Shown: piece by piece, positions 1 through 64,000 of the stretch | How the letters are laid out: every line of letters starts with the position of its first letter | Numbering within the stretch: the first letter of the stretch is position 1 | Assembly: GCA_964634935.1 (NCBI GenBank) | Contig: CAZWJT010000006.1 | Coordinates: 74,189-138,188, forward strand | Source of the DNA: an uncultured Planctomycetia bacterium | Lineage (GTDB): Bacteria > Omnitrophota > Gorgyraeia > Duberdicusellales > Duberdicusellaceae | DNA length: 64,000 nt | Reading direction: 5' to 3' | Program-made: the position numbers and the translations under genes | Notes under the pieces: generated by a model | Databases searched by the model: none | What the model was told of the DNA's origin: nothing | Seen by the model: the letters and a program-made list of their open reading frames with translations, nothing else

Positions 1-179
1 TTTTTACATACGAGACCGGGATATCCCAAGAGGATGGCGTTGCATATGGCAAGTGGGCGCTTACGTGGTTCAAGACGATCATACCAAAAACAACATCAGC
101 TTTTTCCCAACCTGCACGAAATAAAGAGCGTTTTCAATCTATCTGTATTGTTACAGAAAGCGGGCTGAGTGATTGTTTT

Positions 180-3100
180 GTGTATCCGGGCACGGCACTG
201 TTTTTGTCAGGATTTATTTTCTTGCTTTGGATGCTTTGGGCTACCCATCAGCCTCACGGTCCGCCGATCTTACTGCATTCTGACCAAACAAATCTTTCTG
301 TGCATCCAAGCGGAAATTTCATTCCTTCTTCAGTCCGCTTTCGTCTTGATAACTCCTTGCAGATTACCCGTCTTTATGAATATGTGCACTCGATGCGGCA
401 TTTATCCGGAGATCTCTCAAGACTCTTAAACCATATTCGCATTGGCAGCGTTATTGTTATGAAAATTTGTGAACAACTCGCGATGAAAAGGGAAGATGCC
501 GCTCTTGTCCGTGCCGCCTTTGCGCTTCATGATCTTGGAAAGATGCAAAACCAGGAACTATGGAATATTATTCTTTCCGATAAGACATATCCCCGTAAAG
601 ATCCGGATAACCCTGAACGTAGGCTCATTAACCAACATGCAAGATTTTCAGCTGAAATGATTCATGAATTTGGGATGGAAGTTGCTCCTGAGGTTATTTC
701 TTTGGTCCGACAGCACCATACTCCGAAGGAATTAGAGGGTCGGTTGCGCGTTTATGGGGAAATCATCTATTGGGCTGATGTTGTTGATGCCATGGTGGCT
801 AAGCGTTCTTATAAGATCAATCTTGGTACAAGTGATGATTGGGTTATTGAATCCATGGACGATTTGCGTCTGACACTCCAGAAACTCAGGGATTCTAATT
901 TTTCTTCTGCCCGATGTATTCATAAAGAGATTTATACCGCGCTCTGTAGGTTTATTGAAACAGAAGCATTTGCTGCTTTATACCCTCATGTTGATCTATC
1001 AGGGAAAAAACATATTTCAGTCGGAGAATCATCATTCGCGATGATCAACAGGATAGCTCCGTATTTATTTCAAGCTGTAATGCTCTTGCGCAATTTTAAG
1101 CTTGATGGTGTTATTACGCATATTTATATAACCGGTAGTTTTGTCACTGGGGGATGCAGTATCCCTCCCGATGACATTGACTTTGCCGTGAGCATTTCAA
1201 CGAGCCATTTCCGGTATCTCCCTTATTCAAACCAAACAGAGCGCATGGTCAAGGAATTGGAAGAAATTGGTCGTCAGGCACAAGTCAGGTTTCACTTAAC
1301 GCTTGATGCTTTTGGGTATGTGGTTTACCCCGGTCAAGAACTTTCCGTGACCGGACAGATAAGGAATCAAGTACTCGTTGACGCCATGCGAGAGCGCGGA
1401 CAAGATGCGGGGGTATTAATTGATCTAACCAACGCTGATATTGTAAATGGTGATTTTTTCATAGGCCTTTACCAAAAAATTGTAAGCCGCGGTATTGCCG
1501 GTTTAGAAGCATATAAGGCGCAGAGAAAGAATATATTGTTTTCACACTGCCGGATAAATTTAGAAATTATTTTCTTGGTATTTCTTTTTTGTTTCTTCCT
1601 TTTTGCGCACGGACCGAAGTCTGACGCGCATCCGAATTTTCTTTATAGAGCAGCAGAAGAATTAAAACAGTACCAGGCAGTATTAGGGGGGATTGGTCCT
1701 GCGGTCAGTATTTTTGGATCAGCTAGAACTAAAGAACAAGACCAGCAGTTTGCCTTCGCGCAAAGTTTAGCGGAAAGGGTATCCCGGGCCGGATTTTCTG
1801 TGATTACTGGAGGTGGTCCGGGAATTATGATGGCTGCTAACAGCGGAGTTGCTTATGGTAAATTATCGGTTGGCCTGAAAATAGATTTGGCGAAAGAACA
1901 AGTGTTGAATCCATCGGTAAATGCAGTTTTATATTTCAAATACTTTTTCGCCCGCAAAATGACTTTTATCACGGCAAGCGACGCCTTTCTTTGCTGTGTT
2001 GGCGGTTTTGGAACACTCGATGAACTCTTCGAAATTCTGGCGCTAAAAGACAGAGGGTATCTTGGGGATTTTCCGGTTATCTTAACAAACCGTAAGTTTT
2101 ATGATGGACTGATGCATCTTTTGCGAAAGCTTATTTCTTATGGTTTTCTGCGCGGAAGAATCAAGAATTTACTCTTTATCGAGGATGACCCTGAAAAGAT
2201 AGCAGGTTTACTTATCGATTCCGTTTCCCGGGTAAGGAAAAGCCAGAATAATATCGATATTGGAAGAATATTAGTTGAATTTTATCGTGTATTTGTCAAG
2301 CTTGGGCAATTAGGCCCAGCTGCGGGAATCGTCGGTTCGGAATTTATTACAAGCGAAAGTAAAAATTATTACAAAGCACGGCAAATTGCTGAACGTTTAG
2401 CCTTGGCAGATATTTCTCTTATTTGGCGTGGAGGACATGGTGTGGGAGCGGCCGTCTGGGATGGTTTTCAGTCAGCACGGAAGAAAGACCGGAGTGTGAT
2501 GGCAAAGGCTGTTTCTTTATGGATCAGTGAGCGTCCGAATCGCCGCTATCGAGCAACTGGTGATGTGCGGCTTGGATTTCACTATATGTTTGAACAAAAA
2601 ATAGCATTGGTGCGCCATGCGACCAAGGGGTTTATTTTTTTCCCTGGCGGCACTGGCACACTCGACGTGCTTTTTGAAGTTCTCTGTCTTTTGCAGACAG
2701 GGAAAATACCTGCCGTGCCGGTTGTTCTGGTTGACAGGAAATTCTGGGATCCGTGGGATAGGTGGTTTCGCCATGAGCTTGTTCCTCATGAAACTATCTC
2801 CGGAAATGATTTGGATCTTTATCAGATAACCGATAGTCCCCAAGATGCAATTGAGGCTATTTCTCAGGTTCATTACAAGGCACATGCTTTTTTCTGTCCT
2901 CCTTGGTTGGCTCTTATGGTATTCATTATGGTTCTCATATGGAGCGTAGGAAGACGTACGAGTGACCCAACGCATCGGTTGCATTGCCTATTTTCGGGCA
3001 TTCCAGTTTCCAGTACTTTCTTATTGAGTATCGTCGGGGTATTGTTTTTTCTTGGAATCTTTATTGTGTTTTATCGATTCCAAATGGTTCAGTGCAAGCC

Positions 3101-6100
3101 TCGTTCTAAGTTTTTTGAAAACCGCTTTGTGAATGCTCAGGGCAGATTTTTCATTCATCGCTACGGAAAAATAATTAAAAACAAGAAAGGGTATTTTACG
3201 GAGAGTGACCGGAAAGAGCTTTTGAGCTTTCGCGCCCTCTTTGGAGATTTGCGGTCTATAAAATATAGGGCTCGGCATTGTATTGTTTCAGCGAATCAAG
3301 TCTGCGCCTTACTGAAAGGCAAGGGATTTTTCGTGACGAAACGGACAATCTATGCTTATTATGTGCACCATGCGTTCTGCTCGGTGCGTCTGGGAGGAGT
3401 TGATTTTATTCTTGATCTTACTTCCGAGCAATTCGAAGGATATTGGGAAGATTTTGCTAACCGCCCGAAGTTTCTGGGATTGGTTCTAATTCCGGCAGAT
3501 GAGGTATTTGTTCAGAGAGATAAGTTTTTCTTTTATGTTCCCCAGGCCACTGCTTACAATGGTGTGTATGTGGTTTTTGATGCAGATGATTCAGGCCTTG
3601 AACACGGATATCTTGTTGTTTCTGTAGGATCAGAGGTATTGGAAATAAGGCCGCTGGGAGATCGAGATTTTACCAAATATGCTCGGGAGGATATTGATCC
3701 ATTGGTTCGCCAGAAAGCCAAGGAACAAATTCCAACCAGTCTAGAAAATGCGCATCCCGGCTCAGAGAAAACAGCTGTTTTTTGCCTATGGTCTTTTTCT
3801 GTATTCTTGGTTTGCGCGGGTCTCCTTTTGGTATTTTTACCGGCAAAACTGTTTGAGCGCCCGGACGGTATTTGTAATTTTTCAGTACGAAATACCCCCT
3901 ATAAAGGAGCCGTCATTATTATCGGCGGTTCTTCGGGTAGCTTTGATATTATTGAGGCGATCGTAAAAAAAATACGTAGGCCGCATCCGCCCATTGTTAT
4001 TTTAAAACACTGCATCGAACCTTATATTGTTCAGGAAATGATTGAGCGGCTCTCGCTTCGCGGGAAAATCATTGAGCATAACGAAAGGATAGAGCCTTCG
4101 TTTATTTATTTTGCGGTCGAAGGGCGCCATGTAAAATTTACCGAAGATGAATTCGGGTATCGTTTCTTACTTTCTCGACGTTCACAAAGCAGGCTCGGAT
4201 TCGTTCCTTCGATCGACAAGTGTTTTTTCTCCGCCGCAGACGTTATAGGAGAAAAAGTAATCGCTCTTATTTTGAGCGGTTGGGGTAATGACGGGGCGAG
4301 CGGTGTGTTTGTTTTGCGCCAGAAAGGAGCGGTTACTATTGCCCAGCATCCGGAATGTTCGCAAAGGCCGGATATGCCGCTTCACGCAATTTCTTCCGGT
4401 GGCATTACTCATATTTTAAGTCCCTTGGCAATCCGCGATCTTCTTATGCGACAGTCAAGTTCCGGTTTATCCTCCAGCTGTTCGGTTTTTCCTCCATTCG
4501 GATTATTGGTTTTAGTGATTTTTTTCTTGCTTACTCTAGGCAGCTTCGCGCAAAGAAAAGAGAATTATTTCCGAGGTGGCACGGTTGCCCGATCAGAAAC
4601 AATCAGCGCGCGAATCAAGCTGGCAATACAGCAGCGTAGCCTTACGGTTTCTGAATTCACAAAATGCCTTCATCGCCAAATGCGGATGATGGAGCGGGAT
4701 CCAGAAACTACCCCCGAAGCCGTCAGACGTTGGCTTACTGGAGAGCATCATCCGGATATCAAAATAATTCCTGCGTTGGCCGCGACATTAAAAGTAAGTC
4801 CAAGTTGGCTTGTATGCGGTTTGTCTCAACAAGAAGCAATGCGGCAGCCAGTGCTATTGCCAAATGAACAAGAAAAATCAGGATCAAGCCTCGGGAGGCG
4901 TATATTGATTTTACGGTGGATACAAGGAATCACTTCAGTTGAGTTTGCCAAGAAAACAGGAATGAGTCTTGGTAATCTCAACAATATTGAACAGCATCTC
5001 GCAACGTACCCTCGGCCAGCATACCTAGGAAAGATGGCCCAGGTTTTGGGCGTCAGCACTTCGATAATTCTTACTGGTTTTGAGCGCAGCCAGGTAATCG
5101 ATTATTTGCGATATGCCAAAGACAGGTTTCTGTTTCTCAGGTTATGCGCCGGGATGACCCAGGATGAATTATGGGAAAGGCTTGTTGACTCCTATGGGGT
5201 AGATGTCGAAGGAAGGACTACTGTTGCGCAATGGGAGCGCGGCGTGACGCCTCAAGATCTGCGGATACGAAAAGCTCTCAGTAATCTCTACGGGATTTCT
5301 TGGGCTCGTTTAAGCGCCTATAATCCAAGAGGCAGAAGACTCAGTGAATTTATGGAATTAGAAGCGGTGGCACGGATGCGTAACTATTTTGAGAAGATCA
5401 TTGATTCGAATCTTCCAGATTCTTCTATTGTGGTGCGGTTTCCGACGATCGTAAGCGATATTATCATGGCCGATGATCTTGAGTATGATATCAACCCCGT
5501 TGTGAATATGTTATTCGATTTGGTGGCGGAGAATACCGTAGGCGGAAGGGAGATTCGCTTAAGAAAGATAACCCACGCTTTAGATTTCTATCAGAAATTA
5601 TTTCTTTTGCGACCGGGAACCTGGAGATTGCGAGACGAGCGGGCAAAATATTTTGCGAGTGTTGTTTTAAAATCTTTTGTAAACAGGGTAAATCAAGCAG
5701 GGATTGGCAGTAGAGCAACAAAGAAGATAGCCGCCCAAATATTCTGGTCTGATATTGTTGAGTCATTAAGCGGAGGCAGCGGCAATAGGTGTGCAATAAA
5801 ATTTATTGAGGTCCAAAAAGAAAATCAACCATGGTTGAGCCGGAAAGATTTGATTGCCCGCACAGGAGTTTCGCAGTCTTTGCTCAACCGGTACGGGTTT
5901 TCAAATATTGCACTACGTTTGGGTTGGTCGTTGGCTGATTCAGATTCCGATACTCAAGAGTTCTTGAACGGGGCTCAAGGGTTTCGAAGGCGGATTTTTG
6001 ATTTTTACCAGAGGCATCGGCGGTTTCCCAAGAGAGAAAAAGGAGGTTTGCGTGAATCAGATATCTGGGTGATTGAGCTTTCAAAAGCGATGCTGGGAGG

Positions 6101-7598
6101 AAGTCTTGCTATGTTTCGGCTCAGGTTCTTTGAGGATTTTTCTTCAGAGATAAAACTATTCATCAAGCATGCCCGGCCGAGCGTCCAAAAACGCATGTAT
6201 GCAGAATTACTCCGGGTTTTACCATTTGACAGGGATGCTTTAGAATTTTCTTCTGTCGATAAAACTGAGCGGGCCAAAGATGAGGTGCGGATGCGGAAGA
6301 TAATCCCTGATTATGATACAAAGGTGAAAGAATATCACTGGTATGATTGCGCTACGCTTCGAGAACGGGGCATTCAGGATTTATCGACCGCCAGTGATCT
6401 TATCGTCAGTTATGCGGATTTTGGTTCGCTCTCGTCGAAGCAGCTTGCGCGCTTGTGGTTCGAAATGCGCAGGGGTAATACCATCGCTCGCAATTTTATT
6501 ATGGACTCAAACACTGGATTGATTATTTCGTCAGCAAGAGATATCTCTGGACGTTCCATGGCGCGGAATATCAGTCAGGCGGACTTACGCAATGAAGGAT
6601 GGTTTGGATTGCGTGTTGCCGCGGAACGATTTGATCCTTCTCGAGGTACAAAATTTTCTACGTATGCAATGTGGTGGATCATGCAAGCGCAAACAAGACT
6701 ATGTCTATATGGAGGAAGAACGATACGGGCAGATCCCGCCCTCGTCAATCGTTTTTATCGGCTCCAACAGAAAATGACTGAACTCGATAACGCTCCAGAG
6801 CAGCAGAAAGGCCGCAGGACTTACGCAATTATTTATGAAAAAACCAAGCGGGAATTTGAAAAATTACGCTGGTTCTTGCAGGGAGCGTTAAACACGAAAT
6901 CGTTGAATGATTCGGTGGGCTCTGATGAGGAGGGCACTTTGTTCTCGGAATTTGTTGAAGATGTTAAATCTGAGGATCCGGAAGATGCTGCAGGGGTGTT
7001 TGATGAGCGTGAATTTGTCAGAGATTGTCTTGCTCAAATACCAGATGAAAGAGATCGGCGGATTCTTGAGCTGCGCTATGGGGTAAAACCGCCTACTTCC
7101 GCAGAGTGGCAGATACTGCAAGAAAAAAAACCAAAGCTTGAATGCAATCCTTTCACCAGTTGGCCAAAGGGACGGGATCATCTGACTTTAGAGGAGGCCG
7201 GCTTAATTTATGGTATTACCCGCGAACGCATCCGGCAGGTTGGCAACAGAGCAGAAGATGTCTTTGCTGCTATCGTTTGTGCAAACCGGCGGCGGTTTTA
7301 CACAATAAAAGATTTGTCTGAAGAAAGAAATCTTGAATGTTTCTGTCCATTGCCGACGGTCATTGTAATCATTCTTTCATTATTTCTGGCGGCACAAGGA
7401 ATGTTTTTTACGGTTACAGAAGCATCATGCCAGCAGATTGCGCCATGGTGGAACCAGCGATCCGGAATGATGCATAGGAATATACGGGGGAAGGATTGTA
7501 ACCAATTTCTCAGGCGCAATAAGAGGGGTATCAGGTTGCCAGACAAAACACTTTATGAATTTTCCCTGGTGCCTGAGCATAAGCAGAAAAATAATTGA
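180..7598 (+). CDS. Giant multidomain signalling protein (at least 2472 aa; the frame stays open back to window position 3, so the true start may lie upstream of the window). Domain order: HD-GYP-like, minimal NTase, 2x LOG/SLOG, TM cluster, unknown domain, TM, CheB-type methylesterase, TM, 3-4 HTH_XRE, sigma-70 r2-r3-r4, C-terminal TM.
   Basis: Six-frame track shows one ORF of 2472 codons. My own translation of 3..179 in the same frame finds no stop. By-eye motifs: VHSMRH...ALHDLGK...RQHHTP...ADVVDAMVAKRSYK (HD-GYP family, GYP lost). ITGSFVTGGCSIPPDDIDF (GS-x11-DxD minimal nucleotidyltransferase). SIFGSAR...ITGGGPGIMMAANSG...SDAFLCCVGGFGTLDELFE and RGGHGVGA...FFPGGTGTLDVLFEVL (two LOG / Lysine_decarbox-like Rossmann domains). 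VIIIGGSSGSFD...PIVILKHC...LSGWGNDGASG...TIAQHPECSQRPDMPLHAI (CheB methylesterase, Ser/His/Asp present). Several XRE-like helix-turn-helix segments. IARNFIMDS...FSTYAMWWIMQAQTR and ILELRYGV...LTLEEAGLIYGITRERIRQ (sigma-70 regions 2 and 4). Confidence 0.6.
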   Translation: MYPGTALFLSGFIFLLWMLWATHQPHGPPILLHSDQTNLSVHPSGNFIPSSVRFRLDNSLQITRLYEYVHSMRHLSGDLSRLLNHIRIGSVIVMKICEQLAMKREDAALVRAAFALHDLGKMQNQELWNIILSDKTYPRKDPDNPERRLINQHARFSAEMIHEFGMEVAPEVISLVRQHHTPKELEGRLRVYGEIIYWADVVDAMVAKRSYKINLGTSDDWVIESMDDLRLTLQKLRDSNFSSARCIHKEIYTALCRFIETEAFAALYPHVDLSGKKHISVGESSFAMINRIAPYLFQAVMLLRNFKLDGVITHIYITGSFVTGGCSIPPDDIDFAVSISTSHFRYLPYSNQTERMVKELEEIGRQAQVRFHLTLDAFGYVVYPGQELSVTGQIRNQVLVDAMRERGQDAGVLIDLTNADIVNGDFFIGLYQKIVSRGIAGLEAYKAQRKNILFSHCRINLEIIFLVFLFCFFLFAHGPKSDAHPNFLYRAAEELKQYQAVLGGIGPAVSIFGSARTKEQDQQFAFAQSLAERVSRAGFSVITGGGPGIMMAANSGVAYGKLSVGLKIDLAKEQVLNPSVNAVLYFKYFFARKMTFITASDAFLCCVGGFGTLDELFEILALKDRGYLGDFPVILTNRKFYDGLMHLLRKLISYGFLRGRIKNLLFIEDDPEKIAGLLIDSVSRVRKSQNNIDIGRILVEFYRVFVKLGQLGPAAGIVGSEFITSESKNYYKARQIAERLALADISLIWRGGHGVGAAVWDGFQSARKKDRSVMAKAVSLWISERPNRRYRATGDVRLGFHYMFEQKIALVRHATKGFIFFPGGTGTLDVLFEVLCLLQTGKIPAVPVVLVDRKFWDPWDRWFRHELVPHETISGNDLDLYQITDSPQDAIEAISQVHYKAHAFFCPPWLALMVFIMVLIWSVGRRTSDPTHRLHCLFSGIPVSSTFLLSIVGVLFFLGIFIVFYRFQMVQCKPRSKFFENRFVNAQGRFFIHRYGKIIKNKKGYFTESDRKELLSFRALFGDLRSIKYRARHCIVSANQVCALLKGKGFFVTKRTIYAYYVHHAFCSVRLGGVDFILDLTSEQFEGYWEDFANRPKFLGLVLIPADEVFVQRDKFFFYVPQATAYNGVYVVFDADDSGLEHGYLVVSVGSEVLEIRPLGDRDFTKYAREDIDPLVRQKAKEQIPTSLENAHPGSEKTAVFCLWSFSVFLVCAGLLLVFLPAKLFERPDGICNFSVRNTPYKGAVIIIGGSSGSFDIIEAIVKKIRRPHPPIVILKHCIEPYIVQEMIERLSLRGKIIEHNERIEPSFIYFAVEGRHVKFTEDEFGYRFLLSRRSQSRLGFVPSIDKCFFSAADVIGEKVIALILSGWGNDGASGVFVLRQKGAVTIAQHPECSQRPDMPLHAISSGGITHILSPLAIRDLLMRQSSSGLSSSCSVFPPFGLLVLVIFFLLTLGSFAQRKENYFRGGTVARSETISARIKLAIQQRSLTVSEFTKCLHRQMRMMERDPETTPEAVRRWLTGEHHPDIKIIPALAATLKVSPSWLVCGLSQQEAMRQPVLLPNEQEKSGSSLGRRILILRWIQGITSVEFAKKTGMSLGNLNNIEQHLATYPRPAYLGKMAQVLGVSTSIILTGFERSQVIDYLRYAKDRFLFLRLCAGMTQDELWERLVDSYGVDVEGRTTVAQWERGVTPQDLRIRKALSNLYGISWARLSAYNPRGRRLSEFMELEAVARMRNYFEKIIDSNLPDSSIVVRFPTIVSDIIMADDLEYDINPVVNMLFDLVAENTVGGREIRLRKITHALDFYQKLFLLRPGTWRLRDERAKYFASVVLKSFVNRVNQAGIGSRATKKIAAQIFWSDIVESLSGGSGNRCAIKFIEVQKENQPWLSRKDLIARTGVSQSLLNRYGFSNIALRLGWSLADSDSDTQEFLNGAQGFRRRIFDFYQRHRRFPKREKGGLRESDIWVIELSKAMLGGSLAMFRLRFFEDFSSEIKLFIKHARPSVQKRMYAELLRVLPFDRDALEFSSVDKTERAKDEVRMRKIIPDYDTKVKEYHWYDCATLRERGIQDLSTASDLIVSYADFGSLSSKQLARLWFEMRRGNTIARNFIMDSNTGLIISSARDISGRSMARNISQADLRNEGWFGLRVAAERFDPSRGTKFSTYAMWWIMQAQTRLCLYGGRTIRADPALVNRFYRLQQKMTELDNAPEQQKGRRTYAIIYEKTKREFEKLRWFLQGALNTKSLNDSVGSDEEGTLFSEFVEDVKSEDPEDAAGVFDEREFVRDCLAQIPDERDRRILELRYGVKPPTSAEWQILQEKKPKLECNPFTSWPKGRDHLTLEEAGLIYGITRERIRQVGNRAEDVFAAIVCANRRRFYTIKDLSEERNLECFCPLPTVIVIILSLFLAAQGMFFTVTEASCQQIAPWWNQRSGMMHRNIRGKDCNQFLRRNKRGIRLPDKTLYEFSLVPEHKQKNN
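380..810 (+). other. HD-GYP-like phosphohydrolase domain (degenerate GYP motif) inside the giant ORF
   Basis: HS..H, HDLGK, HHTP and ADVVDAMVAKRSYK line up with the conserved HD-GYP blocks HDIGK / HHE.WDGSGYP / ADVFDALTS.RPYK; the GYP tripeptide is replaced (TPKELEG). Confidence 0.55.
1110..1450 (+). other. Minimal nucleotidyltransferase (Pol-beta superfamily) domain inside the giant ORF
   Basis: ITGSFVTGGCSIPPDDIDFAV fits the hG[GS]-x9-13-DhD signature. Confidence 0.5.
1700..2760 (+). other. Two tandem LOG/SLOG (PF03641-like, TIGR00730-like) Rossmann domains inside the giant ORF
   Basis: GGGPGIMMAANSG + CVGGFGTLDELFE (copy 1, about 1700-2110) and GGHGVGAAV + FPGGTGTLDVLFEVL (copy 2, about 2415-2760). 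Confidence 0.6.
3905..4440 (+). other. CheB-type methylesterase/glutaminase-like domain, flanked by predicted TM helices, inside the giant ORF
   Basis: IGGSSGSF (cf. IGASTGGP), PIVILKH (cf. PIVIVQH), LSGWGNDGASG (cf. LTGMGRDGAAG), TIAQHPECSQRPDMPLHAI (cf. TIAQDEATCVVYGMPREAI). Hydrophobic stretches precede it (AVFCLWSFSVFLVCAGLLLVFL) and follow it (FGLLVLVIFFLLTLGSFA). Confidence 0.6.
4590..5330 (+). other. Three consecutive XRE-family helix-turn-helix modules inside the giant ORF (a fourth HTH-like segment sits near 5830-5910)
   Basis: Repeated pattern of the form L....R...G.T..E.A...G.S...L...E.G (e.g. RSLTVSEFTKCL..., ILRWIQGITSVEFAKKTGMSLGNLNNIEQ, LRLCAGMTQDELWERLVDSYGVDVEGRTTVAQWERG). 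Confidence 0.45.
6400..7260 (+). other. Sigma-70 family module (regions 2, 3 and 4) at the C-terminal part of the giant ORF
   Basis: Region 2.x: NEGWFGLRVAAERFDPSRGTKFSTYAMWWIMQAQTR (cf. FSTYATWWIRQAI). Region 4: RRILELRYGV...LTLEEAGLIYGITRERIRQVGNRA. Confidence 0.6.
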
Positions 7599-7647
7599 TC
7601 CGTGTATTTTGATATTATTTAGTGCTATATTCAAAATGTAAATTATA

Positions 7648-8436
7648 ATGGTACCAGAGAAAACAGTGGATGAGATAAAAGGTATAAACTCGAAACGGGG
7701 TTTTTTAACTACCCCGGATCAGGTAGATATTTCTTACGTTCATTACTCAAGTGGCCGGAGGAAAAAAGCGGTAGTTATTGCTCACGGTTTTTTTAATAGT
7801 AAGAATTCCCCGCTTCTGCAGGTTCTAAAAGACGCGCTTATCTCTGAGTATGATGTGATTTTGTTTGATTTTCGGGGGCATGGAGAAAGTTCGGGGCTGT
7901 TTACCTGGACTTCCCATGAGTCGCTCGATCTACGAGCGGTTTTGCAATATGCGCAGAGTCATTATTCTATCCTTGGTCTCATTGGTTTTTCTCTGGGTGC
8001 TGCAACGAGCATTAACGTGCTTGCGAAGTATGATTGTGTTCAAAGTTTTATTTCCATCAGTGCCCCTGGCAGTTTTTGGGGTATCGATTATCATTTCTGG
8101 GCTTTGAATTTTGAGAACGATCTTTTCTATACTTTTGGCAGAGAAGGAAGAGCGGGGAAAGGAGTGCGTCCTGGGCCATTCTGGCTTAGAAAAGAAAAGC
8201 CGATCAAGAATATAGAAAGTATCCATTGTCCTGTTTGTTATATTCACGGAGAAAAAGACTGGGTCATCTTACCATATCATTCCCAGAGATTATTTTCTAG
8301 AACGAAAACCCAGAAGGTATTTCACGTTATTCCTAATGGTTTTCACGCTGAGTATCTATTGCGCCAGCAGCGTGAAATAATCATAGATTCCGTATGCCGT
8401 TGGCTTACCGAAACGCTTCATGAAGGAGGTGTATGA
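7648..8436 (+). CDS. alpha/beta-fold hydrolase
   Basis: AVVIAHGFFNS...RGHGESSG...GFSLGA (nucleophile elbow GxSxG). A TATAAT sits 7 nt upstream at 7636-7641. Confidence 0.7.
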   Translation: MVPEKTVDEIKGINSKRGFLTTPDQVDISYVHYSSGRRKKAVVIAHGFFNSKNSPLLQVLKDALISEYDVILFDFRGHGESSGLFTWTSHESLDLRAVLQYAQSHYSILGLIGFSLGAATSINVLAKYDCVQSFISISAPGSFWGIDYHFWALNFENDLFYTFGREGRAGKGVRPGPFWLRKEKPIKNIESIHCPVCYIHGEKDWVILPYHSQRLFSRTKTQKVFHVIPNGFHAEYLLRQQREIIIDSVCRWLTETLHEGGV

Positions 8437-8774
8437 TGGAGGGGTTTGGAGTAGAAAAACGCATGTTTCATCGGTTTCCTTGCGCTATGGGCAGTGTGTC
8501 CGTACGTAACCTGCAGCGTGATTTCGAAAGCAGCGGTCGATGTGTTGATCTTTCTGCTGGCGGGATCAGCTTTGAAACTGAGAAGGTTTTTTTCCCGGGT
8601 GATCCTGTCGAAATCTGGATGGATTTAAAGAACAACCTTTCCTCTTTCCAGCAGGGCGGGAAAGTAGTTTGGGCAAAGCGTATGTATCCTGAAAAATTCC
8701 GGATTGGTATTGAGTTTCAGGAACCCCAACTTACCAAGATTCATCAATTGGTTGAAGGTATTTGTAACTCGTAA
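8433..8774 (+). CDS. PilZ-domain protein (c-di-GMP receptor family)
   Basis: RMFHRFP ... DLSAGGISFE resembles the PilZ RxxxR ... D/NxSxxG motifs. Its ATGATGG start overlaps the upstream stop (translational coupling). Confidence 0.55.
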   Translation: MMEGFGVEKRMFHRFPCAMGSVSVRNLQRDFESSGRCVDLSAGGISFETEKVFFPGDPVEIWMDLKNNLSSFQQGGKVVWAKRMYPEKFRIGIEFQEPQLTKIHQLVEGICNS

Positions 8775-8791
8775 TCTGAAATATTAAGTTA

Positions 8792-8819
8792 TTGAATTAA
8801 ATAATACTTATGGTATAAT
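8792..8819 (+). promoter_or_regulatory. Sigma-70-like promoter TTGAAT-16-TATAAT upstream of the ABC transporter operon
   Basis: ttgaat(8792-8797) ... tataat(8814-8819), followed by AAGGAGG and ATG 8872. Confidence 0.4.
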
Positions 8820-8871
8820 TTCCACCATATTGTCTACCCTCTAATAGCCATCTAGCATGAAGGAGGACGGG

Positions 8872-10167
8872 ATGAGAAATATCTTCTCTGTGGCGGTAAG
8901 TTGTATAATTTTACTGTGCGGATGTTCATCGGAACAACCCTCCCAAAAATCCTCAGCTCGAGAAATAACAGTATGGTATTGGATGGTTGATCGTAAGCAG
9001 GCCTTTGAGGAATTAGCCAAGAAATATGAACAGGAAACCTCAGTCAAGGTCAATTTTAAACTGTTTTCTTCAGATATCTATGCGCAAAAAGTCATTGCTG
9101 CCGCCCGGGCAGGAAGTCTTCCGGAAATTTTCGGCATTCTTGGTGAAAAGAAGATGCTCGCCTCTTTTATCAAAGCCAACCATATTTTAGATTTAACGCC
9201 CTATATGCTGAAGGATTCTTCGGCGTGGAAGAAACGTTTCTATCCTCAAGTTTTAGGGCAGAATTCTTTTGAGAAAAATAATATATACGAAGTGCAGGAA
9301 GGAATTTATGGCGTGCCGATAGATATGATGAATATTCAATTTCTCTACAATCGGGAATTGTTTCAAAAGGCGGGGCTTAACCCGAATCAGCCTCCGGTTA
9401 CTTTTGAAGATTTCATTCAGTATGCTCGTTTGGTGAAGGAGAAGACAGGGGCAAAAGGGTTTGCGTGCGGTTGGGGAGAAGTCTGGCTTATGTCATGTGT
9501 TTTTTCTGAATGGGCGATGAATCTCCTCGGAGAAGATATTTTTCATAAAACGATTCAAGGAAAAATACCGTATACGAGCCCTCAATGGATTGAAGTATTT
9601 AGTCTTTTTGACAGACTGCGCCAAGAAGATGTGCTTCTGCCTAATATTGTAAGCACTATTAATAAAGAAGCTGAGCAGTATTTTGCTGACGGGAAATCCG
9701 CGTTTTCATTTGACGGCAGCTGGTGTATTAACATCTATCAGGAGTTAAATCCCAAGCTTTCCTACGGAGCGTTCCCTTTGCCGATCGTATCAACAAAATT
9801 TCCAATAAGGATCTGGGGCGGTGCTGGCAGTTCTTTTATGGTAAGTGCCATAAGTCCTCAAAAAGAAGAAGCGGTGCTGTTTCTTGCATGGCTGACAAAA
9901 CCAGAACAGCAAAAATATCTTATCCAATCTACCCGGAATCTTCCGGCGATTCAGGGATGCGAAGATACTTTTTCTGAGGCAATGAAGGAATTTGCCAATG
10001 ATGCCGATAAAATCACCCATCCTAATATCTGGCCGAAACAGGAAGATTCCCGGGTAACCGAGGTGATTATTAAGGGGTTGCAGCAGATTGTGATGGGCAT
10101 CACCACCCCGGAAAAAGTCGCTGAAGAAGTCCAGAAAGCAAAGGAGCGGATTGAGAAACAGCAATGA
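8872..10167 (+). CDS. ABC transporter substrate-binding lipoprotein (sugar family)
   Basis: Lipobox LLCGCSS after a hydrophobic N-terminus; size about 430 aa; followed by two MalF/MalG-like permeases; RBS AGGAGG before ATG 8872 (the ORF track starts at an earlier ATG, 8857). Confidence 0.8.
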   Translation: MRNIFSVAVSCIILLCGCSSEQPSQKSSAREITVWYWMVDRKQAFEELAKKYEQETSVKVNFKLFSSDIYAQKVIAAARAGSLPEIFGILGEKKMLASFIKANHILDLTPYMLKDSSAWKKRFYPQVLGQNSFEKNNIYEVQEGIYGVPIDMMNIQFLYNRELFQKAGLNPNQPPVTFEDFIQYARLVKEKTGAKGFACGWGEVWLMSCVFSEWAMNLLGEDIFHKTIQGKIPYTSPQWIEVFSLFDRLRQEDVLLPNIVSTINKEAEQYFADGKSAFSFDGSWCINIYQELNPKLSYGAFPLPIVSTKFPIRIWGGAGSSFMVSAISPQKEEAVLFLAWLTKPEQQKYLIQSTRNLPAIQGCEDTFSEAMKEFANDADKITHPNIWPKQEDSRVTEVIIKGLQQIVMGITTPEKVAEEVQKAKERIEKQQ

Positions 10168-11051
10168 GAAAAGACCTGCTTAAGGAAACAACGATAAGCT
10201 ATTCCTTTATCTTCCCCGCGGTATTTTTGTTCACTATTTTCTATATCTACCCGCTTTTCTATACGCTTTGGCTGAGTTTGCACCGGGGGGATGCTATTTC
10301 GTATATGAAGTTTGTTGGTCTTGCAAATTTTCAGGAAATACTTTTCCAAGACAAAGACTGGTGGCGTTCGATTTATAATGCAGGATTTATTACATTTTGG
10401 GCATTAACATTCCAGAATATCCTTGCGTTTGTTTTGGCGCTCGGCGTCGATAAGGCAATACGTCTGGGTAAACTTTACCGGGTTGTTTTTTTTATTCTGC
10501 CAATTCTTTCTGAGATTATCATCGGGCTTCTGATGCGTGAGATTCTTTTGTCTGAGCCGGGCATTTTCAATAAGCTTCTGTCAAACGTTGGGCTAGGTTT
10601 TGTTATCCGCGATTGGCTTAGTTCAGGAAATGTTCTGCTTACTACAGCTCTTGTGCATTGTTGGAAAGGATTTGGCTGGGCATTTGTGATTTTTCTCGCA
10701 GGTTTACAATCAATCCCCGCACAGCTCTATGAGGCAGCTCGAGTTGATGGAGCAAACGCTTGGCAAAGTTTTCTGAAGGTGACCTTGCCGCTTATGATTC
10801 CGGTAACTGCTATGGTTTTTGTTTTGACTATCCTTGGTACTATGCAGGCATTTGCCATGATTCTTGCTTTAACCCGAGGCGCAGGAGGTCTCACTGAGGT
10901 TCCGGTTATGCGCATCTACAACCATCTAAAAGACGGACAAGTCGGGTTTGCATGTGCTGAAGGGGTTATCCTTGGGGCACTCCTTGTTTTTGTTTCGTTC
11001 GTGATGTTCAAATTCTCGAAAGCGGTGCGAGAAAAGTATGGTGTATTATAA
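10164..11051 (+). CDS. ABC transporter permease (MalF-like, sugar)
   Basis: Six-TM profile; EAA-like loop AARVDGANAWQSFLKVTLP. Confidence 0.85.
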   Translation: MRKDLLKETTISYSFIFPAVFLFTIFYIYPLFYTLWLSLHRGDAISYMKFVGLANFQEILFQDKDWWRSIYNAGFITFWALTFQNILAFVLALGVDKAIRLGKLYRVVFFILPILSEIIIGLLMREILLSEPGIFNKLLSNVGLGFVIRDWLSSGNVLLTTALVHCWKGFGWAFVIFLAGLQSIPAQLYEAARVDGANAWQSFLKVTLPLMIPVTAMVFVLTILGTMQAFAMILALTRGAGGLTEVPVMRIYNHLKDGQVGFACAEGVILGALLVFVSFVMFKFSKAVREKYGVL

Positions 11052-11877
11052 GGCAAAAAAAATAGCATTACTTGTCATTATTCATACATTTCTTTTGAGT
11101 GTGGCTTTAAGCTGCGTCTATCCGCTTGTCTGGATGATTAATGCATCGTTCAAAACCGAACATGAATTTCGGCAAGATCAAGGTCTTTCTTTTGCTCAGG
11201 GTTTCAATCTTTCCAACTATGGAACTGCGTTGCGCGAAGGGAATCTCGGGATCAATTTTCTCAATAGCGTTTTTTATACATTTATAACTGTTACTTCCAT
11301 TGTATTTGTTTCTGCTCTTGCAGCATACGCATTCTCGCGTCTTAAATTTCCCGGGAAAAATATTCTTTTCGGAATGTTCCTTGCGGCAATGATGATACCA
11401 CTACCTGCCGGGTTTGTTCCAGTCTATATTTTGCTCAACAAGCTTCATCTTGTAAATAGAATTGGGTATGTTTTTGCAATGGTCAATATGGGGCTTTCCT
11501 TAAGTATCTATCTTTTGAAGACTTTTTTTGACCAGCTTCCTTCGGCGCTTGAAGATGCTGCCAGGATTGACGGATGCGGACATTTTGGGGTCTGGTGGCA
11601 TGTTGCTTTGCCGCTTGTCCGGCCAGCGTTAGCAGTAGTGGTTATTTTTAATGCGCTCACAGTTTGGAACGAATTTGTGCTTGCCTCGCTTATGTTTAAT
11701 AGTGAAACGCTCATGCCGCTTCAGGTTGGTTTGATGGAATTCTATAATCGGAATGTTATCCAGCATACATTACTTATGGCTTCGCTCACGATCGGGGCTG
11801 TTCCGATAATCCTTGTATATCTGAAGATGCAGAAACAGATTATCAAGGGTATTACCCAGGGAGCTTTGGTAGGATGA
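11038..11877 (+). CDS. ABC transporter permease (MalG-like, sugar)
   Basis: EAA loop DAARIDGCGHFGVWWHVALPLVRP; overlaps the upstream permease. Confidence 0.85.
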   Translation: MVYYKAKKIALLVIIHTFLLSVALSCVYPLVWMINASFKTEHEFRQDQGLSFAQGFNLSNYGTALREGNLGINFLNSVFYTFITVTSIVFVSALAAYAFSRLKFPGKNILFGMFLAAMMIPLPAGFVPVYILLNKLHLVNRIGYVFAMVNMGLSLSIYLLKTFFDQLPSALEDAARIDGCGHFGVWWHVALPLVRPALAVVVIFNALTVWNEFVLASLMFNSETLMPLQVGLMEFYNRNVIQHTLLMASLTIGAVPIILVYLKMQKQIIKGITQGALVG

Positions 11878-14162
11878 AGGAACTTTTTTCTTTAATACAT
11901 TGTCTAAGAAGTAGAATGATAAAGCAATGCGTGTTTATTGTGGCTTGTTTTCTGGTGTTTTTACCAGCGCTTCTTGCTCAGTCTGATTCTTCGGAATATC
12001 TTACAAAAGCTTGGGAAGCGCTGGGAAAGCGTAATTTTGAAGAAGTTGCACAGTTGACTGCGCGCTGTGCCCAAGAATTTGGCCCTCAGGCTGATTTGCT
12101 TGCGCAAGGTATGACGAAAATACCTGAGCAGGAGGAATCAAAATACAAGGTATTGAATGATGTCGCAGTGTGCTATTTTGTTCAAGGCGAGTCTTTAATG
12201 CGCCAAGGGAAAATTGAAGAGGCAAAGGAGGTTTTTCGAACACTTATCGGGAAATACCCCTATGCATCTGGTTGGGATCCGCGCGGTTGGTTCTGGTCAG
12301 TAAAGGAGAAGGCGGAGATCACTCTCACTAAACTCGAGAAAGGCGTGATTGAAGAGGACAATATTGAGAAAAATATTGTTATCACGCAGATTACCCTTGC
12401 TGATCCGGGAGCTTCACTGCCAATTGAATATGAGAAATTTGGTCAATTCAAAGGGGTTGGGACAAAAGACTATGAGTTTATGGTTACTGATATGGAGGGT
12501 TTAGTGAAGGCTGCGGGGGAAGGCGTTTATCCAAACTCGACCTCGGTACGCTATGATCCAGAGTTTGTGCGGATGAAAAATAACAAGGAATTGCAAGCAA
12601 AGCATTGGGATATTTTGAATGGCAGGGATTTGAAGAAAGCGTTCTATATTTGGAATATTTGCGGAGAGCCAGCGGGCATTAAACAGTTTTATATCGGAGA
12701 TCTTCTTGAACGGAGTGGTCTTATCGAACAAGCAGTCAAAGCGTACTATGCCTGTCTTGTATTTTTTCCTCGCACCTACGGTTGGACATATTGGCATACA
12801 CCGTGGTATATAGCTGAAGCAGCTCTTGCCCGTATTGAGTATCTATTAAGTACTTTCCCGCATCTTGGTTTAAGACTTGAAGGGGCTTCGGTAAAGATTG
12901 TAAACGGTTTTGACTACGATGTTTCAAACGATGTTTTTGTTATTAATCCTGGTAAGATTGTGCGAAGCGAATCTTTGAATTCTGATATTCGTAAGAAGCT
13001 GGGAGCTGTTCAGAAGAGCGTTGGTACAACGGTGCGTCTTGTACAGTATGAATCAGGCGATTGGCAGCTTTTTGTCCACGATAAACCGTTTATTGTTAAA
13101 GGCATTACATATGCTCCGACAAGGGTAGGAGAGAGCCCGGATGAGGGTACTCTTGCGAATTGGACAGAGCAGGACACAAATAAAAACGGACTTATTGATG
13201 GTCCATTTGATACCTGGGTTGACAAAGATTATAATGGAAAGCAGGATCCTGGCGAGGAAATACAAGGTGATTTTAAGTTACTCAAAGATATGGGGGTCAA
13301 TGCATTACGGGTATACCATCAACCAGCAGAGCCTAATAAAAAACTTTTTAAAACTCTTTACGAAAATTATGGTATAATGGTTATTATGGCTGATTTCCTC
13401 GGAAAATATGCGATTGGAAGTGGTGCTTCTTGGTCCGAAGGAACAAACTATTCCGACTTAAAACATCAAGAAAATATGTTGAGTTCTGTTCGAAAAATGG
13501 TTCTTGAGTACAAAGATGAGCCCTATATTCTTTTTTGGTTGCTCGGGAATGAAAATGTTTATGGGGTTGCCTGTAACGCGAACAAAGATCCGGAGAGCTT
13601 CTTTAAATTTGCGAACAAGGCAGCGCAACTGATTAAAGAGCTTGACCCTACGCGTCCGGTGGCAATTGCCAGCGGTGATGTTTTGTATCTTGATATTTTT
13701 GGGAAACACGCACCCGATATTGATATTTTTGGTACGAATGCTTATCGGGGTAAATATGGTTTTGGTTTCATCTGGGATCAGGTAAAAGAATTTGCCAATA
13801 AGCCGTGCTTGATTACTGAATATGGTGCTCCAGCCTATGGAGAGGGTTATTCCGCTCAAGAAGCTGAAGATTTCCAGGCGGAATATCACCGTGCTAATTG
13901 GGCTCATATTATGCGCAATTCTTGTTGTCAAGGAGCGGGAAACGCCTTAGGAGGGATTGTTTTCGAGTGGCTTGATGAATGGTGGAAGGCTTATGAGCCG
14001 GCATACCATGACAGAAAAGGTCTTTTTACCGGGCCATTCTTAGATGGTTTTATGCACGAAGAGTGGCTTGGGCTTGTTTCTCAGGGTGATGGAAAAAATT
14101 CCCCGTTTTTAAGAAAATTAAGAAAAGCATATTTCACCTACCAGAATATCTGGAAAAACTGA
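11874..14162 (+). CDS. Secreted TPR-containing protein with C-terminal clan GH-A-like TIM-barrel glycosidase domain
   Basis: Signal peptide; KGITYAP...NALRVYH...LLGNENVYG...ITEYGAPAYGE...FEWLDEWWK; paralogous to the 15480..16706 product. Confidence 0.6.
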   Translation: MKELFSLIHCLRSRMIKQCVFIVACFLVFLPALLAQSDSSEYLTKAWEALGKRNFEEVAQLTARCAQEFGPQADLLAQGMTKIPEQEESKYKVLNDVAVCYFVQGESLMRQGKIEEAKEVFRTLIGKYPYASGWDPRGWFWSVKEKAEITLTKLEKGVIEEDNIEKNIVITQITLADPGASLPIEYEKFGQFKGVGTKDYEFMVTDMEGLVKAAGEGVYPNSTSVRYDPEFVRMKNNKELQAKHWDILNGRDLKKAFYIWNICGEPAGIKQFYIGDLLERSGLIEQAVKAYYACLVFFPRTYGWTYWHTPWYIAEAALARIEYLLSTFPHLGLRLEGASVKIVNGFDYDVSNDVFVINPGKIVRSESLNSDIRKKLGAVQKSVGTTVRLVQYESGDWQLFVHDKPFIVKGITYAPTRVGESPDEGTLANWTEQDTNKNGLIDGPFDTWVDKDYNGKQDPGEEIQGDFKLLKDMGVNALRVYHQPAEPNKKLFKTLYENYGIMVIMADFLGKYAIGSGASWSEGTNYSDLKHQENMLSSVRKMVLEYKDEPYILFWLLGNENVYGVACNANKDPESFFKFANKAAQLIKELDPTRPVAIASGDVLYLDIFGKHAPDIDIFGTNAYRGKYGFGFIWDQVKEFANKPCLITEYGAPAYGEGYSAQEAEDFQAEYHRANWAHIMRNSCCQGAGNALGGIVFEWLDEWWKAYEPAYHDRKGLFTGPFLDGFMHEEWLGLVSQGDGKNSPFLRKLRKAYFTYQNIWKN

Positions 14163-14233
14163 ATGCCAAGATATTGATTGCGAAAGAGGAAGAGTTGTTA
14201 CGCAGAATACATAGGCAAAAAGAAGGGGGTAGT

Positions 14234-15406
14234 ATGAGAAAAATAATTTCATTGAGTCTGGTTTTGTTCTTGTGCAGTATCGGGTCGCTTTTTGCTCAGG
14301 CAGTAAGCCCAGAAGGCGCACAAGATGTAAAGAAGTTCGATGTGTACACGGATAAGGCTTCGCCATCGAACCATTACGCTCCAAGCGGATGGATGGGTGA
14401 TGTGGGCGATCTTTCTCTTGATGATCAGAATATGGAAAGTCCTTATTCTGGTTCTACCGCAATCAAAATCACCTATTCGGCAAAAAGAGTTCAAAGCAAA
14501 GGTTGGGCAGGAATCTACTGGCAGAATCCGGCGAACAACTGGGGTAACCGCAAAGGCGGTTTTGATTTAACCGGATACAATAAACTTATTTTCATGGCCA
14601 AAGGTGCCCAAGGCGGAGAGGTGCTTTCTAAGGTGAAAGTTGGCGGTATTGGAGCAACGGGCGATGTTCCTTATCCTGATTCAGCAGAGAAAGAGTCAGG
14701 ACCGATCCAGCTCACCAATGAGTGGAAAGAGTATGTCGTGAATCTCACCGACAAAGACCTTTCTTATATCAGCGGGGGATTTGCTGTTATTTTTGAGGCC
14801 GACCAGAATCAAGCAGGCGCAGAAATATTTTTAGACGATGTTGCCTTTGTATTTGACCCGGACTTAAAAGCTGAAAAGAATGAGATTTCCTTTCCTTTCT
14901 ATATTTATTCAGACGGAGGGTCTTTGGATAACCATTTCATTCCTTCCGGATGGATGCCGGCCACAGCAGCACAAGACATCAAGTTTAACCAATACGAGAA
15001 GACCGCTCCTTACTCTGGAACGAGCGCCATCCGTATTGATTACAAAGATGTTTCTGGTACTCGCTGGGCAGGAATCTACTGGCAGAATCCCGCAGAAAAC
15101 TGGGGCGCCAAAGATGGGGGCATTAATCTTACCGGAGCAACAAAGCTTACTTTCTGGGCTCGCGGAGAAAAGGGCGGAGAAAGAATAGAAGAAGTCAAGG
15201 TAGGCGGTATTATGGGGCAGTATTCTGACTCAGATTCCGCTGGCATTGGTCCAGTTGTGCTCACGAAAGAGTGGAAACAATATACGATTGATTTACGCGG
15301 CAAAGATTTAAATTCAATCATCGGTGGTTTCTGTTGGGCGACAAATACCGACGTAAATCCTGAAGGAGCGACATTCTATTTTGACGAAATAAAATACGAG
15401 AAATAA
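14234..15406 (+). CDS. Secreted protein with two tandem about 165-aa carbohydrate-binding-module-like repeats
   Basis: Signal peptide MRKIISLSLVLFLCSIGSLFAQA. Internal duplication: SPYSGSTAIKITYS...WAGIYWQNPANNWG...KVGGIG versus APYSGTSAIRIDYK...WAGIYWQNPAENWG...KVGGIMG. Confidence 0.7.
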   Translation: MRKIISLSLVLFLCSIGSLFAQAVSPEGAQDVKKFDVYTDKASPSNHYAPSGWMGDVGDLSLDDQNMESPYSGSTAIKITYSAKRVQSKGWAGIYWQNPANNWGNRKGGFDLTGYNKLIFMAKGAQGGEVLSKVKVGGIGATGDVPYPDSAEKESGPIQLTNEWKEYVVNLTDKDLSYISGGFAVIFEADQNQAGAEIFLDDVAFVFDPDLKAEKNEISFPFYIYSDGGSLDNHFIPSGWMPATAAQDIKFNQYEKTAPYSGTSAIRIDYKDVSGTRWAGIYWQNPAENWGAKDGGINLTGATKLTFWARGEKGGERIEEVKVGGIMGQYSDSDSAGIGPVVLTKEWKQYTIDLRGKDLNSIIGGFCWATNTDVNPEGATFYFDEIKYEK

Positions 15407-15412
15407 TAAACG

Positions 15413-15460
15413 GAAGGCCCTCGGTAGAAGCTTTTTCTACCGGGGGCCTTTTCTCTGTTT
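15413..15460 (+). terminator. Rho-independent terminator
   Basis: GGCCCTCGGTAGAAgctttTTCTACCGGGGGCC hairpin followed by TTTTCTCTGTTT. Confidence 0.65.
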
Positions 15461-15479
15461 ATGCATAAACTATAAGTGT

Positions 15480-16706
15480 ATGCTGGCGCGATTCTTCCTA
15501 ATCTGGTTGATGTTCTTTTGGGGGTGTTGTGGGTTTCTTCAGGCAGCGGAAATCAAGCTTGAGAAGAAACGTTCAGGCGCCCGCGTTCTCCTTGTAGACA
15601 AAAAACCTTTTTTGATCAAAGGAGTTGCCTATCATCCTATTCCTCCCGGAAAAGATTATAACTATAATTTTTGGAAAGATCTTTCATCTCTGGAAAAAGA
15701 CGCTGCGCTTATGCAAAAAGCTGGTTTTAATGCGGTGCGTTTTTACACGCATGGAGAGTCTTTAGAGGAGACAAAGGCGGTAATCCGGTTGCTTCATGAG
15801 AAATACGGTATTTATACGATCATGGGAAACTGGCTTGGTTTTTGGAACTATCCGTGTCCTTTCTATGGCAACAAAGAATACCAGGCAAAGATAAAGCAGG
15901 AAGTTTTGGAAGTTGTTCAGGCCTTGAAAGACGAACCAGGATTGCTGTTTTGGGTGTTGGGAAATGAGAATAATTATTCTTTTTCTGGTAAAGTCAACTA
16001 CTGGACGTGTCCCGAAGTAGATTCGATCCAAGAACCATGTGACCAGATTCAGAAGAGAGCGCAGATTTACTATGGTTTTGTAAACGACGTGACGAAAGCA
16101 ATCAAAAAGATTGATCCGCGTCATCCGGTCGCTCTTGGTAATGGCGAACTGGTTACCCTTGACAGTGCCGCAAAATATGCTCCGGATGTTGATGCGCTTG
16201 CTCTTATTTTCTATCGGGGGAAAAGCTTTGGAAATATTTTTAAATCAATCAAGAAAATTTTTGATAAACCTGTTTTTATCTCTGAGATGGGCTGCGATGC
16301 ATACAATGCTTTTCGCAACGAGGAAGATCAAGATGTGCAGGCGGAATTTTTGCTTGCCCAATGGAGTGAACTCTACAAGAATTCAGTATTCTTTAATGCC
16401 AAAGAAGGCAATTGTATTGGAGGAGTGGTTTTTGAGTGGATTGATGAGTGGTGGAAACATAATCCTGATGATCCATCCCGCTGGGCTTATCAGGATTCCC
16501 AGGGCGGATGGTCAAATGGGTCGTACTACCACGACATAAAAGCTGCCCGCAATCTGAATATGAACGAAGAATGGTTTGGGATTATTTCTTGGGAGAAGGC
16601 AGGGAAGGAATACAAACGGGTTCCCCGGAAAGCGTACTATATGCTTCGGGAGTTTTTCCTCGCACCGGAGAATTTTTTAAATGGAGGAAGAAGCAATGGG
16701 AAATAA
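15480..16706 (+). CDS. Secreted clan GH-A-like TIM-barrel glycosidase (paralogue of the 11874 C-terminal domain)
   Basis: KGVAYHP...NAVRFYTH...VLGNENNYS...SEMGCDAYN...FEWIDEWWKH. Confidence 0.6.
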   Translation: MLARFFLIWLMFFWGCCGFLQAAEIKLEKKRSGARVLLVDKKPFLIKGVAYHPIPPGKDYNYNFWKDLSSLEKDAALMQKAGFNAVRFYTHGESLEETKAVIRLLHEKYGIYTIMGNWLGFWNYPCPFYGNKEYQAKIKQEVLEVVQALKDEPGLLFWVLGNENNYSFSGKVNYWTCPEVDSIQEPCDQIQKRAQIYYGFVNDVTKAIKKIDPRHPVALGNGELVTLDSAAKYAPDVDALALIFYRGKSFGNIFKSIKKIFDKPVFISEMGCDAYNAFRNEEDQDVQAEFLLAQWSELYKNSVFFNAKEGNCIGGVVFEWIDEWWKHNPDDPSRWAYQDSQGGWSNGSYYHDIKAARNLNMNEEWFGIISWEKAGKEYKRVPRKAYYMLREFFLAPENFLNGGRSNGK

Positions 16707-18336
16707 ATTAATCATTCTTACGCTTTTTGTATTAGTTTTCAGTGGAGTGATTTTAGCCGAAGAGGTTTCCTTATTCGACAGGTACCAGGAGTTTTCCGAG
16801 AAGAAAGACTTTTCTGGTTTTTTAAGATTTCTTGAGACAGAAGAAGCGCACGGTTTGAATTGTGAAAAGGCTTATTTGAAGGCGTTAGCGCTCTTTGAAC
16901 AACTGAAGTTTTGGCAAGATAGGAGACAATGGGAGGAATTTTTTGAACGGAAGATCCAAATCCGCGATGAAATTATTCAACTCTGCAGTTTTACCGAAGG
17001 TGATCCTTTCCTCTGCCGGCTGCGCGGGAAGTTTCTTCTATGGAGGTTATTTGATTTTCTCAAAGAGAAGAAGATTACCGATGCTGAGATTGAGCTCGTT
17101 GCTCTTGCTCAAAAAGTCAATTCTGCCCAGAAAGAAGAGGTCGATTTTCTGAAAAGCATCATTTTTTACTTCAGCAATTTGGAAGACAAAAAAATGAGGA
17201 AACAATTTTCTGATATTTATGTCGGTGTGCTGAAGGATTCACGGAATCCAGAGCTTTTGCTAGCGGAAGTCAGGGTATTTATTGAGAAAGATGATTTGGA
17301 AGGAGCTTTTGCTTTGGCAAAGGCTTATTTGGGCCTTTCAGGAAAGGACCAAGAATATTTCCTGCGTTCATTTCTCGGGGAATTTGGTTGTTTTGGTCTT
17401 GCAGGCGGTTGTGATCCTTATTTTGGGGAATATTTTTTCTCGAAATATCATACGTCTTACGGCCGGCTCAATGCCGATTTGCTTTATCTGCGCGGGTACA
17501 ACCTTGAGAAGGGTTTCGAATATCAGAAAGCAAAAACAATTTACAAGAAGTTTCTGACTGAGTTTCCCCAAGACCCTTTAATCCCAGAAGTCCGTTTCCG
17601 TCTTGGTTTTTTGCTTTTTTATCAATTCCGAAATATGCGTTTGGCATCCTTGGTATTTAAACATCCTGGATTTGCGGGAGATTCTTATTTTCAAGATTTG
17701 GTTACGCAGCACTGCGCGTTGATTGAAAAGAACGGAATTCTCTCTGAGCCCGAACACAATACCAAAGTGTTCTTCGACACTTTATTTTCCAAAGAAGGAG
17801 ATTTCTCGGGAAAAGTTTCGCTTGTTAGTATTCCTTCGCGGGCGTTTGCAGGTACCCCTCTCTCAATAAAGGCTCTGGTCGCTGCTTCGGGAACGGGTTG
17901 TCTTGTCCCAAACGCTCTTTTTCTGTGGAGCGGAGACTTTGGAGATGTTCGAGTGGTGACGAATACCAACGTGCTGGATACTTCATTTCGCCAGAGTGGC
18001 TTTAAAATAGCGCGCGTTGCTGAAGTTGTTTCTTCGCAGGTTGAAGGCATCGACGCAACCCTGATCACGCTCTACCAGGCGAATATCTCCGTAGCGGATG
18101 AGGTTTTTTCGGTAAAAAAACCAGTTACGTTTAATCTAGCCATTGCTCCTGCACTTCCCCAGAGTGTTTTGACTTATTCCTGGGTGATAAGCGGCCCTGA
18201 GAATTTTTCATCTGACCAGCCAAACGTAGATCATGTTTTTTCTTCTCCTGGTATATACCAAGGGACAGTTACTGTTTCGTTGCTTTCACGGAAGTTTGTT
18301 GTAAAGAGCTTCTCTTTTAAGATCAACGCTTCCTAG
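16696..18336 (+). CDS. Secreted hypothetical protein (helical/TPR-like N-terminal part, beta-rich C-terminal part)
   Basis: Signal peptide MGNKLIILTLFVLVFSGVILA; RBS GGAGGA 6 nt upstream of ATG 16696. Confidence 0.55.
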   Translation: MGNKLIILTLFVLVFSGVILAEEVSLFDRYQEFSEKKDFSGFLRFLETEEAHGLNCEKAYLKALALFEQLKFWQDRRQWEEFFERKIQIRDEIIQLCSFTEGDPFLCRLRGKFLLWRLFDFLKEKKITDAEIELVALAQKVNSAQKEEVDFLKSIIFYFSNLEDKKMRKQFSDIYVGVLKDSRNPELLLAEVRVFIEKDDLEGAFALAKAYLGLSGKDQEYFLRSFLGEFGCFGLAGGCDPYFGEYFFSKYHTSYGRLNADLLYLRGYNLEKGFEYQKAKTIYKKFLTEFPQDPLIPEVRFRLGFLLFYQFRNMRLASLVFKHPGFAGDSYFQDLVTQHCALIEKNGILSEPEHNTKVFFDTLFSKEGDFSGKVSLVSIPSRAFAGTPLSIKALVAASGTGCLVPNALFLWSGDFGDVRVVTNTNVLDTSFRQSGFKIARVAEVVSSQVEGIDATLITLYQANISVADEVFSVKKPVTFNLAIAPALPQSVLTYSWVISGPENFSSDQPNVDHVFSSPGIYQGTVTVSLLSRKFVVKSFSFKINAS

Positions 18337-18427
18337 GCTTTTCGAAGAACCCGATAGATACCTTCCCGACGCGAACTGATTTCTAGATTGCCCAGAAAAA
18401 ATTTCTACAACTATTTCCAAAAATGTA

Positions 18428-18456
18428 TTGCAATTGAAAATTATCTTTGCTAAAAT
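18428..18456 (+). promoter_or_regulatory. Sigma-70-like promoter TTGCAA-17-TAAAAT
   Basis: Lies in the 140-bp AT-rich gap ahead of ATG 18478. Confidence 0.4.
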
Positions 18457-18477
18457 TTTACTAATATAATATTATTT

Positions 18478-21411
18478 ATGGTAAGAGCAGCGCGCACCAG
18501 CATACTTTCATTCGTAATTTTCTTATCTCCTTTTTTTGTTTTTGCCTCTTCTTTAGACCACCTTATTGATTCGGGTAAAAGCTATTATTTCCAGGGTGAT
18601 TACGCAAACGCAACCAGAGAGTTTGGCAAGGCGTTGTTGCTTGATCCCTCCAGCCTTGTGGCTCAAGAATACCTAAATCGTGCACAAGCAAAAATTCACA
18701 ATCAGAATGTGGAAGATCTATTGAGCATGATGGAAGATGTTCATCGGGAGAAGACAGCACCCTTGACAACGACAATATCTCAACGGGAACAACAATCTGT
18801 TTCAGAAACCGCATTACCAGAAAGCGCTCAATCTGAAGACGATTACGGCATATCTACTGTGGGTCAGGACGCCATACAGCTTCCGCCGTCTGCCTTGCTC
18901 GGTCCGTCTTCTCAAGGTCCATCAAATATTCCAGAAACGTCGCAATCAATCCAGCAAGATATTGAGAAAGCAGATGTGCCTTCCGCATTTGATGGGGGAG
19001 ATATAAACCAGACTCCTCTTTTAACCAAGCAGCCTACTCCAGCTCCGTCGGTTCCTTCCGAAACTAATATTCAGGATCAGCCGAAAGGACCAATTGTAGT
19101 TACCGGAGATTACCAGATTGGTTTTGGTGTAGACATGGATGAAGACGGGAGCGTTTATTGGAAGCGTTCCAACTACGATTTGAACGAGGAGAATTGGAGA
19201 ACTCTCGACGGAACGAATTTGAATAATTTCGAGAATACCTATGACCCAGCCATATTTAGTAAGTTGCACATTGCTGTTGATGACAACCAGGAGAAAGGGT
19301 TAGGTTTTCATACAGACCTCGACATCAGTCCTTGGAGTTTTGTCGGTAAATCAAATAAGTTGCATCTCGATGGCCAAACATGGATAGATGATGTAGAACT
19401 GCAAGTGAAGTATTGGTCAAACTCCGGCTATACGGTTAATGAAACAGTATATACGTTGCAGAATGGGGATTCTCTGAATATCCCGGAGATGAAACTTATC
19501 AACGGACGGATTCTTCCGGTAACGCTTACCTCTTTGTTCGGAAATACCTATACGATTCCCGAAGTAGACATAAGCAGGGAATTTTGGCCTTTGCGCGAAA
19601 TGTGGTTTGATTACACAACGGATGTCCTTACGCTCACAGTTTTTCCCGCCGCACTCCAGAGCAAAGCATATACCTCAGATGATATTCTGGGCTTGTCAAA
19701 CCGTAAAGTTTATTGGGAGGAAAGCCCTTGGCTTGATAGCTGGGCCCACGGACACTTAAATAATCTGAGCGGTGATTTTTCCAAGGGGTATTGGGATGAT
19801 TCCCTGAGTTTTTACAGTAAAGATTATTCAGCGTCGTATCTGACGAATTTACGGGGTATTTCAGTTGAATACGACGTCGATCTTTTAAGTTTTGACGCCA
19901 CATTGGCATCTCCTAAAACGCTGTGGCAGGAATATGACCTGTTTGATACGTACGCTGGAGCAAGCCGGATGAAGTACCTTCCTTTTGAAAACCTGCAAAT
20001 CGGAACAACATACACCGGAAAGCTTGGATACTATGAGGATAAACTTGACGCAACGAGTCAAACCGTTGGCGTCGATGTGACGTATGGTATTTCTGATACG
20101 ACAAAAGTTGGTCTAGGCCTTGCTACTTCGCGTGCTACTCAGGATAAGACCTCTCCGGATTATGAGACACAGAAGAGAGGCCATGCTTTTAAATTTGATT
20201 ATACGGCTTCTTCCGAAGCGGATATTTTTGCAAAAGATTATTTTGCTATCCGACCAGAAGAAAAGTCCGCTGTTCCATTTTACCGTCTGAACCTTGGAGT
20301 CGCACATATGGATAAAGGATTTGAGGCGGCTCTTTCGAATTATCATGAAACACGGGACGATAGTTTTTGGTCCCGGCACATCCATTTCCGCAAGCCGTTT
20401 GATTATTACTATAGTGGACTGTATGGGACGCCAATTGGCTGGGCAGACATCGAACCTTACAAAATTGGAGATGGTATTGATTACGGCAGAGATGTGATCA
20501 GGATGCGGTGTGAGTGGATGAATTTGCTTGACTCAAACTTTGACGGGTTATTTGATACCCGCAATGTCCATGACACGAATGGTAAGTTTATTGAAAATGT
20601 GACTCATATCGAAGGCACTTATAGGATAGGAGATAAATTCACCGCGAAAGCATTAGGAATACATCATAAACTTCCCAAAACTCAAGCCGGAGTTGATCCA
20701 TTTCTTGTGAATGCTGATACTATGGATCCTCTTGAAAACAGCGAAATCGTGGATGGTAAAGACCCGACGCTCAAAACAGGTTCTGTCGGGGCAGAGTACG
20801 CGTTCACGGACTGGTTGAGCTTGGACGCGACATGGGAACATACGAATGACTTAATGCTTGCATCTGACAATTTTCCTCGAGGTTTGCTTACCTGGACGAG
20901 TTTTGCTACTTACACCGAATATGGCAATGTTTACCGGGAACTCATTCAGGGCTTAAATCACGAGATAGAATTTCCGCTTCCGGAATATCCGTATTTCGAT
21001 ATTTTTAAAGCTGGATTACGCCTAAAACCAGTTGATAAGCTGGAGTTGTATTTTGATTGGACCCGCAATGAATACGAGTGGGCACAGGCGATGGACAGCA
21101 ATTTTAATCATATTGGTTTAGAAGCAGCGTATCTTCCAGTTGAAAAGCTTGCGCTCTATGCGCGGTACACGTATTCGTATATGAATGATTACTCAGAGCT
21201 TAACAATAACCAAGGGGTAAACCAGCATAGCCACCATAATTTCTTTTCCGAAATTCGCTATCGCCCCCTTGATGATCGGGAGATTATTTTCCAGTACGGT
21301 GTCGGAGGTTTAGTGCCAATCGGAGTTATTACTGGTTCTCCTTTTGGCGGTTCACTCCCGGTGCTCGATACTCAGCATATCATTCGAATGTTTTACCGAA
21401 AAAAATTCTAA
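18478..21411 (+). CDS. Large outer-membrane beta-barrel protein with N-terminal TPR and a Pro/Ser/Thr-rich linker
   Basis: Signal peptide; TPR-like GDYANATREFGKALLLDPSS; C-terminus ...RMFYRKKF ends in Phe (OMP signature); rich in Y/W/G/N/D as in beta-barrels. Confidence 0.5.
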   Translation: MVRAARTSILSFVIFLSPFFVFASSLDHLIDSGKSYYFQGDYANATREFGKALLLDPSSLVAQEYLNRAQAKIHNQNVEDLLSMMEDVHREKTAPLTTTISQREQQSVSETALPESAQSEDDYGISTVGQDAIQLPPSALLGPSSQGPSNIPETSQSIQQDIEKADVPSAFDGGDINQTPLLTKQPTPAPSVPSETNIQDQPKGPIVVTGDYQIGFGVDMDEDGSVYWKRSNYDLNEENWRTLDGTNLNNFENTYDPAIFSKLHIAVDDNQEKGLGFHTDLDISPWSFVGKSNKLHLDGQTWIDDVELQVKYWSNSGYTVNETVYTLQNGDSLNIPEMKLINGRILPVTLTSLFGNTYTIPEVDISREFWPLREMWFDYTTDVLTLTVFPAALQSKAYTSDDILGLSNRKVYWEESPWLDSWAHGHLNNLSGDFSKGYWDDSLSFYSKDYSASYLTNLRGISVEYDVDLLSFDATLASPKTLWQEYDLFDTYAGASRMKYLPFENLQIGTTYTGKLGYYEDKLDATSQTVGVDVTYGISDTTKVGLGLATSRATQDKTSPDYETQKRGHAFKFDYTASSEADIFAKDYFAIRPEEKSAVPFYRLNLGVAHMDKGFEAALSNYHETRDDSFWSRHIHFRKPFDYYYSGLYGTPIGWADIEPYKIGDGIDYGRDVIRMRCEWMNLLDSNFDGLFDTRNVHDTNGKFIENVTHIEGTYRIGDKFTAKALGIHHKLPKTQAGVDPFLVNADTMDPLENSEIVDGKDPTLKTGSVGAEYAFTDWLSLDATWEHTNDLMLASDNFPRGLLTWTSFATYTEYGNVYRELIQGLNHEIEFPLPEYPYFDIFKAGLRLKPVDKLELYFDWTRNEYEWAQAMDSNFNHIGLEAAYLPVEKLALYARYTYSYMNDYSELNNNQGVNQHSHHNFFSEIRYRPLDDREIIFQYGVGGLVPIGVITGSPFGGSLPVLDTQHIIRMFYRKKF

Positions 21412-21416
21412 TTTTC

Positions 21417-22604
21417 ATGGAAAAAGAGAAGGATTTTCTAGAAGGAGAAATATCAGAGAAAAGTAAGCGTACGCTTGCGATCCTCGAGGTGCTGCGTCGT
21501 CGCGGCCCGTTAAGCCGAATGGATATCTCCAAGACAATCGGCATTAATCCGGTCACTGTTTCAAATTACATCGATCGCCTCATCGCTCACGATGTTATTT
21601 ATGAAAAAGAGTTCGATGTTTCTACCGGCGGCAGGAGGCCGATGCTTCTTGATTTGAATCCTGATGCTGGGTATGTGCTCGGAGTAGGCATTAATTTATT
21701 CGATGCCGTAGGCGTCGTGACGAATCTTGACGGGAAAGTCATCTATCGCTACAAAAAAGAAGGCAGCGTGGCAACGCCGAATGCGGTAATTGAAACGATC
21801 ATTTCAGTCATAGAAAATCTTTTGAGCTCTTCGCAGATACACTTAAGCAAAGTCAAGGGCATCGGAGTCGGGGTGGGCGGGGTTGTTGATAAGAAACGAG
21901 GAGTTATCCGTTGGCCGCAGAAAGCAAACCATTCAGTTACCTATACCTATATTACGATGCCTTTGCAAGGGTATTTGGAGAACAAATATAATGTTCCAGT
22001 CTTTGTAGACAATGACGCAACGTTGGCTTGTTTTGCTGAGCACTGGTTTTCTTTAGACGCGAATATTCGCAATGTTGTTTATATGTTTTCCGGCGTAGGG
22101 GCAGGTTTAGTTCTTAACTCAGAGATTTACACGGGAGTCAGCGGGTGCGCAGGAGAGCTTTTTATCAATATTGCTCCGAATGAAGCAAACTGTTTTTTTG
22201 GTGACTGTGCAATCTTAAGCCAATGGGATAAAGATTTATATTTAGTTGAGCGAACGAACCAGCTTCTGCAGACCGAAGGAATTTCCGTTGAGACGATTGA
22301 AGAAGTTTTTGGTCTGGCTGCACGCCATATCGCGGTTAAAGAGTTGATTTACGAAGCAGCTAGAGCGCTGGCGATAAAGATAGCGTTTTTAGTGAATCTT
22401 TTGAATCCAGAGGTAGTCATTATTGGCGGCGGGATGGAAAAAGGCGGATTTGAATTTATAGAACGGATTAACCACTTTGTGCGTAAGTATGCCTTTGAGG
22501 AGATGACGAAAGATTTAAGAATCGTTCCTTCATCTCTCGGTGACGATAGTGTTGCTTTAGGAGCCGCAAGTTTAGTTGTAAGAAATATATTTACTTCGAT
22601 ATAG
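21417..22604 (+). CDS. ROK-family transcriptional regulator
   Basis: N-terminal winged HTH (LAILEVLRRRGPLSRMDISKTIGINPVTVSNYIDRL) plus ROK sugar-kinase-like fold (GIGVGVGGVVD...VDNDATLACFAEHWF). Confidence 0.8.
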   Translation: MEKEKDFLEGEISEKSKRTLAILEVLRRRGPLSRMDISKTIGINPVTVSNYIDRLIAHDVIYEKEFDVSTGGRRPMLLDLNPDAGYVLGVGINLFDAVGVVTNLDGKVIYRYKKEGSVATPNAVIETIISVIENLLSSSQIHLSKVKGIGVGVGGVVDKKRGVIRWPQKANHSVTYTYITMPLQGYLENKYNVPVFVDNDATLACFAEHWFSLDANIRNVVYMFSGVGAGLVLNSEIYTGVSGCAGELFINIAPNEANCFFGDCAILSQWDKDLYLVERTNQLLQTEGISVETIEEVFGLAARHIAVKELIYEAARALAIKIAFLVNLLNPEVVIIGGGMEKGGFEFIERINHFVRKYAFEEMTKDLRIVPSSLGDDSVALGAASLVVRNIFTSI

Positions 22605-22638
22605 GTTATGTTATAATCCGTTTTATAGGGAGGTGAGT

Positions 22639-23835
22639 ATGGGACAAAGCAAGTTTCCGGTAATAGTTTTAGGAGTCCTCTTTTTGGTAAGCGCGGGATT
22701 GGCGTATTTATTTTATGATAAAAGTCAGAAATTATTTGATGAAAAACAGACTCTTCAGAAAGAGAAAGATCAATTAACAGAGGATAACGCCGCCTTAAAA
22801 GGCCAAGTAAATTCGTTGCGATCAGAGAAGGATCGGCTTACCCGCAATCTTGAAGAAGTGAACGCTATGCTCGCTCGTACCGAAAAAGAGCGCGATGATT
22901 TGAAACGACGGTACGATACAACTTCGCAAGAACGTGATGCCGCCCTGCAGGAAATTCAGAAATTGAAAGCTTCTTCTCCTGCCGGCGCCCAAGAAATGGC
23001 CGCTGCCGTTAATCAAGATGCAGGCGCTACCCCGGCAACTTCAGATAAATATTGGCAGGACTTAATTGTCAAGAGAGCTGAATTGCAGACCAAGCTCGAG
23101 AAAACAGTCGCGGATCTGAACGCGCAGACAAACCAGTTGAAAATAGTCGAGCAAGAAAAACGCGATTTAGCCGATAAAGTTTCCGCTTTAGAAAATGACA
23201 AGCGTGATTTGCAAAGCAAAATTGATTTTAACACTCGCACCGTTGAGATTATTTCTCGTGATTTAATCCGCGAGAAGACTTCGCGGAATGAAGCCGAAGA
23301 GCGGATTAAGGCGCTGAAGAAAGAAAACATCGAAATGCGCAAAGAATTGAAAATGGTCGCGCAGATAAAAGAGGACACGGAGAAGAAGTATCAGCAGGCT
23401 CAGCAGGTACGCAATGTTCTCGAACGGAAAGTAAAAGATGTTGAAGGGGTGCTCAAAGAGAAAGCACTCGAAATGAAAGAACTTCATGAACAGGTTGCTA
23501 CAACTGCGGATACTGCTCAAGGCGTTGTCGCCGGACAAGTCAAAGCGGTTGAGCTTCCTCCCATAGTCGTTAAGCCAGACACTACTCCTTTCTCCCAGCC
23601 AAAGGTAACACAAGGAAGAGTGTTGGTTGTTAATGAAGAAGAAATGCTTGTTGGTATCGATATTGGTCTTTCGCACGGAGTACGGCCAGGTATGAAGTTT
23701 GTGGTTTTACGGCAGAATCAGAAAATCGCAACGCTTACCGTTGTAAAATGCCAAGCGAATGTTTCGGTGTGCGATATCGAACAGATAAAACCAGGCGAAC
23801 GGATTATTGAAAAAGACCTGATTGAACTCCAATAG
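22639..23835 (+). CDS. Membrane-anchored coiled-coil protein
   Basis: N-terminal TM (FPVIVLGVLFLVSAGLAYLF); about 270 aa of heptad-rich E/K/Q/L sequence; small C-terminal beta domain. RBS GGGAGGTGA before ATG 22639. Confidence 0.5.
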   Translation: MGQSKFPVIVLGVLFLVSAGLAYLFYDKSQKLFDEKQTLQKEKDQLTEDNAALKGQVNSLRSEKDRLTRNLEEVNAMLARTEKERDDLKRRYDTTSQERDAALQEIQKLKASSPAGAQEMAAAVNQDAGATPATSDKYWQDLIVKRAELQTKLEKTVADLNAQTNQLKIVEQEKRDLADKVSALENDKRDLQSKIDFNTRTVEIISRDLIREKTSRNEAEERIKALKKENIEMRKELKMVAQIKEDTEKKYQQAQQVRNVLERKVKDVEGVLKEKALEMKELHEQVATTADTAQGVVAGQVKAVELPPIVVKPDTTPFSQPKVTQGRVLVVNEEEMLVGIDIGLSHGVRPGMKFVVLRQNQKIATLTVVKCQANVSVCDIEQIKPGERIIEKDLIELQ

Positions 23836-23908
23836 GATTTCTGAGTAGTTAAAAAGAGTTCCGTAGTTACTTCCTTTGCTCTCCATAGAGTTCTGACTGA
23901 GGTGTTGT

Positions 23909-24901
23909 GTGACCATCAAGGATGTTGCGAGAAAAGCCGGCGTTTCCATTGCTACAGTATCTCGAGTCTTAAACGATCCAGCCCAAGTTTCTCCAGAAAA
24001 AAGATATCTTGTCGAAGAAGCGATAAAAACTCTCCATTTTAAGCCTAATGCGTCAGCGCGGCGGCTTGCCGGTGGTCGAGCCAATACGATAGGATTGATT
24101 ATTCCTGAGTATGAGGGGATTTTTAGTTCTTTTTATGCGCTCGAAATTATTAAATATGTTGGCCGGGAGGTCGAACGTCTTAAAAAAGATCTTTTTGTTC
24201 ATATCTTTCGCGGAAGAGACGTTTTTGATGAAAGCAAGGTTGATGCTGTTCTATTTTCCGATCTTATCGCGAATGATGAACAGCTGAAACGCATTATCAG
24301 CCGCGGCGTTTTCTGCGTGGTCATCAATAATAATGCTTTTGGAATGCCGGTAAGCTTTGTGTCGATTGATAATTACAAGGCAGCGTTTGATATCGTTGAA
24401 TACTTACTCGGTCTAGGCCATGTGCGGATTGCGCATATTACCGGAGACCTAAAAACACAGTGCGCAAAAGACCGACTTTTAGGTTTTCAGGAAGCGTTGC
24501 ACAGGAACAATATTCTTTTCCCAGAGGCATATATCCAAAAAGGCGATTTCTCTCGTACTTCAGCTCGTAGATGTTTTGAGAATCTTTTTAAACTGCAAGA
24601 GCCGCCAACGGCTATTTTCTGTGCTTCCGATGATATGGCAGAAGAAGTGCTGCAGGTATGTAGCGAGCGGAGCGTTAAGGTTCCTGAGCAGGTTTCGTTG
24701 GTTGGTTTTGATGAGAATCCGAATTACCTCTATAGCCCAGTGAGCTTGACAACGGTGAATCAGCCATTGGAAGCAATGATCAAAGAGGCAATTGGATTCA
24801 TCGAGAAGTTTCTCGAGACGCGAAAATCAACCGTCTTACAAAAAGTGCTTCCTGCTGCGCTTGTGATTCGCGAGTCGACCGCTCCTCCGGAAAAGAAATA
24901 A
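23909..24901 (+). CDS. LacI-family transcriptional regulator
   Basis: MTIKDVARKAGVSIATVSRVLN HTH followed by a periplasmic-binding-protein-like sugar-binding core. Confidence 0.9.
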   Translation: MTIKDVARKAGVSIATVSRVLNDPAQVSPEKRYLVEEAIKTLHFKPNASARRLAGGRANTIGLIIPEYEGIFSSFYALEIIKYVGREVERLKKDLFVHIFRGRDVFDESKVDAVLFSDLIANDEQLKRIISRGVFCVVINNNAFGMPVSFVSIDNYKAAFDIVEYLLGLGHVRIAHITGDLKTQCAKDRLLGFQEALHRNNILFPEAYIQKGDFSRTSARRCFENLFKLQEPPTAIFCASDDMAEEVLQVCSERSVKVPEQVSLVGFDENPNYLYSPVSLTTVNQPLEAMIKEAIGFIEKFLETRKSTVLQKVLPAALVIRESTAPPEKK

Positions 24902-24984
24902 TATTTTTTCCTTCTTACAGGAGCCAAAGCTTTTTTGTGTCTTTTTTGAAATACCAACAAATTGTGTTCACTATCCATAGATAG

Positions 24985-25034
24985 CACAATATATTGTATA
25001 TTAAACTTGACAAAGGAAATTTTGTGTGTAAGAT
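24985..25034 (+). promoter_or_regulatory. NrdR-box-like palindrome(s) overlapping a TTGACA-16-TAAGAT promoter upstream of nrdJ
   Basis: gCACAATATATTGTat (24985-24997) fits the NrdR box consensus acaCwAtATaTwGtgt. A second weaker palindrome ACAAAGGAAATTTTGT sits at 25010-25025. -35 TTGACA 25007-25012, -10 TAAGAT 25029-25034. Confidence 0.45.
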
Positions 25035-25080
25035 GAAAAATGGAATTCTTTAAAATAAATATTTGAAAGGAGCGTGTGGC

Positions 25081-27369
25081 ATGGAACCGAAACTGTCCCA
25101 GAACGCTTTACTCGTGTTAGAGAAGCGCTACTTAAAAAAAGATGAACACGGAACTGTTATTGAGACCCCTCAGGAATTATTCATGCGTGTTTCCAGCGCG
25201 ATAGCCCAAGCTGAAAGAATATATGGAGTGGCGGATGAGGATGTACAAAAGATACAAGAATCGTTTTATTCTTTAATGACTCATTTTGAATTTATGCCTA
25301 ATTCCCCGACTTTAATGAATGCAGGGAAAGAACTAGGACAATTGTCCGCATGTTTCGTTCTTCCCATAGAGGACAGTATGGATTCCATTTTTGAAAGCCT
25401 CAAGGCAACCGCGTTGATCCATAAATCTGGAGGAGGAACCGGATTTAATTTTTCTCGGCTTCGTCCAAAAAACAGCGTTGTCCGTACTACCGGGGGAGTG
25501 GCTTCGGGTCCAGTATCATTTATGAAAGTGTTTGATGCAGCGACCCAGGCAGTTAAGCAAGGAGGTACTCGGCGCGGTGCGAATATGGGTATTCTCCGCG
25601 TTGATCATCCCGATATATTGGAATTTATTCAATGTAAAGAAAAAGAGGGAGAAATTTCCAATTTCAACATTTCTATAGCCATAACTGATGAGTTTATGGA
25701 AAAAGTTGTCCATGGAGGAGAATACGCTTTAGTTGATCCGCATACGCATCAGGCTCAAGGTACGTTGAGTGCGCAGAAAGTATTTGATCTCATCACCGAA
25801 GGGGCGCATCGGAATGGAGAACCGGGAATTGTTTTTATTGATAAAATTAATGCCAATAATCCTGTTTCTCATCTGGGTGCTATCGAAAGTACAAACCCTT
25901 GCGGAGAACAGCCGCTTCTTCCCTATGAGTCTTGCAATTTAGGTTCGATCAATCTGGCTAAAATGGTGAAACGCGATAGTTCAGGATATATTATTGATTG
26001 GGATCGATTGAAACGCACCGTTAATGTTTCAGTGCGTTTTCTTGATAATGTTATCGATATGAATCGTTTCCCGTTGCCAGAAATTGGAGAAAATACCAAA
26101 AAAACAAGGAAGATCGGTTTAGGGGTTATGGGCTGGGCAACTCTTTTATGCTATCTGGGTATTCCGTATGATTCAGAAGAAGCTTTGAATCTGGCTGAGA
26201 AATTAATGGCTTTCATCCTGAAACAGGCTCGTCTTGCCTCTTCGATGTTAGCAAAAGAAAAAGGAGTTTTTCCTGCATATCGGGGAAGTATTTACGATAA
26301 AGAGAATCTTGTCGTACGAAATGCTACTTTAACAACGCTTGCTCCTACCGGTACAATTAGTATCATTGCTGGTCCTACTTCGTCTGGCATTGAACCGATT
26401 TTCGCGCTTGTTTATTATCGCAAAGTTCTAGACGGTCAGAAATTAGCTGAAATTGATCCTGCTTTCGAGGAGATTGCCCGGAAAAAAGGATTTTACTCAG
26501 AAGCACTGTTAGAAAAGATTGCTCAAAGCAACGGATCGATAAAAGATATTCAGGAAATTCCAGAAGAGATCCGCCGGATGTTTGTTACTGCTTTGGATAT
26601 TGATCCAGTCTGGCATATTCGTATGCAAGCCGCGTTTCAAAAGTATACCGATAATGCTGTTTCTAAAACGATAAACCTTCCTTCTTCGGCAACTCTTGAG
26701 GACGTAAAAGAAGCGTATCTGCTTGCCTATAAGTTGGGTTGTAAGGGGGTAACCGTGTATCGGGATAAATCTCGGCAAGAGCAGGTGTTAAACATCGGCC
26801 TTTCAGAAAACGCCCATAAACCAGAGCAGATTCCATTGCCAGAAGAAATACTTCCGAAGCCAAGGCCCGAAGTCATTATCGGTACAACCACCAAGGTTAC
26901 TACCGGCTGCGGAAATCTTTATGTGACGATCAACCAAGACGAGAAAGGAAGTCTTTTTGAGGTTTTTACGCAGATGGGGAAGGCTGGAGGATGTGCTGGT
27001 TCTCAATTGGAAGCTGTAGGGCGGTTAATTTCACTTTCGCTCCGGGGTGGACTTGATATCAAAGCGGTTGTCGAACAGCTCAAGGGAATACGTTGCCCTT
27101 CTCCGTCATGGGCAAACGGCAAGAAGATATTTTCCTGTGCTGATGCGATTGCCCGGGTACTTGAACGACGGGCAACCGACCAGCAAGAAATTATTCAGAC
27201 AAAAGCCACCGAGAATGAGACCGAAGAGGCCCTCGATGATTTACTTTCCCGTTCTTCCATCGGACATGTAAGCACAAACGTTGTTGGTGTTTGTCCGGAA
27301 TGCGGCCTTGCGTTGCGTCACGAAGAAGGATGTGTAGTTTGTCTTTCCTGCGGTTATTCAAAATGTTAG
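25081..27369 (+). CDS. nrdJ: Adenosylcobalamin-dependent ribonucleoside reductase (class II, NrdJ)
   Basis: LSQNALLVLEKRYLKKDEHG...TPQELFMRVS...NPCGEQPL...; C-terminal zinc ribbon CPECG...CVVCLSCG; RBS AAGGAG before ATG 25081 (ORF track starts at 25063). Confidence 0.85.
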   Translation: MEPKLSQNALLVLEKRYLKKDEHGTVIETPQELFMRVSSAIAQAERIYGVADEDVQKIQESFYSLMTHFEFMPNSPTLMNAGKELGQLSACFVLPIEDSMDSIFESLKATALIHKSGGGTGFNFSRLRPKNSVVRTTGGVASGPVSFMKVFDAATQAVKQGGTRRGANMGILRVDHPDILEFIQCKEKEGEISNFNISIAITDEFMEKVVHGGEYALVDPHTHQAQGTLSAQKVFDLITEGAHRNGEPGIVFIDKINANNPVSHLGAIESTNPCGEQPLLPYESCNLGSINLAKMVKRDSSGYIIDWDRLKRTVNVSVRFLDNVIDMNRFPLPEIGENTKKTRKIGLGVMGWATLLCYLGIPYDSEEALNLAEKLMAFILKQARLASSMLAKEKGVFPAYRGSIYDKENLVVRNATLTTLAPTGTISIIAGPTSSGIEPIFALVYYRKVLDGQKLAEIDPAFEEIARKKGFYSEALLEKIAQSNGSIKDIQEIPEEIRRMFVTALDIDPVWHIRMQAAFQKYTDNAVSKTINLPSSATLEDVKEAYLLAYKLGCKGVTVYRDKSRQEQVLNIGLSENAHKPEQIPLPEEILPKPRPEVIIGTTTKVTTGCGNLYVTINQDEKGSLFEVFTQMGKAGGCAGSQLEAVGRLISLSLRGGLDIKAVVEQLKGIRCPSPSWANGKKIFSCADAIARVLERRATDQQEIIQTKATENETEEALDDLLSRSSIGHVSTNVVGVCPECGLALRHEEGCVVCLSCGYSKC

Positions 27370-27438
27370 GCGTGGCTCAGGAGACAGCTGTTTTACATAC
27401 AAATTTTCCCGTTTGAGAAAAAATTTTAAAAACAAAAT

Positions 27439-27470
27439 CTTCCGGCGGAACCGCCGATTTTCTTCTTGAC
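27439..27470 (+). terminator. Putative rho-independent terminator after nrdJ
   Basis: TTCCGGCGGaacCCGCCGA hairpin plus TTTTCTTCTT. Confidence 0.45.
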
Positions 27471-27493
27471 TTGCTTTTCGTTTATGGTATAAC
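27466..27493 (+). promoter_or_regulatory. Sigma-70-like promoter TTGACT-16-TATAAC for the por operon
   Basis: Lies immediately after the terminator, 20 nt upstream of ATG 27513. Confidence 0.4.
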
Positions 27494-27512
27494 TAATTAA
27501 AATTTTTGTGCC

Positions 27513-28049
27513 ATGAAAGAAGTGAAGATATTTGCTCGTGCTGGACAGGGCGCAATTACCACTGCGGCAATTTTAGGGGAGGCTCTGTTTCACGAGGGAA
27601 AATTTGCCTATGCTTTTCCTCACTTCGGAGCAGCGCGGATGGGCGCTCCGATGAATGCTTTTTTAAGGTTTGATACGCAACCAATCAGGCTTCGTTCAAA
27701 AATAGAAACTCCCAATTATATTGTTATCGTTGATCCAACGCTTATTGAAAGTGAGCGGTGTTTTGTAGGGCTTGTTCAGGGAACGAAAGTGATCGTTGCT
27801 GTAAGGGACACTACGAAACTTCCAAAAGTAGAAGGAATCACAGTGAGCGCTCTTCCTGCTGAAAATATTGCTCAAGAAATTATTGGAAGACCTTTTGCCA
27901 ATACAGTTCTTGTAGGGGCTTTTGCCAAGGTGAGCAAAGAACTCTCGCTTGACTCGGTTTTGAAAGCAGTCAGCAAACAGTTTGAAGATAAGCCAGAAAT
28001 TTTAAAAAAGAACATCGCTGCTGTGACGAAAGGGTACGAAAGTGTTTAG
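27513..28049 (+). CDS. porG: Pyruvate:ferredoxin oxidoreductase, gamma subunit
   Basis: MKEVKIFARAGQGAITTAAILGEA... is typical of the PorG/KorC family. Confidence 0.85.
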   Translation: MKEVKIFARAGQGAITTAAILGEALFHEGKFAYAFPHFGAARMGAPMNAFLRFDTQPIRLRSKIETPNYIVIVDPTLIESERCFVGLVQGTKVIVAVRDTTKLPKVEGITVSALPAENIAQEIIGRPFANTVLVGAFAKVSKELSLDSVLKAVSKQFEDKPEILKKNIAAVTKGYESV

Positions 28050-28299
28050 CGTATTTGTTACGAGAGCAAAGACATCTGCTCAGAATAAAACAGGTTCTTG
28101 GCGGACACGCCTGAAGCCGTTGTTTTTGCAGAAGAACTGCATCGCCTGCGGTCTCTGCAAGCTTATCTGTCCTGAAGGATGCATTGAGGGAAAAGAAAAA
28201 AACAAATATTCGACCGATTATGAGTATTGCAAGGGGTGTGGGGTCTGTGCGTATATTTGTCCCAAGAAGGACATTGAAATGGTGAAAGAGGAAAAGTAG
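28042..28299 (+). CDS. porD: Pyruvate:ferredoxin oxidoreductase, delta subunit (2x[4Fe-4S])
   Basis: CIACGLCKLICPEGC and CKGCGVCAYICP cluster motifs. Confidence 0.85.
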   Translation: MFSVFVTRAKTSAQNKTGSWRTRLKPLFLQKNCIACGLCKLICPEGCIEGKEKNKYSTDYEYCKGCGVCAYICPKKDIEMVKEEK

Positions 28300-28304
28300 A
28301 GTTT

Positions 28305-29480
28305 ATGAAGAAATTCTTAGAAGGTTCAATGGCGATTGCGGAAGCCGCGAAATTATGCAGGCCGGGAGTGGTTTCTGCATATCCGATTACTCCGCAAACC
28401 CATATTGTAGAACATCTTGCGCAATTCGTTGCCGATGGCGATTTAAAGGCGGAATCGATTAATGTCGAGAGTGAACATTCGGCAGCCTCAGTTGTGCTGG
28501 GTTCCGAAGCGGTAGGAGTCCGAAGTTTTACGGCAACGAGCTCCCAGGGGTTGTTTCTTATGGCTGAAGTCGTTTTTAATATTTCAGGGATGCGGCTTCC
28601 GATACTTATGGTTTGCGCTAATCGCGCAATCTCTGCCCCCATTAATATCTGGAATGATCAGCAGGATTCAATTTCCCTGCGTGATGCTGGCTGGATTCAA
28701 TTCTATGCCGAAAACAACCAAGAGGCGATCGATCTGATAATCGCTGGATATAAAATCGGAGAGAATCCGAAAGTGATGCTTCCTGTTATGGTATGCGTTG
28801 ATGGGTTTATTTTGACGCACGGCATGGAAACCGTTGATATGCCTTCACAGGAGAGCGTGGATGCATTCCTTCCTTCCTATAATCCTCCGTTTAAACTTGA
28901 TGTGGAGAACCCCATGAGTCTTGGATTGCTGGGTGATCCTTCCATCTATATGGAAAATAGATACGCTTTGCATAAAACGCTAGAAGAGACAATTCCTTTC
29001 ATCGGAAAGATTGGAAATGAATTTAAGTCTGCTTTCGGCCGGGAGAGTGTCCGGTTGGTTGAAGAATATAAACTTTCAGATGCGGATACGGCGATCATCG
29101 CTATGGGTTCAGTTTGCGGAACAATTAAAGACGTTATTGATCAACAGCGCAGCAAGGGAAAGAAAGTCGGGCTTTTAAAAATCGTCTCATTCAGGCCGTT
29201 TCCCAGGGAAGCAATCAATACGGCTTTAAAGCATATTTCTACGGTTGCAGTAGTTGATAAAAATATTTCTTTGGGAGCAGACGGAGCTTTATACACCGAG
29301 GTAAAGTCTCTTTGTACCAGTGAGAAGAAAGTCAGTGGTTTTGTCGCCGGCCTTGGTGGACGTGATATTTCAACGGCGATGATTGAGCAGATTATTCAGA
29401 GTGCGCAAAAAGAAGAAAAGAGTTGTACTTTTATCGGGTTAAATAATTCATTACTTTGGGAGGAGTTTCGTGCAACCTGA
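28305..29480 (+). CDS. porA: Pyruvate:ferredoxin oxidoreductase, alpha subunit
   Basis: GSMAIAEAAKLCRPGVVSAYPITPQTHIVE... Confidence 0.9.
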   Translation: MKKFLEGSMAIAEAAKLCRPGVVSAYPITPQTHIVEHLAQFVADGDLKAESINVESEHSAASVVLGSEAVGVRSFTATSSQGLFLMAEVVFNISGMRLPILMVCANRAISAPINIWNDQQDSISLRDAGWIQFYAENNQEAIDLIIAGYKIGENPKVMLPVMVCVDGFILTHGMETVDMPSQESVDAFLPSYNPPFKLDVENPMSLGLLGDPSIYMENRYALHKTLEETIPFIGKIGNEFKSAFGRESVRLVEEYKLSDADTAIIAMGSVCGTIKDVIDQQRSKGKKVGLLKIVSFRPFPREAINTALKHISTVAVVDKNISLGADGALYTEVKSLCTSEKKVSGFVAGLGGRDISTAMIEQIIQSAQKEEKSCTFIGLNNSLLWEEFRAT

Positions 29481-30378
29481 GCGAGAACATTTCATCGAGC
29501 AAAATTTTGTTTCCGGGCATACGGCATGTCCCGGATGCGGGCAGTCGATGGCGGCGCGCATCGTTGTTAATGTAGCAGGAAAAAATACGATGATTACCAA
29601 TGCCACCGGATGCCTTGAAGTTTTTTCTACAAAGGCGCCAGAAACTTCCTGGGGGGTTCCCTGGATACATTCTCTTTTTGAAAATGCCGCAGCCGTCGCA
29701 AGCGGCGTTGAGGCAGGATTACGTTTTTTAGGAAAGATTGATGCAGTACGCGTTATCGCTCAGGGCGGCGATGGAGGAACCGGTGATATTGGACTTCAAG
29801 CGCTTTCTGGGATGCTTGAACGTGGACACGACGTTCTCTATGTCTGCTATGATAATGAGGCTTACATGAATACCGGGATACAGCGCAGCGGGCTTACGCC
29901 ATTTTCAGCGAATACTACTACATCTCCGACTGGACAGAAATCTTTAGGGAATCCTCAACAAAAGAAACCACTTGTTGAAATCTGCGCCGCGCATCATATT
30001 CCTTATGCCGCATCTAGCTCAGTCGCCTATCCTCAAGATATCCAAAATAAGGTAAAAAAAGCGCTTTCGATTCGTGGGCCAAAGTTTTTGCAAATTCATG
30101 TTCCTTGCCCGCTTGGTTGGAGCGCTGATTCTTCTCTCACCATTGAATTGGCCAAGCTTGCCGTTGAAACCGGCCTTTATCCTTTAATTGAATATGAATA
30201 TGGAAAGCTTGTGCGTGTGCGTAAGCTTATTACCCCAAAACCAGTTGAGGAATATCTCTCAAAACAGGGGCGCTTCCGCCATGTCCTTAAGGATCTTGAG
30301 AAAATTAAGAATGTCCAGGAATCCGCGAATAAGAATATTGAATATTACGGGTTGAGACAAACCGAGAAAACCATATAA
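29470..30378 (+). CDS. porB: Pyruvate:ferredoxin oxidoreductase, beta subunit (TPP-binding)
   Basis: CPGCGQS...GDGGTGDIGLQAL...YDNEAYMNTGIQRS. Confidence 0.9.
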   Translation: MQPEREHFIEQNFVSGHTACPGCGQSMAARIVVNVAGKNTMITNATGCLEVFSTKAPETSWGVPWIHSLFENAAAVASGVEAGLRFLGKIDAVRVIAQGGDGGTGDIGLQALSGMLERGHDVLYVCYDNEAYMNTGIQRSGLTPFSANTTTSPTGQKSLGNPQQKKPLVEICAAHHIPYAASSSVAYPQDIQNKVKKALSIRGPKFLQIHVPCPLGWSADSSLTIELAKLAVETGLYPLIEYEYGKLVRVRKLITPKPVEEYLSKQGRFRHVLKDLEKIKNVQESANKNIEYYGLRQTEKTI

Positions 30379-30386
30379 GGAGGCTC

Positions 30387-30575
30387 ATGATGACAAAGAT
30401 AACTATTGATGAAAGTCTCTGTGTTGGATGCGGGTTGTGCGTGAATGCATGCGCTGAGTGTTTCGAGCTTTCAGATGAGGGGATTGCGAAAGTAAAAGCC
30501 CAGGAATGTAAGAATTGTGATATTCAGGAAGTTGCTTCGCAATGTCCGGTAAACGCAATTATTGTTGAGGAATAA
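30387..30575 (+). CDS. Small ferredoxin
   Basis: CVGCGLCVNACAECF ... CKNCDIQEVASQCP. Confidence 0.75.
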   Translation: MMTKITIDESLCVGCGLCVNACAECFELSDEGIAKVKAQECKNCDIQEVASQCPVNAIIVEE

Positions 30576-31974
30576 CTGAAAGTTTACTTTCCTTAATTAT
30601 TTCTTCGATAATCTTCTGTTGTTCGGAAAGCTTTTTATATTCAAGTATTTTTGCGGCAAATTCCGCCTTTTCTCGAGCGAACTTTTCCAGATCCAAAGGC
30701 TTAAAATCGATTAATTGCACTACGTAGATACCTTGTTGCAGCTGTAATGGTTTTAAGAGTATTTCCTTCATTTTCAACTTAAATACTTCTTCAGAAAGTG
30801 TTGGTTCAAGCCCAATTTGCTCGAGGAACGAGCCTCGTTTAAAGAATTCAGTAGTCTTCAATTCTTTTCCTGGCAGTGTTTTTAAGGCTTCAGCGAGATT
30901 CTTGATATCTTTTTCTTGGATAAATTTGATTGTTTCTTGGGCGGCTGTTTGCGCCTGCGTAATGGCAATCTCATGCTGCATCTTGCTTTTTACCGCATCA
31001 ATAATTTCGTTTAATTCTGGTACATAGGATGATTTTTCTTCTATTTTTTCGAAAAGAATCAAACCATCTTCGGAGGCGATTGGACCTTGTACTGTAAATA
31101 AGGGAATTTCGAAAGCCAGGATATTGATCATATCCTTCCAGCCCAATCCTTTTATCGGATCTGTTTTTGAGAAAAAATCAGATATTTCAAGAGGGAGGGC
31201 AAAAGTTTCGGAAATCGTGCGCAGCGAATCTTTTTTCTGAATTGCCTGACGGATTTTTTTCAGTACCTGGGGGTTTATTTCTGTCGGAAGCTTTATATAG
31301 GATATTTTTACTTGGTTGGGCACGCGAAATGCATCCTTGTTTTTTTCATAATATGCGTTCAGTTCCGTCTCTGAAAGGCTGATGTTCGCAGCGTAGTCGT
31401 TAAACAAAAAAGGAACATACGCTATTTTTGCTTCTTCCGTCTGTTGTTGGTAGATAGTTTTTACTTCTTCGTCCGAAACGGTTATCCGCGCAACTGCTTG
31501 GGCAAGGAATTTATCCGCCAAAACAATTTCTCGAATAAAGTCTTCGAATTGACCAGGGGTTACCTGTCGCTGTTTGAGAAAGTTTAAATAGTATTGCTTC
31601 TGGAATTTTCCTCGGACAATGAACTGGGAAAGACTTGTAATCCTTGAAATCAATTCACGATCATCTACCCTTAGACGTTCTTTCCGGGCTTTTTCGACAA
31701 GAATCAAGTGTTTCCAGAGGTTACGCTCGATAGTTTTCTGGTCGATTGTTTCTACAAATTCCCGGCCATAGGTGGCAAGTAGAAAGAGTTTCATCTTTTG
31801 GAGTGCTGAGTCAAAATCTTGCGGATAGAGCGATTTATTGTAGAATTTTGCGATAGGCTGTTGGCGCTGGCTTATAAAATAAACTCCGCCCCAGAGTACG
31901 AATGACGGGATAATAATAAAAACAAGTACCCAGAGGATTTTTTTGAGATCTTTTTGTCGAACTTTCCTGAACAT
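30559..31974 (-). CDS. ppiD: Periplasmic chaperone / peptidyl-prolyl isomerase PpiD-like
   Basis: N-terminal TM anchor (ILWVLVFIIIPSFVLWGGVYFI); SurA_N-like helical domain plus parvulin-like domain; 3' end overlaps the ferredoxin gene by 17 bp (convergent). Confidence 0.7.
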   Translation of the reverse strand: MFRKVRQKDLKKILWVLVFIIIPSFVLWGGVYFISQRQQPIAKFYNKSLYPQDFDSALQKMKLFLLATYGREFVETIDQKTIERNLWKHLILVEKARKERLRVDDRELISRITSLSQFIVRGKFQKQYYLNFLKQRQVTPGQFEDFIREIVLADKFLAQAVARITVSDEEVKTIYQQQTEEAKIAYVPFLFNDYAANISLSETELNAYYEKNKDAFRVPNQVKISYIKLPTEINPQVLKKIRQAIQKKDSLRTISETFALPLEISDFFSKTDPIKGLGWKDMINILAFEIPLFTVQGPIASEDGLILFEKIEEKSSYVPELNEIIDAVKSKMQHEIAITQAQTAAQETIKFIQEKDIKNLAEALKTLPGKELKTTEFFKRGSFLEQIGLEPTLSEEVFKLKMKEILLKPLQLQQGIYVVQLIDFKPLDLEKFAREKAEFAAKILEYKKLSEQQKIIEEIIKESKLSVIPQQ

Positions 31975-32117
31975 AACAATTTTATAAATGTAGCTTCTAG
32001 ATTACTTGAATGCGCCTTTTTTGTCAAGGAAGTTTTAGGCGTTCACAACCAACTTTTTGCTTTACAAGGGTATTTTTACGGGTATAATTTAATGTCGTTC
32101 ATCGAGAATGCACCTTC

Positions 32118-33005
32118 ATGACAAAGACAAAACAGATTCTTAAACTAGGCCTTCCGAAAGGGAGCCTCCAGGAGGCAACATTTAAAATATTTGAGATGGC
32201 TGGGTTCCGGCTCGGAGCGAGCAACCGGTCATATTTTCCTTCAATCGATGATACCGAGATAGAGCCGGTATTGATGCGTGCCCAGGAAATGTCAAGATAT
32301 GTTGAAGACGGGGTTCTTGACTGCGGGATTACCGGCCACGATTGGATTCTCGAAAACAATTCAGATGTTATTGAGCTTACAGAACTTCGCTACGCAAAAA
32401 GAACTTTGCGGCCAGTTCGCTGGGTCGTCGCAGTCCGCGAGTCTTCTCCAATAAAAACCTTCCAAGATCTTGCCGGAAAACGCATTGCCACGGAACTGGT
32501 AAATTATACAAAGTCATTCTTGAAGAAACAAAAAGTTAAGGCGGAAGTCGAATTTAGCTGGGGAGCTACGGAGGTAAAGGTTGCGGCTGGGCTCGTTGAC
32601 GCGATTGTAGAACTTACTGAAACAGGATCATCTCTCCGTGCGAACAACCTGCGCGAGATCGGGACTATCTGTTCTTCGACTACAAAGTTTATCGCCAACA
32701 AACAGGCGTATCAGAATAGTTGGAAGAAAAAGAAGATGGAGTATATTGAATTGCTTTTGAAGGGTGCGATTGAGGCATACGGGAAGGTCGGCATTAAACT
32801 GAACGTAGAAAAAAGGAATTTAGAAAAAATTTTGAGCAGCCTCCCTGCTTTAAAAAAACCTACCGTTTCTTCTCTTTCTACGCCTGATTGGTTTGCCGTT
32901 GAGGTTATCGTGAGCGAAGAAGAAGTGAAACGATTGATTGTTCGGCTGAAGGAAGAGGGGGCTCAGGGGATCGTAGAGTATCCCTTAAACAAGATAATTT
33001 ATTAA
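32118..33005 (+). CDS. hisG: ATP phosphoribosyltransferase (long form)
   Basis: MTKTKQILKLGLPKGSLQEATFKIFEMAGF...; about 295 aa with C-terminal regulatory domain. Confidence 0.85.
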   Translation: MTKTKQILKLGLPKGSLQEATFKIFEMAGFRLGASNRSYFPSIDDTEIEPVLMRAQEMSRYVEDGVLDCGITGHDWILENNSDVIELTELRYAKRTLRPVRWVVAVRESSPIKTFQDLAGKRIATELVNYTKSFLKKQKVKAEVEFSWGATEVKVAAGLVDAIVELTETGSSLRANNLREIGTICSSTTKFIANKQAYQNSWKKKKMEYIELLLKGAIEAYGKVGIKLNVEKRNLEKILSSLPALKKPTVSSLSTPDWFAVEVIVSEEEVKRLIVRLKEEGAQGIVEYPLNKIIY

Positions 33006-33020
33006 CCCTTCGAGGTAGTT

Positions 33021-33110
33021 ATGCCGTGTGGAAAAAAAAGAAAACTACGCAAGGTTAAGCGGCACTGGTTTAAGAAAAGAAGAAAACAACAGCGCCACAA
33101 GAACAAGTAA
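33021..33110 (+). CDS. Putative 29-aa highly basic small protein
   Basis: GAGGT Shine-Dalgarno 5 nt before ATG 33021; MPCGKKRKLRKVKRHWFKKRRKQQRHKNK*; not in the ORF track because of its length. Confidence 0.3.
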   Translation: MPCGKKRKLRKVKRHWFKKRRKQQRHKNK

Positions 33111-33136
33111 CCTCTGCGCTGAACAAAACTTTCCTT

Positions 33137-34123
33137 ATGATGCAAAGATGGGGAAAATTGGGTGTGGGTTTTTTATGCACACTCTTACCGGTATGCGTTT
33201 TTGCGTTCTCGCAAGATAGCGTAAAATCCGTTTCTCGTGCGTATGCTTTTTATTTGCGGGGGCTCATGGCCGATTACTATGCGCAACCAAAAGAAGCACT
33301 TGAAGAATATCTCAAGGTAAAGAATTTTGATAAAAACTCTCTGTCTGCGCGTTTACGACTCGCTGCTTCATACGTCAAGCTTAATCAGTATGATCAAGCA
33401 GTAAATATCCTGAAAGAGGCAAAAGATCTCGATCAAGATAGCCTTGATGCTTCCGTCTTGCTTGTTCTTATCTATACCGCGGAAGGAAAGAATGATGAGG
33501 CGAACGAGGAGTATGAGTCGTTTCTGCGGAAAGCGCACAAACTGAACCCTGAAAATCTGAAGATTTTAGAGTATCTGGCGCAATTTAAGTTTCAACAGGG
33601 ACAGAAAAAAGACGCCGTTTTGTTGTATCGCCAGATTTTACGGGAAAATCCCCAATATGCAGACGGTTATTTTTGGCTTGGTTACATGTTTGAAGATACG
33701 GGGCGGCGTGCTTCGGCGATCATCTGCTGGAAGAAAACCCTTCTTCTTTCTCCGCAGCATCCAGACGCTCTGAATTCTTTAGGATATGTCTATGCGGAAG
33801 AAGGGAGAAACCTTAAGAAAGCAGAGCGCATGCTCAAAAAGGCGCTAGAGGTTTCTCCTCAAAATCCAGCGTATTTGGACAGCTTAGGTTGGATTTATTT
33901 TCATCAAGGTGATTATATACAAGCTGAGCAGTATGTACATCAAGCAAGCATGCTCCTGAAAGATCCGGTTATTTTTGATCACCTCGGTGACATTTATCAG
34001 AAACTCGGCGAAACTCAAAAGGCAATAGAAAGCTGGGAGGTGGCTTTTTCTTTCGAAACTCCCGATAAACAAAAAATAGCTCAAAAGATCGAAGGATTGA
34101 AAAATGCAAGACATGGCTTCTGA
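33137..34123 (+). CDS. Secreted TPR-repeat protein
   Basis: Signal peptide plus repeated TPR signatures (W-LG-Y, A...F...AL...P). Confidence 0.8.
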   Translation: MMQRWGKLGVGFLCTLLPVCVFAFSQDSVKSVSRAYAFYLRGLMADYYAQPKEALEEYLKVKNFDKNSLSARLRLAASYVKLNQYDQAVNILKEAKDLDQDSLDASVLLVLIYTAEGKNDEANEEYESFLRKAHKLNPENLKILEYLAQFKFQQGQKKDAVLLYRQILRENPQYADGYFWLGYMFEDTGRRASAIICWKKTLLLSPQHPDALNSLGYVYAEEGRNLKKAERMLKKALEVSPQNPAYLDSLGWIYFHQGDYIQAEQYVHQASMLLKDPVIFDHLGDIYQKLGETQKAIESWEVAFSFETPDKQKIAQKIEGLKNARHGF

Positions 34124-34931
34124 AATAAAACTACTTGAACAGAAGGCTCGTTACATACGTAAGCTCATTGTTGAAATGATTTTTAAAGCAGGGAGTGGTC
34201 ATCCTGGAGGTTCTTTGTCTCTTGCAGATATTTTGACCTGTCTTTATTTCTCGGTAATGCGTCACGATCCTAGCAATCCGACTTGGCCTGAGCGCGACCG
34301 TTTCCATCTCTCGAAAGGACATGCTTGTCCTGCTTGGTATGCTGTTCTTGCCTGCGCTGGGTATTTCCCGGAATCGCATCTTTGGACTTTGCGCAAATTA
34401 GGCAGTATTCTCCAGGGCCATCCGGATAAACACACTCCTGGAATTGATGTGGCGAGTGGTTCGCTTGGGCAAGGGCTTTCTGTGGCGCTTGGCATAGCGT
34501 TGGCTGGAAAACTTGATCAGAAAAATCATCGTGTATATTGTGCCTTAGGTGACGGCGAATTACAGGAAGGAAATGTATGGGAAGCTGCAATGGCCGCCGC
34601 GCATTTTGGTGCACATAATCTCTGTGCGATTGTTGACCACAATCGGTTTCAGATTGACGGGCAGGTTGAGAGTGTTATGAGTATTCATCCGCTTCCTGAG
34701 AAATGGAAATCATTTGGGTGGCATGTTCTCGAAATTGACGGGCATTCTTTCGAGGAAATTTTATGTGCTTTTCGTTCCGCCCAGGGAGTTCTAAATGCAC
34801 CTACGGTTATCATCGCTTCTACAACAAAAGGGAAGGGAGTATCACTCATGGAGAATGTTCTTGATTTTCACGGAAGAGCTCCCACGAAAGAAGAAAGAGA
34901 GCGCGCTATTCAGGAGCTTTCCAAAGATTAA
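34104..34931 (+). CDS. Transketolase, N-terminal (TPP-binding) subunit
   Basis: GSGHPGGSLSLADILTCLYF...GDGELQEGNVWEA. Confidence 0.9.
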   Translation: MQDMASEIKLLEQKARYIRKLIVEMIFKAGSGHPGGSLSLADILTCLYFSVMRHDPSNPTWPERDRFHLSKGHACPAWYAVLACAGYFPESHLWTLRKLGSILQGHPDKHTPGIDVASGSLGQGLSVALGIALAGKLDQKNHRVYCALGDGELQEGNVWEAAMAAAHFGAHNLCAIVDHNRFQIDGQVESVMSIHPLPEKWKSFGWHVLEIDGHSFEEILCAFRSAQGVLNAPTVIIASTTKGKGVSLMENVLDFHGRAPTKEERERAIQELSKD

Positions 34932-34940
34932 GAGGATATT

Positions 34941-35891
34941 ATGAAACCAGGAGATATGCTGTATACCCGAGATGTGTATGGGAACACTTTGTGCGAATTG
35001 GGTCAGAGTGACCCCAATGTGGTAGTATGCGATGCTGATCTTTCCAGCTCAACAAGAACCGCATTATTTGGGCGCGCGTTCCCCGAGAGGTTTTTTAATT
35101 TCGGTATTGCTGAGCAGAATATGATGGCGACGGCAGCAGGATTGGCAAGTTGCGGAAAAGTAGTTTTTGTCTCAACTTTTGCTATGTTTGCCACCGCCAG
35201 GGTTCTCGACCAAATAAGGAACAGCATTTGTTATAATAATTGTAACGTTAAGATTGTTGCAACTCATGCCGGGTTAACCGTTGGGGAAGATGGTTCTTCG
35301 CATCAGGCGCTTGAAGATATTTCTTTTTTGCGTTCTCTTCCGAATATGAAAGTCATCGTGCCTTCAGATCCTTCTGAGACCGCAGAAGCGATTCTTTGCG
35401 CCCATAAGACTCAAGGCCCATTCTATATCCGCTTAGGTCGTGCTAAGACTGAGGTTCTTGTTCGGCCTGCCCCTTTTGCGCTCGGTAAGAGCATGATTCT
35501 GGCTGAAGGTTCCGAAGTCTGTATCGTTGCGTGTGGAATAATGGTGAAACAAGCTTTGCTTGCTCGAGAGCTTCTGCTGCAAAAGAAAATGCATCCTTAC
35601 GTCGTGGCCATGCCCTCTATTAAGCCGTTTGATCAAGAGGCGATTCTGAAGATTGCACGGAAGGTGAAAGGGTTTGTAACCTGCGAAGAACACAGTATTC
35701 TTGGAGGTCTTGGTTCTACTCTCTGTGAAGTGCTTGCGGAATTTTGTCCCCGTCCGGTTCTTCGTATCGGAACCAAAGATATTTTTGGTCAATCTGGAGC
35801 ACCGGAATTGCTACTGAAAGAATACGGGTTGACTCCAGAGCACATTGCAGCTTCAGCCGAGCGTATATTTTTAGCAAGCGACGGACAGTAA
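34941..35891 (+). CDS. Transketolase, C-terminal (pyrimidine-binding) subunit
   Basis: FGIAEQNMMATAAGLA...THAGLTVGEDGSSHQALEDI. Confidence 0.9.
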   Translation: MKPGDMLYTRDVYGNTLCELGQSDPNVVVCDADLSSSTRTALFGRAFPERFFNFGIAEQNMMATAAGLASCGKVVFVSTFAMFATARVLDQIRNSICYNNCNVKIVATHAGLTVGEDGSSHQALEDISFLRSLPNMKVIVPSDPSETAEAILCAHKTQGPFYIRLGRAKTEVLVRPAPFALGKSMILAEGSEVCIVACGIMVKQALLARELLLQKKMHPYVVAMPSIKPFDQEAILKIARKVKGFVTCEEHSILGGLGSTLCEVLAEFCPRPVLRIGTKDIFGQSGAPELLLKEYGLTPEHIAASAERIFLASDGQ

Positions 35892-35913
35892 AAACGGTTT
35901 ACCGCGCGGTAAT

Positions 35914-36771
35914 ATGTCTTTTCCCTTGAGAAAACTCACCTTTTTCGCGCCTGCGAAGATAAATCTTTATCTCAATGTGCTTGGTAAAAGGCCCGATGGT
36001 TTTCATGAGCTTGTAAGCCTCATGGAAAGGGTATCTTTGTTCGACCGGCTTACGATTTGTCTTCGAAAGGAAAAGGGGATAAAGTTGCGATGTGATATTC
36101 ATGAATTAGAGAATAAGAAAAACATTGTTTTTCGGGCTCTGGTATTGTTGCACGAGCGTTTTCGGTTGTCATGCGGTTTTTCCGTTTTTCTCCGGAAGAG
36201 AATTCCTCCGGGTTCCGGATTGGGAGGAGCTTCAAGTGACGCCGCCGCTACTATTGAGTTGGTTAACAAGCTTTGTCGCTTGCGTCTTACCCGGCAAGAA
36301 AAATACTCGATAGGAGAGTGCCTTGGGAGCGACGTTAATTTTTTCCTTTCAGGGGCTTCTTTTGCCTTTGTTTTTGGGAGAGGCGAGCAGATTCAACCAG
36401 TAAAAACTCGTCTCAGAATAAGCCATTTGCTCATTTTTCCTGGAAAACCTTGTTTCACAAAACTTGTCTATGGTGCGTATAAAGTAGGATTGACAAAGTA
36501 TCTCGAGAATGTTAAACTTATTCAGCATTGTCTCCTTACCAACGATGGGCGGCTTTTGCAAAAGACTGTCTTTAACTCGCTGACAAATGCCGCGATTTCA
36601 GTATGCGGCAGAATCAACGATATTTTTGAGCGTCTCGCCGCAATCCCGAATATTACCTATGGGATAAGCGGAAGTGGATCTGCAATTTTTGTGATTGGAG
36701 AAAATTTAACATCCGTGCGAAAGGTACTGAAACGCGAGCAAATTCTTTTTCGGGAAGTCGTTACCGTCTAA
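35914..36771 (+). CDS. ispE: 4-diphosphocytidyl-2-C-methyl-D-erythritol kinase
   Basis: PAKINLYLNVLGKRPDGFHEL...PPGSGLGGASSDAAA (GHMP kinase motif). Confidence 0.85.
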   Translation: MSFPLRKLTFFAPAKINLYLNVLGKRPDGFHELVSLMERVSLFDRLTICLRKEKGIKLRCDIHELENKKNIVFRALVLLHERFRLSCGFSVFLRKRIPPGSGLGGASSDAAATIELVNKLCRLRLTRQEKYSIGECLGSDVNFFLSGASFAFVFGRGEQIQPVKTRLRISHLLIFPGKPCFTKLVYGAYKVGLTKYLENVKLIQHCLLTNDGRLLQKTVFNSLTNAAISVCGRINDIFERLAAIPNITYGISGSGSAIFVIGENLTSVRKVLKREQILFREVVTV

Positions 36772-36785
36772 ACAAGGAGGTCAGC

Positions 36786-37214
36786 GTGGAAATCACAGAA
36801 GTCAGAGTCGCTCTTAAGGAAAGTGGCAACAAGAAACTGAAAGCCTATACAACGGTTACATTTGATAATTGTTTTGTGGTGCGTAATATAAAAGTCATTG
36901 AGGGAAACAGCGGTTTATTTGTTGCGATGCCTTCAAAGAAAGCAAAGCAATTTTGTTCTCGTTGCGGGAAAAAAACAGACGTAAACAATAAGTACTGCGG
37001 TCAATGCGGTTCTCAACTTCCGCCGCCGCCGCGTGAGACTGAAAAAGATCAAAACCAGCAGATGTACCAGGACATTGCGCATCCAATTAACCAGCAATTT
37101 CGTGACTACCTGCAGAAACGGGTACTTGAGGAGTATCACAGCGAGCAAGAAAAAGGGAAAAGCCAGTCTTCTTCTGCTGAACATCCTCTGGATGATGCCG
37201 AGGATGAAGCATAG
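36786..37214 (+). CDS. spoVG: SpoVG-family protein with an inserted CxxC...CxxC zinc ribbon
   Basis: MEITEVRVAL...GLFVAMPSKK | FCSRCGKKTDVNNKYCGQCGSQL... | YQDIAHPINQQFRDYLQKRVLEEYH. The canonical SpoVG blocks are present with an insertion of about 45 aa. GTG start with AAGGAGG RBS. Confidence 0.75.
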   Translation: MEITEVRVALKESGNKKLKAYTTVTFDNCFVVRNIKVIEGNSGLFVAMPSKKAKQFCSRCGKKTDVNNKYCGQCGSQLPPPPRETEKDQNQQMYQDIAHPINQQFRDYLQKRVLEEYHSEQEKGKSQSSSAEHPLDDAEDEA

Positions 37215-37256
37215 TTGCGTTCCTCGCTTTTAAGAATACTAAATAGCAATATTTCT

Positions 37257-37327
37257 TGCCCGGTGGTGTAATGGTAACACAGCAGAATTTGGATCTGCTT
37301 TTTGAGGTTCGAATCCTCACCGGGCAG
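37257..37327 (+). tRNA. tRNA-Gln (anticodon UUG)
   Basis: Manually folded cloverleaf: acceptor TGCCCGG/CCGGGCA, D-arm GTGT-AATGGTA-ACAC, anticodon stem GCAGA/TCTGC with loop ATTTGGA, T-arm TGAGG-TTCGAAT-CCTCA, discriminator G; no encoded CCA. Confidence 0.8.
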
Positions 37328-37363
37328 TTACGAAGCGTAGAGGAATAGTTTTATCAGGGCATA

Positions 37364-38635
37364 ATGAAAAAAGAAAAGATAGATGCGCTTATACTCGCTG
37401 CAGGTAAGGGTACGCGAATGCGGTCGTCAACGCCGAAGGTACTCCACGAAGTTTGCGGGGTGCCGCTTATTTACTATGCGCTTGATACGGTTGTATCCTT
37501 GGGAATATCCAATATTGTAGTTGTTGTTGGGCATAGCAAGGAACTCATCGAACAAGAAGTTTGTTCCTATTTCCCGAATATCAGTTTTGTGACTCAAAAG
37601 GTTTTAAACGGAAGCGCCAAAGCTGTTGAAGCTGGTATTTCGCGGCTCAAAGGAGAACATGTGTTCATTCTTTGTGCTGATTCGCCGCTCTGGGATGTTC
37701 ATTGTGCTCGAAAGATGCTTCACGCGCATCTTCAGTCTCGGTCGGATGCGACCATTCTCAGCCAGAATGTTTCAAAACCGGACGGCCTTGGCCGCATCGT
37801 AAAGGACTTAAGCGGTGATTTTCTCGCAATCCGTGAAGAGATTGATGCCGCGGATGAGGAAAAGGAGATCACGGAAATTAATACAGGAATTTATTTGTTC
37901 CGCAAAGATGCTCTTTTGCAGAATATCAAAAAGATACAAAAGAATCCCAAGAAGCAAGAATTCTTTTTTACAGACATCTTTCCGATTCTTCTTTCCCAAG
38001 ATAAAAAAATTTCCGTGTTTTGTTCCGCCAAAGCTTGTTTTTTTTCTGTGAACACAATGCAGGATTTATTGACTGCCCAGGAGTGTGTCCGCGTGAAGCT
38101 TTTCGAATGTTTCAGCGGCCGGGGGATACGTATTGTTGATCCAGAAAGCACTTTTTTAACCCCCTTGACTTTTATAGGAGAAAATACTACAATCTATCCT
38201 TTCGCTTTCCTGGAAAAGAACGTGAAAATCGGCAAATCTTGTGCTGTGGGTCCTTTTGTCCACTTGCGGGAAGGGACTATTCTTGAAGATCGAGCTTCTC
38301 TAGGAAATTTCACTGAATCCGTCCGTAGCAGGATTGGAGAACGAGTGAAAATGCGGCATTTTAGTTACGTAGGTGATGCGGTTATCGGCAACGACGTCAA
38401 CATCGGAGCAGGAACGGTCATTGCGAATTTTGACGGTACCAAGAAGAACAAAACCGTTATTGGGAAAGGCGCATTTATCGGTTCCGACAGCGTGCTTGTA
38501 GCTCCAGTTAAGATTGGTGAAAAGAGTATTACTGGAGCAGGGTGCGTAGTCACAAAAGATGTTCCGCCGAAATCTACCGTGGTTGGCGTTCCTGCAAGAA
38601 TTTTGAAGCGAAGTCATGCACGAAAGAAAACATAG
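37364..38635 (+). CDS. glmU: Bifunctional UDP-N-acetylglucosamine pyrophosphorylase / GlcN-1-P acetyltransferase
   Basis: LILAAGKGTRMRSSTPKVLH N-terminal NTase fold; C-terminal left-handed beta-helix hexapeptide repeats. Confidence 0.85.
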   Translation: MKKEKIDALILAAGKGTRMRSSTPKVLHEVCGVPLIYYALDTVVSLGISNIVVVVGHSKELIEQEVCSYFPNISFVTQKVLNGSAKAVEAGISRLKGEHVFILCADSPLWDVHCARKMLHAHLQSRSDATILSQNVSKPDGLGRIVKDLSGDFLAIREEIDAADEEKEITEINTGIYLFRKDALLQNIKKIQKNPKKQEFFFTDIFPILLSQDKKISVFCSAKACFFSVNTMQDLLTAQECVRVKLFECFSGRGIRIVDPESTFLTPLTFIGENTTIYPFAFLEKNVKIGKSCAVGPFVHLREGTILEDRASLGNFTESVRSRIGERVKMRHFSYVGDAVIGNDVNIGAGTVIANFDGTKKNKTVIGKGAFIGSDSVLVAPVKIGEKSITGAGCVVTKDVPPKSTVVGVPARILKRSHARKKT

Positions 38636-38660
38636 CAATGTAGTAACCAAAGGAGAAGCA

Positions 38661-39617
38661 ATGGCTGATGATTTATGTATTTTTTCCGGAAATTCTAACC
38701 GAGAGCTCAGTGAGAAGATCGCAAAGAATCTCGATACTTGTCTCTGCCCAGCCTTGGTGAGCCGGTTTAGCGATAGTGAAATACGGGTAAAGATTGAAGC
38801 AAACGTCCGCGGTAAAGATGTTTTTGTTGTTCAGGCAACTTCCGCTCCAGTCAATGAGCATCTCATGGAGCTTTTGATTATGATCGATGCTTTGCGGCGC
38901 GCTTCAGCGAAAAGGATAACCGCGGTGATCCCCTATTTTGGATATGCTCGTCAAGATAGAAAAGATCAACCCCGAGTTCCGATTACAGCGCGGCTTGTCG
39001 CGAATTTAATCACAGTTGCCGGAGCGAATAGGGTTCTTACTATGGATTTGCATGCCGGTCAGATTCAAGGATTTTTTGATATTCCACTCGACAATCTTTA
39101 TGGGATTAACGCTTTTCTTGATTATTTTGCGGAGAAAAAAGCACTTCATAAAGACCTTGTCGTTGTCTCACCTGATGTGGGTGGTATTAAGATGGCCCGC
39201 GGATATGCCCGCCGTTTCAACGCAGGGTTAGCCATTATTGACAAACGTCGTATTTCTCCACACGCTACTGAAGCGGCCCATATTTTAGGAGAAGTGGAAC
39301 ATAAGGATGCAATCATGGTTGACGATATAGTCGCCACCGGAAGTTCTTTAATCGAAGGAGCCAACGTATTAAAAAAAGCTGGATGCCGGAAAATCTATGC
39401 CGCGATTACCCATGGGGTGCTTTCCGCAGACGCAATCAGTAAGATTCAGAACTCGGCGATCGATGAGCTTATTATTACAGATTCGATTTATCTGCCGGAA
39501 GAAAAAAGGGTTTCAAAAATAAAAGTGATTACTGTCGCATCTATTTTAGCTGAAGCAATTAAGAGAATTCATTCCGAAGAATCTATCAGTATTCTTTTTG
39601 ATTTTGTTCAGCAATAG
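38661..39617 (+). CDS. prs: Ribose-phosphate pyrophosphokinase
   Basis: LCIFSGNSNRELSEKIAKNL...VVVSPDVGG...DDIVATGSS; AAGGAG RBS before ATG 38661 (ORF track starts at 38616). Confidence 0.9.
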   Translation: MADDLCIFSGNSNRELSEKIAKNLDTCLCPALVSRFSDSEIRVKIEANVRGKDVFVVQATSAPVNEHLMELLIMIDALRRASAKRITAVIPYFGYARQDRKDQPRVPITARLVANLITVAGANRVLTMDLHAGQIQGFFDIPLDNLYGINAFLDYFAEKKALHKDLVVVSPDVGGIKMARGYARRFNAGLAIIDKRRISPHATEAAHILGEVEHKDAIMVDDIVATGSSLIEGANVLKKAGCRKIYAAITHGVLSADAISKIQNSAIDELIITDSIYLPEEKRVSKIKVITVASILAEAIKRIHSEESISILFDFVQQ

Positions 39618-40350
39618 TGAATTTACAGGGAATTTTAACAAGGAGGTTCTTTTGAACGAGATAAAATTAAACGTAACAAAGCGCGGCGAAAAAGGGTCCG
39701 GGGTTATTCGTCGCATGCGTAAGAGTGGTTTTGTTCCCGCAGTGGTTTACAGCCGCGGAACAAATATTCCGGTGAAAATTAAGAAGAACGATCTTATTAT
39801 TCTGAAGCGTAACCACTTTTCGGAAAATATTATTATTACTATGGCGGTTGACGCTGAAGCGGAACCCTTGCTTACCCTGATCAAGGACGTGCAGTTTGAT
39901 CCTTTGACCGAAGAGGTCATTCATCTTGATTTTATCAAGGTTTCTTTGAAAGAAAAAGTTTCGGTGAAAGTTCCTGTTGAGGTTATTGGAGAGCCGGCAG
40001 GAATAAAAGAAGGTGGAATTCTTGAGCATGTTTTATGGGAAATCACAGTCGAGTGTTTCCCTACAGATATTCCGCGAAGCATTCCAGTGAATGTTGCGGA
40101 ATTAAAAATTGGGGATGCGATTCATATTCGTGAGCTCACACTTCCAGAAAAAGTGAAGGTATTGCATGATCCTAAGGATGTCGTTGTGCTAGTGAGCGCA
40201 CCTCAGGCTGAAGAAGAGCCAGTTGCGGCCACGGAAGAAAAAGTCGAACCGGAAGTCATTAAAGAAAAGCCTAAGGAAGAAAAAGAAGGCGAAACAGAGA
40301 AAGAAAAAGGCAAAGAAAAAGAGAAGGAAAAGGAGAAGAGTAAAGATTGA
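39598..40350 (+). CDS. rplY: Ribosomal protein L25 / general stress protein Ctc with a long K/E-rich C-terminal tail (true start possibly TTG 39643 after AAGGAGG)
   Basis: KRGEKGSGVIRRMRKSGFVPAVVYSRG...; tail PKEEKEGETEKEKGKEKEKEKEKSKD. Confidence 0.8.
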   Translation: MILFSNSEFTGNFNKEVLLNEIKLNVTKRGEKGSGVIRRMRKSGFVPAVVYSRGTNIPVKIKKNDLIILKRNHFSENIIITMAVDAEAEPLLTLIKDVQFDPLTEEVIHLDFIKVSLKEKVSVKVPVEVIGEPAGIKEGGILEHVLWEITVECFPTDIPRSIPVNVAELKIGDAIHIRELTLPEKVKVLHDPKDVVVLVSAPQAEEEPVAATEEKVEPEVIKEKPKEEKEGETEKEKGKEKEKEKEKSKD

Positions 40351-40910
40351 AAGTTATCCTTGGCTTGGGCAATCCGGGCAAGCAATACGAACTCACACGG
40401 CACAATATCGGACGGAGGATTATTGAGGCCTATGCCGCAGAAGAGGGAGTTGCGTTACGGAAGCGAGGAATATTCGGCTTATTTCGTTCAATAACCATCG
40501 CGCATAACCAACAAAATATAACCTTAGCTGTTCCTTCTGTGTATATGAATATTTCCGGAAAGGCGGTTTCCGATGCCGTGAAAAGATTCGGGATTCCTCT
40601 TGAAAATTTACTCATCCTGTGCGATGATATACAGCTACCGTTTGGGCACCTGAGAATACGTTCTTCAGGTTCATCTGGAGGGCATAACGGTCTTGCTTCT
40701 GTTATTCGAGTGCTTGGTACGAGCGAATTTTCCCGGTTGCGGATTGGAATTGACAAGCCTTTGCAGGGCGTCGATCTTGCAGACTACGTGTTGAAAAGGT
40801 TTACATCGGAAGAGGAACATAAGCTTGCCGGTATTATTCAAGAAAGCATAGCTGCCTGTAAGCTGTGGGTTGAATACGGGATACAAAAAACAATGGAAAG
40901 GGTGAACTGA
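40347..40910 (+). CDS. pth: Peptidyl-tRNA hydrolase
   Basis: MKVILGLGNPGKQYELTRHNIG...GGHNGL. Confidence 0.9.
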   Translation: MKVILGLGNPGKQYELTRHNIGRRIIEAYAAEEGVALRKRGIFGLFRSITIAHNQQNITLAVPSVYMNISGKAVSDAVKRFGIPLENLLILCDDIQLPFGHLRIRSSGSSGGHNGLASVIRVLGTSEFSRLRIGIDKPLQGVDLADYVLKRFTSEEEHKLAGIIQESIAACKLWVEYGIQKTMERVN

Positions 40911-40916
40911 AAAGAT

Positions 40917-41234
40917 ATGAAATACTATGAGGTGATGATTATTTTTCTGCCGGACTTAGAAAAGAAGATTTATGCGGAAACCATGGAAAGGTTTGCTAAG
41001 GATATTTCCGAACATAAAGGAAAACTTGAAAACTGGCAGGTATGGGCTGAAAAAAGATCTTTGGCTCATCTTTTGCAGTCAAAAGGCGCTGAACGGAAGA
41101 AATATGACGCAGGAACGTATATACTTGCCGATTTTGAGCTTGGCGAAGAAGCTTTAAAACGGCTGAAATATCTTTTAACCTTGGAAGAAAGTATCTTACG
41201 GTTTGTTATTTTGAGAAAGGAGCACAATGGCTGA
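40917..41234 (+). CDS. rpsF: 30S ribosomal protein S6
   Basis: MKYYEVMIIFLPDLEKK... Confidence 0.85.
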   Translation: MKYYEVMIIFLPDLEKKIYAETMERFAKDISEHKGKLENWQVWAEKRSLAHLLQSKGAERKKYDAGTYILADFELGEEALKRLKYLLTLEESILRFVILRKEHNG

Positions 41235-41655
41235 CCTGAACAAGGTTTTTTTGATCGGCAACCTTACTCGAGATCCGGAGCTTCGTTATACCCCCCAGGG
41301 GGTCGCAGTAACTAACTTGCGCGTAGCTGTGAATACAAGGTTTCGTACCAAAGAAAACCAGGAAGTTAAGAAGGAAACTTGTTTTATGACGGTTGTTGCT
41401 TGGGGGAATCTTGCTGAAACCTGTAATCAGTATTTGCAGAAAGGTAAGCCTGTTTTTATTGAGGGCAGACTTCAATCACGCACTTGGCAGGATCAAAGTG
41501 GGGCGAATCGGTCAGTGATTGAAGTGCGCGCTGAGCGTATTCAATTTCTAGGCCGTCCTGCGACGCAGGATTCAGCAACATCAGAGGCTCCATCCGAACT
41601 CGGTGTTGAACCAAGCCAAGAAACAGATGAATTCCAAGAGGAACCTTCAGCGTAA
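41227..41655 (+). CDS. ssb: Single-stranded DNA-binding protein
   Basis: LNKVFLIGNLTRDPELRYTPQGVAVTNLRVAVN... OB fold; acidic C-terminal tail. Confidence 0.9.
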   Translation: MADLNKVFLIGNLTRDPELRYTPQGVAVTNLRVAVNTRFRTKENQEVKKETCFMTVVAWGNLAETCNQYLQKGKPVFIEGRLQSRTWQDQSGANRSVIEVRAERIQFLGRPATQDSATSEAPSELGVEPSQETDEFQEEPSA

Positions 41656-41670
41656 TCTAAAAGGAGTAAT

Positions 41671-41910
41671 ATGAAAAGAGAAAAACCACGCAAAGTATTT
41701 GAGAGACCTCAAAAGATAGTTGTGGCGCATTGCATATTTTGTAAGAATGACAATCTTGCTATTGATTATAAAAATATGGATTTAATGGGAGATTGTATTA
41801 CTACCAAGGGTAAGATGATTTCCAGGCGTATTAGCGGTAATTGCGCTAAGCACCAACGTAAAATTGCCCGGGAAGTACAGAGAGCCAGGTTTCTTGCGCT
41901 TCTTCCTTAA
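41671..41910 (+). CDS. rpsR: 30S ribosomal protein S18
   Basis: CIFCKNDNLAIDYKNMDLMGDCITTKGKMISRRISGNCAKHQRKIAREVQRARFLALLP. Confidence 0.9.
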   Translation: MKREKPRKVFERPQKIVVAHCIFCKNDNLAIDYKNMDLMGDCITTKGKMISRRISGNCAKHQRKIAREVQRARFLALLP

Positions 41911-41941
41911 AAAACCAGCTTAACAAAAAAGAGGTAGTATT

Positions 41942-42391
41942 ATGAAGGTCGTTTTGATCCAAAATGTTGCTGGGGTGGGGAAAGAAGGCCAGCAACTTGA
42001 AGTGAAACCAGGGTATGCCCGCAATTATCTTTTCCGCGGTAATTTCGCTCTAGAGGCAACAGAAGAAAACATAGCGCTTTTTGAGGCTCGGAAAAAACAG
42101 CGGGAGAAAACTTCTCTTCGCGAACAAGAAAAAGCAACTTTAATAAAGAAAAAAATCGATTCTGTTTCGATCACCATTCCGGTTGAAGTTAAGAATAAGG
42201 AGACCGAAGAGATTTTTGGTTCAGTCACTAGCTCGATGATTTGCAAGGCCCTCCAGGAAGAAGGTATTTCCGTGGAGGAAAACAAAATTATTCTCGCCTC
42301 CCCCATAAAGAAGCTCGGTATTTTCAATGTTCCTGTTGCTTTGCACGATAGCGTCCAGGGAGAGGTAAAAGTATGGGTAGTAAAGAAGTAA
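41942..42391 (+). CDS. rplI: 50S ribosomal protein L9
   Basis: MKVVLIQNVAGVGKEGQQLEVKPGYARNYLF... Confidence 0.9.
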   Translation: MKVVLIQNVAGVGKEGQQLEVKPGYARNYLFRGNFALEATEENIALFEARKKQREKTSLREQEKATLIKKKIDSVSITIPVEVKNKETEEIFGSVTSSMICKALQEEGISVEENKIILASPIKKLGIFNVPVALHDSVQGEVKVWVVKK

Positions 42392-43749
42392 GACCGGCAT
42401 CATTTTTTGAAGACAAAGTTCCTCCTCAGAGCATCGAAGCCGAAGTTGCCGTACTCGGAGCGATGCTCATCGACGAGAAAGTGATTTCCGAGATTCTTGA
42501 GATCATAGACACTTCCTATTTCTACAGGCAGGATCATCAAATTATTTTTTCCGCAGTTGTTGATTTATTCCAATCCCGTAAGAATGTTGATCTGCTTACG
42601 GTTGCTGAAGAGATTAAGCGTAAAGGGAAGATTGAAGATATCGGCGGAACCGTATATTTGACTCACCTTGTTGATAACACGCCCTCTTCCGCAAATGCTG
42701 TTAGCTATGCAAAAATTGTCAAAGAAAAAGGGATGTTGCGCTTTTTAATTACTTCCGCCACACAAATTCTTTCTTTATGTTACCAATCTGAAGATGATGC
42801 AAATGCGATTCTTGATAAATCTGAGAGGCTTATTTTTGATATTAGTACTCAAAAAGTCGAAGGCGGATATATTCATATCAAAAATATTATTAAAGACAGC
42901 ATCGAGCTTATTGACAGTCTTTACCAGAAGAAAACGCACATTACTGGGATTCCTTCCGGGTTCCACGATTTTGATATTAAGACTGCTGGTTTTCAAAAAG
43001 GAGATCTCGTTATCATTGCTGGCCGGCCTTCTATGGGAAAAAGTGCCTTTGCTGGGGGGCTGGCTGAATATGCGGCAGTTGAAGAAAATATTCCTGTAGG
43101 AATTTTTAGTCTTGAAATGTCGAAAGAGCAATTAACCCAGCGTTTTCTTTGTTCTCAGGCAAAAGTGGATGCACATAAGTTACGCACTGGTTTTCTGGCG
43201 CCATCCGACTGGCCACTTCTTACTTCGGCAGCCGGAAGACTTTCAGAAGCCCCCATCTATATTGATGATACTCCCGGGATTAGCATTTTTGAATTGCGGG
43301 CAAAAAGCCGACGATTAAAACTACACCACAATATCCAGTTGCTCATTGTGGATTATCTGCAGCTTTTACATACAAGTTCTCGCTTTGAAAGCAGGCAGCA
43401 AGAGATTTCCGAGATTTCCCGTTCGCTGAAAGCGTTGGCTAAGGAGATTGAAGTTCCGGTAATTGTGGTGAGTCAACTTTCGCGAGCCGTCGAGGCGCGC
43501 ACCGATAAACGGCCCCAGCTTTCTGATTTGCGTGAATCCGGAGCGATTGAACAGGATGCAGATGTAGTCGTGCTTTTGTTGCGGGAAGATTATTACAATC
43601 CTGATACGGAAAAAAAAGGCATCGCTGAAGCAATCATCGCAAAGCAGAGAAATGGGCCGGTAGGTAGCGTTTTTCTTGGTTTTATTAAGGAGTACATGAA
43701 ATTTGTGAGTTTAGATATGTCGCATACCCCGTCTGCTGAAGGATTATGA
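42373..43749 (+). CDS. dnaB: Replicative DNA helicase
   Basis: PPQSIEAEVAVLGAMLID...; Walker A GRPSMGKSAFAGG; RecA-like core. Confidence 0.9.
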   Translation: MGSKEVRPASFFEDKVPPQSIEAEVAVLGAMLIDEKVISEILEIIDTSYFYRQDHQIIFSAVVDLFQSRKNVDLLTVAEEIKRKGKIEDIGGTVYLTHLVDNTPSSANAVSYAKIVKEKGMLRFLITSATQILSLCYQSEDDANAILDKSERLIFDISTQKVEGGYIHIKNIIKDSIELIDSLYQKKTHITGIPSGFHDFDIKTAGFQKGDLVIIAGRPSMGKSAFAGGLAEYAAVEENIPVGIFSLEMSKEQLTQRFLCSQAKVDAHKLRTGFLAPSDWPLLTSAAGRLSEAPIYIDDTPGISIFELRAKSRRLKLHHNIQLLIVDYLQLLHTSSRFESRQQEISEISRSLKALAKEIEVPVIVVSQLSRAVEARTDKRPQLSDLRESGAIEQDADVVVLLLREDYYNPDTEKKGIAEAIIAKQRNGPVGSVFLGFIKEYMKFVSLDMSHTPSAEGL

Positions 43750-43767
43750 AATTTTATCGCTCAATGG

Positions 43768-43796
43768 TTGACTTTCAAGGGAGGGTATCATATAAT
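43768..43796 (+). promoter_or_regulatory. Sigma-70-like promoter TTGACT-17-TATAAT upstream of bamA
   Basis: ttgact(43768-43773) ... tataat(43791-43796), 10 nt before ATG 43806. Confidence 0.45.
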
Positions 43797-43805
43797 AAGT
43801 AAATT

Positions 43806-46112
43806 ATGAATAAAAAAATAATTTATTTCATCATTTTTCTTCTTTTTACCGTTCTTTTCTCCGCAGGAGCTCAAACCCAGGATGAGCCTCTTCAGGATCG
43901 CCCTGTAACCGCCATTGAAGTAAAAGGGATTAAGGTGGTAGGCAAGGAAAAAGTAATATCCCAAATTAAGACCAGAATTGGGCAGCCCTATAATAAGAAT
44001 ATTTCCAATGAAGATATGAACCGTCTCTATGCGCTTGACTTTTTTGAAAGAATTGAAGTTCAACTGGAAGATTTTGAAAAGGGAGTGAAGGTTACTTTCC
44101 ATGTGACCGAGAAGCCGCTTTTGAAGAAGATTGAAATTGAAGGGAGCCGGAAAATCGGGAAGAAAAAGATCCTCGACACTTTGAACTTAAAAGAAGGCAG
44201 TTTTCTTGATGAATTCAAGGTGAAAGAAGCGGTAGATAACCTAAAGAGCTTATACGGTAAGCGGGGTTTTACGGAATCTTCCGTTGAATATCAGATCGTC
44301 CGCGATGAGGCAAAGAATGAGGCAGTTGTTCAGTTTTTGATCAGCGAGTTTAAGAAGTTTAAAATAAGAAAAGTCGAACTTCAGGGAAATTCCGTATTCC
44401 GCAGCAAACGAATTTTCAAACTTTTAAAAACCAGGCCGGCATGGCTTTTTAATGCGGGTCTTTTTAAAGAAGAAACGGCGAATGATGACATAAAGCGGTT
44501 GGAAGATTTCTATCGGCGTGAAGGTTATGGTGACGCCAAGGCAGTTTATACCACGAAAGTTGATAAAGAAAAAGGTTTTGTTTTCGTCACTTTTCAGATA
44601 ACCGAGGGCAGGAAATATTTGGTAGGAGATGTGACGATTGATGGGAACGAAAAAATCCCCGGCTATAAAATTACCGATACGCTCACCTTGCGCAAGAACG
44701 GCGTTTTCAGCCAGGTTGCCGCGCAGGCAGAAGCTTCTCGCATCCAGCAGGTGTATGTTGATGAAGGGTATATTTTTGCCCAGGTAAAACCAGTTTCATA
44801 TCTGAACCCAAAAAGTGATCAGGTAGACATCGCTTATAAAATCAAAGAAAATAATCTCGCGTATGTCAACCGGATTGATATCCGGGGAAATCTTAAGACG
44901 CGGGATAACGTTATCCGGCGAGAACTGCGGATTTTTCCTGGGGATAAATTCAGCGGAGATAAGATTCGCCGCTCAAAAGAAAAACTGCAGAATCTGGGTT
45001 TTTTTGAAGAAATCAAGTTTGATACAGAATCGACGGAAAAACCGGATTGGCAGGATTTAGTAGTGCACGTGAAAGAAGCAAAAACAGGAAGCTTTAGTTT
45101 CGGCGGCGGGTATAGTTCGGTTGAGCAACTCATCGGCTTTATTGAGCTGCGTCAAAAGAATTTTGATTACAAAAATTTTCCCTATTTTACCGGTGGGGGG
45201 CAGGATTTAAGTTTCTTTGGACAATTTGGTTCTAACGCGACTGAATACGAGTTGAGCTTTACCAATCCATGGATTTTTGACCGACCGATCTCTTTTGGTT
45301 TTGACATCTATCAGCGCGAACACGATCGGGAAAGCGACGTGGGATACGGATACGACGAGCTGCGGCGCGGAGGGAAGATACGTCTTGGAAAAGAGTTGAA
45401 TGAATATCTCAAGGGAGGACTTGCCTATAAATTTGAGACTGTTGAGATTTCAGATGTTGATCCGTCAGCCACGAACGAATTAAAGAAGGAAATAGGCAAG
45501 AACAACATCAGCAGCATGGAATACTCACTCACCCTTGATAAGCGCGACAATCCATTTTTCCCGACGAAGGGTTTCTATGCAACGAGTGCGCTAGAAACCG
45601 CTGGTTCATTTCTCGGTGGTGATAAAGATTACGTAAAGTTGTTTTCGCAGGGCAGTTTTTTTGTGCCTTTGTTCCGCGGTTCTGTCGTTGAGCTTAAAGG
45701 CCGGGTCGGGCTTGCTAAACCCATTGATGATACCGAGGATATTCCTATCTATGAACGGTTTTTTGCAGGCGGTGCCTATACTATCCGCGGTTATCATGAA
45801 CGGAAAGTCGGCCCTATCGATGCCGTAACGAATGACCCCATCGGTGGTGAGGCGCTTTTTATCGGTAATATTGAATATACCTATCCGCTGACTGAATACT
45901 TACGGCTTGCCGCTTTCTTTGATACTGGGAACGTTTGGACTCACTACGATGAATTATTTACCGGTAGTTTTAAATCCAGCTTTGGTCTTGGCGTTAGAGT
46001 CAAAACGCCTTTCGGACCGATCAATGTTGATTATGGGTATCCTTTGGCTGATGAGCCGGGAGAAGAAGGGAAATCAGGCAAGTTTCATTTCAGCGTGAGC
46101 AGAGGCTTTTAA
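43806..46112 (+). CDS. bamA: Outer membrane protein assembly factor BamA
   Basis: Signal peptide; POTRA repeats; C-terminal barrel ending ...FHFSVSRGF. Confidence 0.85.
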   Translation: MNKKIIYFIIFLLFTVLFSAGAQTQDEPLQDRPVTAIEVKGIKVVGKEKVISQIKTRIGQPYNKNISNEDMNRLYALDFFERIEVQLEDFEKGVKVTFHVTEKPLLKKIEIEGSRKIGKKKILDTLNLKEGSFLDEFKVKEAVDNLKSLYGKRGFTESSVEYQIVRDEAKNEAVVQFLISEFKKFKIRKVELQGNSVFRSKRIFKLLKTRPAWLFNAGLFKEETANDDIKRLEDFYRREGYGDAKAVYTTKVDKEKGFVFVTFQITEGRKYLVGDVTIDGNEKIPGYKITDTLTLRKNGVFSQVAAQAEASRIQQVYVDEGYIFAQVKPVSYLNPKSDQVDIAYKIKENNLAYVNRIDIRGNLKTRDNVIRRELRIFPGDKFSGDKIRRSKEKLQNLGFFEEIKFDTESTEKPDWQDLVVHVKEAKTGSFSFGGGYSSVEQLIGFIELRQKNFDYKNFPYFTGGGQDLSFFGQFGSNATEYELSFTNPWIFDRPISFGFDIYQREHDRESDVGYGYDELRRGGKIRLGKELNEYLKGGLAYKFETVEISDVDPSATNELKKEIGKNNISSMEYSLTLDKRDNPFFPTKGFYATSALETAGSFLGGDKDYVKLFSQGSFFVPLFRGSVVELKGRVGLAKPIDDTEDIPIYERFFAGGAYTIRGYHERKVGPIDAVTNDPIGGEALFIGNIEYTYPLTEYLRLAAFFDTGNVWTHYDELFTGSFKSSFGLGVRVKTPFGPINVDYGYPLADEPGEEGKSGKFHFSVSRGF

Positions 46113-46130
46113 CAGAACAAGAAAGAAAGG

Positions 46131-46646
46131 ATGCATATGAGAAAGCTCGTAATTGGTCTTGCTGCGTTTGTATTTTTGGCGACACTCCCCGTGTTTGCCC
46201 AAGGGATGTCTATGGCGTATGTTGATGTACTTGAGGTCTTCAACAAATACAAGAAAACCGAAGAGTACGACGGAATGCTTGAGAAGAAAAAAGCGATAAA
46301 AGAAAAAGAACTTGAACAACAGAAGAATGACATCGAGAAATTGCGCACCGAACTCAAGATGCTTAAAGAAGCCGAGAAAAAAGCAAAGCAGGGTGAATTG
46401 GAGGCAAAAATTGATCAGTACAATACTTCATTGCGCGGTATTGCGCTCGACTTAAAAAAAGAGCGGGATGAGCGGATGAGAGATATTTTGGATGATATCC
46501 AGAAGAGTATTGAGGCCTATGCGAAAGAAAACAAAATTTCTCTCATTTTCCGGGAAGGCGCGATTGCGTTCGGCGACAAAAGCATGGATAAAACAGAAGA
46601 CATCATAAGAATCATCAATACAAAATATAAGCCAAGCAAAAAATGA
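46131..46646 (+). CDS. skp: Periplasmic chaperone Skp/OmpH
   Basis: Signal peptide; coiled-coil K/E-rich body of about 170 aa; position between bamA and lpxD. Confidence 0.8.
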
Positions 46647-47686
46647 GGATGACGCTTGCGGAAATCGCAGAGGTTATCGGCGGCGAAGTCATTGGCGATT
46701 CTCAAACAGTTATTACCGGAATTTCAGGGATTAAAGAAGCACAAACAGGGGACATAACCTTTTTAGCAAATCCAAAGTATGCCCCTCTTCTTTCCACAAC
46801 AGGCGCTTCAGCGGTTCTTCTTGACAGAGAATCAAAGATTGAAAACTGCAAGAAGCCTGTTGTACGAACTGATGATCCTTCATTCGCCTTTGCCCAGATA
46901 GTTTCCTTGGTTTCTCCGCAAAAAAAAGTACATCCACAGGGGATTAGTAAGTTTGCGTCGATTGCTCCCGGAGCTGTACTTGGAAAGGATGTTTCTATCG
47001 GGCCTTTTGCAATCATTGAACCCAATGTCCGCGTTGGCGATAATTCAGTGATTTATGGAGGCTGTTTCATCGGTAATTCTGCTCAGATAGGCAGTGATTG
47101 TCTTCTCTATTCGCATGTCACCATCCGGGAAGATGTGCAAATCGGCAACCGGGTTATTGTTCATTCCGGAACTGTCATTGGATCCGATGGTTTTGGGTTT
47201 GTTGCCGTTGAAGGTTCACAACAAAAAATTCCTCAGATTGGGATTGTGGTTATCGAAGACGATGTGGAGATCGGGGCAAATGTAACCATTGACCGAGCCC
47301 GTTTTGACAAAACGGTTATCGGACAAGGAACAAAAATCGATAACCTTGTGCAGATAGCTCACAATGTTTGTGTGGGGAAACATTGTTTAATCGTTGCCCA
47401 GGCGGGAGTTTCCGGGAGTACGGTTGTTGGTAATGGCGCAGTACTTGCCGGGCAAGCGGGCATTGTTGGGCACATCCGTATTGGCGAGAAGGCGATCGTG
47501 GCAGCGCAAGCAGGAGTTACCAAATCTGTTCCTGATCACACCATGGTTTCCGGGTACCCCGCGCGACCGCATGATACAGCTAAACGAGTCAATGCTTGTG
47601 TTCAGAAGCTTCCTGAATTATATACACGGGTGAAGGAGCTTGAGGAAGAAATAAGGAAATTAAAGGAACAGCTATCCAATGGATAA
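46643..47686 (+). CDS. lpxD: UDP-3-O-acylglucosamine N-acyltransferase
   Basis: [17 protein letters not shown]...; hexapeptide-repeat left-handed beta-helix. Confidence 0.9.
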
Positions 47687-48992
47687 TCAAAGAACAATCC
47701 GAAAAGAGATCGTTTTTAAAGGGAAGGGGCTTCATACCGGTCAGGAAGTTGAGATGAAGCTTTCACCGCTCCCAGAGAACAGCGGCATTGTTTTTGTGCG
47801 CTCCGACCAGGAAACTCCTTTCGTATGCAAAGCCGATATTTTTTCAGTAGCAAACTTTCCGCACGGTTTACGCAGAACTTCCATTGGGCGGAACAATATT
47901 TACATCCACACGATTGAACATCTCATGGCTGCTTTCTCAATCCTTGGCATCGATAATGTCCAGGTTGTCTTAGACGGAGAAGAAGTCCCGGGTATGGACG
48001 GAAGCGCCGCTGTTTTTCTTGAAAGGATAAAAGAAGCGGGAATTTGCGAACAGACTTTAGCACGGAATTTTTTTGTCGTAAAAGAGCCGCTTTGGGTTGA
48101 GGAGAAAAACGCGAGTATCGCAGTTCTCCCTTATCCGCAGTTTCGCATCACCTACATGCTTCAATATGAGAATAGCGTTATTGGTACTGAGCTTTTAGAT
48201 ATCGTTTTTGATGGAAACCAAGAAGAATCTCTTGCTTGTGCACGGACATTTTGTTTAGAGGAAGAGGTTGATCCGTTGAAAAAGCTCGGGTTAGGCAAGG
48301 GTGCAAATTTTACCAACACTTTGGTTGTTTCAGCCAAAGGCATTCTTGACAACAAAGTGCGTGTTCCCGATGAATTTGTCCGACATAAAGTGCTTGATCT
48401 CATCGGAGATCTGTATCTTGCCGGCGCCTTGAAAGGACACGTTATTGCTTTACGCAGCGGACACACCGCAAATATTCAACTACTCCATAAGCTTAAAGTG
48501 CTTCGGGAGAAAAGCCGGGCAAGCGGAGTGGGAAGTGTGAGCGGGTATGTTCCTCAAGGAAAGATTTTAGGAGCTTCCGAAATTATGCAGATTCTACCGC
48601 ACCGCTATCCTTTCCTTTTAGTTGATAAAATCGTTGATATGGAGCCAAATCAGCGGGCCGTAGGAATTAAGAATGTCACGGTCAATGAGAGTTTTTTCCA
48701 GGGACATTTTCCAGGGAAGCCGGTTATGCCCGGAGTTCTGATCGTTGAGGCAATGGCGCAAGTTGGAGGAGTGTTGATGCTTGCGAACCCTGAACACCAA
48801 GGGAAACTTGCTTTTTTCATGGCGGCGGATCAGGTAAAATTTAGAAAAACGGTTGAACCCGGTGATCAGTTAGTTATTGAGGTTAAAGTAGGAAAGATTA
48901 AGCAGAAAACAGGGCAAGTACATACCAAGGCGACAGTGGATGGAAAAGTCGTGGCTGAGGGAGACCTTATGTTTGCTTTGGTTGAAAGGTAA
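47679..48992 (+). CDS. lpxC/fabZ: Bifunctional UDP-3-O-acyl-GlcNAc deacetylase / 3-hydroxyacyl-ACP dehydratase (LpxC-FabZ fusion)
   Basis: N-terminal LpxC ([16 protein letters not shown]...[10 protein letters not shown]) fused to C-terminal hot-dog FabZ ([15 protein letters not shown]...[23 protein letters not shown]). Confidence 0.9.
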
Positions 48993-48996
48993 TCGC

Positions 48997-49809
48997 ATGG
49001 GGGTACGGATTCATCCTACGGCGCTTGTTTCTCCGGGGGCACAATTGGGGGAGAACGTAGAAATTGGCGCTTTCTCGGTCATTGAGAGCAGTGTGGTTAT
49101 TGGCAAAAACTCCCAAATATTCCACCATGTTTCAATCACCGGAAACACGATGATTGGAGACGAGTGTAAAATCTTTCCTTTTGCTTCCCTGGGAAGCGCT
49201 CCGCAGGATTTAAAATATCAAGGCCAGAAATCATTTGTTTGTATCGGCAAGAAAAATATTATCCGGGAAAGTGTTACGATTAATCCAGGGACAGAGGAGG
49301 GTACGACAACTGAAATTGGAGATTCCAATCTGATTATGGCTTATTCGCATATTGCTCATAATTGCATCGTCGGCAGTAACTGCGTGCTTGCGAATTCCGC
49401 GACACTCGCCGGTCATGTTACTTTGGGAAGCCGGGTTATTATTGGAGGACTTGTGGCGATTCATCAATTTTGCCGGATAGGAGATTTTTCGATTATCGGC
49501 GGATGTTCAAAGGTCGTTCAGGATGTTCCTCCTTATGCGCTGTGTGACGGACATCCGGCATTCATTTACGGATTAAATCTGGTTGGATTGCGCCGCGCAG
49601 GGATTAATTCGGAAACGATCAAGGTCCTACGGCGAGTTTATAAGATACTTTTTTTTGAAGGGCACACAACAAAAGAAGGCGTAGAAATTGTCCGGAGCGA
49701 ATTCAACTCTGTTCCGCAAATAAAGCAACTCATCGATTTTGTTACCCTCTCTTCCCGAGGCATCTGCCGCAATAAGTCAAAAAATGCAGAGCAACTTCAA
49801 GAAAGTTAA
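48997..49809 (+). CDS. lpxA: Acyl-ACP--UDP-GlcNAc O-acyltransferase
   Basis: MGVRIHPTALVSPGAQLGENVEIGAFSVIE... hexapeptide repeats. Confidence 0.85.
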   Translation: MGVRIHPTALVSPGAQLGENVEIGAFSVIESSVVIGKNSQIFHHVSITGNTMIGDECKIFPFASLGSAPQDLKYQGQKSFVCIGKKNIIRESVTINPGTEEGTTTEIGDSNLIMAYSHIAHNCIVGSNCVLANSATLAGHVTLGSRVIIGGLVAIHQFCRIGDFSIIGGCSKVVQDVPPYALCDGHPAFIYGLNLVGLRRAGINSETIKVLRRVYKILFFEGHTTKEGVEIVRSEFNSVPQIKQLIDFVTLSSRGICRNKSKNAEQLQES

Positions 49810-49833
49810 CTTAGGCATTTTGGATTCACAGAC

Positions 49834-50649
49834 ATGAAAATAGGGCTACTTGCAGGTAATAGAAATTTTCCTCTCCTTTTTGCTCAAGAATTCCGGAAAA
49901 AAAACCCTTCTTGTGAGCTTGTTATTTGTGCGTTGCGCGGAGAAGCAAATCCCGCTCTCTGCCAGTACGCACATAAGTTCTATTGGGTTATGCCTACCAA
50001 CCTCGGTGATGTTATCGCAATTTTCCACAAAGAAAATATTACTCAGGCTTTTATGGCTGGCCAGGTTTCTCCCTGGAGGATTTTCCGGCATCAGAACAAC
50101 TGGGACGCGTTACTGAAAAAAGTTATGATGCATACTGCAGATATCCGCCCGCATTCGGTTTTTACCGCGATTCTTGATGAGTTTAAATCCCAGGGTATAG
50201 TTTTTCTTGATTCAACCCAGTTTCTCAAAGAATATCTTACTGTCCAAGGAGTTATGAATCAAATTGTTCTTGGGAATGCAATTGAGCAAGACATTTCTTG
50301 TGCTTTAAAGATCGCTCAGGATATTGTAAACCTTGATATCGGCCAAACAGTTGTGGTAAAAGATAAGGCTGTTGTTGCGGTAGAAGCACTTGAGGGAACT
50401 GATGCTGCAATTCGCCGGGCAGCTCGTATTTGCGGAAAAGGGTTTATGGTTTTGAAGCTTAGCCGTAAAAACCAAGATATGCGTTTTGATGTGCCGATAG
50501 TTGGTTTCAACACGGTAAAACTTCTTGCTAAACTTTCTGCCCGTGCGCTGGTACTGGAACAGGGGAAAGTTTTGATTCTTGATAAAGAAAGGTTCCTTTC
50601 TTATGCCAACCGTGCCCGCATCTCAATTGTCGGAGTTTGCCTGAAGTAG
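49834..50649 (+). CDS. lpxI: UDP-2,3-diacylglucosamine hydrolase LpxI (DUF1009 family)
   Basis: MKIGLLAGNRNFPLLFAQEFRKKNP...; size about 270 aa; sits directly after lpxA. Confidence 0.7.
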   Translation: MKIGLLAGNRNFPLLFAQEFRKKNPSCELVICALRGEANPALCQYAHKFYWVMPTNLGDVIAIFHKENITQAFMAGQVSPWRIFRHQNNWDALLKKVMMHTADIRPHSVFTAILDEFKSQGIVFLDSTQFLKEYLTVQGVMNQIVLGNAIEQDISCALKIAQDIVNLDIGQTVVVKDKAVVAVEALEGTDAAIRRAARICGKGFMVLKLSRKNQDMRFDVPIVGFNTVKLLAKLSARALVLEQGKVLILDKERFLSYANRARISIVGVCLK

Positions 50650-51178
50650 ACGAGCAGCAAGTTCCTTCTGAACTACGCACTACCGACACTTTTCTTTTGC
50701 ACGACGAAATACCCCAAAAATAGTAAGTAAAAAAAAGTATTTTTCCGAGCGTATCTGTTGCGGGTTCTGTTCCATCATTGCTGGGTCGGCATAGATGCCA
50801 GGATTTAAGTTAAACAGCACAGAGAATAATTATGTTTATCGATAGCTTACGTCTAATGGTTTCTGTGCAAGGGGAAAACAATTTTTTCTGGCTCGCTGTT
50901 TTACAGATATCAAAGAGATTTTTAAAGTCTTCGGATATGAGAATGACCCCGCAAAAACTCAACTATTTAAATCAAGCGATCTGGAAAAGCATTGACTCAT
51001 CTTTAGCTTTGGAATATAATTAAAACTCAGCTAGATACTTTTTTAAATTGTCTTGACGATAATTTTGGCTTTGGCATGTGCGAACCCAAGAGGTATAATT
51101 GGGCTTAGTCTGTAGGTTTGGATTACGTGAGCTCTCCATACAAAACCCCATCTTTTCATACCATAACCAGGAGGTTAT

Positions 51179-53230
51179 ATGAGCCAAGATATTCTTAAAA
51201 AAAGGGTTTTTATGCTTTGCGGACATGCTCAGTCAGGGAAGACTTCTTTAACGGAAGCTCTGTTATATAAAGCCGGTGTTTCCGGCCGGCTTGGCAAGAC
51301 GGACGACGGTACGACGCTCAGCGATTATCAAGATGATGAGATTGAACGGAAAAGTTCGATTAACGCGTCGTTTTTCAGTTTCACCTATAAGGACTTTCCG
51401 TTTCATTTAGTTGATACTCCTGGGTATCTCGATTTTATTGGAGACGTTATTTCGTCAAGCAGGGGGGTTGATTTTGCTGTTATTGTTGTTGATGGACAAT
51501 CCGGGGTTGAAGTAGGAACAGAGAAAGCCTGGGAAATTGTTCGTAAGGAGAACGTGCCGTGTCTTTTTTTCGTGAATAAGTTAGATAAGGAAAACGCCGA
51601 TTTTAAGAAGATTCTCAAAGATATACAGGAATCTTTTTCAAAAAAGGCATCCGCATTTGTTTATCCCGTTGGGAAAGAGGCGGATTTTAAAGAGGTCGTC
51701 AGTCTTTTTGATAAAAACAGCATGAATGCTCTCTCTGATGCGGAAAAGAAAGAAGCCTCGGAATTACGGACAAATCTTCTTGATAATATCGTTGAACTTG
51801 ATGATTCGTTGCTGGAGAAGTATCTTGCGTCCGGAGAGCTTTCATCTGAAGAAATACTGCCGATTTTGAAGAATGCAATACACAAATGTGAGATTTTTCC
51901 TGTGCTTGCCGGTTCGGCAATTCAAGTGAAAGGCATTGAGCTTTTGCTTGAAACAATCTGTAATCTTATGGTTTCTCCAAAAGAGAGGATGTCCTTACCG
52001 CTGAAAGACGATCAAGGAAAAGAGATTCTGGCGATGGAAGACAATGGTAAGCTATACGCCCAAGTGATAAAAACTATTTCAGACCCCTATGTTGGACAGC
52101 TTAGCATTCTTCGCGTATTTGCTGGTAAGCTGGCTTCAAACACTGGTTTTTACAACGCTTCTCAGAGAAACAAAGAACGAATCGGACAGATCTATCAGCT
52201 TCAAGGAAAAGAACAGCGGCCAGTTGAGGCAGTACAGGCAGGAGATATCGCCGCAATTGCCAAGTTAAAAAGTACCCATACACAGGATGTTCTTTTAAGC
52301 GAGGAGAAGCAGGTTGTTTTTCCAGAGATCACATTTCCCATACCGACCTTTTCTTCTTCAATAAAACCGAAAACTCGGCAGGACGAAGAAAAAATATCGC
52401 AGGTATTGCAGAAGTTAACCGCTGAGGATCCAACTATTCAGGTCAGTCGAGATCCTCAAACCAAAGAATTGGTGGTTTCCGGGGTTGGAGAATTACACAT
52501 TGCAGTTGTCGTTAGCAGAATTAAAAAACGCTTTGGTGTTGATGTCGAAATAGGAACGCCTAAAGTTCCTTATTTTGAGACAGTTACCCACGCAGCGAAA
52601 GTCCAGGGGCGGTATAAAAAACAAACTGGAGGTCACGGTCAGTATGGTGATGTTTGGATTAATCTTGAACCTATGGAGAGGGGGAAAAACTTTGAGTTTG
52701 TTGATAAGATTGTAGGAGGTGCGATTCCCCGTAACTTTATTCCTTCAGTTGAAAAAGGTATCCGCAAGGCTATGGAAGAAGGTTTTCTTGCTGGATTCCC
52801 GATTCGGGATATCCGGGTTACCCTTTTTGACGGCTCATACCATCCTGTTGATTCTTCAGATATTGCTTTCCAAATTGCCGGTTCAATGGCTTTTAAAAAA
52901 GCTCTTGAGCAGGCAGGAGCAGTTCTCCTTGAGCCGATTATGAATGTAGAAATAGCAGTTCCAGGAGAATTTATGGGGCAAATTACCGGTGATATCAACT
53001 CTCGCCGAGGCCGAGTTCTTGGCATGGATGCTAAAGGAAAGAATGAAGTGGTAAAAGCTTCGATTCCTCTGGCGGAAATGTTTAAGTATGCTTCTGATTT
53101 ACGTTCAGTTACCGGAGGAAGAGGTAGCTATTCTATGTCATTTTCGCACTATGAAATAGTTCCCCAGAGAATTGCCCAGACGGTTATTGAGCAGTCCCAG
53201 AAAACAAAAACTCACCAAGAACAAGAATAA
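51179..53230 (+). CDS. Elongation factor G-family GTPase (EF-G paralogue)
   Basis: G1 GHAQSGKTSL; G3 DTPGYLDF; G4 NKLD; five-domain EF-G-like length of 683 aa. Confidence 0.8.
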   Translation: MSQDILKKRVFMLCGHAQSGKTSLTEALLYKAGVSGRLGKTDDGTTLSDYQDDEIERKSSINASFFSFTYKDFPFHLVDTPGYLDFIGDVISSSRGVDFAVIVVDGQSGVEVGTEKAWEIVRKENVPCLFFVNKLDKENADFKKILKDIQESFSKKASAFVYPVGKEADFKEVVSLFDKNSMNALSDAEKKEASELRTNLLDNIVELDDSLLEKYLASGELSSEEILPILKNAIHKCEIFPVLAGSAIQVKGIELLLETICNLMVSPKERMSLPLKDDQGKEILAMEDNGKLYAQVIKTISDPYVGQLSILRVFAGKLASNTGFYNASQRNKERIGQIYQLQGKEQRPVEAVQAGDIAAIAKLKSTHTQDVLLSEEKQVVFPEITFPIPTFSSSIKPKTRQDEEKISQVLQKLTAEDPTIQVSRDPQTKELVVSGVGELHIAVVVSRIKKRFGVDVEIGTPKVPYFETVTHAAKVQGRYKKQTGGHGQYGDVWINLEPMERGKNFEFVDKIVGGAIPRNFIPSVEKGIRKAMEEGFLAGFPIRDIRVTLFDGSYHPVDSSDIAFQIAGSMAFKKALEQAGAVLLEPIMNVEIAVPGEFMGQITGDINSRRGRVLGMDAKGKNEVVKASIPLAEMFKYASDLRSVTGGRGSYSMSFSHYEIVPQRIAQTVIEQSQKTKTHQEQE

Positions 53231-53245
53231 CAACCCCAACAAATC

Positions 53246-53935
53246 ATGAAAATAGCTTCCTTAGGACTTGAAATTACTCCAGGCAAACAAAAATTTTCTG
53301 ATGAAAAGCTCGTTGCGCTTGAGAAAAAGTTTGCTCCCAAGAAAGTTACGCCATTTGTTGTTGAATTTATTGGAGAAGACTTTGTACATGCTGACGCGAT
53401 TGTCTGTTCTTCGGGCAGAAAACTCGATTTGATCATTGAAGATTTAGGCAAACTTGAACAACGTCAGTTAAAAACCCAGGATGCTCAGGAAAAGGAACTT
53501 TTAAGCAAGATAAAGCACGTTCTGGAGAATGAAAAACTAGTTAGTGATTGTGAGTTTAGCGAGGGAGAACGGAATATTCTCAAAACTCTGGCTTTTCTCA
53601 CTGATAAGCCTGTTGTGGTGGAGGATGATATCTCCGACATGAATCTATTGATGAGCAAAGTTTTTGAAAAATCGCGGATGATTTTCTTCTATACCGCAGG
53701 ACCTAAGGAAGTACATAGCTGGCCCTTATTGCAAGGTTCCTCTGCGCTCGAGGCAGCAGGGAAAATTCACAGTGATCTAGCGCGGGGTTTTATCCGGGCA
53801 GAAATCGTTAATTTTCGTGAGCTTGATAAATTCCATAATTTTAACGACGCAAGGCAAAAAGGCTTGGTAAAGTCAGTTGAGAAAGATCATCCGATTGAAG
53901 ACGGCGATATCATCGAAATAAAATTTAGCGTATAG
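53246..53935 (+). CDS. YchF-like protein lacking the N-terminal P-loop GTPase region (helical plus TGS-like C-terminal domains only)
   Basis: FFYTAGPKEVHSWPLLQGSSALEAAGKIHSDLARGFIRAEIVNF...DGDIIEIKFSV aligns to the C-terminal two-thirds of YchF/Ola1; no GxxxxGKS motif is present. Confidence 0.6.
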   Translation: MKIASLGLEITPGKQKFSDEKLVALEKKFAPKKVTPFVVEFIGEDFVHADAIVCSSGRKLDLIIEDLGKLEQRQLKTQDAQEKELLSKIKHVLENEKLVSDCEFSEGERNILKTLAFLTDKPVVVEDDISDMNLLMSKVFEKSRMIFFYTAGPKEVHSWPLLQGSSALEAAGKIHSDLARGFIRAEIVNFRELDKFHNFNDARQKGLVKSVEKDHPIEDGDIIEIKFSV

Positions 53936-53945
53936 AAAAAAGTTT

Positions 53946-55460
53946 ATGCTTTTGATTAAACGCGCGTTAATTAGTGTGTGGGATAAAACTGGGGTAGTTG
54001 ATTTTGCCAGGGTTCTTCTGAAATATGGAGTCGAACTTATTTCGACGGGAGGAACCCACAAGGCTTTTTTAGAGGCAGGCATCCATGCTACAGAAGTATC
54101 CGCGTTGACTCAATTTCCTGAAATTTTAAACGGCCGGGTTAAGACTCTCAGTCCTTTTATTTTTTCGGGAATCCTTGCCGACAAGGAACAGAAAGGGCAC
54201 ATCGCGCAACTATCCGAGCAGAGAATGAAGCCGATAGATTTAGTCGTGGTTAATCTGTATCCGTTTGAAAAAATGCGCACGAGTGGGCTTTCTGAAGAGA
54301 AGCTCATTGAGTACATTGATATCGGGGGTCCGGCTATGTTGCGAGCTGCTGCCAAAAATTTTAAGTCAGTAGCGGCGGTAAGTTCTCCGCGGCAGTACCC
54401 GGAGGTTATACAAGAATTAAACCGCAATAAAGGATGCTTGAACAGGGAGTTCTTAAAACAGCTCGCCTGCGCTGTGTTTGCCGCAACATCTTGTTATGAA
54501 CGGGAAATTTACAATTATTTTTCCGGAACACAGCAGTTTTCTTTTTCCTTCCGCGCAAAGAATGAACTGCGGTATGGGGAAAATCCACACCAGAAAGGTT
54601 TTCTTCTTTCTGGCGGCTCTGCGGGAGAGGTTTCTTTTGCCAAATTGCAGGGTAAAGAGCTTTCGTTCAATAACTTGCTTGATTTAGACAGCACCTTGAA
54701 AATTGTGCGCCAGTTTTCAAACCCAGCCGCCGTCGTGGTAAAACACGGCAATCCTTGCGGCGCCTGTGAAGGCGATAATCCGAAAACCGCGTATCGGAAA
54801 GCGTACCAGGCTGACGCATTGGCAAGTTTTGGTGGAATTGTGGGAATCAATAGGTCTGTTGGCGGCGAATGTGCCCGAGAAATCATCAAGAGCGGTTTTC
54901 GCGAAGTGATTCTTGCTCCTTCATTCAGTAAAGAAGCACTGCGGGTATTTGCTCAAAAGAAAAATCTTCGTATCGTGAGCGCTGATTTCCAGAAATGCGC
55001 TGATTCTTACGATATAAAAAAGACGGAATTTGGAGTTCTTATCCAAGAACCGGACATAAAAATTCAGAACCTTGCTGATTTCCGGTGTGTGACCAGAAGA
55101 AAACCAACCAAAAAGCAGCTGCAAGATTTATTGTTTGCTTGGCAGGTCGTGCAATTTGTGAAATCAAATGCAATCGTTCTTGCGAAAAATCGCTGTACCT
55201 GCGGGATCGGAATGGGGCTTGTATCACGGGTTGACGCGGTACGGCTTGCAATCTCTAAATCACAGCGTTCACTCTCTGGCGCAGTTCTTGCTTCGGACGC
55301 ATTCTTACCGAAGGAGGATAATGTAAAATTTGCCCACAAAGCAGGTATCTCTGCGATTGTTCAACCAGGCGGCTCTATTGAAGATGAGAAAATTATCTCT
55401 GCGTGCAATGCTTATGGTATCGCAATGGTGTTTACCGGAGTGCGTCATTTCCGCCATTGA
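53946..55460 (+). CDS. purH: Bifunctional AICAR transformylase / IMP cyclohydrolase
   Basis: KRALISVWDKTGVVDFARVLLKYGVELISTGGT... Confidence 0.9.
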   Translation: MLLIKRALISVWDKTGVVDFARVLLKYGVELISTGGTHKAFLEAGIHATEVSALTQFPEILNGRVKTLSPFIFSGILADKEQKGHIAQLSEQRMKPIDLVVVNLYPFEKMRTSGLSEEKLIEYIDIGGPAMLRAAAKNFKSVAAVSSPRQYPEVIQELNRNKGCLNREFLKQLACAVFAATSCYEREIYNYFSGTQQFSFSFRAKNELRYGENPHQKGFLLSGGSAGEVSFAKLQGKELSFNNLLDLDSTLKIVRQFSNPAAVVVKHGNPCGACEGDNPKTAYRKAYQADALASFGGIVGINRSVGGECAREIIKSGFREVILAPSFSKEALRVFAQKKNLRIVSADFQKCADSYDIKKTEFGVLIQEPDIKIQNLADFRCVTRRKPTKKQLQDLLFAWQVVQFVKSNAIVLAKNRCTCGIGMGLVSRVDAVRLAISKSQRSLSGAVLASDAFLPKEDNVKFAHKAGISAIVQPGGSIEDEKIISACNAYGIAMVFTGVRHFRH

Positions 55461-55500
55461 CCCCCAAATTTATTATATCATCCTCGGCAGATAAGAATTT

Positions 55501-56835
55501 ATGACATACCCAGAGGCGCTTTTATATCTTGAAAGTTTTATCAATTACGAACGGCGTCCCGAGGCATTTTCTTCTCGTGAGTGTAAGTTAAAAAGAGTTT
55601 TCAATCTTTTTCGAAGATTAGGCATCAACCAAAACGCTATACCGTCTGTCCATATTGCTGGTACCAAGGGAAAAGGTTCAACCGCAACGATTCTTGCATA
55701 CATTCTTGCTGCGAGTGGCTATAAGGTTGGTTTGTATACTTCTCCTCATATCCGAGACGCGCGCGAACGGATACAAATATTTACCCGCGTTTCTTCTGCA
55801 GTACGAAACGCTTTAATCAGTAAGGAATCTTTTGGTGCGCATCTTGCCCGGATGCGACCCAGTTTGGAAAATATGCGCTCTTCTGTTCAATATGGCACAC
55901 TCAGCTTTTTTGAGATTTATACAGCCGTCGCTTTTTCATATTTTCAAGAAGAACGCTGTGATTTCCTGGTTGTCGAGTGTGGGCTCGGTGGTCGGTTAGA
56001 CGCAACAAATATTCTGAAGCCTCTCATTTCAATTATTACGCCGATTGGTTTTGACCACACCAGAATTCTTGGGCGGACACTCAAGAAAATAGCTTTTGAG
56101 AAAGCGGGGATTATAAAAAAGAACAGCCTGGTTATTTCTGCTCTGCAACCGCGTTCAGTCCAGGGTGTTCTTACGGAGCAAGCCAAACAGCAAAAAGCAA
56201 GGTATTTTGCTTACGGGAAAGATTTTTCGGCTCAAAATATCCGTTGTGCAACCCGTGGTTCACATTTTGATTTTTCTGGAATTGATTCTTTCCCGGTGCG
56301 TCTTAGACTTTTTGGCATTCACCAAGTTGAGAATGCGTCATGCGCTCTGCACGCGGCTCAATTATTGAAACAGTGTGGATATTCGAAGATAAAGATCAAA
56401 ACGATGCAGCGGGGAGCCGAAAGAAGCAAAGTTCCCGGTCGTTTTGAAATCATTTCGCATCATCCGTTTGTCATTGTCGATGTTGCCCACAATCCTCTCT
56501 CGGCGAAAGTATTGGCTCGGAATTTAAAACTTTACTTTCCCGGGAGAAAGATTATTATGGTTTTTGCATGTTCACAAGATAAAGATCCTTCAAAGATGAT
56601 GAGCTATTTTTCTCCCGAGTCTGTGATTTTCACCAGATTTATGAACCCTCGGGCATATCCGCCGTTACAGCTTAAGAAAATTACTGGAATTTCTTCGGCG
56701 AATGTTGCGGATTCTCTGACAGATGCATTGAGTATAGCAAAAAAACAAGTTTCCTCTGATTCATTGATTTTGATTTGGGGTTCTTTTTTTCTTGTAGGTG
56801 AGGCAAAGAAAGACTGGCGGGTTCTTAGGGAATAG
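55501..56835 (+). CDS. folC: Folylpolyglutamate synthase / dihydrofolate synthase
   Basis: HIAGTKGKGSTATILAYIL (Mur ligase P-loop). Confidence 0.85.
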   Translation: MTYPEALLYLESFINYERRPEAFSSRECKLKRVFNLFRRLGINQNAIPSVHIAGTKGKGSTATILAYILAASGYKVGLYTSPHIRDARERIQIFTRVSSAVRNALISKESFGAHLARMRPSLENMRSSVQYGTLSFFEIYTAVAFSYFQEERCDFLVVECGLGGRLDATNILKPLISIITPIGFDHTRILGRTLKKIAFEKAGIIKKNSLVISALQPRSVQGVLTEQAKQQKARYFAYGKDFSAQNIRCATRGSHFDFSGIDSFPVRLRLFGIHQVENASCALHAAQLLKQCGYSKIKIKTMQRGAERSKVPGRFEIISHHPFVIVDVAHNPLSAKVLARNLKLYFPGRKIIMVFACSQDKDPSKMMSYFSPESVIFTRFMNPRAYPPLQLKKITGISSANVADSLTDALSIAKKQVSSDSLILIWGSFFLVGEAKKDWRVLRE

Positions 56836-56839
56836 CAAG

Positions 56840-58249
56840 ATGAAAAAATCATTTCTCAGTTGTAATGATACTATCGCGGCCATCGCGACGCCTCTTTTCC
56901 CGGGAGCGATCGGGGTAATTAAAATTTCCGGGAAAGACGCTTTATCTATTGTGCATCGAGTTTTTCTCCCCAAGCGAAGAAAGGATATCCGTAAAGCGCA
57001 AACCTACACACTCCACTACGGGTGGATTGTTTCCATCAACGGACAGAAGCGGCGTAAAGATTCGAGGGAGAAAATAGATGAGGTATTAATTGCGATTATG
57101 CGCCGGCCGCATTCTTATACCCGGGAAGATGTTGTTGAGATTTATTCTCATTCGAGCATTCTGGTGACGAGTAAGATTCTGAAATTGATCGTTTCGTGTG
57201 GAGCGAGACTGGCAGAGGCGGGGGAATTTACCCGGCGTGCATTTCTCTCTGGAAGGATTGATCTGATCCAGGCAGAAGCAGTTATGGATGTTGTCCAGGC
57301 AAAAACAGACCAAGCCTTGCAGACCAGCGTACTGCAACTGCAGGGGATGCTTTCCGGAAAAATGAGAGCACTGTCTCAGAAGGTAGAGATGATCTATGCT
57401 GCTTTGGAAGCGGCAGTTTCCTTTCCTGAAGAAAGTCGTGCCCCTGAACGTGTGCGCTTTGCGCAGGATATCCGAAAAACAAAAACCGAGATTGAGCAGC
57501 TTCTTGCTGGATGTGAGCAGGGGAGAATTTTACGAGAAGGGGTAAAATGTGTTATTTGCGGCAGAGCGAATGTAGGGAAATCTTCTCTTTTTAATTCGTT
57601 TCTTGGAGAAAATAAGGCAATCGTGACTCATATCGCAGGAACCACCCGAGATCTTGTTGAAGCAAGTCTCGTCCTCGGCGGGATTCCGTTCTTCATTTCT
57701 GACACTGCGGGCATTGCTCCAGCCCGTGATTGCATTGAAGAAGAAGCTCAGCGTAAGTCTGAAGAAGCGATTGCTGCCGCGGATGTGATATTATTTGTTC
57801 TGGACAATGCTGTTCCTCTGCACGCTCGAGAAAAAGCATTATTACGATCTTTGGCGGGAAGAAGAAGTATCATTGTGGTTAATAAGATAGATTTGCCTGG
57901 GAAGCTGGAACAAGCCGAGCTTCGGGAATTTTCTACTATGGTCAGACGTATTTCTGTTTTGGAGAATAACGGAATAGAAAGACTGAAACAGTCGCTTGTC
58001 TGCCTTTTTTCTCAAAAGAGCCGCGGGCATCACCCGCTTTACATTTCAAATATCAGACATATTATACTTCTGGAGCGTATTTTGCAGCATTTAACCAAAG
58101 CATCTGGATATTTACAGGATGGACAATCATTGGATTTTTTACTTGTTCCTTTGCAGGAAGCCTGGAATGATTTTGGAGAGATTACTGGAAGCGCTTACTC
58201 CCAGGATATCTTAGATTCGATATTTAAACGTTTTTGTATCGGAAAATAA
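56840..58249 (+). CDS. mnmE: tRNA modification GTPase MnmE
   Basis: DTIAAIATP...GRANVGKSSLFN...; C-terminal CIGK. Confidence 0.9.
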   Translation: MKKSFLSCNDTIAAIATPLFPGAIGVIKISGKDALSIVHRVFLPKRRKDIRKAQTYTLHYGWIVSINGQKRRKDSREKIDEVLIAIMRRPHSYTREDVVEIYSHSSILVTSKILKLIVSCGARLAEAGEFTRRAFLSGRIDLIQAEAVMDVVQAKTDQALQTSVLQLQGMLSGKMRALSQKVEMIYAALEAAVSFPEESRAPERVRFAQDIRKTKTEIEQLLAGCEQGRILREGVKCVICGRANVGKSSLFNSFLGENKAIVTHIAGTTRDLVEASLVLGGIPFFISDTAGIAPARDCIEEEAQRKSEEAIAAADVILFVLDNAVPLHAREKALLRSLAGRRSIIVVNKIDLPGKLEQAELREFSTMVRRISVLENNGIERLKQSLVCLFSQKSRGHHPLYISNIRHIILLERILQHLTKASGYLQDGQSLDFLLVPLQEAWNDFGEITGSAYSQDILDSIFKRFCIGK

Positions 58250-58278
58250 TCAGAAGAATCACAAAGAGGAGGCTGTCG

Positions 58279-58842
58279 ATGGATAAGAAAAAGATTGAAC
58301 GGGCAACCAGATTGCTCTTGGAGGCCTTGGGTGTGGATCTTGGGGCGGAGGATATTCAAAGAACGCCACGGCGGGTTGCCCAGATGTACAGCGAAATTCT
58401 TGAAGGTAGCACCAAAGATCCTGGGCAGGCACTTGAGACGACCTTGGCGCAGGAACACGATGAGATTATTCTCGTCAAGGATATCCCGTTGTATTCTCTT
58501 TGTGAGCATCATTTGCTTCCGTTTCTCGGAAGGGCCCACGTTGCCTATATTCCCGACAAACGAATAACCGGATTAAGTAAGCTTGCGCGGGTTGTCGAAG
58601 TATTAAGCCGGCGTTTGCAGGTACAGGAACGCTTGACTACTCAGATCGCCGATATTATTATGAAAAAATTACGGCCAAAAGGCGTTATGGTAATACTTGA
58701 AGCTGAACATCTCTGTATGGTGATGCGGGGAGTGCGTAAACCCGGTTCTATGACCATGACTTCTGTCGTTCGGGGCGTTTTCCGTTCGCACTCAAAGACA
58801 CGCCAGGAAGCATTAAGTCTTATTTTTTCTTCGCGCTCCTAG
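58279..58842 (+). CDS. folE: GTP cyclohydrolase I
   Basis: RTPRRVAQMYSEIL...SLCEHHLLPF...; RBS AGAGGAGG before ATG 58279. Confidence 0.9.
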   Translation: MDKKKIERATRLLLEALGVDLGAEDIQRTPRRVAQMYSEILEGSTKDPGQALETTLAQEHDEIILVKDIPLYSLCEHHLLPFLGRAHVAYIPDKRITGLSKLARVVEVLSRRLQVQERLTTQIADIIMKKLRPKGVMVILEAEHLCMVMRGVRKPGSMTMTSVVRGVFRSHSKTRQEALSLIFSSRS

Positions 58843-58869
58843 GCGGCCACCTGGAAAGCATGTTTCTCG

Positions 58870-60828
58870 ATGGTTGATTATCAGAAAGATTTAAATCAGG
58901 GTCAGCATGAGGTTGTTACCCGGGCCGATGGGCCAGTCCTTGTTCTTGCTGGCGCTGGGTCGGGGAAGACCAGGGTGCTTGTGTATCGGCTTGCCTATCT
59001 TTTAGATCAGGGGGTTTCTCCCCGTAACATTATGCTCGCGACATTCACGAACAAGGCGGCACGAGAAATGACTACGCGGGCAGAAATTTTGTTGCGCAAA
59101 GATTTGAAATCCCTGTGGTCGGGAACCTTTCACCACATCGGACACATGATATTACGCCGTGAGGCAGAGCGGATTGGATTAAGCCAACACTTTACCATTA
59201 TCGATGTTGAAGACGCATGCGCGCTCATCGATGATTGTATTGAAGAACTTGGCTTCCACAAGCACGGAAAGCTTTTCCCAAAGAAAGATTTAATTGGAAC
59301 AATTTGGTCATTGGCAGTAAACGCTCAGAAAAATACCGAGCAGATCATCAACGAATTCTATCCGCATACGCAGGAATACGCTGAGGAGATAAAAAAAATC
59401 CTCACGCTTTTTGTCCGGAAGAAAAAAGAGGCTCAACTTGTAGATTTCAATGATTTGCTCCTTTTATGGCTGGAACTTCTGAGAAATGATGAAGTATGCG
59501 AGAAGTATTCTTCAGGTTTTCAGTATATCCTTGTAGATGAATACCAGGATACCAACAGGCTGCAGTTTGAAATTTTGGTTCGACTTTCTTCAATACACCG
59601 AAACATTCTTGTTGTTGGAGATGATGCCCAGTCAATTTATTCTTTCCGAGCCGCTGAAGTGCGCAACATCCTGGACTTTCCTAAAATTTTTCCCGATGCC
59701 AAAGTATTCAAGTTAGAGGTAAACTACCGCAGTTCTCCGGAAATCCTGGAGCTGGCGAACCAGATTATTCGGAATAATCAAGAACAATTTCCCAAAGAAC
59801 TCAAGGCTATCAAACCTTCGGCTTCCGTGCCCTTGGTAGTTACAACAAAAGATGTATACCACCAAGCAGAATTTGTAGCAAAAACGATCATAGAATTCAT
59901 TCGTGAGGATGCAAAGCTTAGTGATATTGCTGTTTTATTTCGTTCGCGTTTCCAGGCGCTTGAGCTTGAAATGGAACTCATCAAGCGGAATATCCCCTAT
60001 ATCATCCGTGGTGGGGTACGCTTCTTTGAGCAGGCTCATATTAAAGACACAATTGCCTTCCTCCGGATACTTACAAACCCTCAGGACGAAATCTCCTTTA
60101 AGCGGGCTCTTTGTCTCTATGAGTCTATCGGCCGGGGATACGCGGCAAAGATTTGGGGGCATATCGTAAAAGATAAGAAAAATTTTCAAGACATCTGCAA
60201 TATACTTCCTCAACGGCAACGGAAAGGCTTTGGCGAGTTTTACCAGCTTGTGAGTCTTATTAAAAAGAAGGAGAATCCGCAAGAAGCTCTCTCAGAAATC
60301 ATTTCTTTCTACAAGGAATACTGTTATGTGACTTTCGAAAACCCTGATGACCGGCTGGCTGATTTAGCGGAACTTGAGAAAATGGCCGGAAAGTATCCAA
60401 GTACACGGAGTTTTCTGGATGATATCGGTTCCTATGAAGAATTCAAGGGAGAAAGTGTCGTTGGATATTCTGAGCGAGAAGACATGCTTGTTCTTTCGAC
60501 GATACACCAGGCGAAAGGCCTTGAGTGGGAATCAGTATTTCTAATCGGATTTTCCGAGTACGATTTTCCTCATCCCAAATCATTGAAGAACAAGCAATCT
60601 TATGAAGAAGAAAGACGGTTATTCTATGTCGCAGCAACCCGGGCAAAGAAACACTTTTCCATTGTGTATCCGGCACGGAAATATACCCCGCGCGAAGGGG
60701 CTATTCTGGCGCGGCCATCGCCTTTCTTAAAAGAACTGTCATCCCACGCAGTGCACGAATTGTGTTTGTATGATTACGAAACTTCTTCTTTAGAGTCTTC
60801 GGTGGCCGACGATGATTTTTTTATATAA
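58870..60828 (+). CDS. UvrD/PcrA/Rep-family ATP-dependent DNA helicase
   Basis: LNQGQHEVV...VLAGAGSGKTRVLVYRLAYLL...; downstream helicase motifs. Confidence 0.85.
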   Translation: MVDYQKDLNQGQHEVVTRADGPVLVLAGAGSGKTRVLVYRLAYLLDQGVSPRNIMLATFTNKAAREMTTRAEILLRKDLKSLWSGTFHHIGHMILRREAERIGLSQHFTIIDVEDACALIDDCIEELGFHKHGKLFPKKDLIGTIWSLAVNAQKNTEQIINEFYPHTQEYAEEIKKILTLFVRKKKEAQLVDFNDLLLLWLELLRNDEVCEKYSSGFQYILVDEYQDTNRLQFEILVRLSSIHRNILVVGDDAQSIYSFRAAEVRNILDFPKIFPDAKVFKLEVNYRSSPEILELANQIIRNNQEQFPKELKAIKPSASVPLVVTTKDVYHQAEFVAKTIIEFIREDAKLSDIAVLFRSRFQALELEMELIKRNIPYIIRGGVRFFEQAHIKDTIAFLRILTNPQDEISFKRALCLYESIGRGYAAKIWGHIVKDKKNFQDICNILPQRQRKGFGEFYQLVSLIKKKENPQEALSEIISFYKEYCYVTFENPDDRLADLAELEKMAGKYPSTRSFLDDIGSYEEFKGESVVGYSEREDMLVLSTIHQAKGLEWESVFLIGFSEYDFPHPKSLKNKQSYEEERRLFYVAATRAKKHFSIVYPARKYTPREGAILARPSPFLKELSSHAVHELCLYDYETSSLESSVADDDFFI

Positions 60829-60839
60829 CTTCACTTATC

Positions 60840-61160
60840 CTAGGTGCCGTGGTATTGGCTAAAATTCGGATGCCCAGCCCTTACTCCTACTACTTTGCCA
60901 TCTTCAAAGAGCACGTAAATTGCTACAAGCGGGTGTTTATCGGGGTATTGGGAGATTTGGGCGTAATACCAAATATCAACCCCATTCTCAGTAAAAGCCT
61001 TGGTTGGCATACCTATTTTTGAGAATACTTCAGCTTTGTTCATTCGAAACATACTATAATCGAGCTTACCGGTGAAGCTGTTCGTATCCGCGTAAATAGC
61101 CCCAGCGAATACGCTCAGTAAAAGAACAAAAAAACATACCGTCGTTCCTATTGTTTTCAT
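60840..61160 (-). CDS. Small secreted hypothetical protein
   Basis: Signal peptide MKTIGTTVCFFVLLLSVFAGAIYA; 106 aa; convergent with the helicase gene. Confidence 0.5.
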   Translation of the reverse strand: MKTIGTTVCFFVLLLSVFAGAIYADTNSFTGKLDYSMFRMNKAEVFSKIGMPTKAFTENGVDIWYYAQISQYPDKHPLVAIYVLFEDGKVVGVRAGHPNFSQYHGT

Positions 61161-61408
61161 TTTTTCCTCCTTCTTTAGTCACTTCCTATTTTAAGAGTAG
61201 CATATAACAAAGTATTTTTTCAAGGGCAGGGGGGGGGTCATTATTCAACAAAAACAGGAAAACCCGAGATGCTTATTCTTTTTTTCCACCTGGACGTATG
61301 GAAACATTCTCATGAAAAGGTATATTTTTATTGAAAAACAAGCGTAAAGCGGTACAATTGCTATAAGGTGGATAAAATTCCGGGATATTTAAACGATAGG
61401 GGGGGTGC

Positions 61409-61837
61409 ATGCTGATTAAAGATATTATGACAAAGAACGTGATCACCGTTTCACCTGATGCGTCGTTGAAAGAGGTGGGAACCATTTTGAAAGAAAAACG
61501 CATCAGTGGCATTCCGGTTGTCGATCAAAAGGGATGTATTGTCGGAATAGTGACGTTAACGGATATGCTTAAGATTTTAGACCATATCTATCAGTGGAAA
61601 GAATTAGAGCGCAAAGAACCAACGCTAAAACTCAGTGAAGTTTTTACCCAGGAGAAACTGAATGCGAAGGCGAGAGATGTGATGACAAAAGATGTCGTGA
61701 CGCTTGAAGAAAACAGCTCTATCGATGATGTGATGCGGGTTATGTTCGATAAAAAAATACACACGATTCCAATTACGAGTGATGGTAAGTTAGTCGGTGT
61801 TATCGGAAAGCGGGATCTTGTTTATCTGAGTTTCTAG
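61409..61837 (+). CDS. CBS-domain pair protein
   Basis: IMTKNVITVSPDASLKEV...GIPVVD and VMTKDVVTLEENSSIDDV...IPI. Confidence 0.8.
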   Translation: MLIKDIMTKNVITVSPDASLKEVGTILKEKRISGIPVVDQKGCIVGIVTLTDMLKILDHIYQWKELERKEPTLKLSEVFTQEKLNAKARDVMTKDVVTLEENSSIDDVMRVMFDKKIHTIPITSDGKLVGVIGKRDLVYLSF

Positions 61838-61847
61838 CAAACTGAAG

Positions 61848-62240
61848 GTGGGTATGCACGAGAGAAGAAAATTTTGGGAATTACGGACTGCTGTAAAGTT
61901 ATTCAAGGTATTGCTCTCGATCATTAGTATTTGTACCTTAATCGGGTGTTGGGTTTCCATCCACATCGTCAGTCAGCTGCAGTCTTCGCTTTTGCTCGGT
62001 GTGCAATTTCTGATTGCCCAATTTGTTTTCGCCATCGCTATTTTTACGGCACTCGGAGCGATTGTTCTTTTGATTCATCGTTCCTTAGGTCCCCTTCCCC
62101 GCCTGGAAGACATCCTGGAACAAATCAGAAACGGCAACTATTCTTTGCGTATGCGGATACGCAAGAAGGATTTTCTGGTGTCTTTTGTCGAGAAACTGAA
62201 TGCAGTTCTTGATATTCTTGAAGAAAAAGCAAAGAAGTGA
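61848..62240 (+). CDS. Small membrane protein
   Basis: Two predicted TM helices. Confidence 0.45.
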   Translation: MGMHERRKFWELRTAVKLFKVLLSIISICTLIGCWVSIHIVSQLQSSLLLGVQFLIAQFVFAIAIFTALGAIVLLIHRSLGPLPRLEDILEQIRNGNYSLRMRIRKKDFLVSFVEKLNAVLDILEEKAKK

Positions 62241-62279
62241 TTTCTCCAAACTTTTTTGTAGTTTTATTCTTCCGAAAGC

Positions 62280-62651
62280 ATGCAGTCGATAGCCTTTACG
62301 AAGAAACTTTCTCATAGAATAATTTCATATCAATGGGTTATTGGGTTGTTCCCTTTATTCTTTTTATTGGTGAGCGGGTGTTCTGAAGAGAAAAGATACA
62401 TGTATGACTCATTTCAGCAACAGGAAGTCGTCAAACAGGCGCAAAGCGCCGCGCAAGATAAAGCGAAAGAACTTTTGAAGCAGCAGGAGCTTGAAAAACA
62501 AAGGGCGCAATATTTTCGAGATATGAAGGATAGGCAGGAACAAGCGTATCAGCGTCAAGAGCGCGAAGTCCGCGAGTACCTGGAAAAGCTTGAAGCTGAG
62601 AAAGTGCAAGAAGGGGAATGTCCTTTTTGTGATCAAAAGAAAGGAGATTAG
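62280..62651 (+). CDS. Putative lipoprotein with charged coiled-coil
   Basis: LFFLLVSGCSEE lipobox-like; Q/E/K-rich. Confidence 0.45.
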   Translation: MQSIAFTKKLSHRIISYQWVIGLFPLFFLLVSGCSEEKRYMYDSFQQQEVVKQAQSAAQDKAKELLKQQELEKQRAQYFRDMKDRQEQAYQRQEREVREYLEKLEAEKVQEGECPFCDQKKGD

Positions 62652-62653
62652 CA

Positions 62654-63109
62654 ATGAGAAAGAGCTTGGTAGCAGCGTGCAGTATTTTTTTATTCGCCCT
62701 GGCAGGATGTCAAACTACCAGTACCACGAGAACTGGTGAAGGCGCGTTGATAGGAGGCCTTTTGGGTGCGGCGGCGGGGGGCATTGTCGGTCATCAGAGT
62801 AATCATGGGGCAGAAGGTGCGGCAATTGGTGCTGCGGCCGGCGCTTTAACCGGAGCTCTGGTCGGTAGTCAAATCAAGAAAACTGAAGCCTCGACAGCAG
62901 GGCAAACCACAAATGTTTCTTCGAATAACAATCAAATGTCACTGCAGCAAATAGCCGATCTCTCAAAGCAGGGTATCAACGAGAACGTTATTATTGACAG
63001 AATATACCTTACTAATTCCAAGTTTTCGCTGACGCCCGCAGACATAGAATATTTGCAGAAGGAAGGGGTAAGTCCAAAAGTGATTGAAGCGATGCAGGGA
63101 GCCCGTTAG
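62654..63109 (+). CDS. Glycine-zipper lipoprotein
   Basis: LFALAGCQT lipobox; GALIGGLLGAAAGGIVG...GAAIGAAAGALTGALVG. Confidence 0.6.
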   Translation: MRKSLVAACSIFLFALAGCQTTSTTRTGEGALIGGLLGAAAGGIVGHQSNHGAEGAAIGAAAGALTGALVGSQIKKTEASTAGQTTNVSSNNNQMSLQQIADLSKQGINENVIIDRIYLTNSKFSLTPADIEYLQKEGVSPKVIEAMQGAR

Positions 63110-63144
63110 GAGCATTTCTTGTTTTTCCCAAGATTTAATTTGAT

Positions 63145-63411
63145 GTGATGACCTCTTCTACACAGAAAGTAATTGCGCGAGAAGGACTTTGCATCGTTGG
63201 AATTCTTGCAGTATCTCTTTTTTGTGTTGTTTTTGGGGAAATAGGACGGCATATTTTTAAAAGCGACACAACGATTCGATTTATCCTTGCAAATGTCGAA
63301 GTGTTCGGTCTTCTTCTTTTTCTTTGTGGTTGTCCCGTGTACCTTATCGTTCGTTTTACGTTCTGGGCCTTGAAGATTCTTGCTCGGGAAGAACCTGCCT
63401 CTAGAGCATAG
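63145..63411 (+). CDS. Small membrane protein
   Basis: Two hydrophobic helices; 88 aa. Confidence 0.4.
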   Translation: MMTSSTQKVIAREGLCIVGILAVSLFCVVFGEIGRHIFKSDTTIRFILANVEVFGLLLFLCGCPVYLIVRFTFWALKILAREEPASRA

Positions 63412-63453
63412 GCCGATTATCTATTTTCCATATCCTGTAAAAGGATTGCCGGG

Positions 63454-64000
63454 ATGCTTACAAAAGTACTTTCTGCGCTCAATCTTGGACTCGATGTTCA
63501 AATCGTCGAGGTGGAAGTGGATATCCGCAGGGGGTTCCCTAAAGTAGTGCTTGTTGGTCTTCCTGATACAGCAGTAAAAGAAAGCAAAGAACGAGTCGAA
63601 ACCGCTATCCGTAACTCCAACTTTTCTTTCCCAAATAATACGGTTACTATTAATTTTGCTCCAGCAAACATTAAGAAAGAAGGGGTATTTTTTGATTTAC
63701 CGGTAGCAATAGGAATCCTTGCTTCATCGGCACAAATCAAAAAGGAACAGCTTCAGGAATTCGTCTTTCTCGGTGAGCTCTCCCTGGAAGGAAATATCCG
63801 CAAGGTGAGCGCTGTTTTACCGATTATTGCGGAATTGAAGAAACACAAGATAAGCAAAGTTGTTGTACCATTTGAGAATGCCCGAGAAGCAGCCTTGGTA
63901 GACGGTATCAGGGTTTACCCGTTGAAAAACCTTCTCGAAGCAGCAGCATTTCTCAACGGTGAAATATCGCCGATGCCATTTCCTTCTCAAAAAGAGTTTT
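63454..64000 (+). CDS. YifB/ComM-family Mg-chelatase-like AAA+ protein, N-terminal part (runs off the window)
   Basis: MLTKVLSALNLGLDVQIVEVEVDIRRGFPKVVLVGLPDTAVKESKERVETAIRNS...LPVAIGILAS resembles the ChlI/ComM N-terminal Lon-like domain; frame 1 stays open to 64000. Confidence 0.7.
   Translation, partial: MLTKVLSALNLGLDVQIVEVEVDIRRGFPKVVLVGLPDTAVKESKERVETAIRNSNFSFPNNTVTINFAPANIKKEGVFFDLPVAIGILASSAQIKKEQLQEFVFLGELSLEGNIRKVSAVLPIIAELKKHKISKVVVPFENAREAALVDGIRVYPLKNLLEAAAFLNGEISPMPFPSQKEF

Follow-up and report, generated by a model that had tools for sequence, protein, structure and literature searches.

Introduction

Sigma factors are the textbook case of free, exchangeable RNA-polymerase subunits, and to our knowledge the fused or membrane-tethered forms so far known are either small ECF proteins or short pro-sigma precursors. 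ECF sigma factors fused to the membrane, which are thought to be activated by proteolysis, have been described (PMC8999054), and pro-sigma-E and pro-sigma-K of Bacillus sporulation are made as inactive, membrane-associated precursors which are activated by a membrane protease (PMC6242693). A separate body of work concerns the Omnitrophota; very long, multi-enzyme, membrane-associated proteins of the Gorgyraeia have been termed 'class 1 multi-enzyme clusters' (Nielsen & Lui 2026, 10.64898/2026.06.07.730766), giant genes of the phylum have been reported (West-Roberts et al. 2023, 10.1101/2023.11.21.568195), and cleavage of Omnitrophota giant proteins has already been proposed in the latter study. 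No mention of sigma-70 or XRE helix-turn-helix (HTH) modules in such proteins was found in these two papers or in the supplements searched.

Here we describe a group-1/2-like sigma module which, together with three HTH domains, forms a conserved and strongly selected cassette within multi-enzyme open reading frames (ORFs) of several thousand residues. Coordinates refer to the window, the whole 64,000-nucleotide stretch of DNA that was analysed, and all ORF features given with coordinates lie on its forward (+) strand.

Results

The host ORF enters the window from upstream

A very long multi-module ORF occupies positions 1-7598, with its stop codon at 7596-7598 and at least 2531 codons visible. 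The first-pass annotation had given the ORF as 180-7598; the ORF list, together with a translation of positions 3-260, instead revealed a frame open from position 3 to 7598 with zero stops. The first 59 codons, at 3-179, score as coding in this frame by their codon usage, at +6.2 bits against -11 and -16 bits in the other two frames. Because the frame is open from position 3 and these codons score as coding, the window shows only the C-terminal part of a longer gene, of which the visible length (at least 2531 aa) is a lower bound, the ORF running off the window start. An exact-sequence look-up of the 2472-aa product of ORF 180-7598 returned no entry; any database record of it probably has a different start or is truncated.

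Preceding the cassette, the chain carries an HD phosphohydrolase domain (447-794; Pfam HD, E 2e-11), a nucleotidyltransferase-like DUF6932 region (1089-1337; 24.5 bits, slightly under cutoff), two tandem LOG/TIGR00730 domains (1611-2885; Pfam Lysine_decarbox in two stretches, E 6e-48; TIGR00730 at 167 bits, above cutoff), a module of aa 965-1199 with zero Pfam matches at E<=1 (3072-3776), and a CheB-type methylesterase domain which lacks a receiver domain (3915-4439; Pfam CheB_methylest, E 3.6e-31). The chain ends in a basic 67-aa C-terminal tail, for which there was no Pfam match, and the stop codon (7395-7598). The visible part of the ORF yielded no C39, S8 or SecA-like domain, and neither a protease domain nor a cleavage motif. 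No ORF module was found again elsewhere within the 64-kb window, which also holds no rRNA. The downstream neighbours encode a hydrolase, a PilZ protein, an ABC sugar transporter and GH2-like proteins; the downstream genes examined included neither an anti-sigma gene nor a gene for a site-2 protease.

The cassette combines three HTH domains, a helical region and a sigma-70 module

The cassette spans 4590-7295 in a single frame and encodes approximately 900 aa. Its N-terminal part (4590-5315) consists of three XRE-type HTH domains at aa ~1471-1545, 1565-1635 and 1645-1712, which were recognized by Pfam HTH_3 in three stretches (59.7 bits, cutoff 23; E 2.8e-16) and modelled by AF2 at a pLDDT of 85-90. 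Three to four XRE HTH domains had been proposed at first; three are supported by the HMM, and the fourth, an HTH-like helix trio near aa 1885-1915, appears only in the AF2 model. The HTH domains are followed by a middle region (5322-6428; aa 1715-2083) which has no Pfam match, is all-helical in the AF2 model (pLDDT ~65), resembles no fold when searched against the PDB (best E 0.64), and is kept in all family members.

The sigma-70 module (6429-7295), which the first-pass annotation had recognized within a helix-studded protein, was recovered in one frame by Pfam, NCBIfam, phmmer against the PDB and Foldseek, and was assigned regions 1.2-2-3-4. Region 2 (6525-6689; Sigma70_r2, 38.5 bits, cutoff 24) and region 4 (7044-7253; Sigma70_r4, 30.9 bits, cutoff 24.1) both passed their thresholds, as did the sigma-70 superfamily model TIGR02937 (68.4 bits, cutoff 42.9). 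For region 3, Sigma70_r3 scored 14.1 bits, under its cutoff of 25.3; the phmmer alignment nevertheless runs unbroken through SigA region 3. By phmmer, aa 2084-2303 align continuously with regions 1.2-4.1 of group-1 SigA (E 2e-26), and region 4.2 matches SigA after an insertion of 31 aa (7089-7181). This insertion, visible as a gap in the PDB alignments, constitutes a family signature, and is shared by L004, L005, L003, L001 and P0016. When Foldseek was supplied with the predicted model, the matches were sigma factors exclusively.

The motifs KFSTYAxWWIxQAxTR, RTIR and TRERIRQ are retained in the module. In E. coli sigma-70 numbering, the window copy holds equivalents of Y430, W433, W434, Q437, T440 and R441, which we take to be the residues that read the -10 element, and of R584, E585, R588 and Q589, which we take to be those that read the -35 element; recognition residues of both kinds, which had been singled out for checking, are accordingly present. 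Across the family, the equivalents of W433, Q437 and T440 differ among members and TRERIRQ, the -35 reading motif, is nearly invariant. In the alignment to SigA, the positions that correspond to the extended -10 readers carry altered residues, and the acidic region 3.2 linker is kept. Because the core-binding, -10 and -35 residues are conserved and purifying selection appears strong, the sigma module is probably a genuine specificity subunit of RNA polymerase.

An internal translation start at the cassette was considered and rejected, as the cassette start offers no in-frame start codon preceded by a Shine-Dalgarno sequence, a test of limited power because the genome as a whole makes weak use of such sequences; past the preceding hydrophobic helix, a start codon first occurs in frame at aa 1501, within the first HTH domain, and lacks a Shine-Dalgarno sequence.

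The cassette recurs in long ORFs with differing neighbours

The cassette is rare: an exhaustive search of 1.84 billion (1.84e9) representatives returned six cassette matches below 1e-30, to which three genome loci were added. Every match lies inside a long ORF, the neighbour modules of which differ (AckA, PPDK/HAD, PCMT, GNAT, amylase and methyltransferases), and homology between family members begins and ends sharply at the cassette borders. The homologs are labelled as Omnitrophota/Omnitrophica MAGs, with the closest, L004, labelled 'uncultured Planctomycetales'. A free-standing cassette was found neither among the 1.84e9 representatives nor among the genome loci or in the metagenome scan. 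Single-protein pattern scans of genome contigs and metagenome contigs detected no relative, and an alignment-based metagenome scan likewise detected none; a word-index search gave only two weak CheB matches with the full ORF as query, and only P0004 with the HTH and middle parts as query.

L004 is a syntenic ortholog, 64% identical, in which one unbroken frame passes through the CheB domain, a hydrophobic helix and the cassette; its ORF stays open over at least 6272 codons and likewise runs off its locus. Identity to L004 varied along the alignment: it reached 81% over sigma regions 1.2-2, the most conserved part of the cassette, 54-77% over the HTH domains (76-77% for HTH2 and HTH3) and 53% over the CheB domain, which is co-conserved with the cassette, as against 50-52% for the syntenic ABC-transporter genes and 21-24% for the linkers. 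By these identities, the cassette is more conserved than the flanking genes (81% for sigma region 2 vs about 50%). Multiple Pfam families per chain were also observed in L004 and L005. The copy in L006 stops inside region 3, and region 4 was not found in another frame downstream; because the L006 contig has a coverage of 1.3x, this truncation is unreliable.

Hydrophobic helices and linkers surrounding the cassette

Hydrophobic helices were called by a Kyte-Doolittle (KD) hydropathy scan only. The scan identified seven single helices between the soluble modules in 2531 aa, approximately one per 360 aa: helix 1 (189-245; aa 4-22; KD peak 1.7), helix 2 (1554-1610; aa 459-477; peak 2.3), helices 3 and 4 (2886-3071; aa 903-921 and 946-964; peaks 2.2 and 2.8), helix 5 (3777-3833; aa 1200-1218; peak 2.5), helix 6, immediately 5' of the cassette (4485-4541; aa 1436-1454; peak 2.4), and helix 7, immediately 3' of it (7338-7394; aa 2387-2405; peak 2.45). 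The initial picture of a polytopic, membrane-embedded protein was therefore correct as to the hydrophobic helices, but not as to a dedicated polytopic protein, since the seven single helices lie between soluble modules; nor is the ORF a dedicated membrane sigma factor, the cassette being instead one component of the kind of very long, multi-module ORF known from Omnitrophota. Four K/R residues directly follow helix 6 and five directly precede helix 7, and these positive-inside flanks suggest that the cassette would lie on the cytoplasmic face. The cytoplasm-type enzyme modules are separated by an odd number of helices, which implies that an uncut chain, with all helices membrane-spanning, cannot hold every enzyme module in the cytoplasm.

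By the same scan, L004 has 15 helices in 6271 aa and L005 has 11 in 5170 aa. Helix 5 has no counterpart at the equivalent position in L004; helix 6 is kept there in position but not in sequence (24% identity), and helix 7 is replaced by a hydrophilic linker. No helix precedes the cassette in P0003, P0004 or L006, and the linkers that border it in other members of the family are non-hydrophobic. Judging from these alignments, direct flanking by membrane helices is not a conserved property of the cassette.

Some linkers carry recurrent elements. In P0003 the motif RRSPSG flanks the cassette at either end and is present at one further module boundary, and in L005 a linker element of about 40 aa (LLAIAG...GAPGAG...ACAAAP) is repeated at least six times between modules, including directly after the cassette, the repetition being visible in the DNA. 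RRSPSG was confined to P0003, no linker motif was common to the family members, and the linkers of the window showed no DNA-level repeat. Candidate linker elements take a different form in each genome: hydrophobic helices with nearby Cys in the source genome, the 40-aa element in L005 and RRSPSG in P0003.

Discussion

The reading that we consider most likely, and hold tentatively, is that the cassette encodes a genuine sigma factor which is made within a membrane-anchored precursor and then freed by cutting of the linkers. The cassette would be translated as part of the long precursor, as the continuous frame and the lack of a usable internal start codon indicate. The hydrophobic helices between modules would then hold the precursor at the cytoplasmic membrane, with the cassette facing the cytoplasm, as suggested by the positive-inside flanks of helices 6 and 7. 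Its conserved residues and purifying selection point to a sigma module that would act as a specificity subunit of RNA polymerase, and proteolytic cutting of the linkers might release it as a free, active sigma factor or regulator, in the manner of pro-sigma-E/K or of ECF sigma factors that carry a membrane extension. Additional contacts to DNA or to partners could come from the three HTH domains and the helical region. Hints of such processing are the linker elements repeated in P0003 and L005, the odd number of helices between cytoplasm-type enzyme modules, the cleavage already proposed for Omnitrophota giant proteins, and the membrane-fused ECF factors. Counting against this reading are the failure to find a protease domain, a cleavage motif or an anti-sigma gene in the visible ORF or the downstream genes examined, the linker motifs and bounding helices that differ between family members, the lack of a free-standing copy among the sequences searched, the sub-cutoff score of region 3, the altered extended -10 positions and the variable W433 and Q437 equivalents. 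Proteolytic release was one of two mechanisms put forward in the first-pass annotation, the other being an exapted sigma fold.

A serious rival, somewhat unlikely in our estimation, is that the cassette is never released, and works within the membrane-anchored giant chain by recruiting RNA polymerase and specific promoters to the membrane; transcription, translation and insertion would thereby be co-localised, for instance for the giant gene or its neighbours. Such tethered action is in keeping with the lack of a family-wide cleavage motif and of a nearby protease, and with the helix between CheB and the cassette, which is kept in position in L004. It also has precedents in ToxR and CadC, which are membrane-bound transcription activators, and long tethers could conceivably be accommodated, since holoenzyme structures show both termini of a sigma factor exposed at the surface. 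In L004, however, over 3300 aa separate the cassette from the visible N-end of its ORF and about 2000 aa lie between it and the C-end, a very large load for a subunit that cycles on and off RNA polymerase; several members are without a helix adjoining the cassette, and the linker motifs repeated within a genome look more like recognition sites than passive tethers. A more far-reaching version of the release reading, which we think unlikely, holds that the long ORFs of Omnitrophota are true bacterial polyproteins, the repeated, genome-specific linker elements of which would be processing sites; the XREx3-sigma cassette would leave the giant precursor as a free sigma factor only once that precursor is inserted and processed, which would couple a dedicated transcription programme to the assembly of a giant membrane machine.

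It is improbable that the sigma fold has been exapted, such that the protein is a DNA-binding or RNAP-sequestering regulator with its specificity residing in the three XRE HTH domains, and the sigma part is a decoy or anti-RNAP module, or a DNA clamp, in place of an initiation factor. The unusual architecture, with three HTH domains and a 370-aa region of no recognized fold N-terminal to the sigma module, would suit such a regulator, as would the splitting of regions 4.1 and 4.2 by the 31-aa insertion, the weak region 3, the variation at the W433, Q437 and T440 equivalents, and the L006 copy that stops within region 3. The last of these is unreliable at 1.3x coverage, however, and the motifs for RNAP and promoter binding are strongly conserved, which speaks against mere exaptation: the regions that bind core and the -10 element are the best conserved of the cassette, the reader of the -35 element is nearly invariant, and region 3.2 keeps its acidic linker. 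A further rival, in which there is no giant protein and distinct genes (for CheB, an XRE regulator, a sigma factor and others) were joined by an assembly or sequencing error, or by the genetic code assumed, is already effectively refuted. Unrelated, cytoplasm-type domains do lie in one frame, separated by T-rich hydrophobic stretches which superficially resemble translated intergenic DNA; yet all domain matches fall in a single stop-free frame over 7.6 kb, the module starts are without a start codon or Shine-Dalgarno sequence, and comparable ORFs are documented in complete long-read Omnitrophota genomes. Fusion by sequencing error, a concern of the first-pass annotation, is ruled out by an independent short-read Logan assembly, the contig of which (L007) starts at window position 2920, is 99.97% identical over 2920-18436 and is also open, and the frame is continuous in L004 as well. 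Five other loci, from different MAGs, moreover hold the cassette in frames that stay open for 2154 to more than 6272 codons.

Should the cassette be functional, it would represent a new way to regulate or localise a sigma factor, and might identify a regulon tied to the giant proteins of these nanobacteria, which are episymbiotic or predatory. It also offers an assayable handle on whether Omnitrophota giant proteins are cut or act as one chain; a sigma factor is useful in this respect, as it provides a clear test of activity (holoenzyme formation and promoter-specific initiation) and a clear test of size.

Comparison with known systems

Like the ECF48/52/53 (e.g. SCO4117) and ECF36 proteins, for which activation by proteolytic release is expected, the cassette has its sigma domain covalently joined to membrane helices. 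Those proteins are dedicated, group-4 factors of a few hundred residues with sigma2-sigma4 only, a zinc-finger anti-sigma-like (ZAS) domain and an extracytoplasmic sensor, whereas the cassette aligns with regions 1.2 and 3, has group 1/2 factors as its best matches, and resides in a multi-kAA multi-enzyme chain; no ZAS, zinc-finger or anti-sigma domain was matched in the visible ORF, which places it outside the fused ECF class. Pro-sigma-E/K differ in carrying only a short N-terminal pro-peptide, cut by SpoIIGA or SpoIVFB, whereas the cassette is extended at both ends, with no such protease or pro-sequence evident. MzaA of the MZA anti-phage system is likewise a large member of the sigma-70 family whose long N-terminal part is not sigma; the cassette matches it weakly and over the generic sigma region only (NCBIfam 90.6 bits, cutoff 800; PADLOC 45.6 bits). 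An MZA or other defence-system assignment was rejected, as there were no Mza partner genes and no defence context, and the PADLOC matches were generic and at the domain level only.

The sigma module itself most resembles group 1/2 sigma-70 factors (RpoD/SigA, RpoS), with regions 1.2 and 2.1-2.4, a probable region 3 and region 4 in canonical order and SigA, RpoD and RpoS as its best PDB and NCBIfam matches, although it falls far short of the RpoD/SigA equivalog cutoffs (RpoD_Cterm 109.7 vs 354; PRK05658 101.7 vs 555). Unlike RpoD/SigA it is not free-standing, carries the insertion in region 4 and altered extended -10 positions, and has approximately 610 aa of HTH domains and helical region in place of region 1.1 and the non-conserved region.

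The host ORF, for its part, shares the main traits of the Omnitrophota multi-enzyme proteins. Unrelated Pfam families tile one chain (HD, NTase-like, two LOG, CheB, three HTH_3 and sigma r2/r4) with no repeat dominating; regulatory and signalling modules of the same kinds recur (HD, GNAT, methyltransferase and response regulator); and the homologs come from MAGs labelled Omnitrophota/Omnitrophica, apart from the label of L004. Single helices occur about once per 360 aa here, as against roughly once per 370-1000 aa reported, and attain the density of about 2% or more of residues that is found in such proteins. Against a catalogue length criterion of at least 10,000 aa, the host ORF measures at least 2531 aa and L004 at least 6272 codons, with both running off the available sequence. 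On these grounds the host ORF matches the very long multi-enzyme proteins described for Omnitrophota, with the sigma cassette as one of its modules.

Sequence and continuity of the reading frame

The interval that the first-pass annotation had described as a membrane-embedded protein with XRE helix-turn-helix (HTH) domains and a sigma-70 module lies within one plus-strand frame, stop-free until 7596-7598. The start in the ORF list is a GTG at 180; translation of 3-260 showed the frame to be open from the window's first base, and codons 3-179 scored +6.2 bits for codon usage in frame, against -11.3 and -15.9 in the other two frames (in-frame windows of the ORF, mean 10.4, SD 7.3; off-frame maximum, 3.5). 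The window therefore holds only the last part, at least 2531 codons, of a longer gene. The first-pass observation was borne out by domain matches and a helix scan, but the host protein is far larger and more heterogeneous than had been assumed.

The first-pass annotation had also raised the possibility of a separate gene fused by a sequencing error. A fusion artefact of assembly or sequencing was rejected, as a Logan contig (run SRR12133403) is 99.97% identical to window 2920-18436 with its frame likewise open, and at L004, a locus of a related genome, the CheB domain, a helix and the sigma-bearing region share one continuous frame (64% identity over 1134 aa). The earliest in-frame start codon past the hydrophobic helix that precedes this region (helix 6) is at aa 1501, within the first HTH domain, and has no Shine-Dalgarno sequence, an argument limited by the weak use of such sequences in this genome. 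By its sequence, the region is evidently translated within a long chain.

Domain order was taken from Pfam and NCBIfam profile searches of the plus-strand ORF: an HD domain, the NTase-like DUF6932, two tandem LOG/TIGR00730 domains (window 1611-2885), a 235-aa stretch without a Pfam or NCBIfam match, a receiver-less CheB methylesterase domain (from window 3915), three HTH_3 domains, about 370 aa matching neither library, and lastly Sigma70_r2 (38.5 bits) and Sigma70_r4 (30.9 bits). The HTH domains, the ~370-aa helical region, for which family and fold searches gave no match, and the sigma module are together termed the cassette (window 4590-7295). The LOG domains (cytokinin-riboside-phosphate hydrolase-like) adjoin the HD and nucleotidyltransferase-like pair, and both pairs are nucleotide-signalling-type modules.

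A hydropathy scan found seven strong single hydrophobic helices in the ORF, every one between modules (aa 4-22, 459-477, 903-921, 946-964, 1200-1218, 1436-1454 and 2387-2405). Post hoc, a cysteine was seen in 7/7 linkers, either where the hydrophobic core starts or no more than ~8 residues on its N-terminal side (for example SSSCSVFPPFG, ECFCPLP, FFCPPW and SDCFVYPG); these Cys-bearing linkers lie on the plus strand at window 189-245, 1554-1610, 2886-3071, 3777-3833, 4485-4541 and 7338-7394. Overall cysteine frequency is 1.5%, and only 3-4 of 13 helices at L004 display the pattern.

The sigma module

When compared with PDB sequences by phmmer, aa 2084-2303 aligned without large gaps to group-1 SigA across regions 1.2 to 4.1 (E 2e-26); a 31-aa insertion then precedes region 4.2. 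The motifs DLxxEGxxGLxxAxERFD, KFSTYAMWWIMQAQTR, RTIR and TRERIRQ are kept in this alignment; in E. coli sigma-70 numbering they match Y430, W433, W434, Q437, T440 and R441, together with R584, E585, R588 and Q589. These residues serve in melting and reading the -10 element and in reading the -35 element. The -10 and -35 recognition residues expected of a sigma factor are thus retained, with the positions of the extended -10 readers altered. The module is also probably complete, as originally proposed: regions 2 and 4 pass their cutoffs, and region 3 falls within the continuous SigA alignment, though its profile scored 14.1 bits, below cutoff.

Among NCBIfam models, RpoD, SigA and RpoS ranked first, all far below their equivalog cutoffs, and TIGR02937 (sigma-70 superfamily) was the only sigma model above cutoff; Foldseek with an AF2 model of the cassette (pLDDT 71) returned sigma factors only. 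Together these data indicate a divergent sigma of probable groups 1-3 architecture. An ECF identity was rejected because the module aligns to SigA from region 1.2 to 4.1, and a housekeeping RpoD identity because the RpoD and SigA models fall far short of equivalog cutoffs.

Distribution and conservation of the cassette

Only six proteins at <1e-30 emerged when 1.84 billion cluster representatives were searched exhaustively with HMMER; GTDB representative genomes, scanned by pattern, gave three loci, and a search of JGI metagenome contigs added no cassette locus. Wherever the DNA was readable, the cassette lay within a long open frame: at least 6272 codons at L004, extending past the fetched locus; 5170 codons, end to end, in the 15.5-kb L005; 2440 codons from the contig start in L003; and 2154 codons in L006. 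The frame extends past the contig end in L001, and past the contig start in L008, where a stop lies 30 aa beyond region 4. Adjacent modules are different in each case (an acetate-kinase C-terminus and helices; PPDK and HAD; HAD, response regulator, PCMT and GNAT; alpha/beta-hydrolase, methyltransferases and amylase), and homology runs from ~15 aa past helix 6 to just short of helix 7, the helix downstream. The cassette is thus a rare, mobile and conserved unit.

At L006:4063-6462 the ORF ends within sigma region 3, and no downstream frame encodes region 4; the copy could be decayed or misassembled (contig coverage ~1.3x). The closest relative, L004 (CAZRVK010000003.1), has the same downstream gene order and is labelled 'uncultured Planctomycetales bacterium', every other carrier being labelled Omnitrophota; its bin is probably mis-assigned, or its label coarse.

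L004 is the orthologous locus, since its giant ORF is succeeded, as in the window, by PilZ, solute-binding and permease genes (27-52% identity). The two ORFs have in common only the CheB domain, a helix and the cassette. In this block (window 3915-7295, L004:9305-12739) a receiver-less CheB-like domain and one hydrophobic helix precede the cassette; its conservation, where all other modules differ, suggests that the CheB-like domain and the cassette may be functionally linked, although the two would lie on opposite sides of the membrane if helix 6 truly spans it. Identity to L004 is 81% in sigma regions 1.2-2, 69-71% in regions 3 and 4, 76-77% in HTH2 and HTH3, 64% in the helical region, 53% in CheB and 21-24% in the linkers, and 50-52% in the neighbouring transporter genes, a profile that argues for strong purifying selection on a functional module.

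The giant ORF is followed (window 7648-18336) by genes for an alpha/beta-hydrolase, a PilZ-domain protein, the solute-binding protein and both permeases of an ABC sugar transporter, and GH2-like glycosidases. A gene for a ROK/NagC-type regulator comes after these (21417-22604); the hydrolase-to-permease stretch is syntenic with L004. ORFs 14174-15406, 16681-18336 and 18478-21411 (410, 551 and 977 aa) had no NCBIfam match at E<=1e-5. Across window 1-64000, ORFs of at least 150 aa are almost all on the plus strand, and each 2-kb bin shows positive GC skew, so that the cumulative skew climbs steadily; the window therefore seems to fall inside a single replichore whose genes are strongly biased to one strand.

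Topology and possible release

The cassette would occupy the cytoplasmic side as a segment held at both ends, because the K/R flanks of helices 6 and 7 (four residues after helix 6, five before helix 7) match the positive-inside rule. The HD-NTase pair, LOG pair, CheB domain and cassette, all cytoplasm-type domains, are set apart by odd numbers of helices, which implies cleavage of the chain, the presence of helices that do not cross the membrane, or enzyme-like modules that act extracellularly.

We favour a pro-sigma-like precursor from which the sigma would be set free by linker proteolysis. Repeated linker elements in relatives hint at such processing. In P0003, the cassette protein of L001 (10001-14394), RRSPSG occurs three times (aa 257, 1183 and 1428), always at the edge of a module, and flanks the cassette on either side; it was absent from five other long ORFs checked. 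L005 has an in-frame element that recurs at least six times in both DNA and protein, with one copy immediately following the cassette; in it, a hydrophilic SGDTILN...SPC part (SGDTILNSKVPNRAGSQQGQSPKSGDSPC) precedes LLAIAGIAxLEIIASSFGAPGAG(V/F)ACAxAPxAAG. Six copies of a 110-nt repeat (65-81% identity) lie at 1339-1448, 2242-2351, 4435-4544, 6190-6299, 7063-7172 and 12760-12869, and three of an upstream 106-nt part at 4324-4429, 6952-7057 and 14863-14968. With its helix, Gly-Pro turn and short helix, this element could form a re-entrant hairpin, mark a processing site or serve as a recombination joint for module shuffling; alike within a genome and unlike between genomes, the linkers look less like passive spacers than like recognition sites or recombination joints.

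Our confidence in release is limited, because searches for support found no protease in the visible ORF or the downstream genes examined, no family-wide motif and no free-standing cassette copy, and because the flanking helices are not conserved: L004 is without helix 7, and P0003, P0004 (another cassette protein) and L006 are without the preceding helix. The main rival to release is that the cassette acts while still tethered. A decoy or otherwise exapted role of the sigma fold is less likely, as the conservation pattern speaks against it; to judge from its residues, the cassette bears every hallmark of a sigma factor and is conserved as a unit.

Relation to known systems

The cassette is a real and well-defined feature, and its main interest is that the question of giant-protein cleavage becomes assayable. 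Giant genes of Omnitrophota are described in two preprints (West-Roberts et al., 10.1101/2023.11.21.568195; Nielsen & Lui 2026, 10.64898/2026.06.07.730766), which, with one supplement, make no mention of sigma or HTH modules. The former already puts forward cleavage of these proteins. The latter catalogues 916 long proteins, one class being 'multi-enzyme metabolic clusters', and reports a regulatory-domain co-occurrence module of methyltransferase, HATPase, GNAT, HAD and HD, and helix densities up to ~1 per 370 residues; the window ORF fits (7 helices in 2531 aa), and L004 and L005 have similar densities. Membrane-fused sigma factors are known only in ECF groups 36, 48, 52 and 53, where proteolytic release is expected (PMC8999054), and pro-sigma-K is the classical membrane-associated, protease-activated precursor (PMC6242693). 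The feature combines two known kinds, membrane-tethered sigma-70 factors and the multi-module giant proteins of Omnitrophota.
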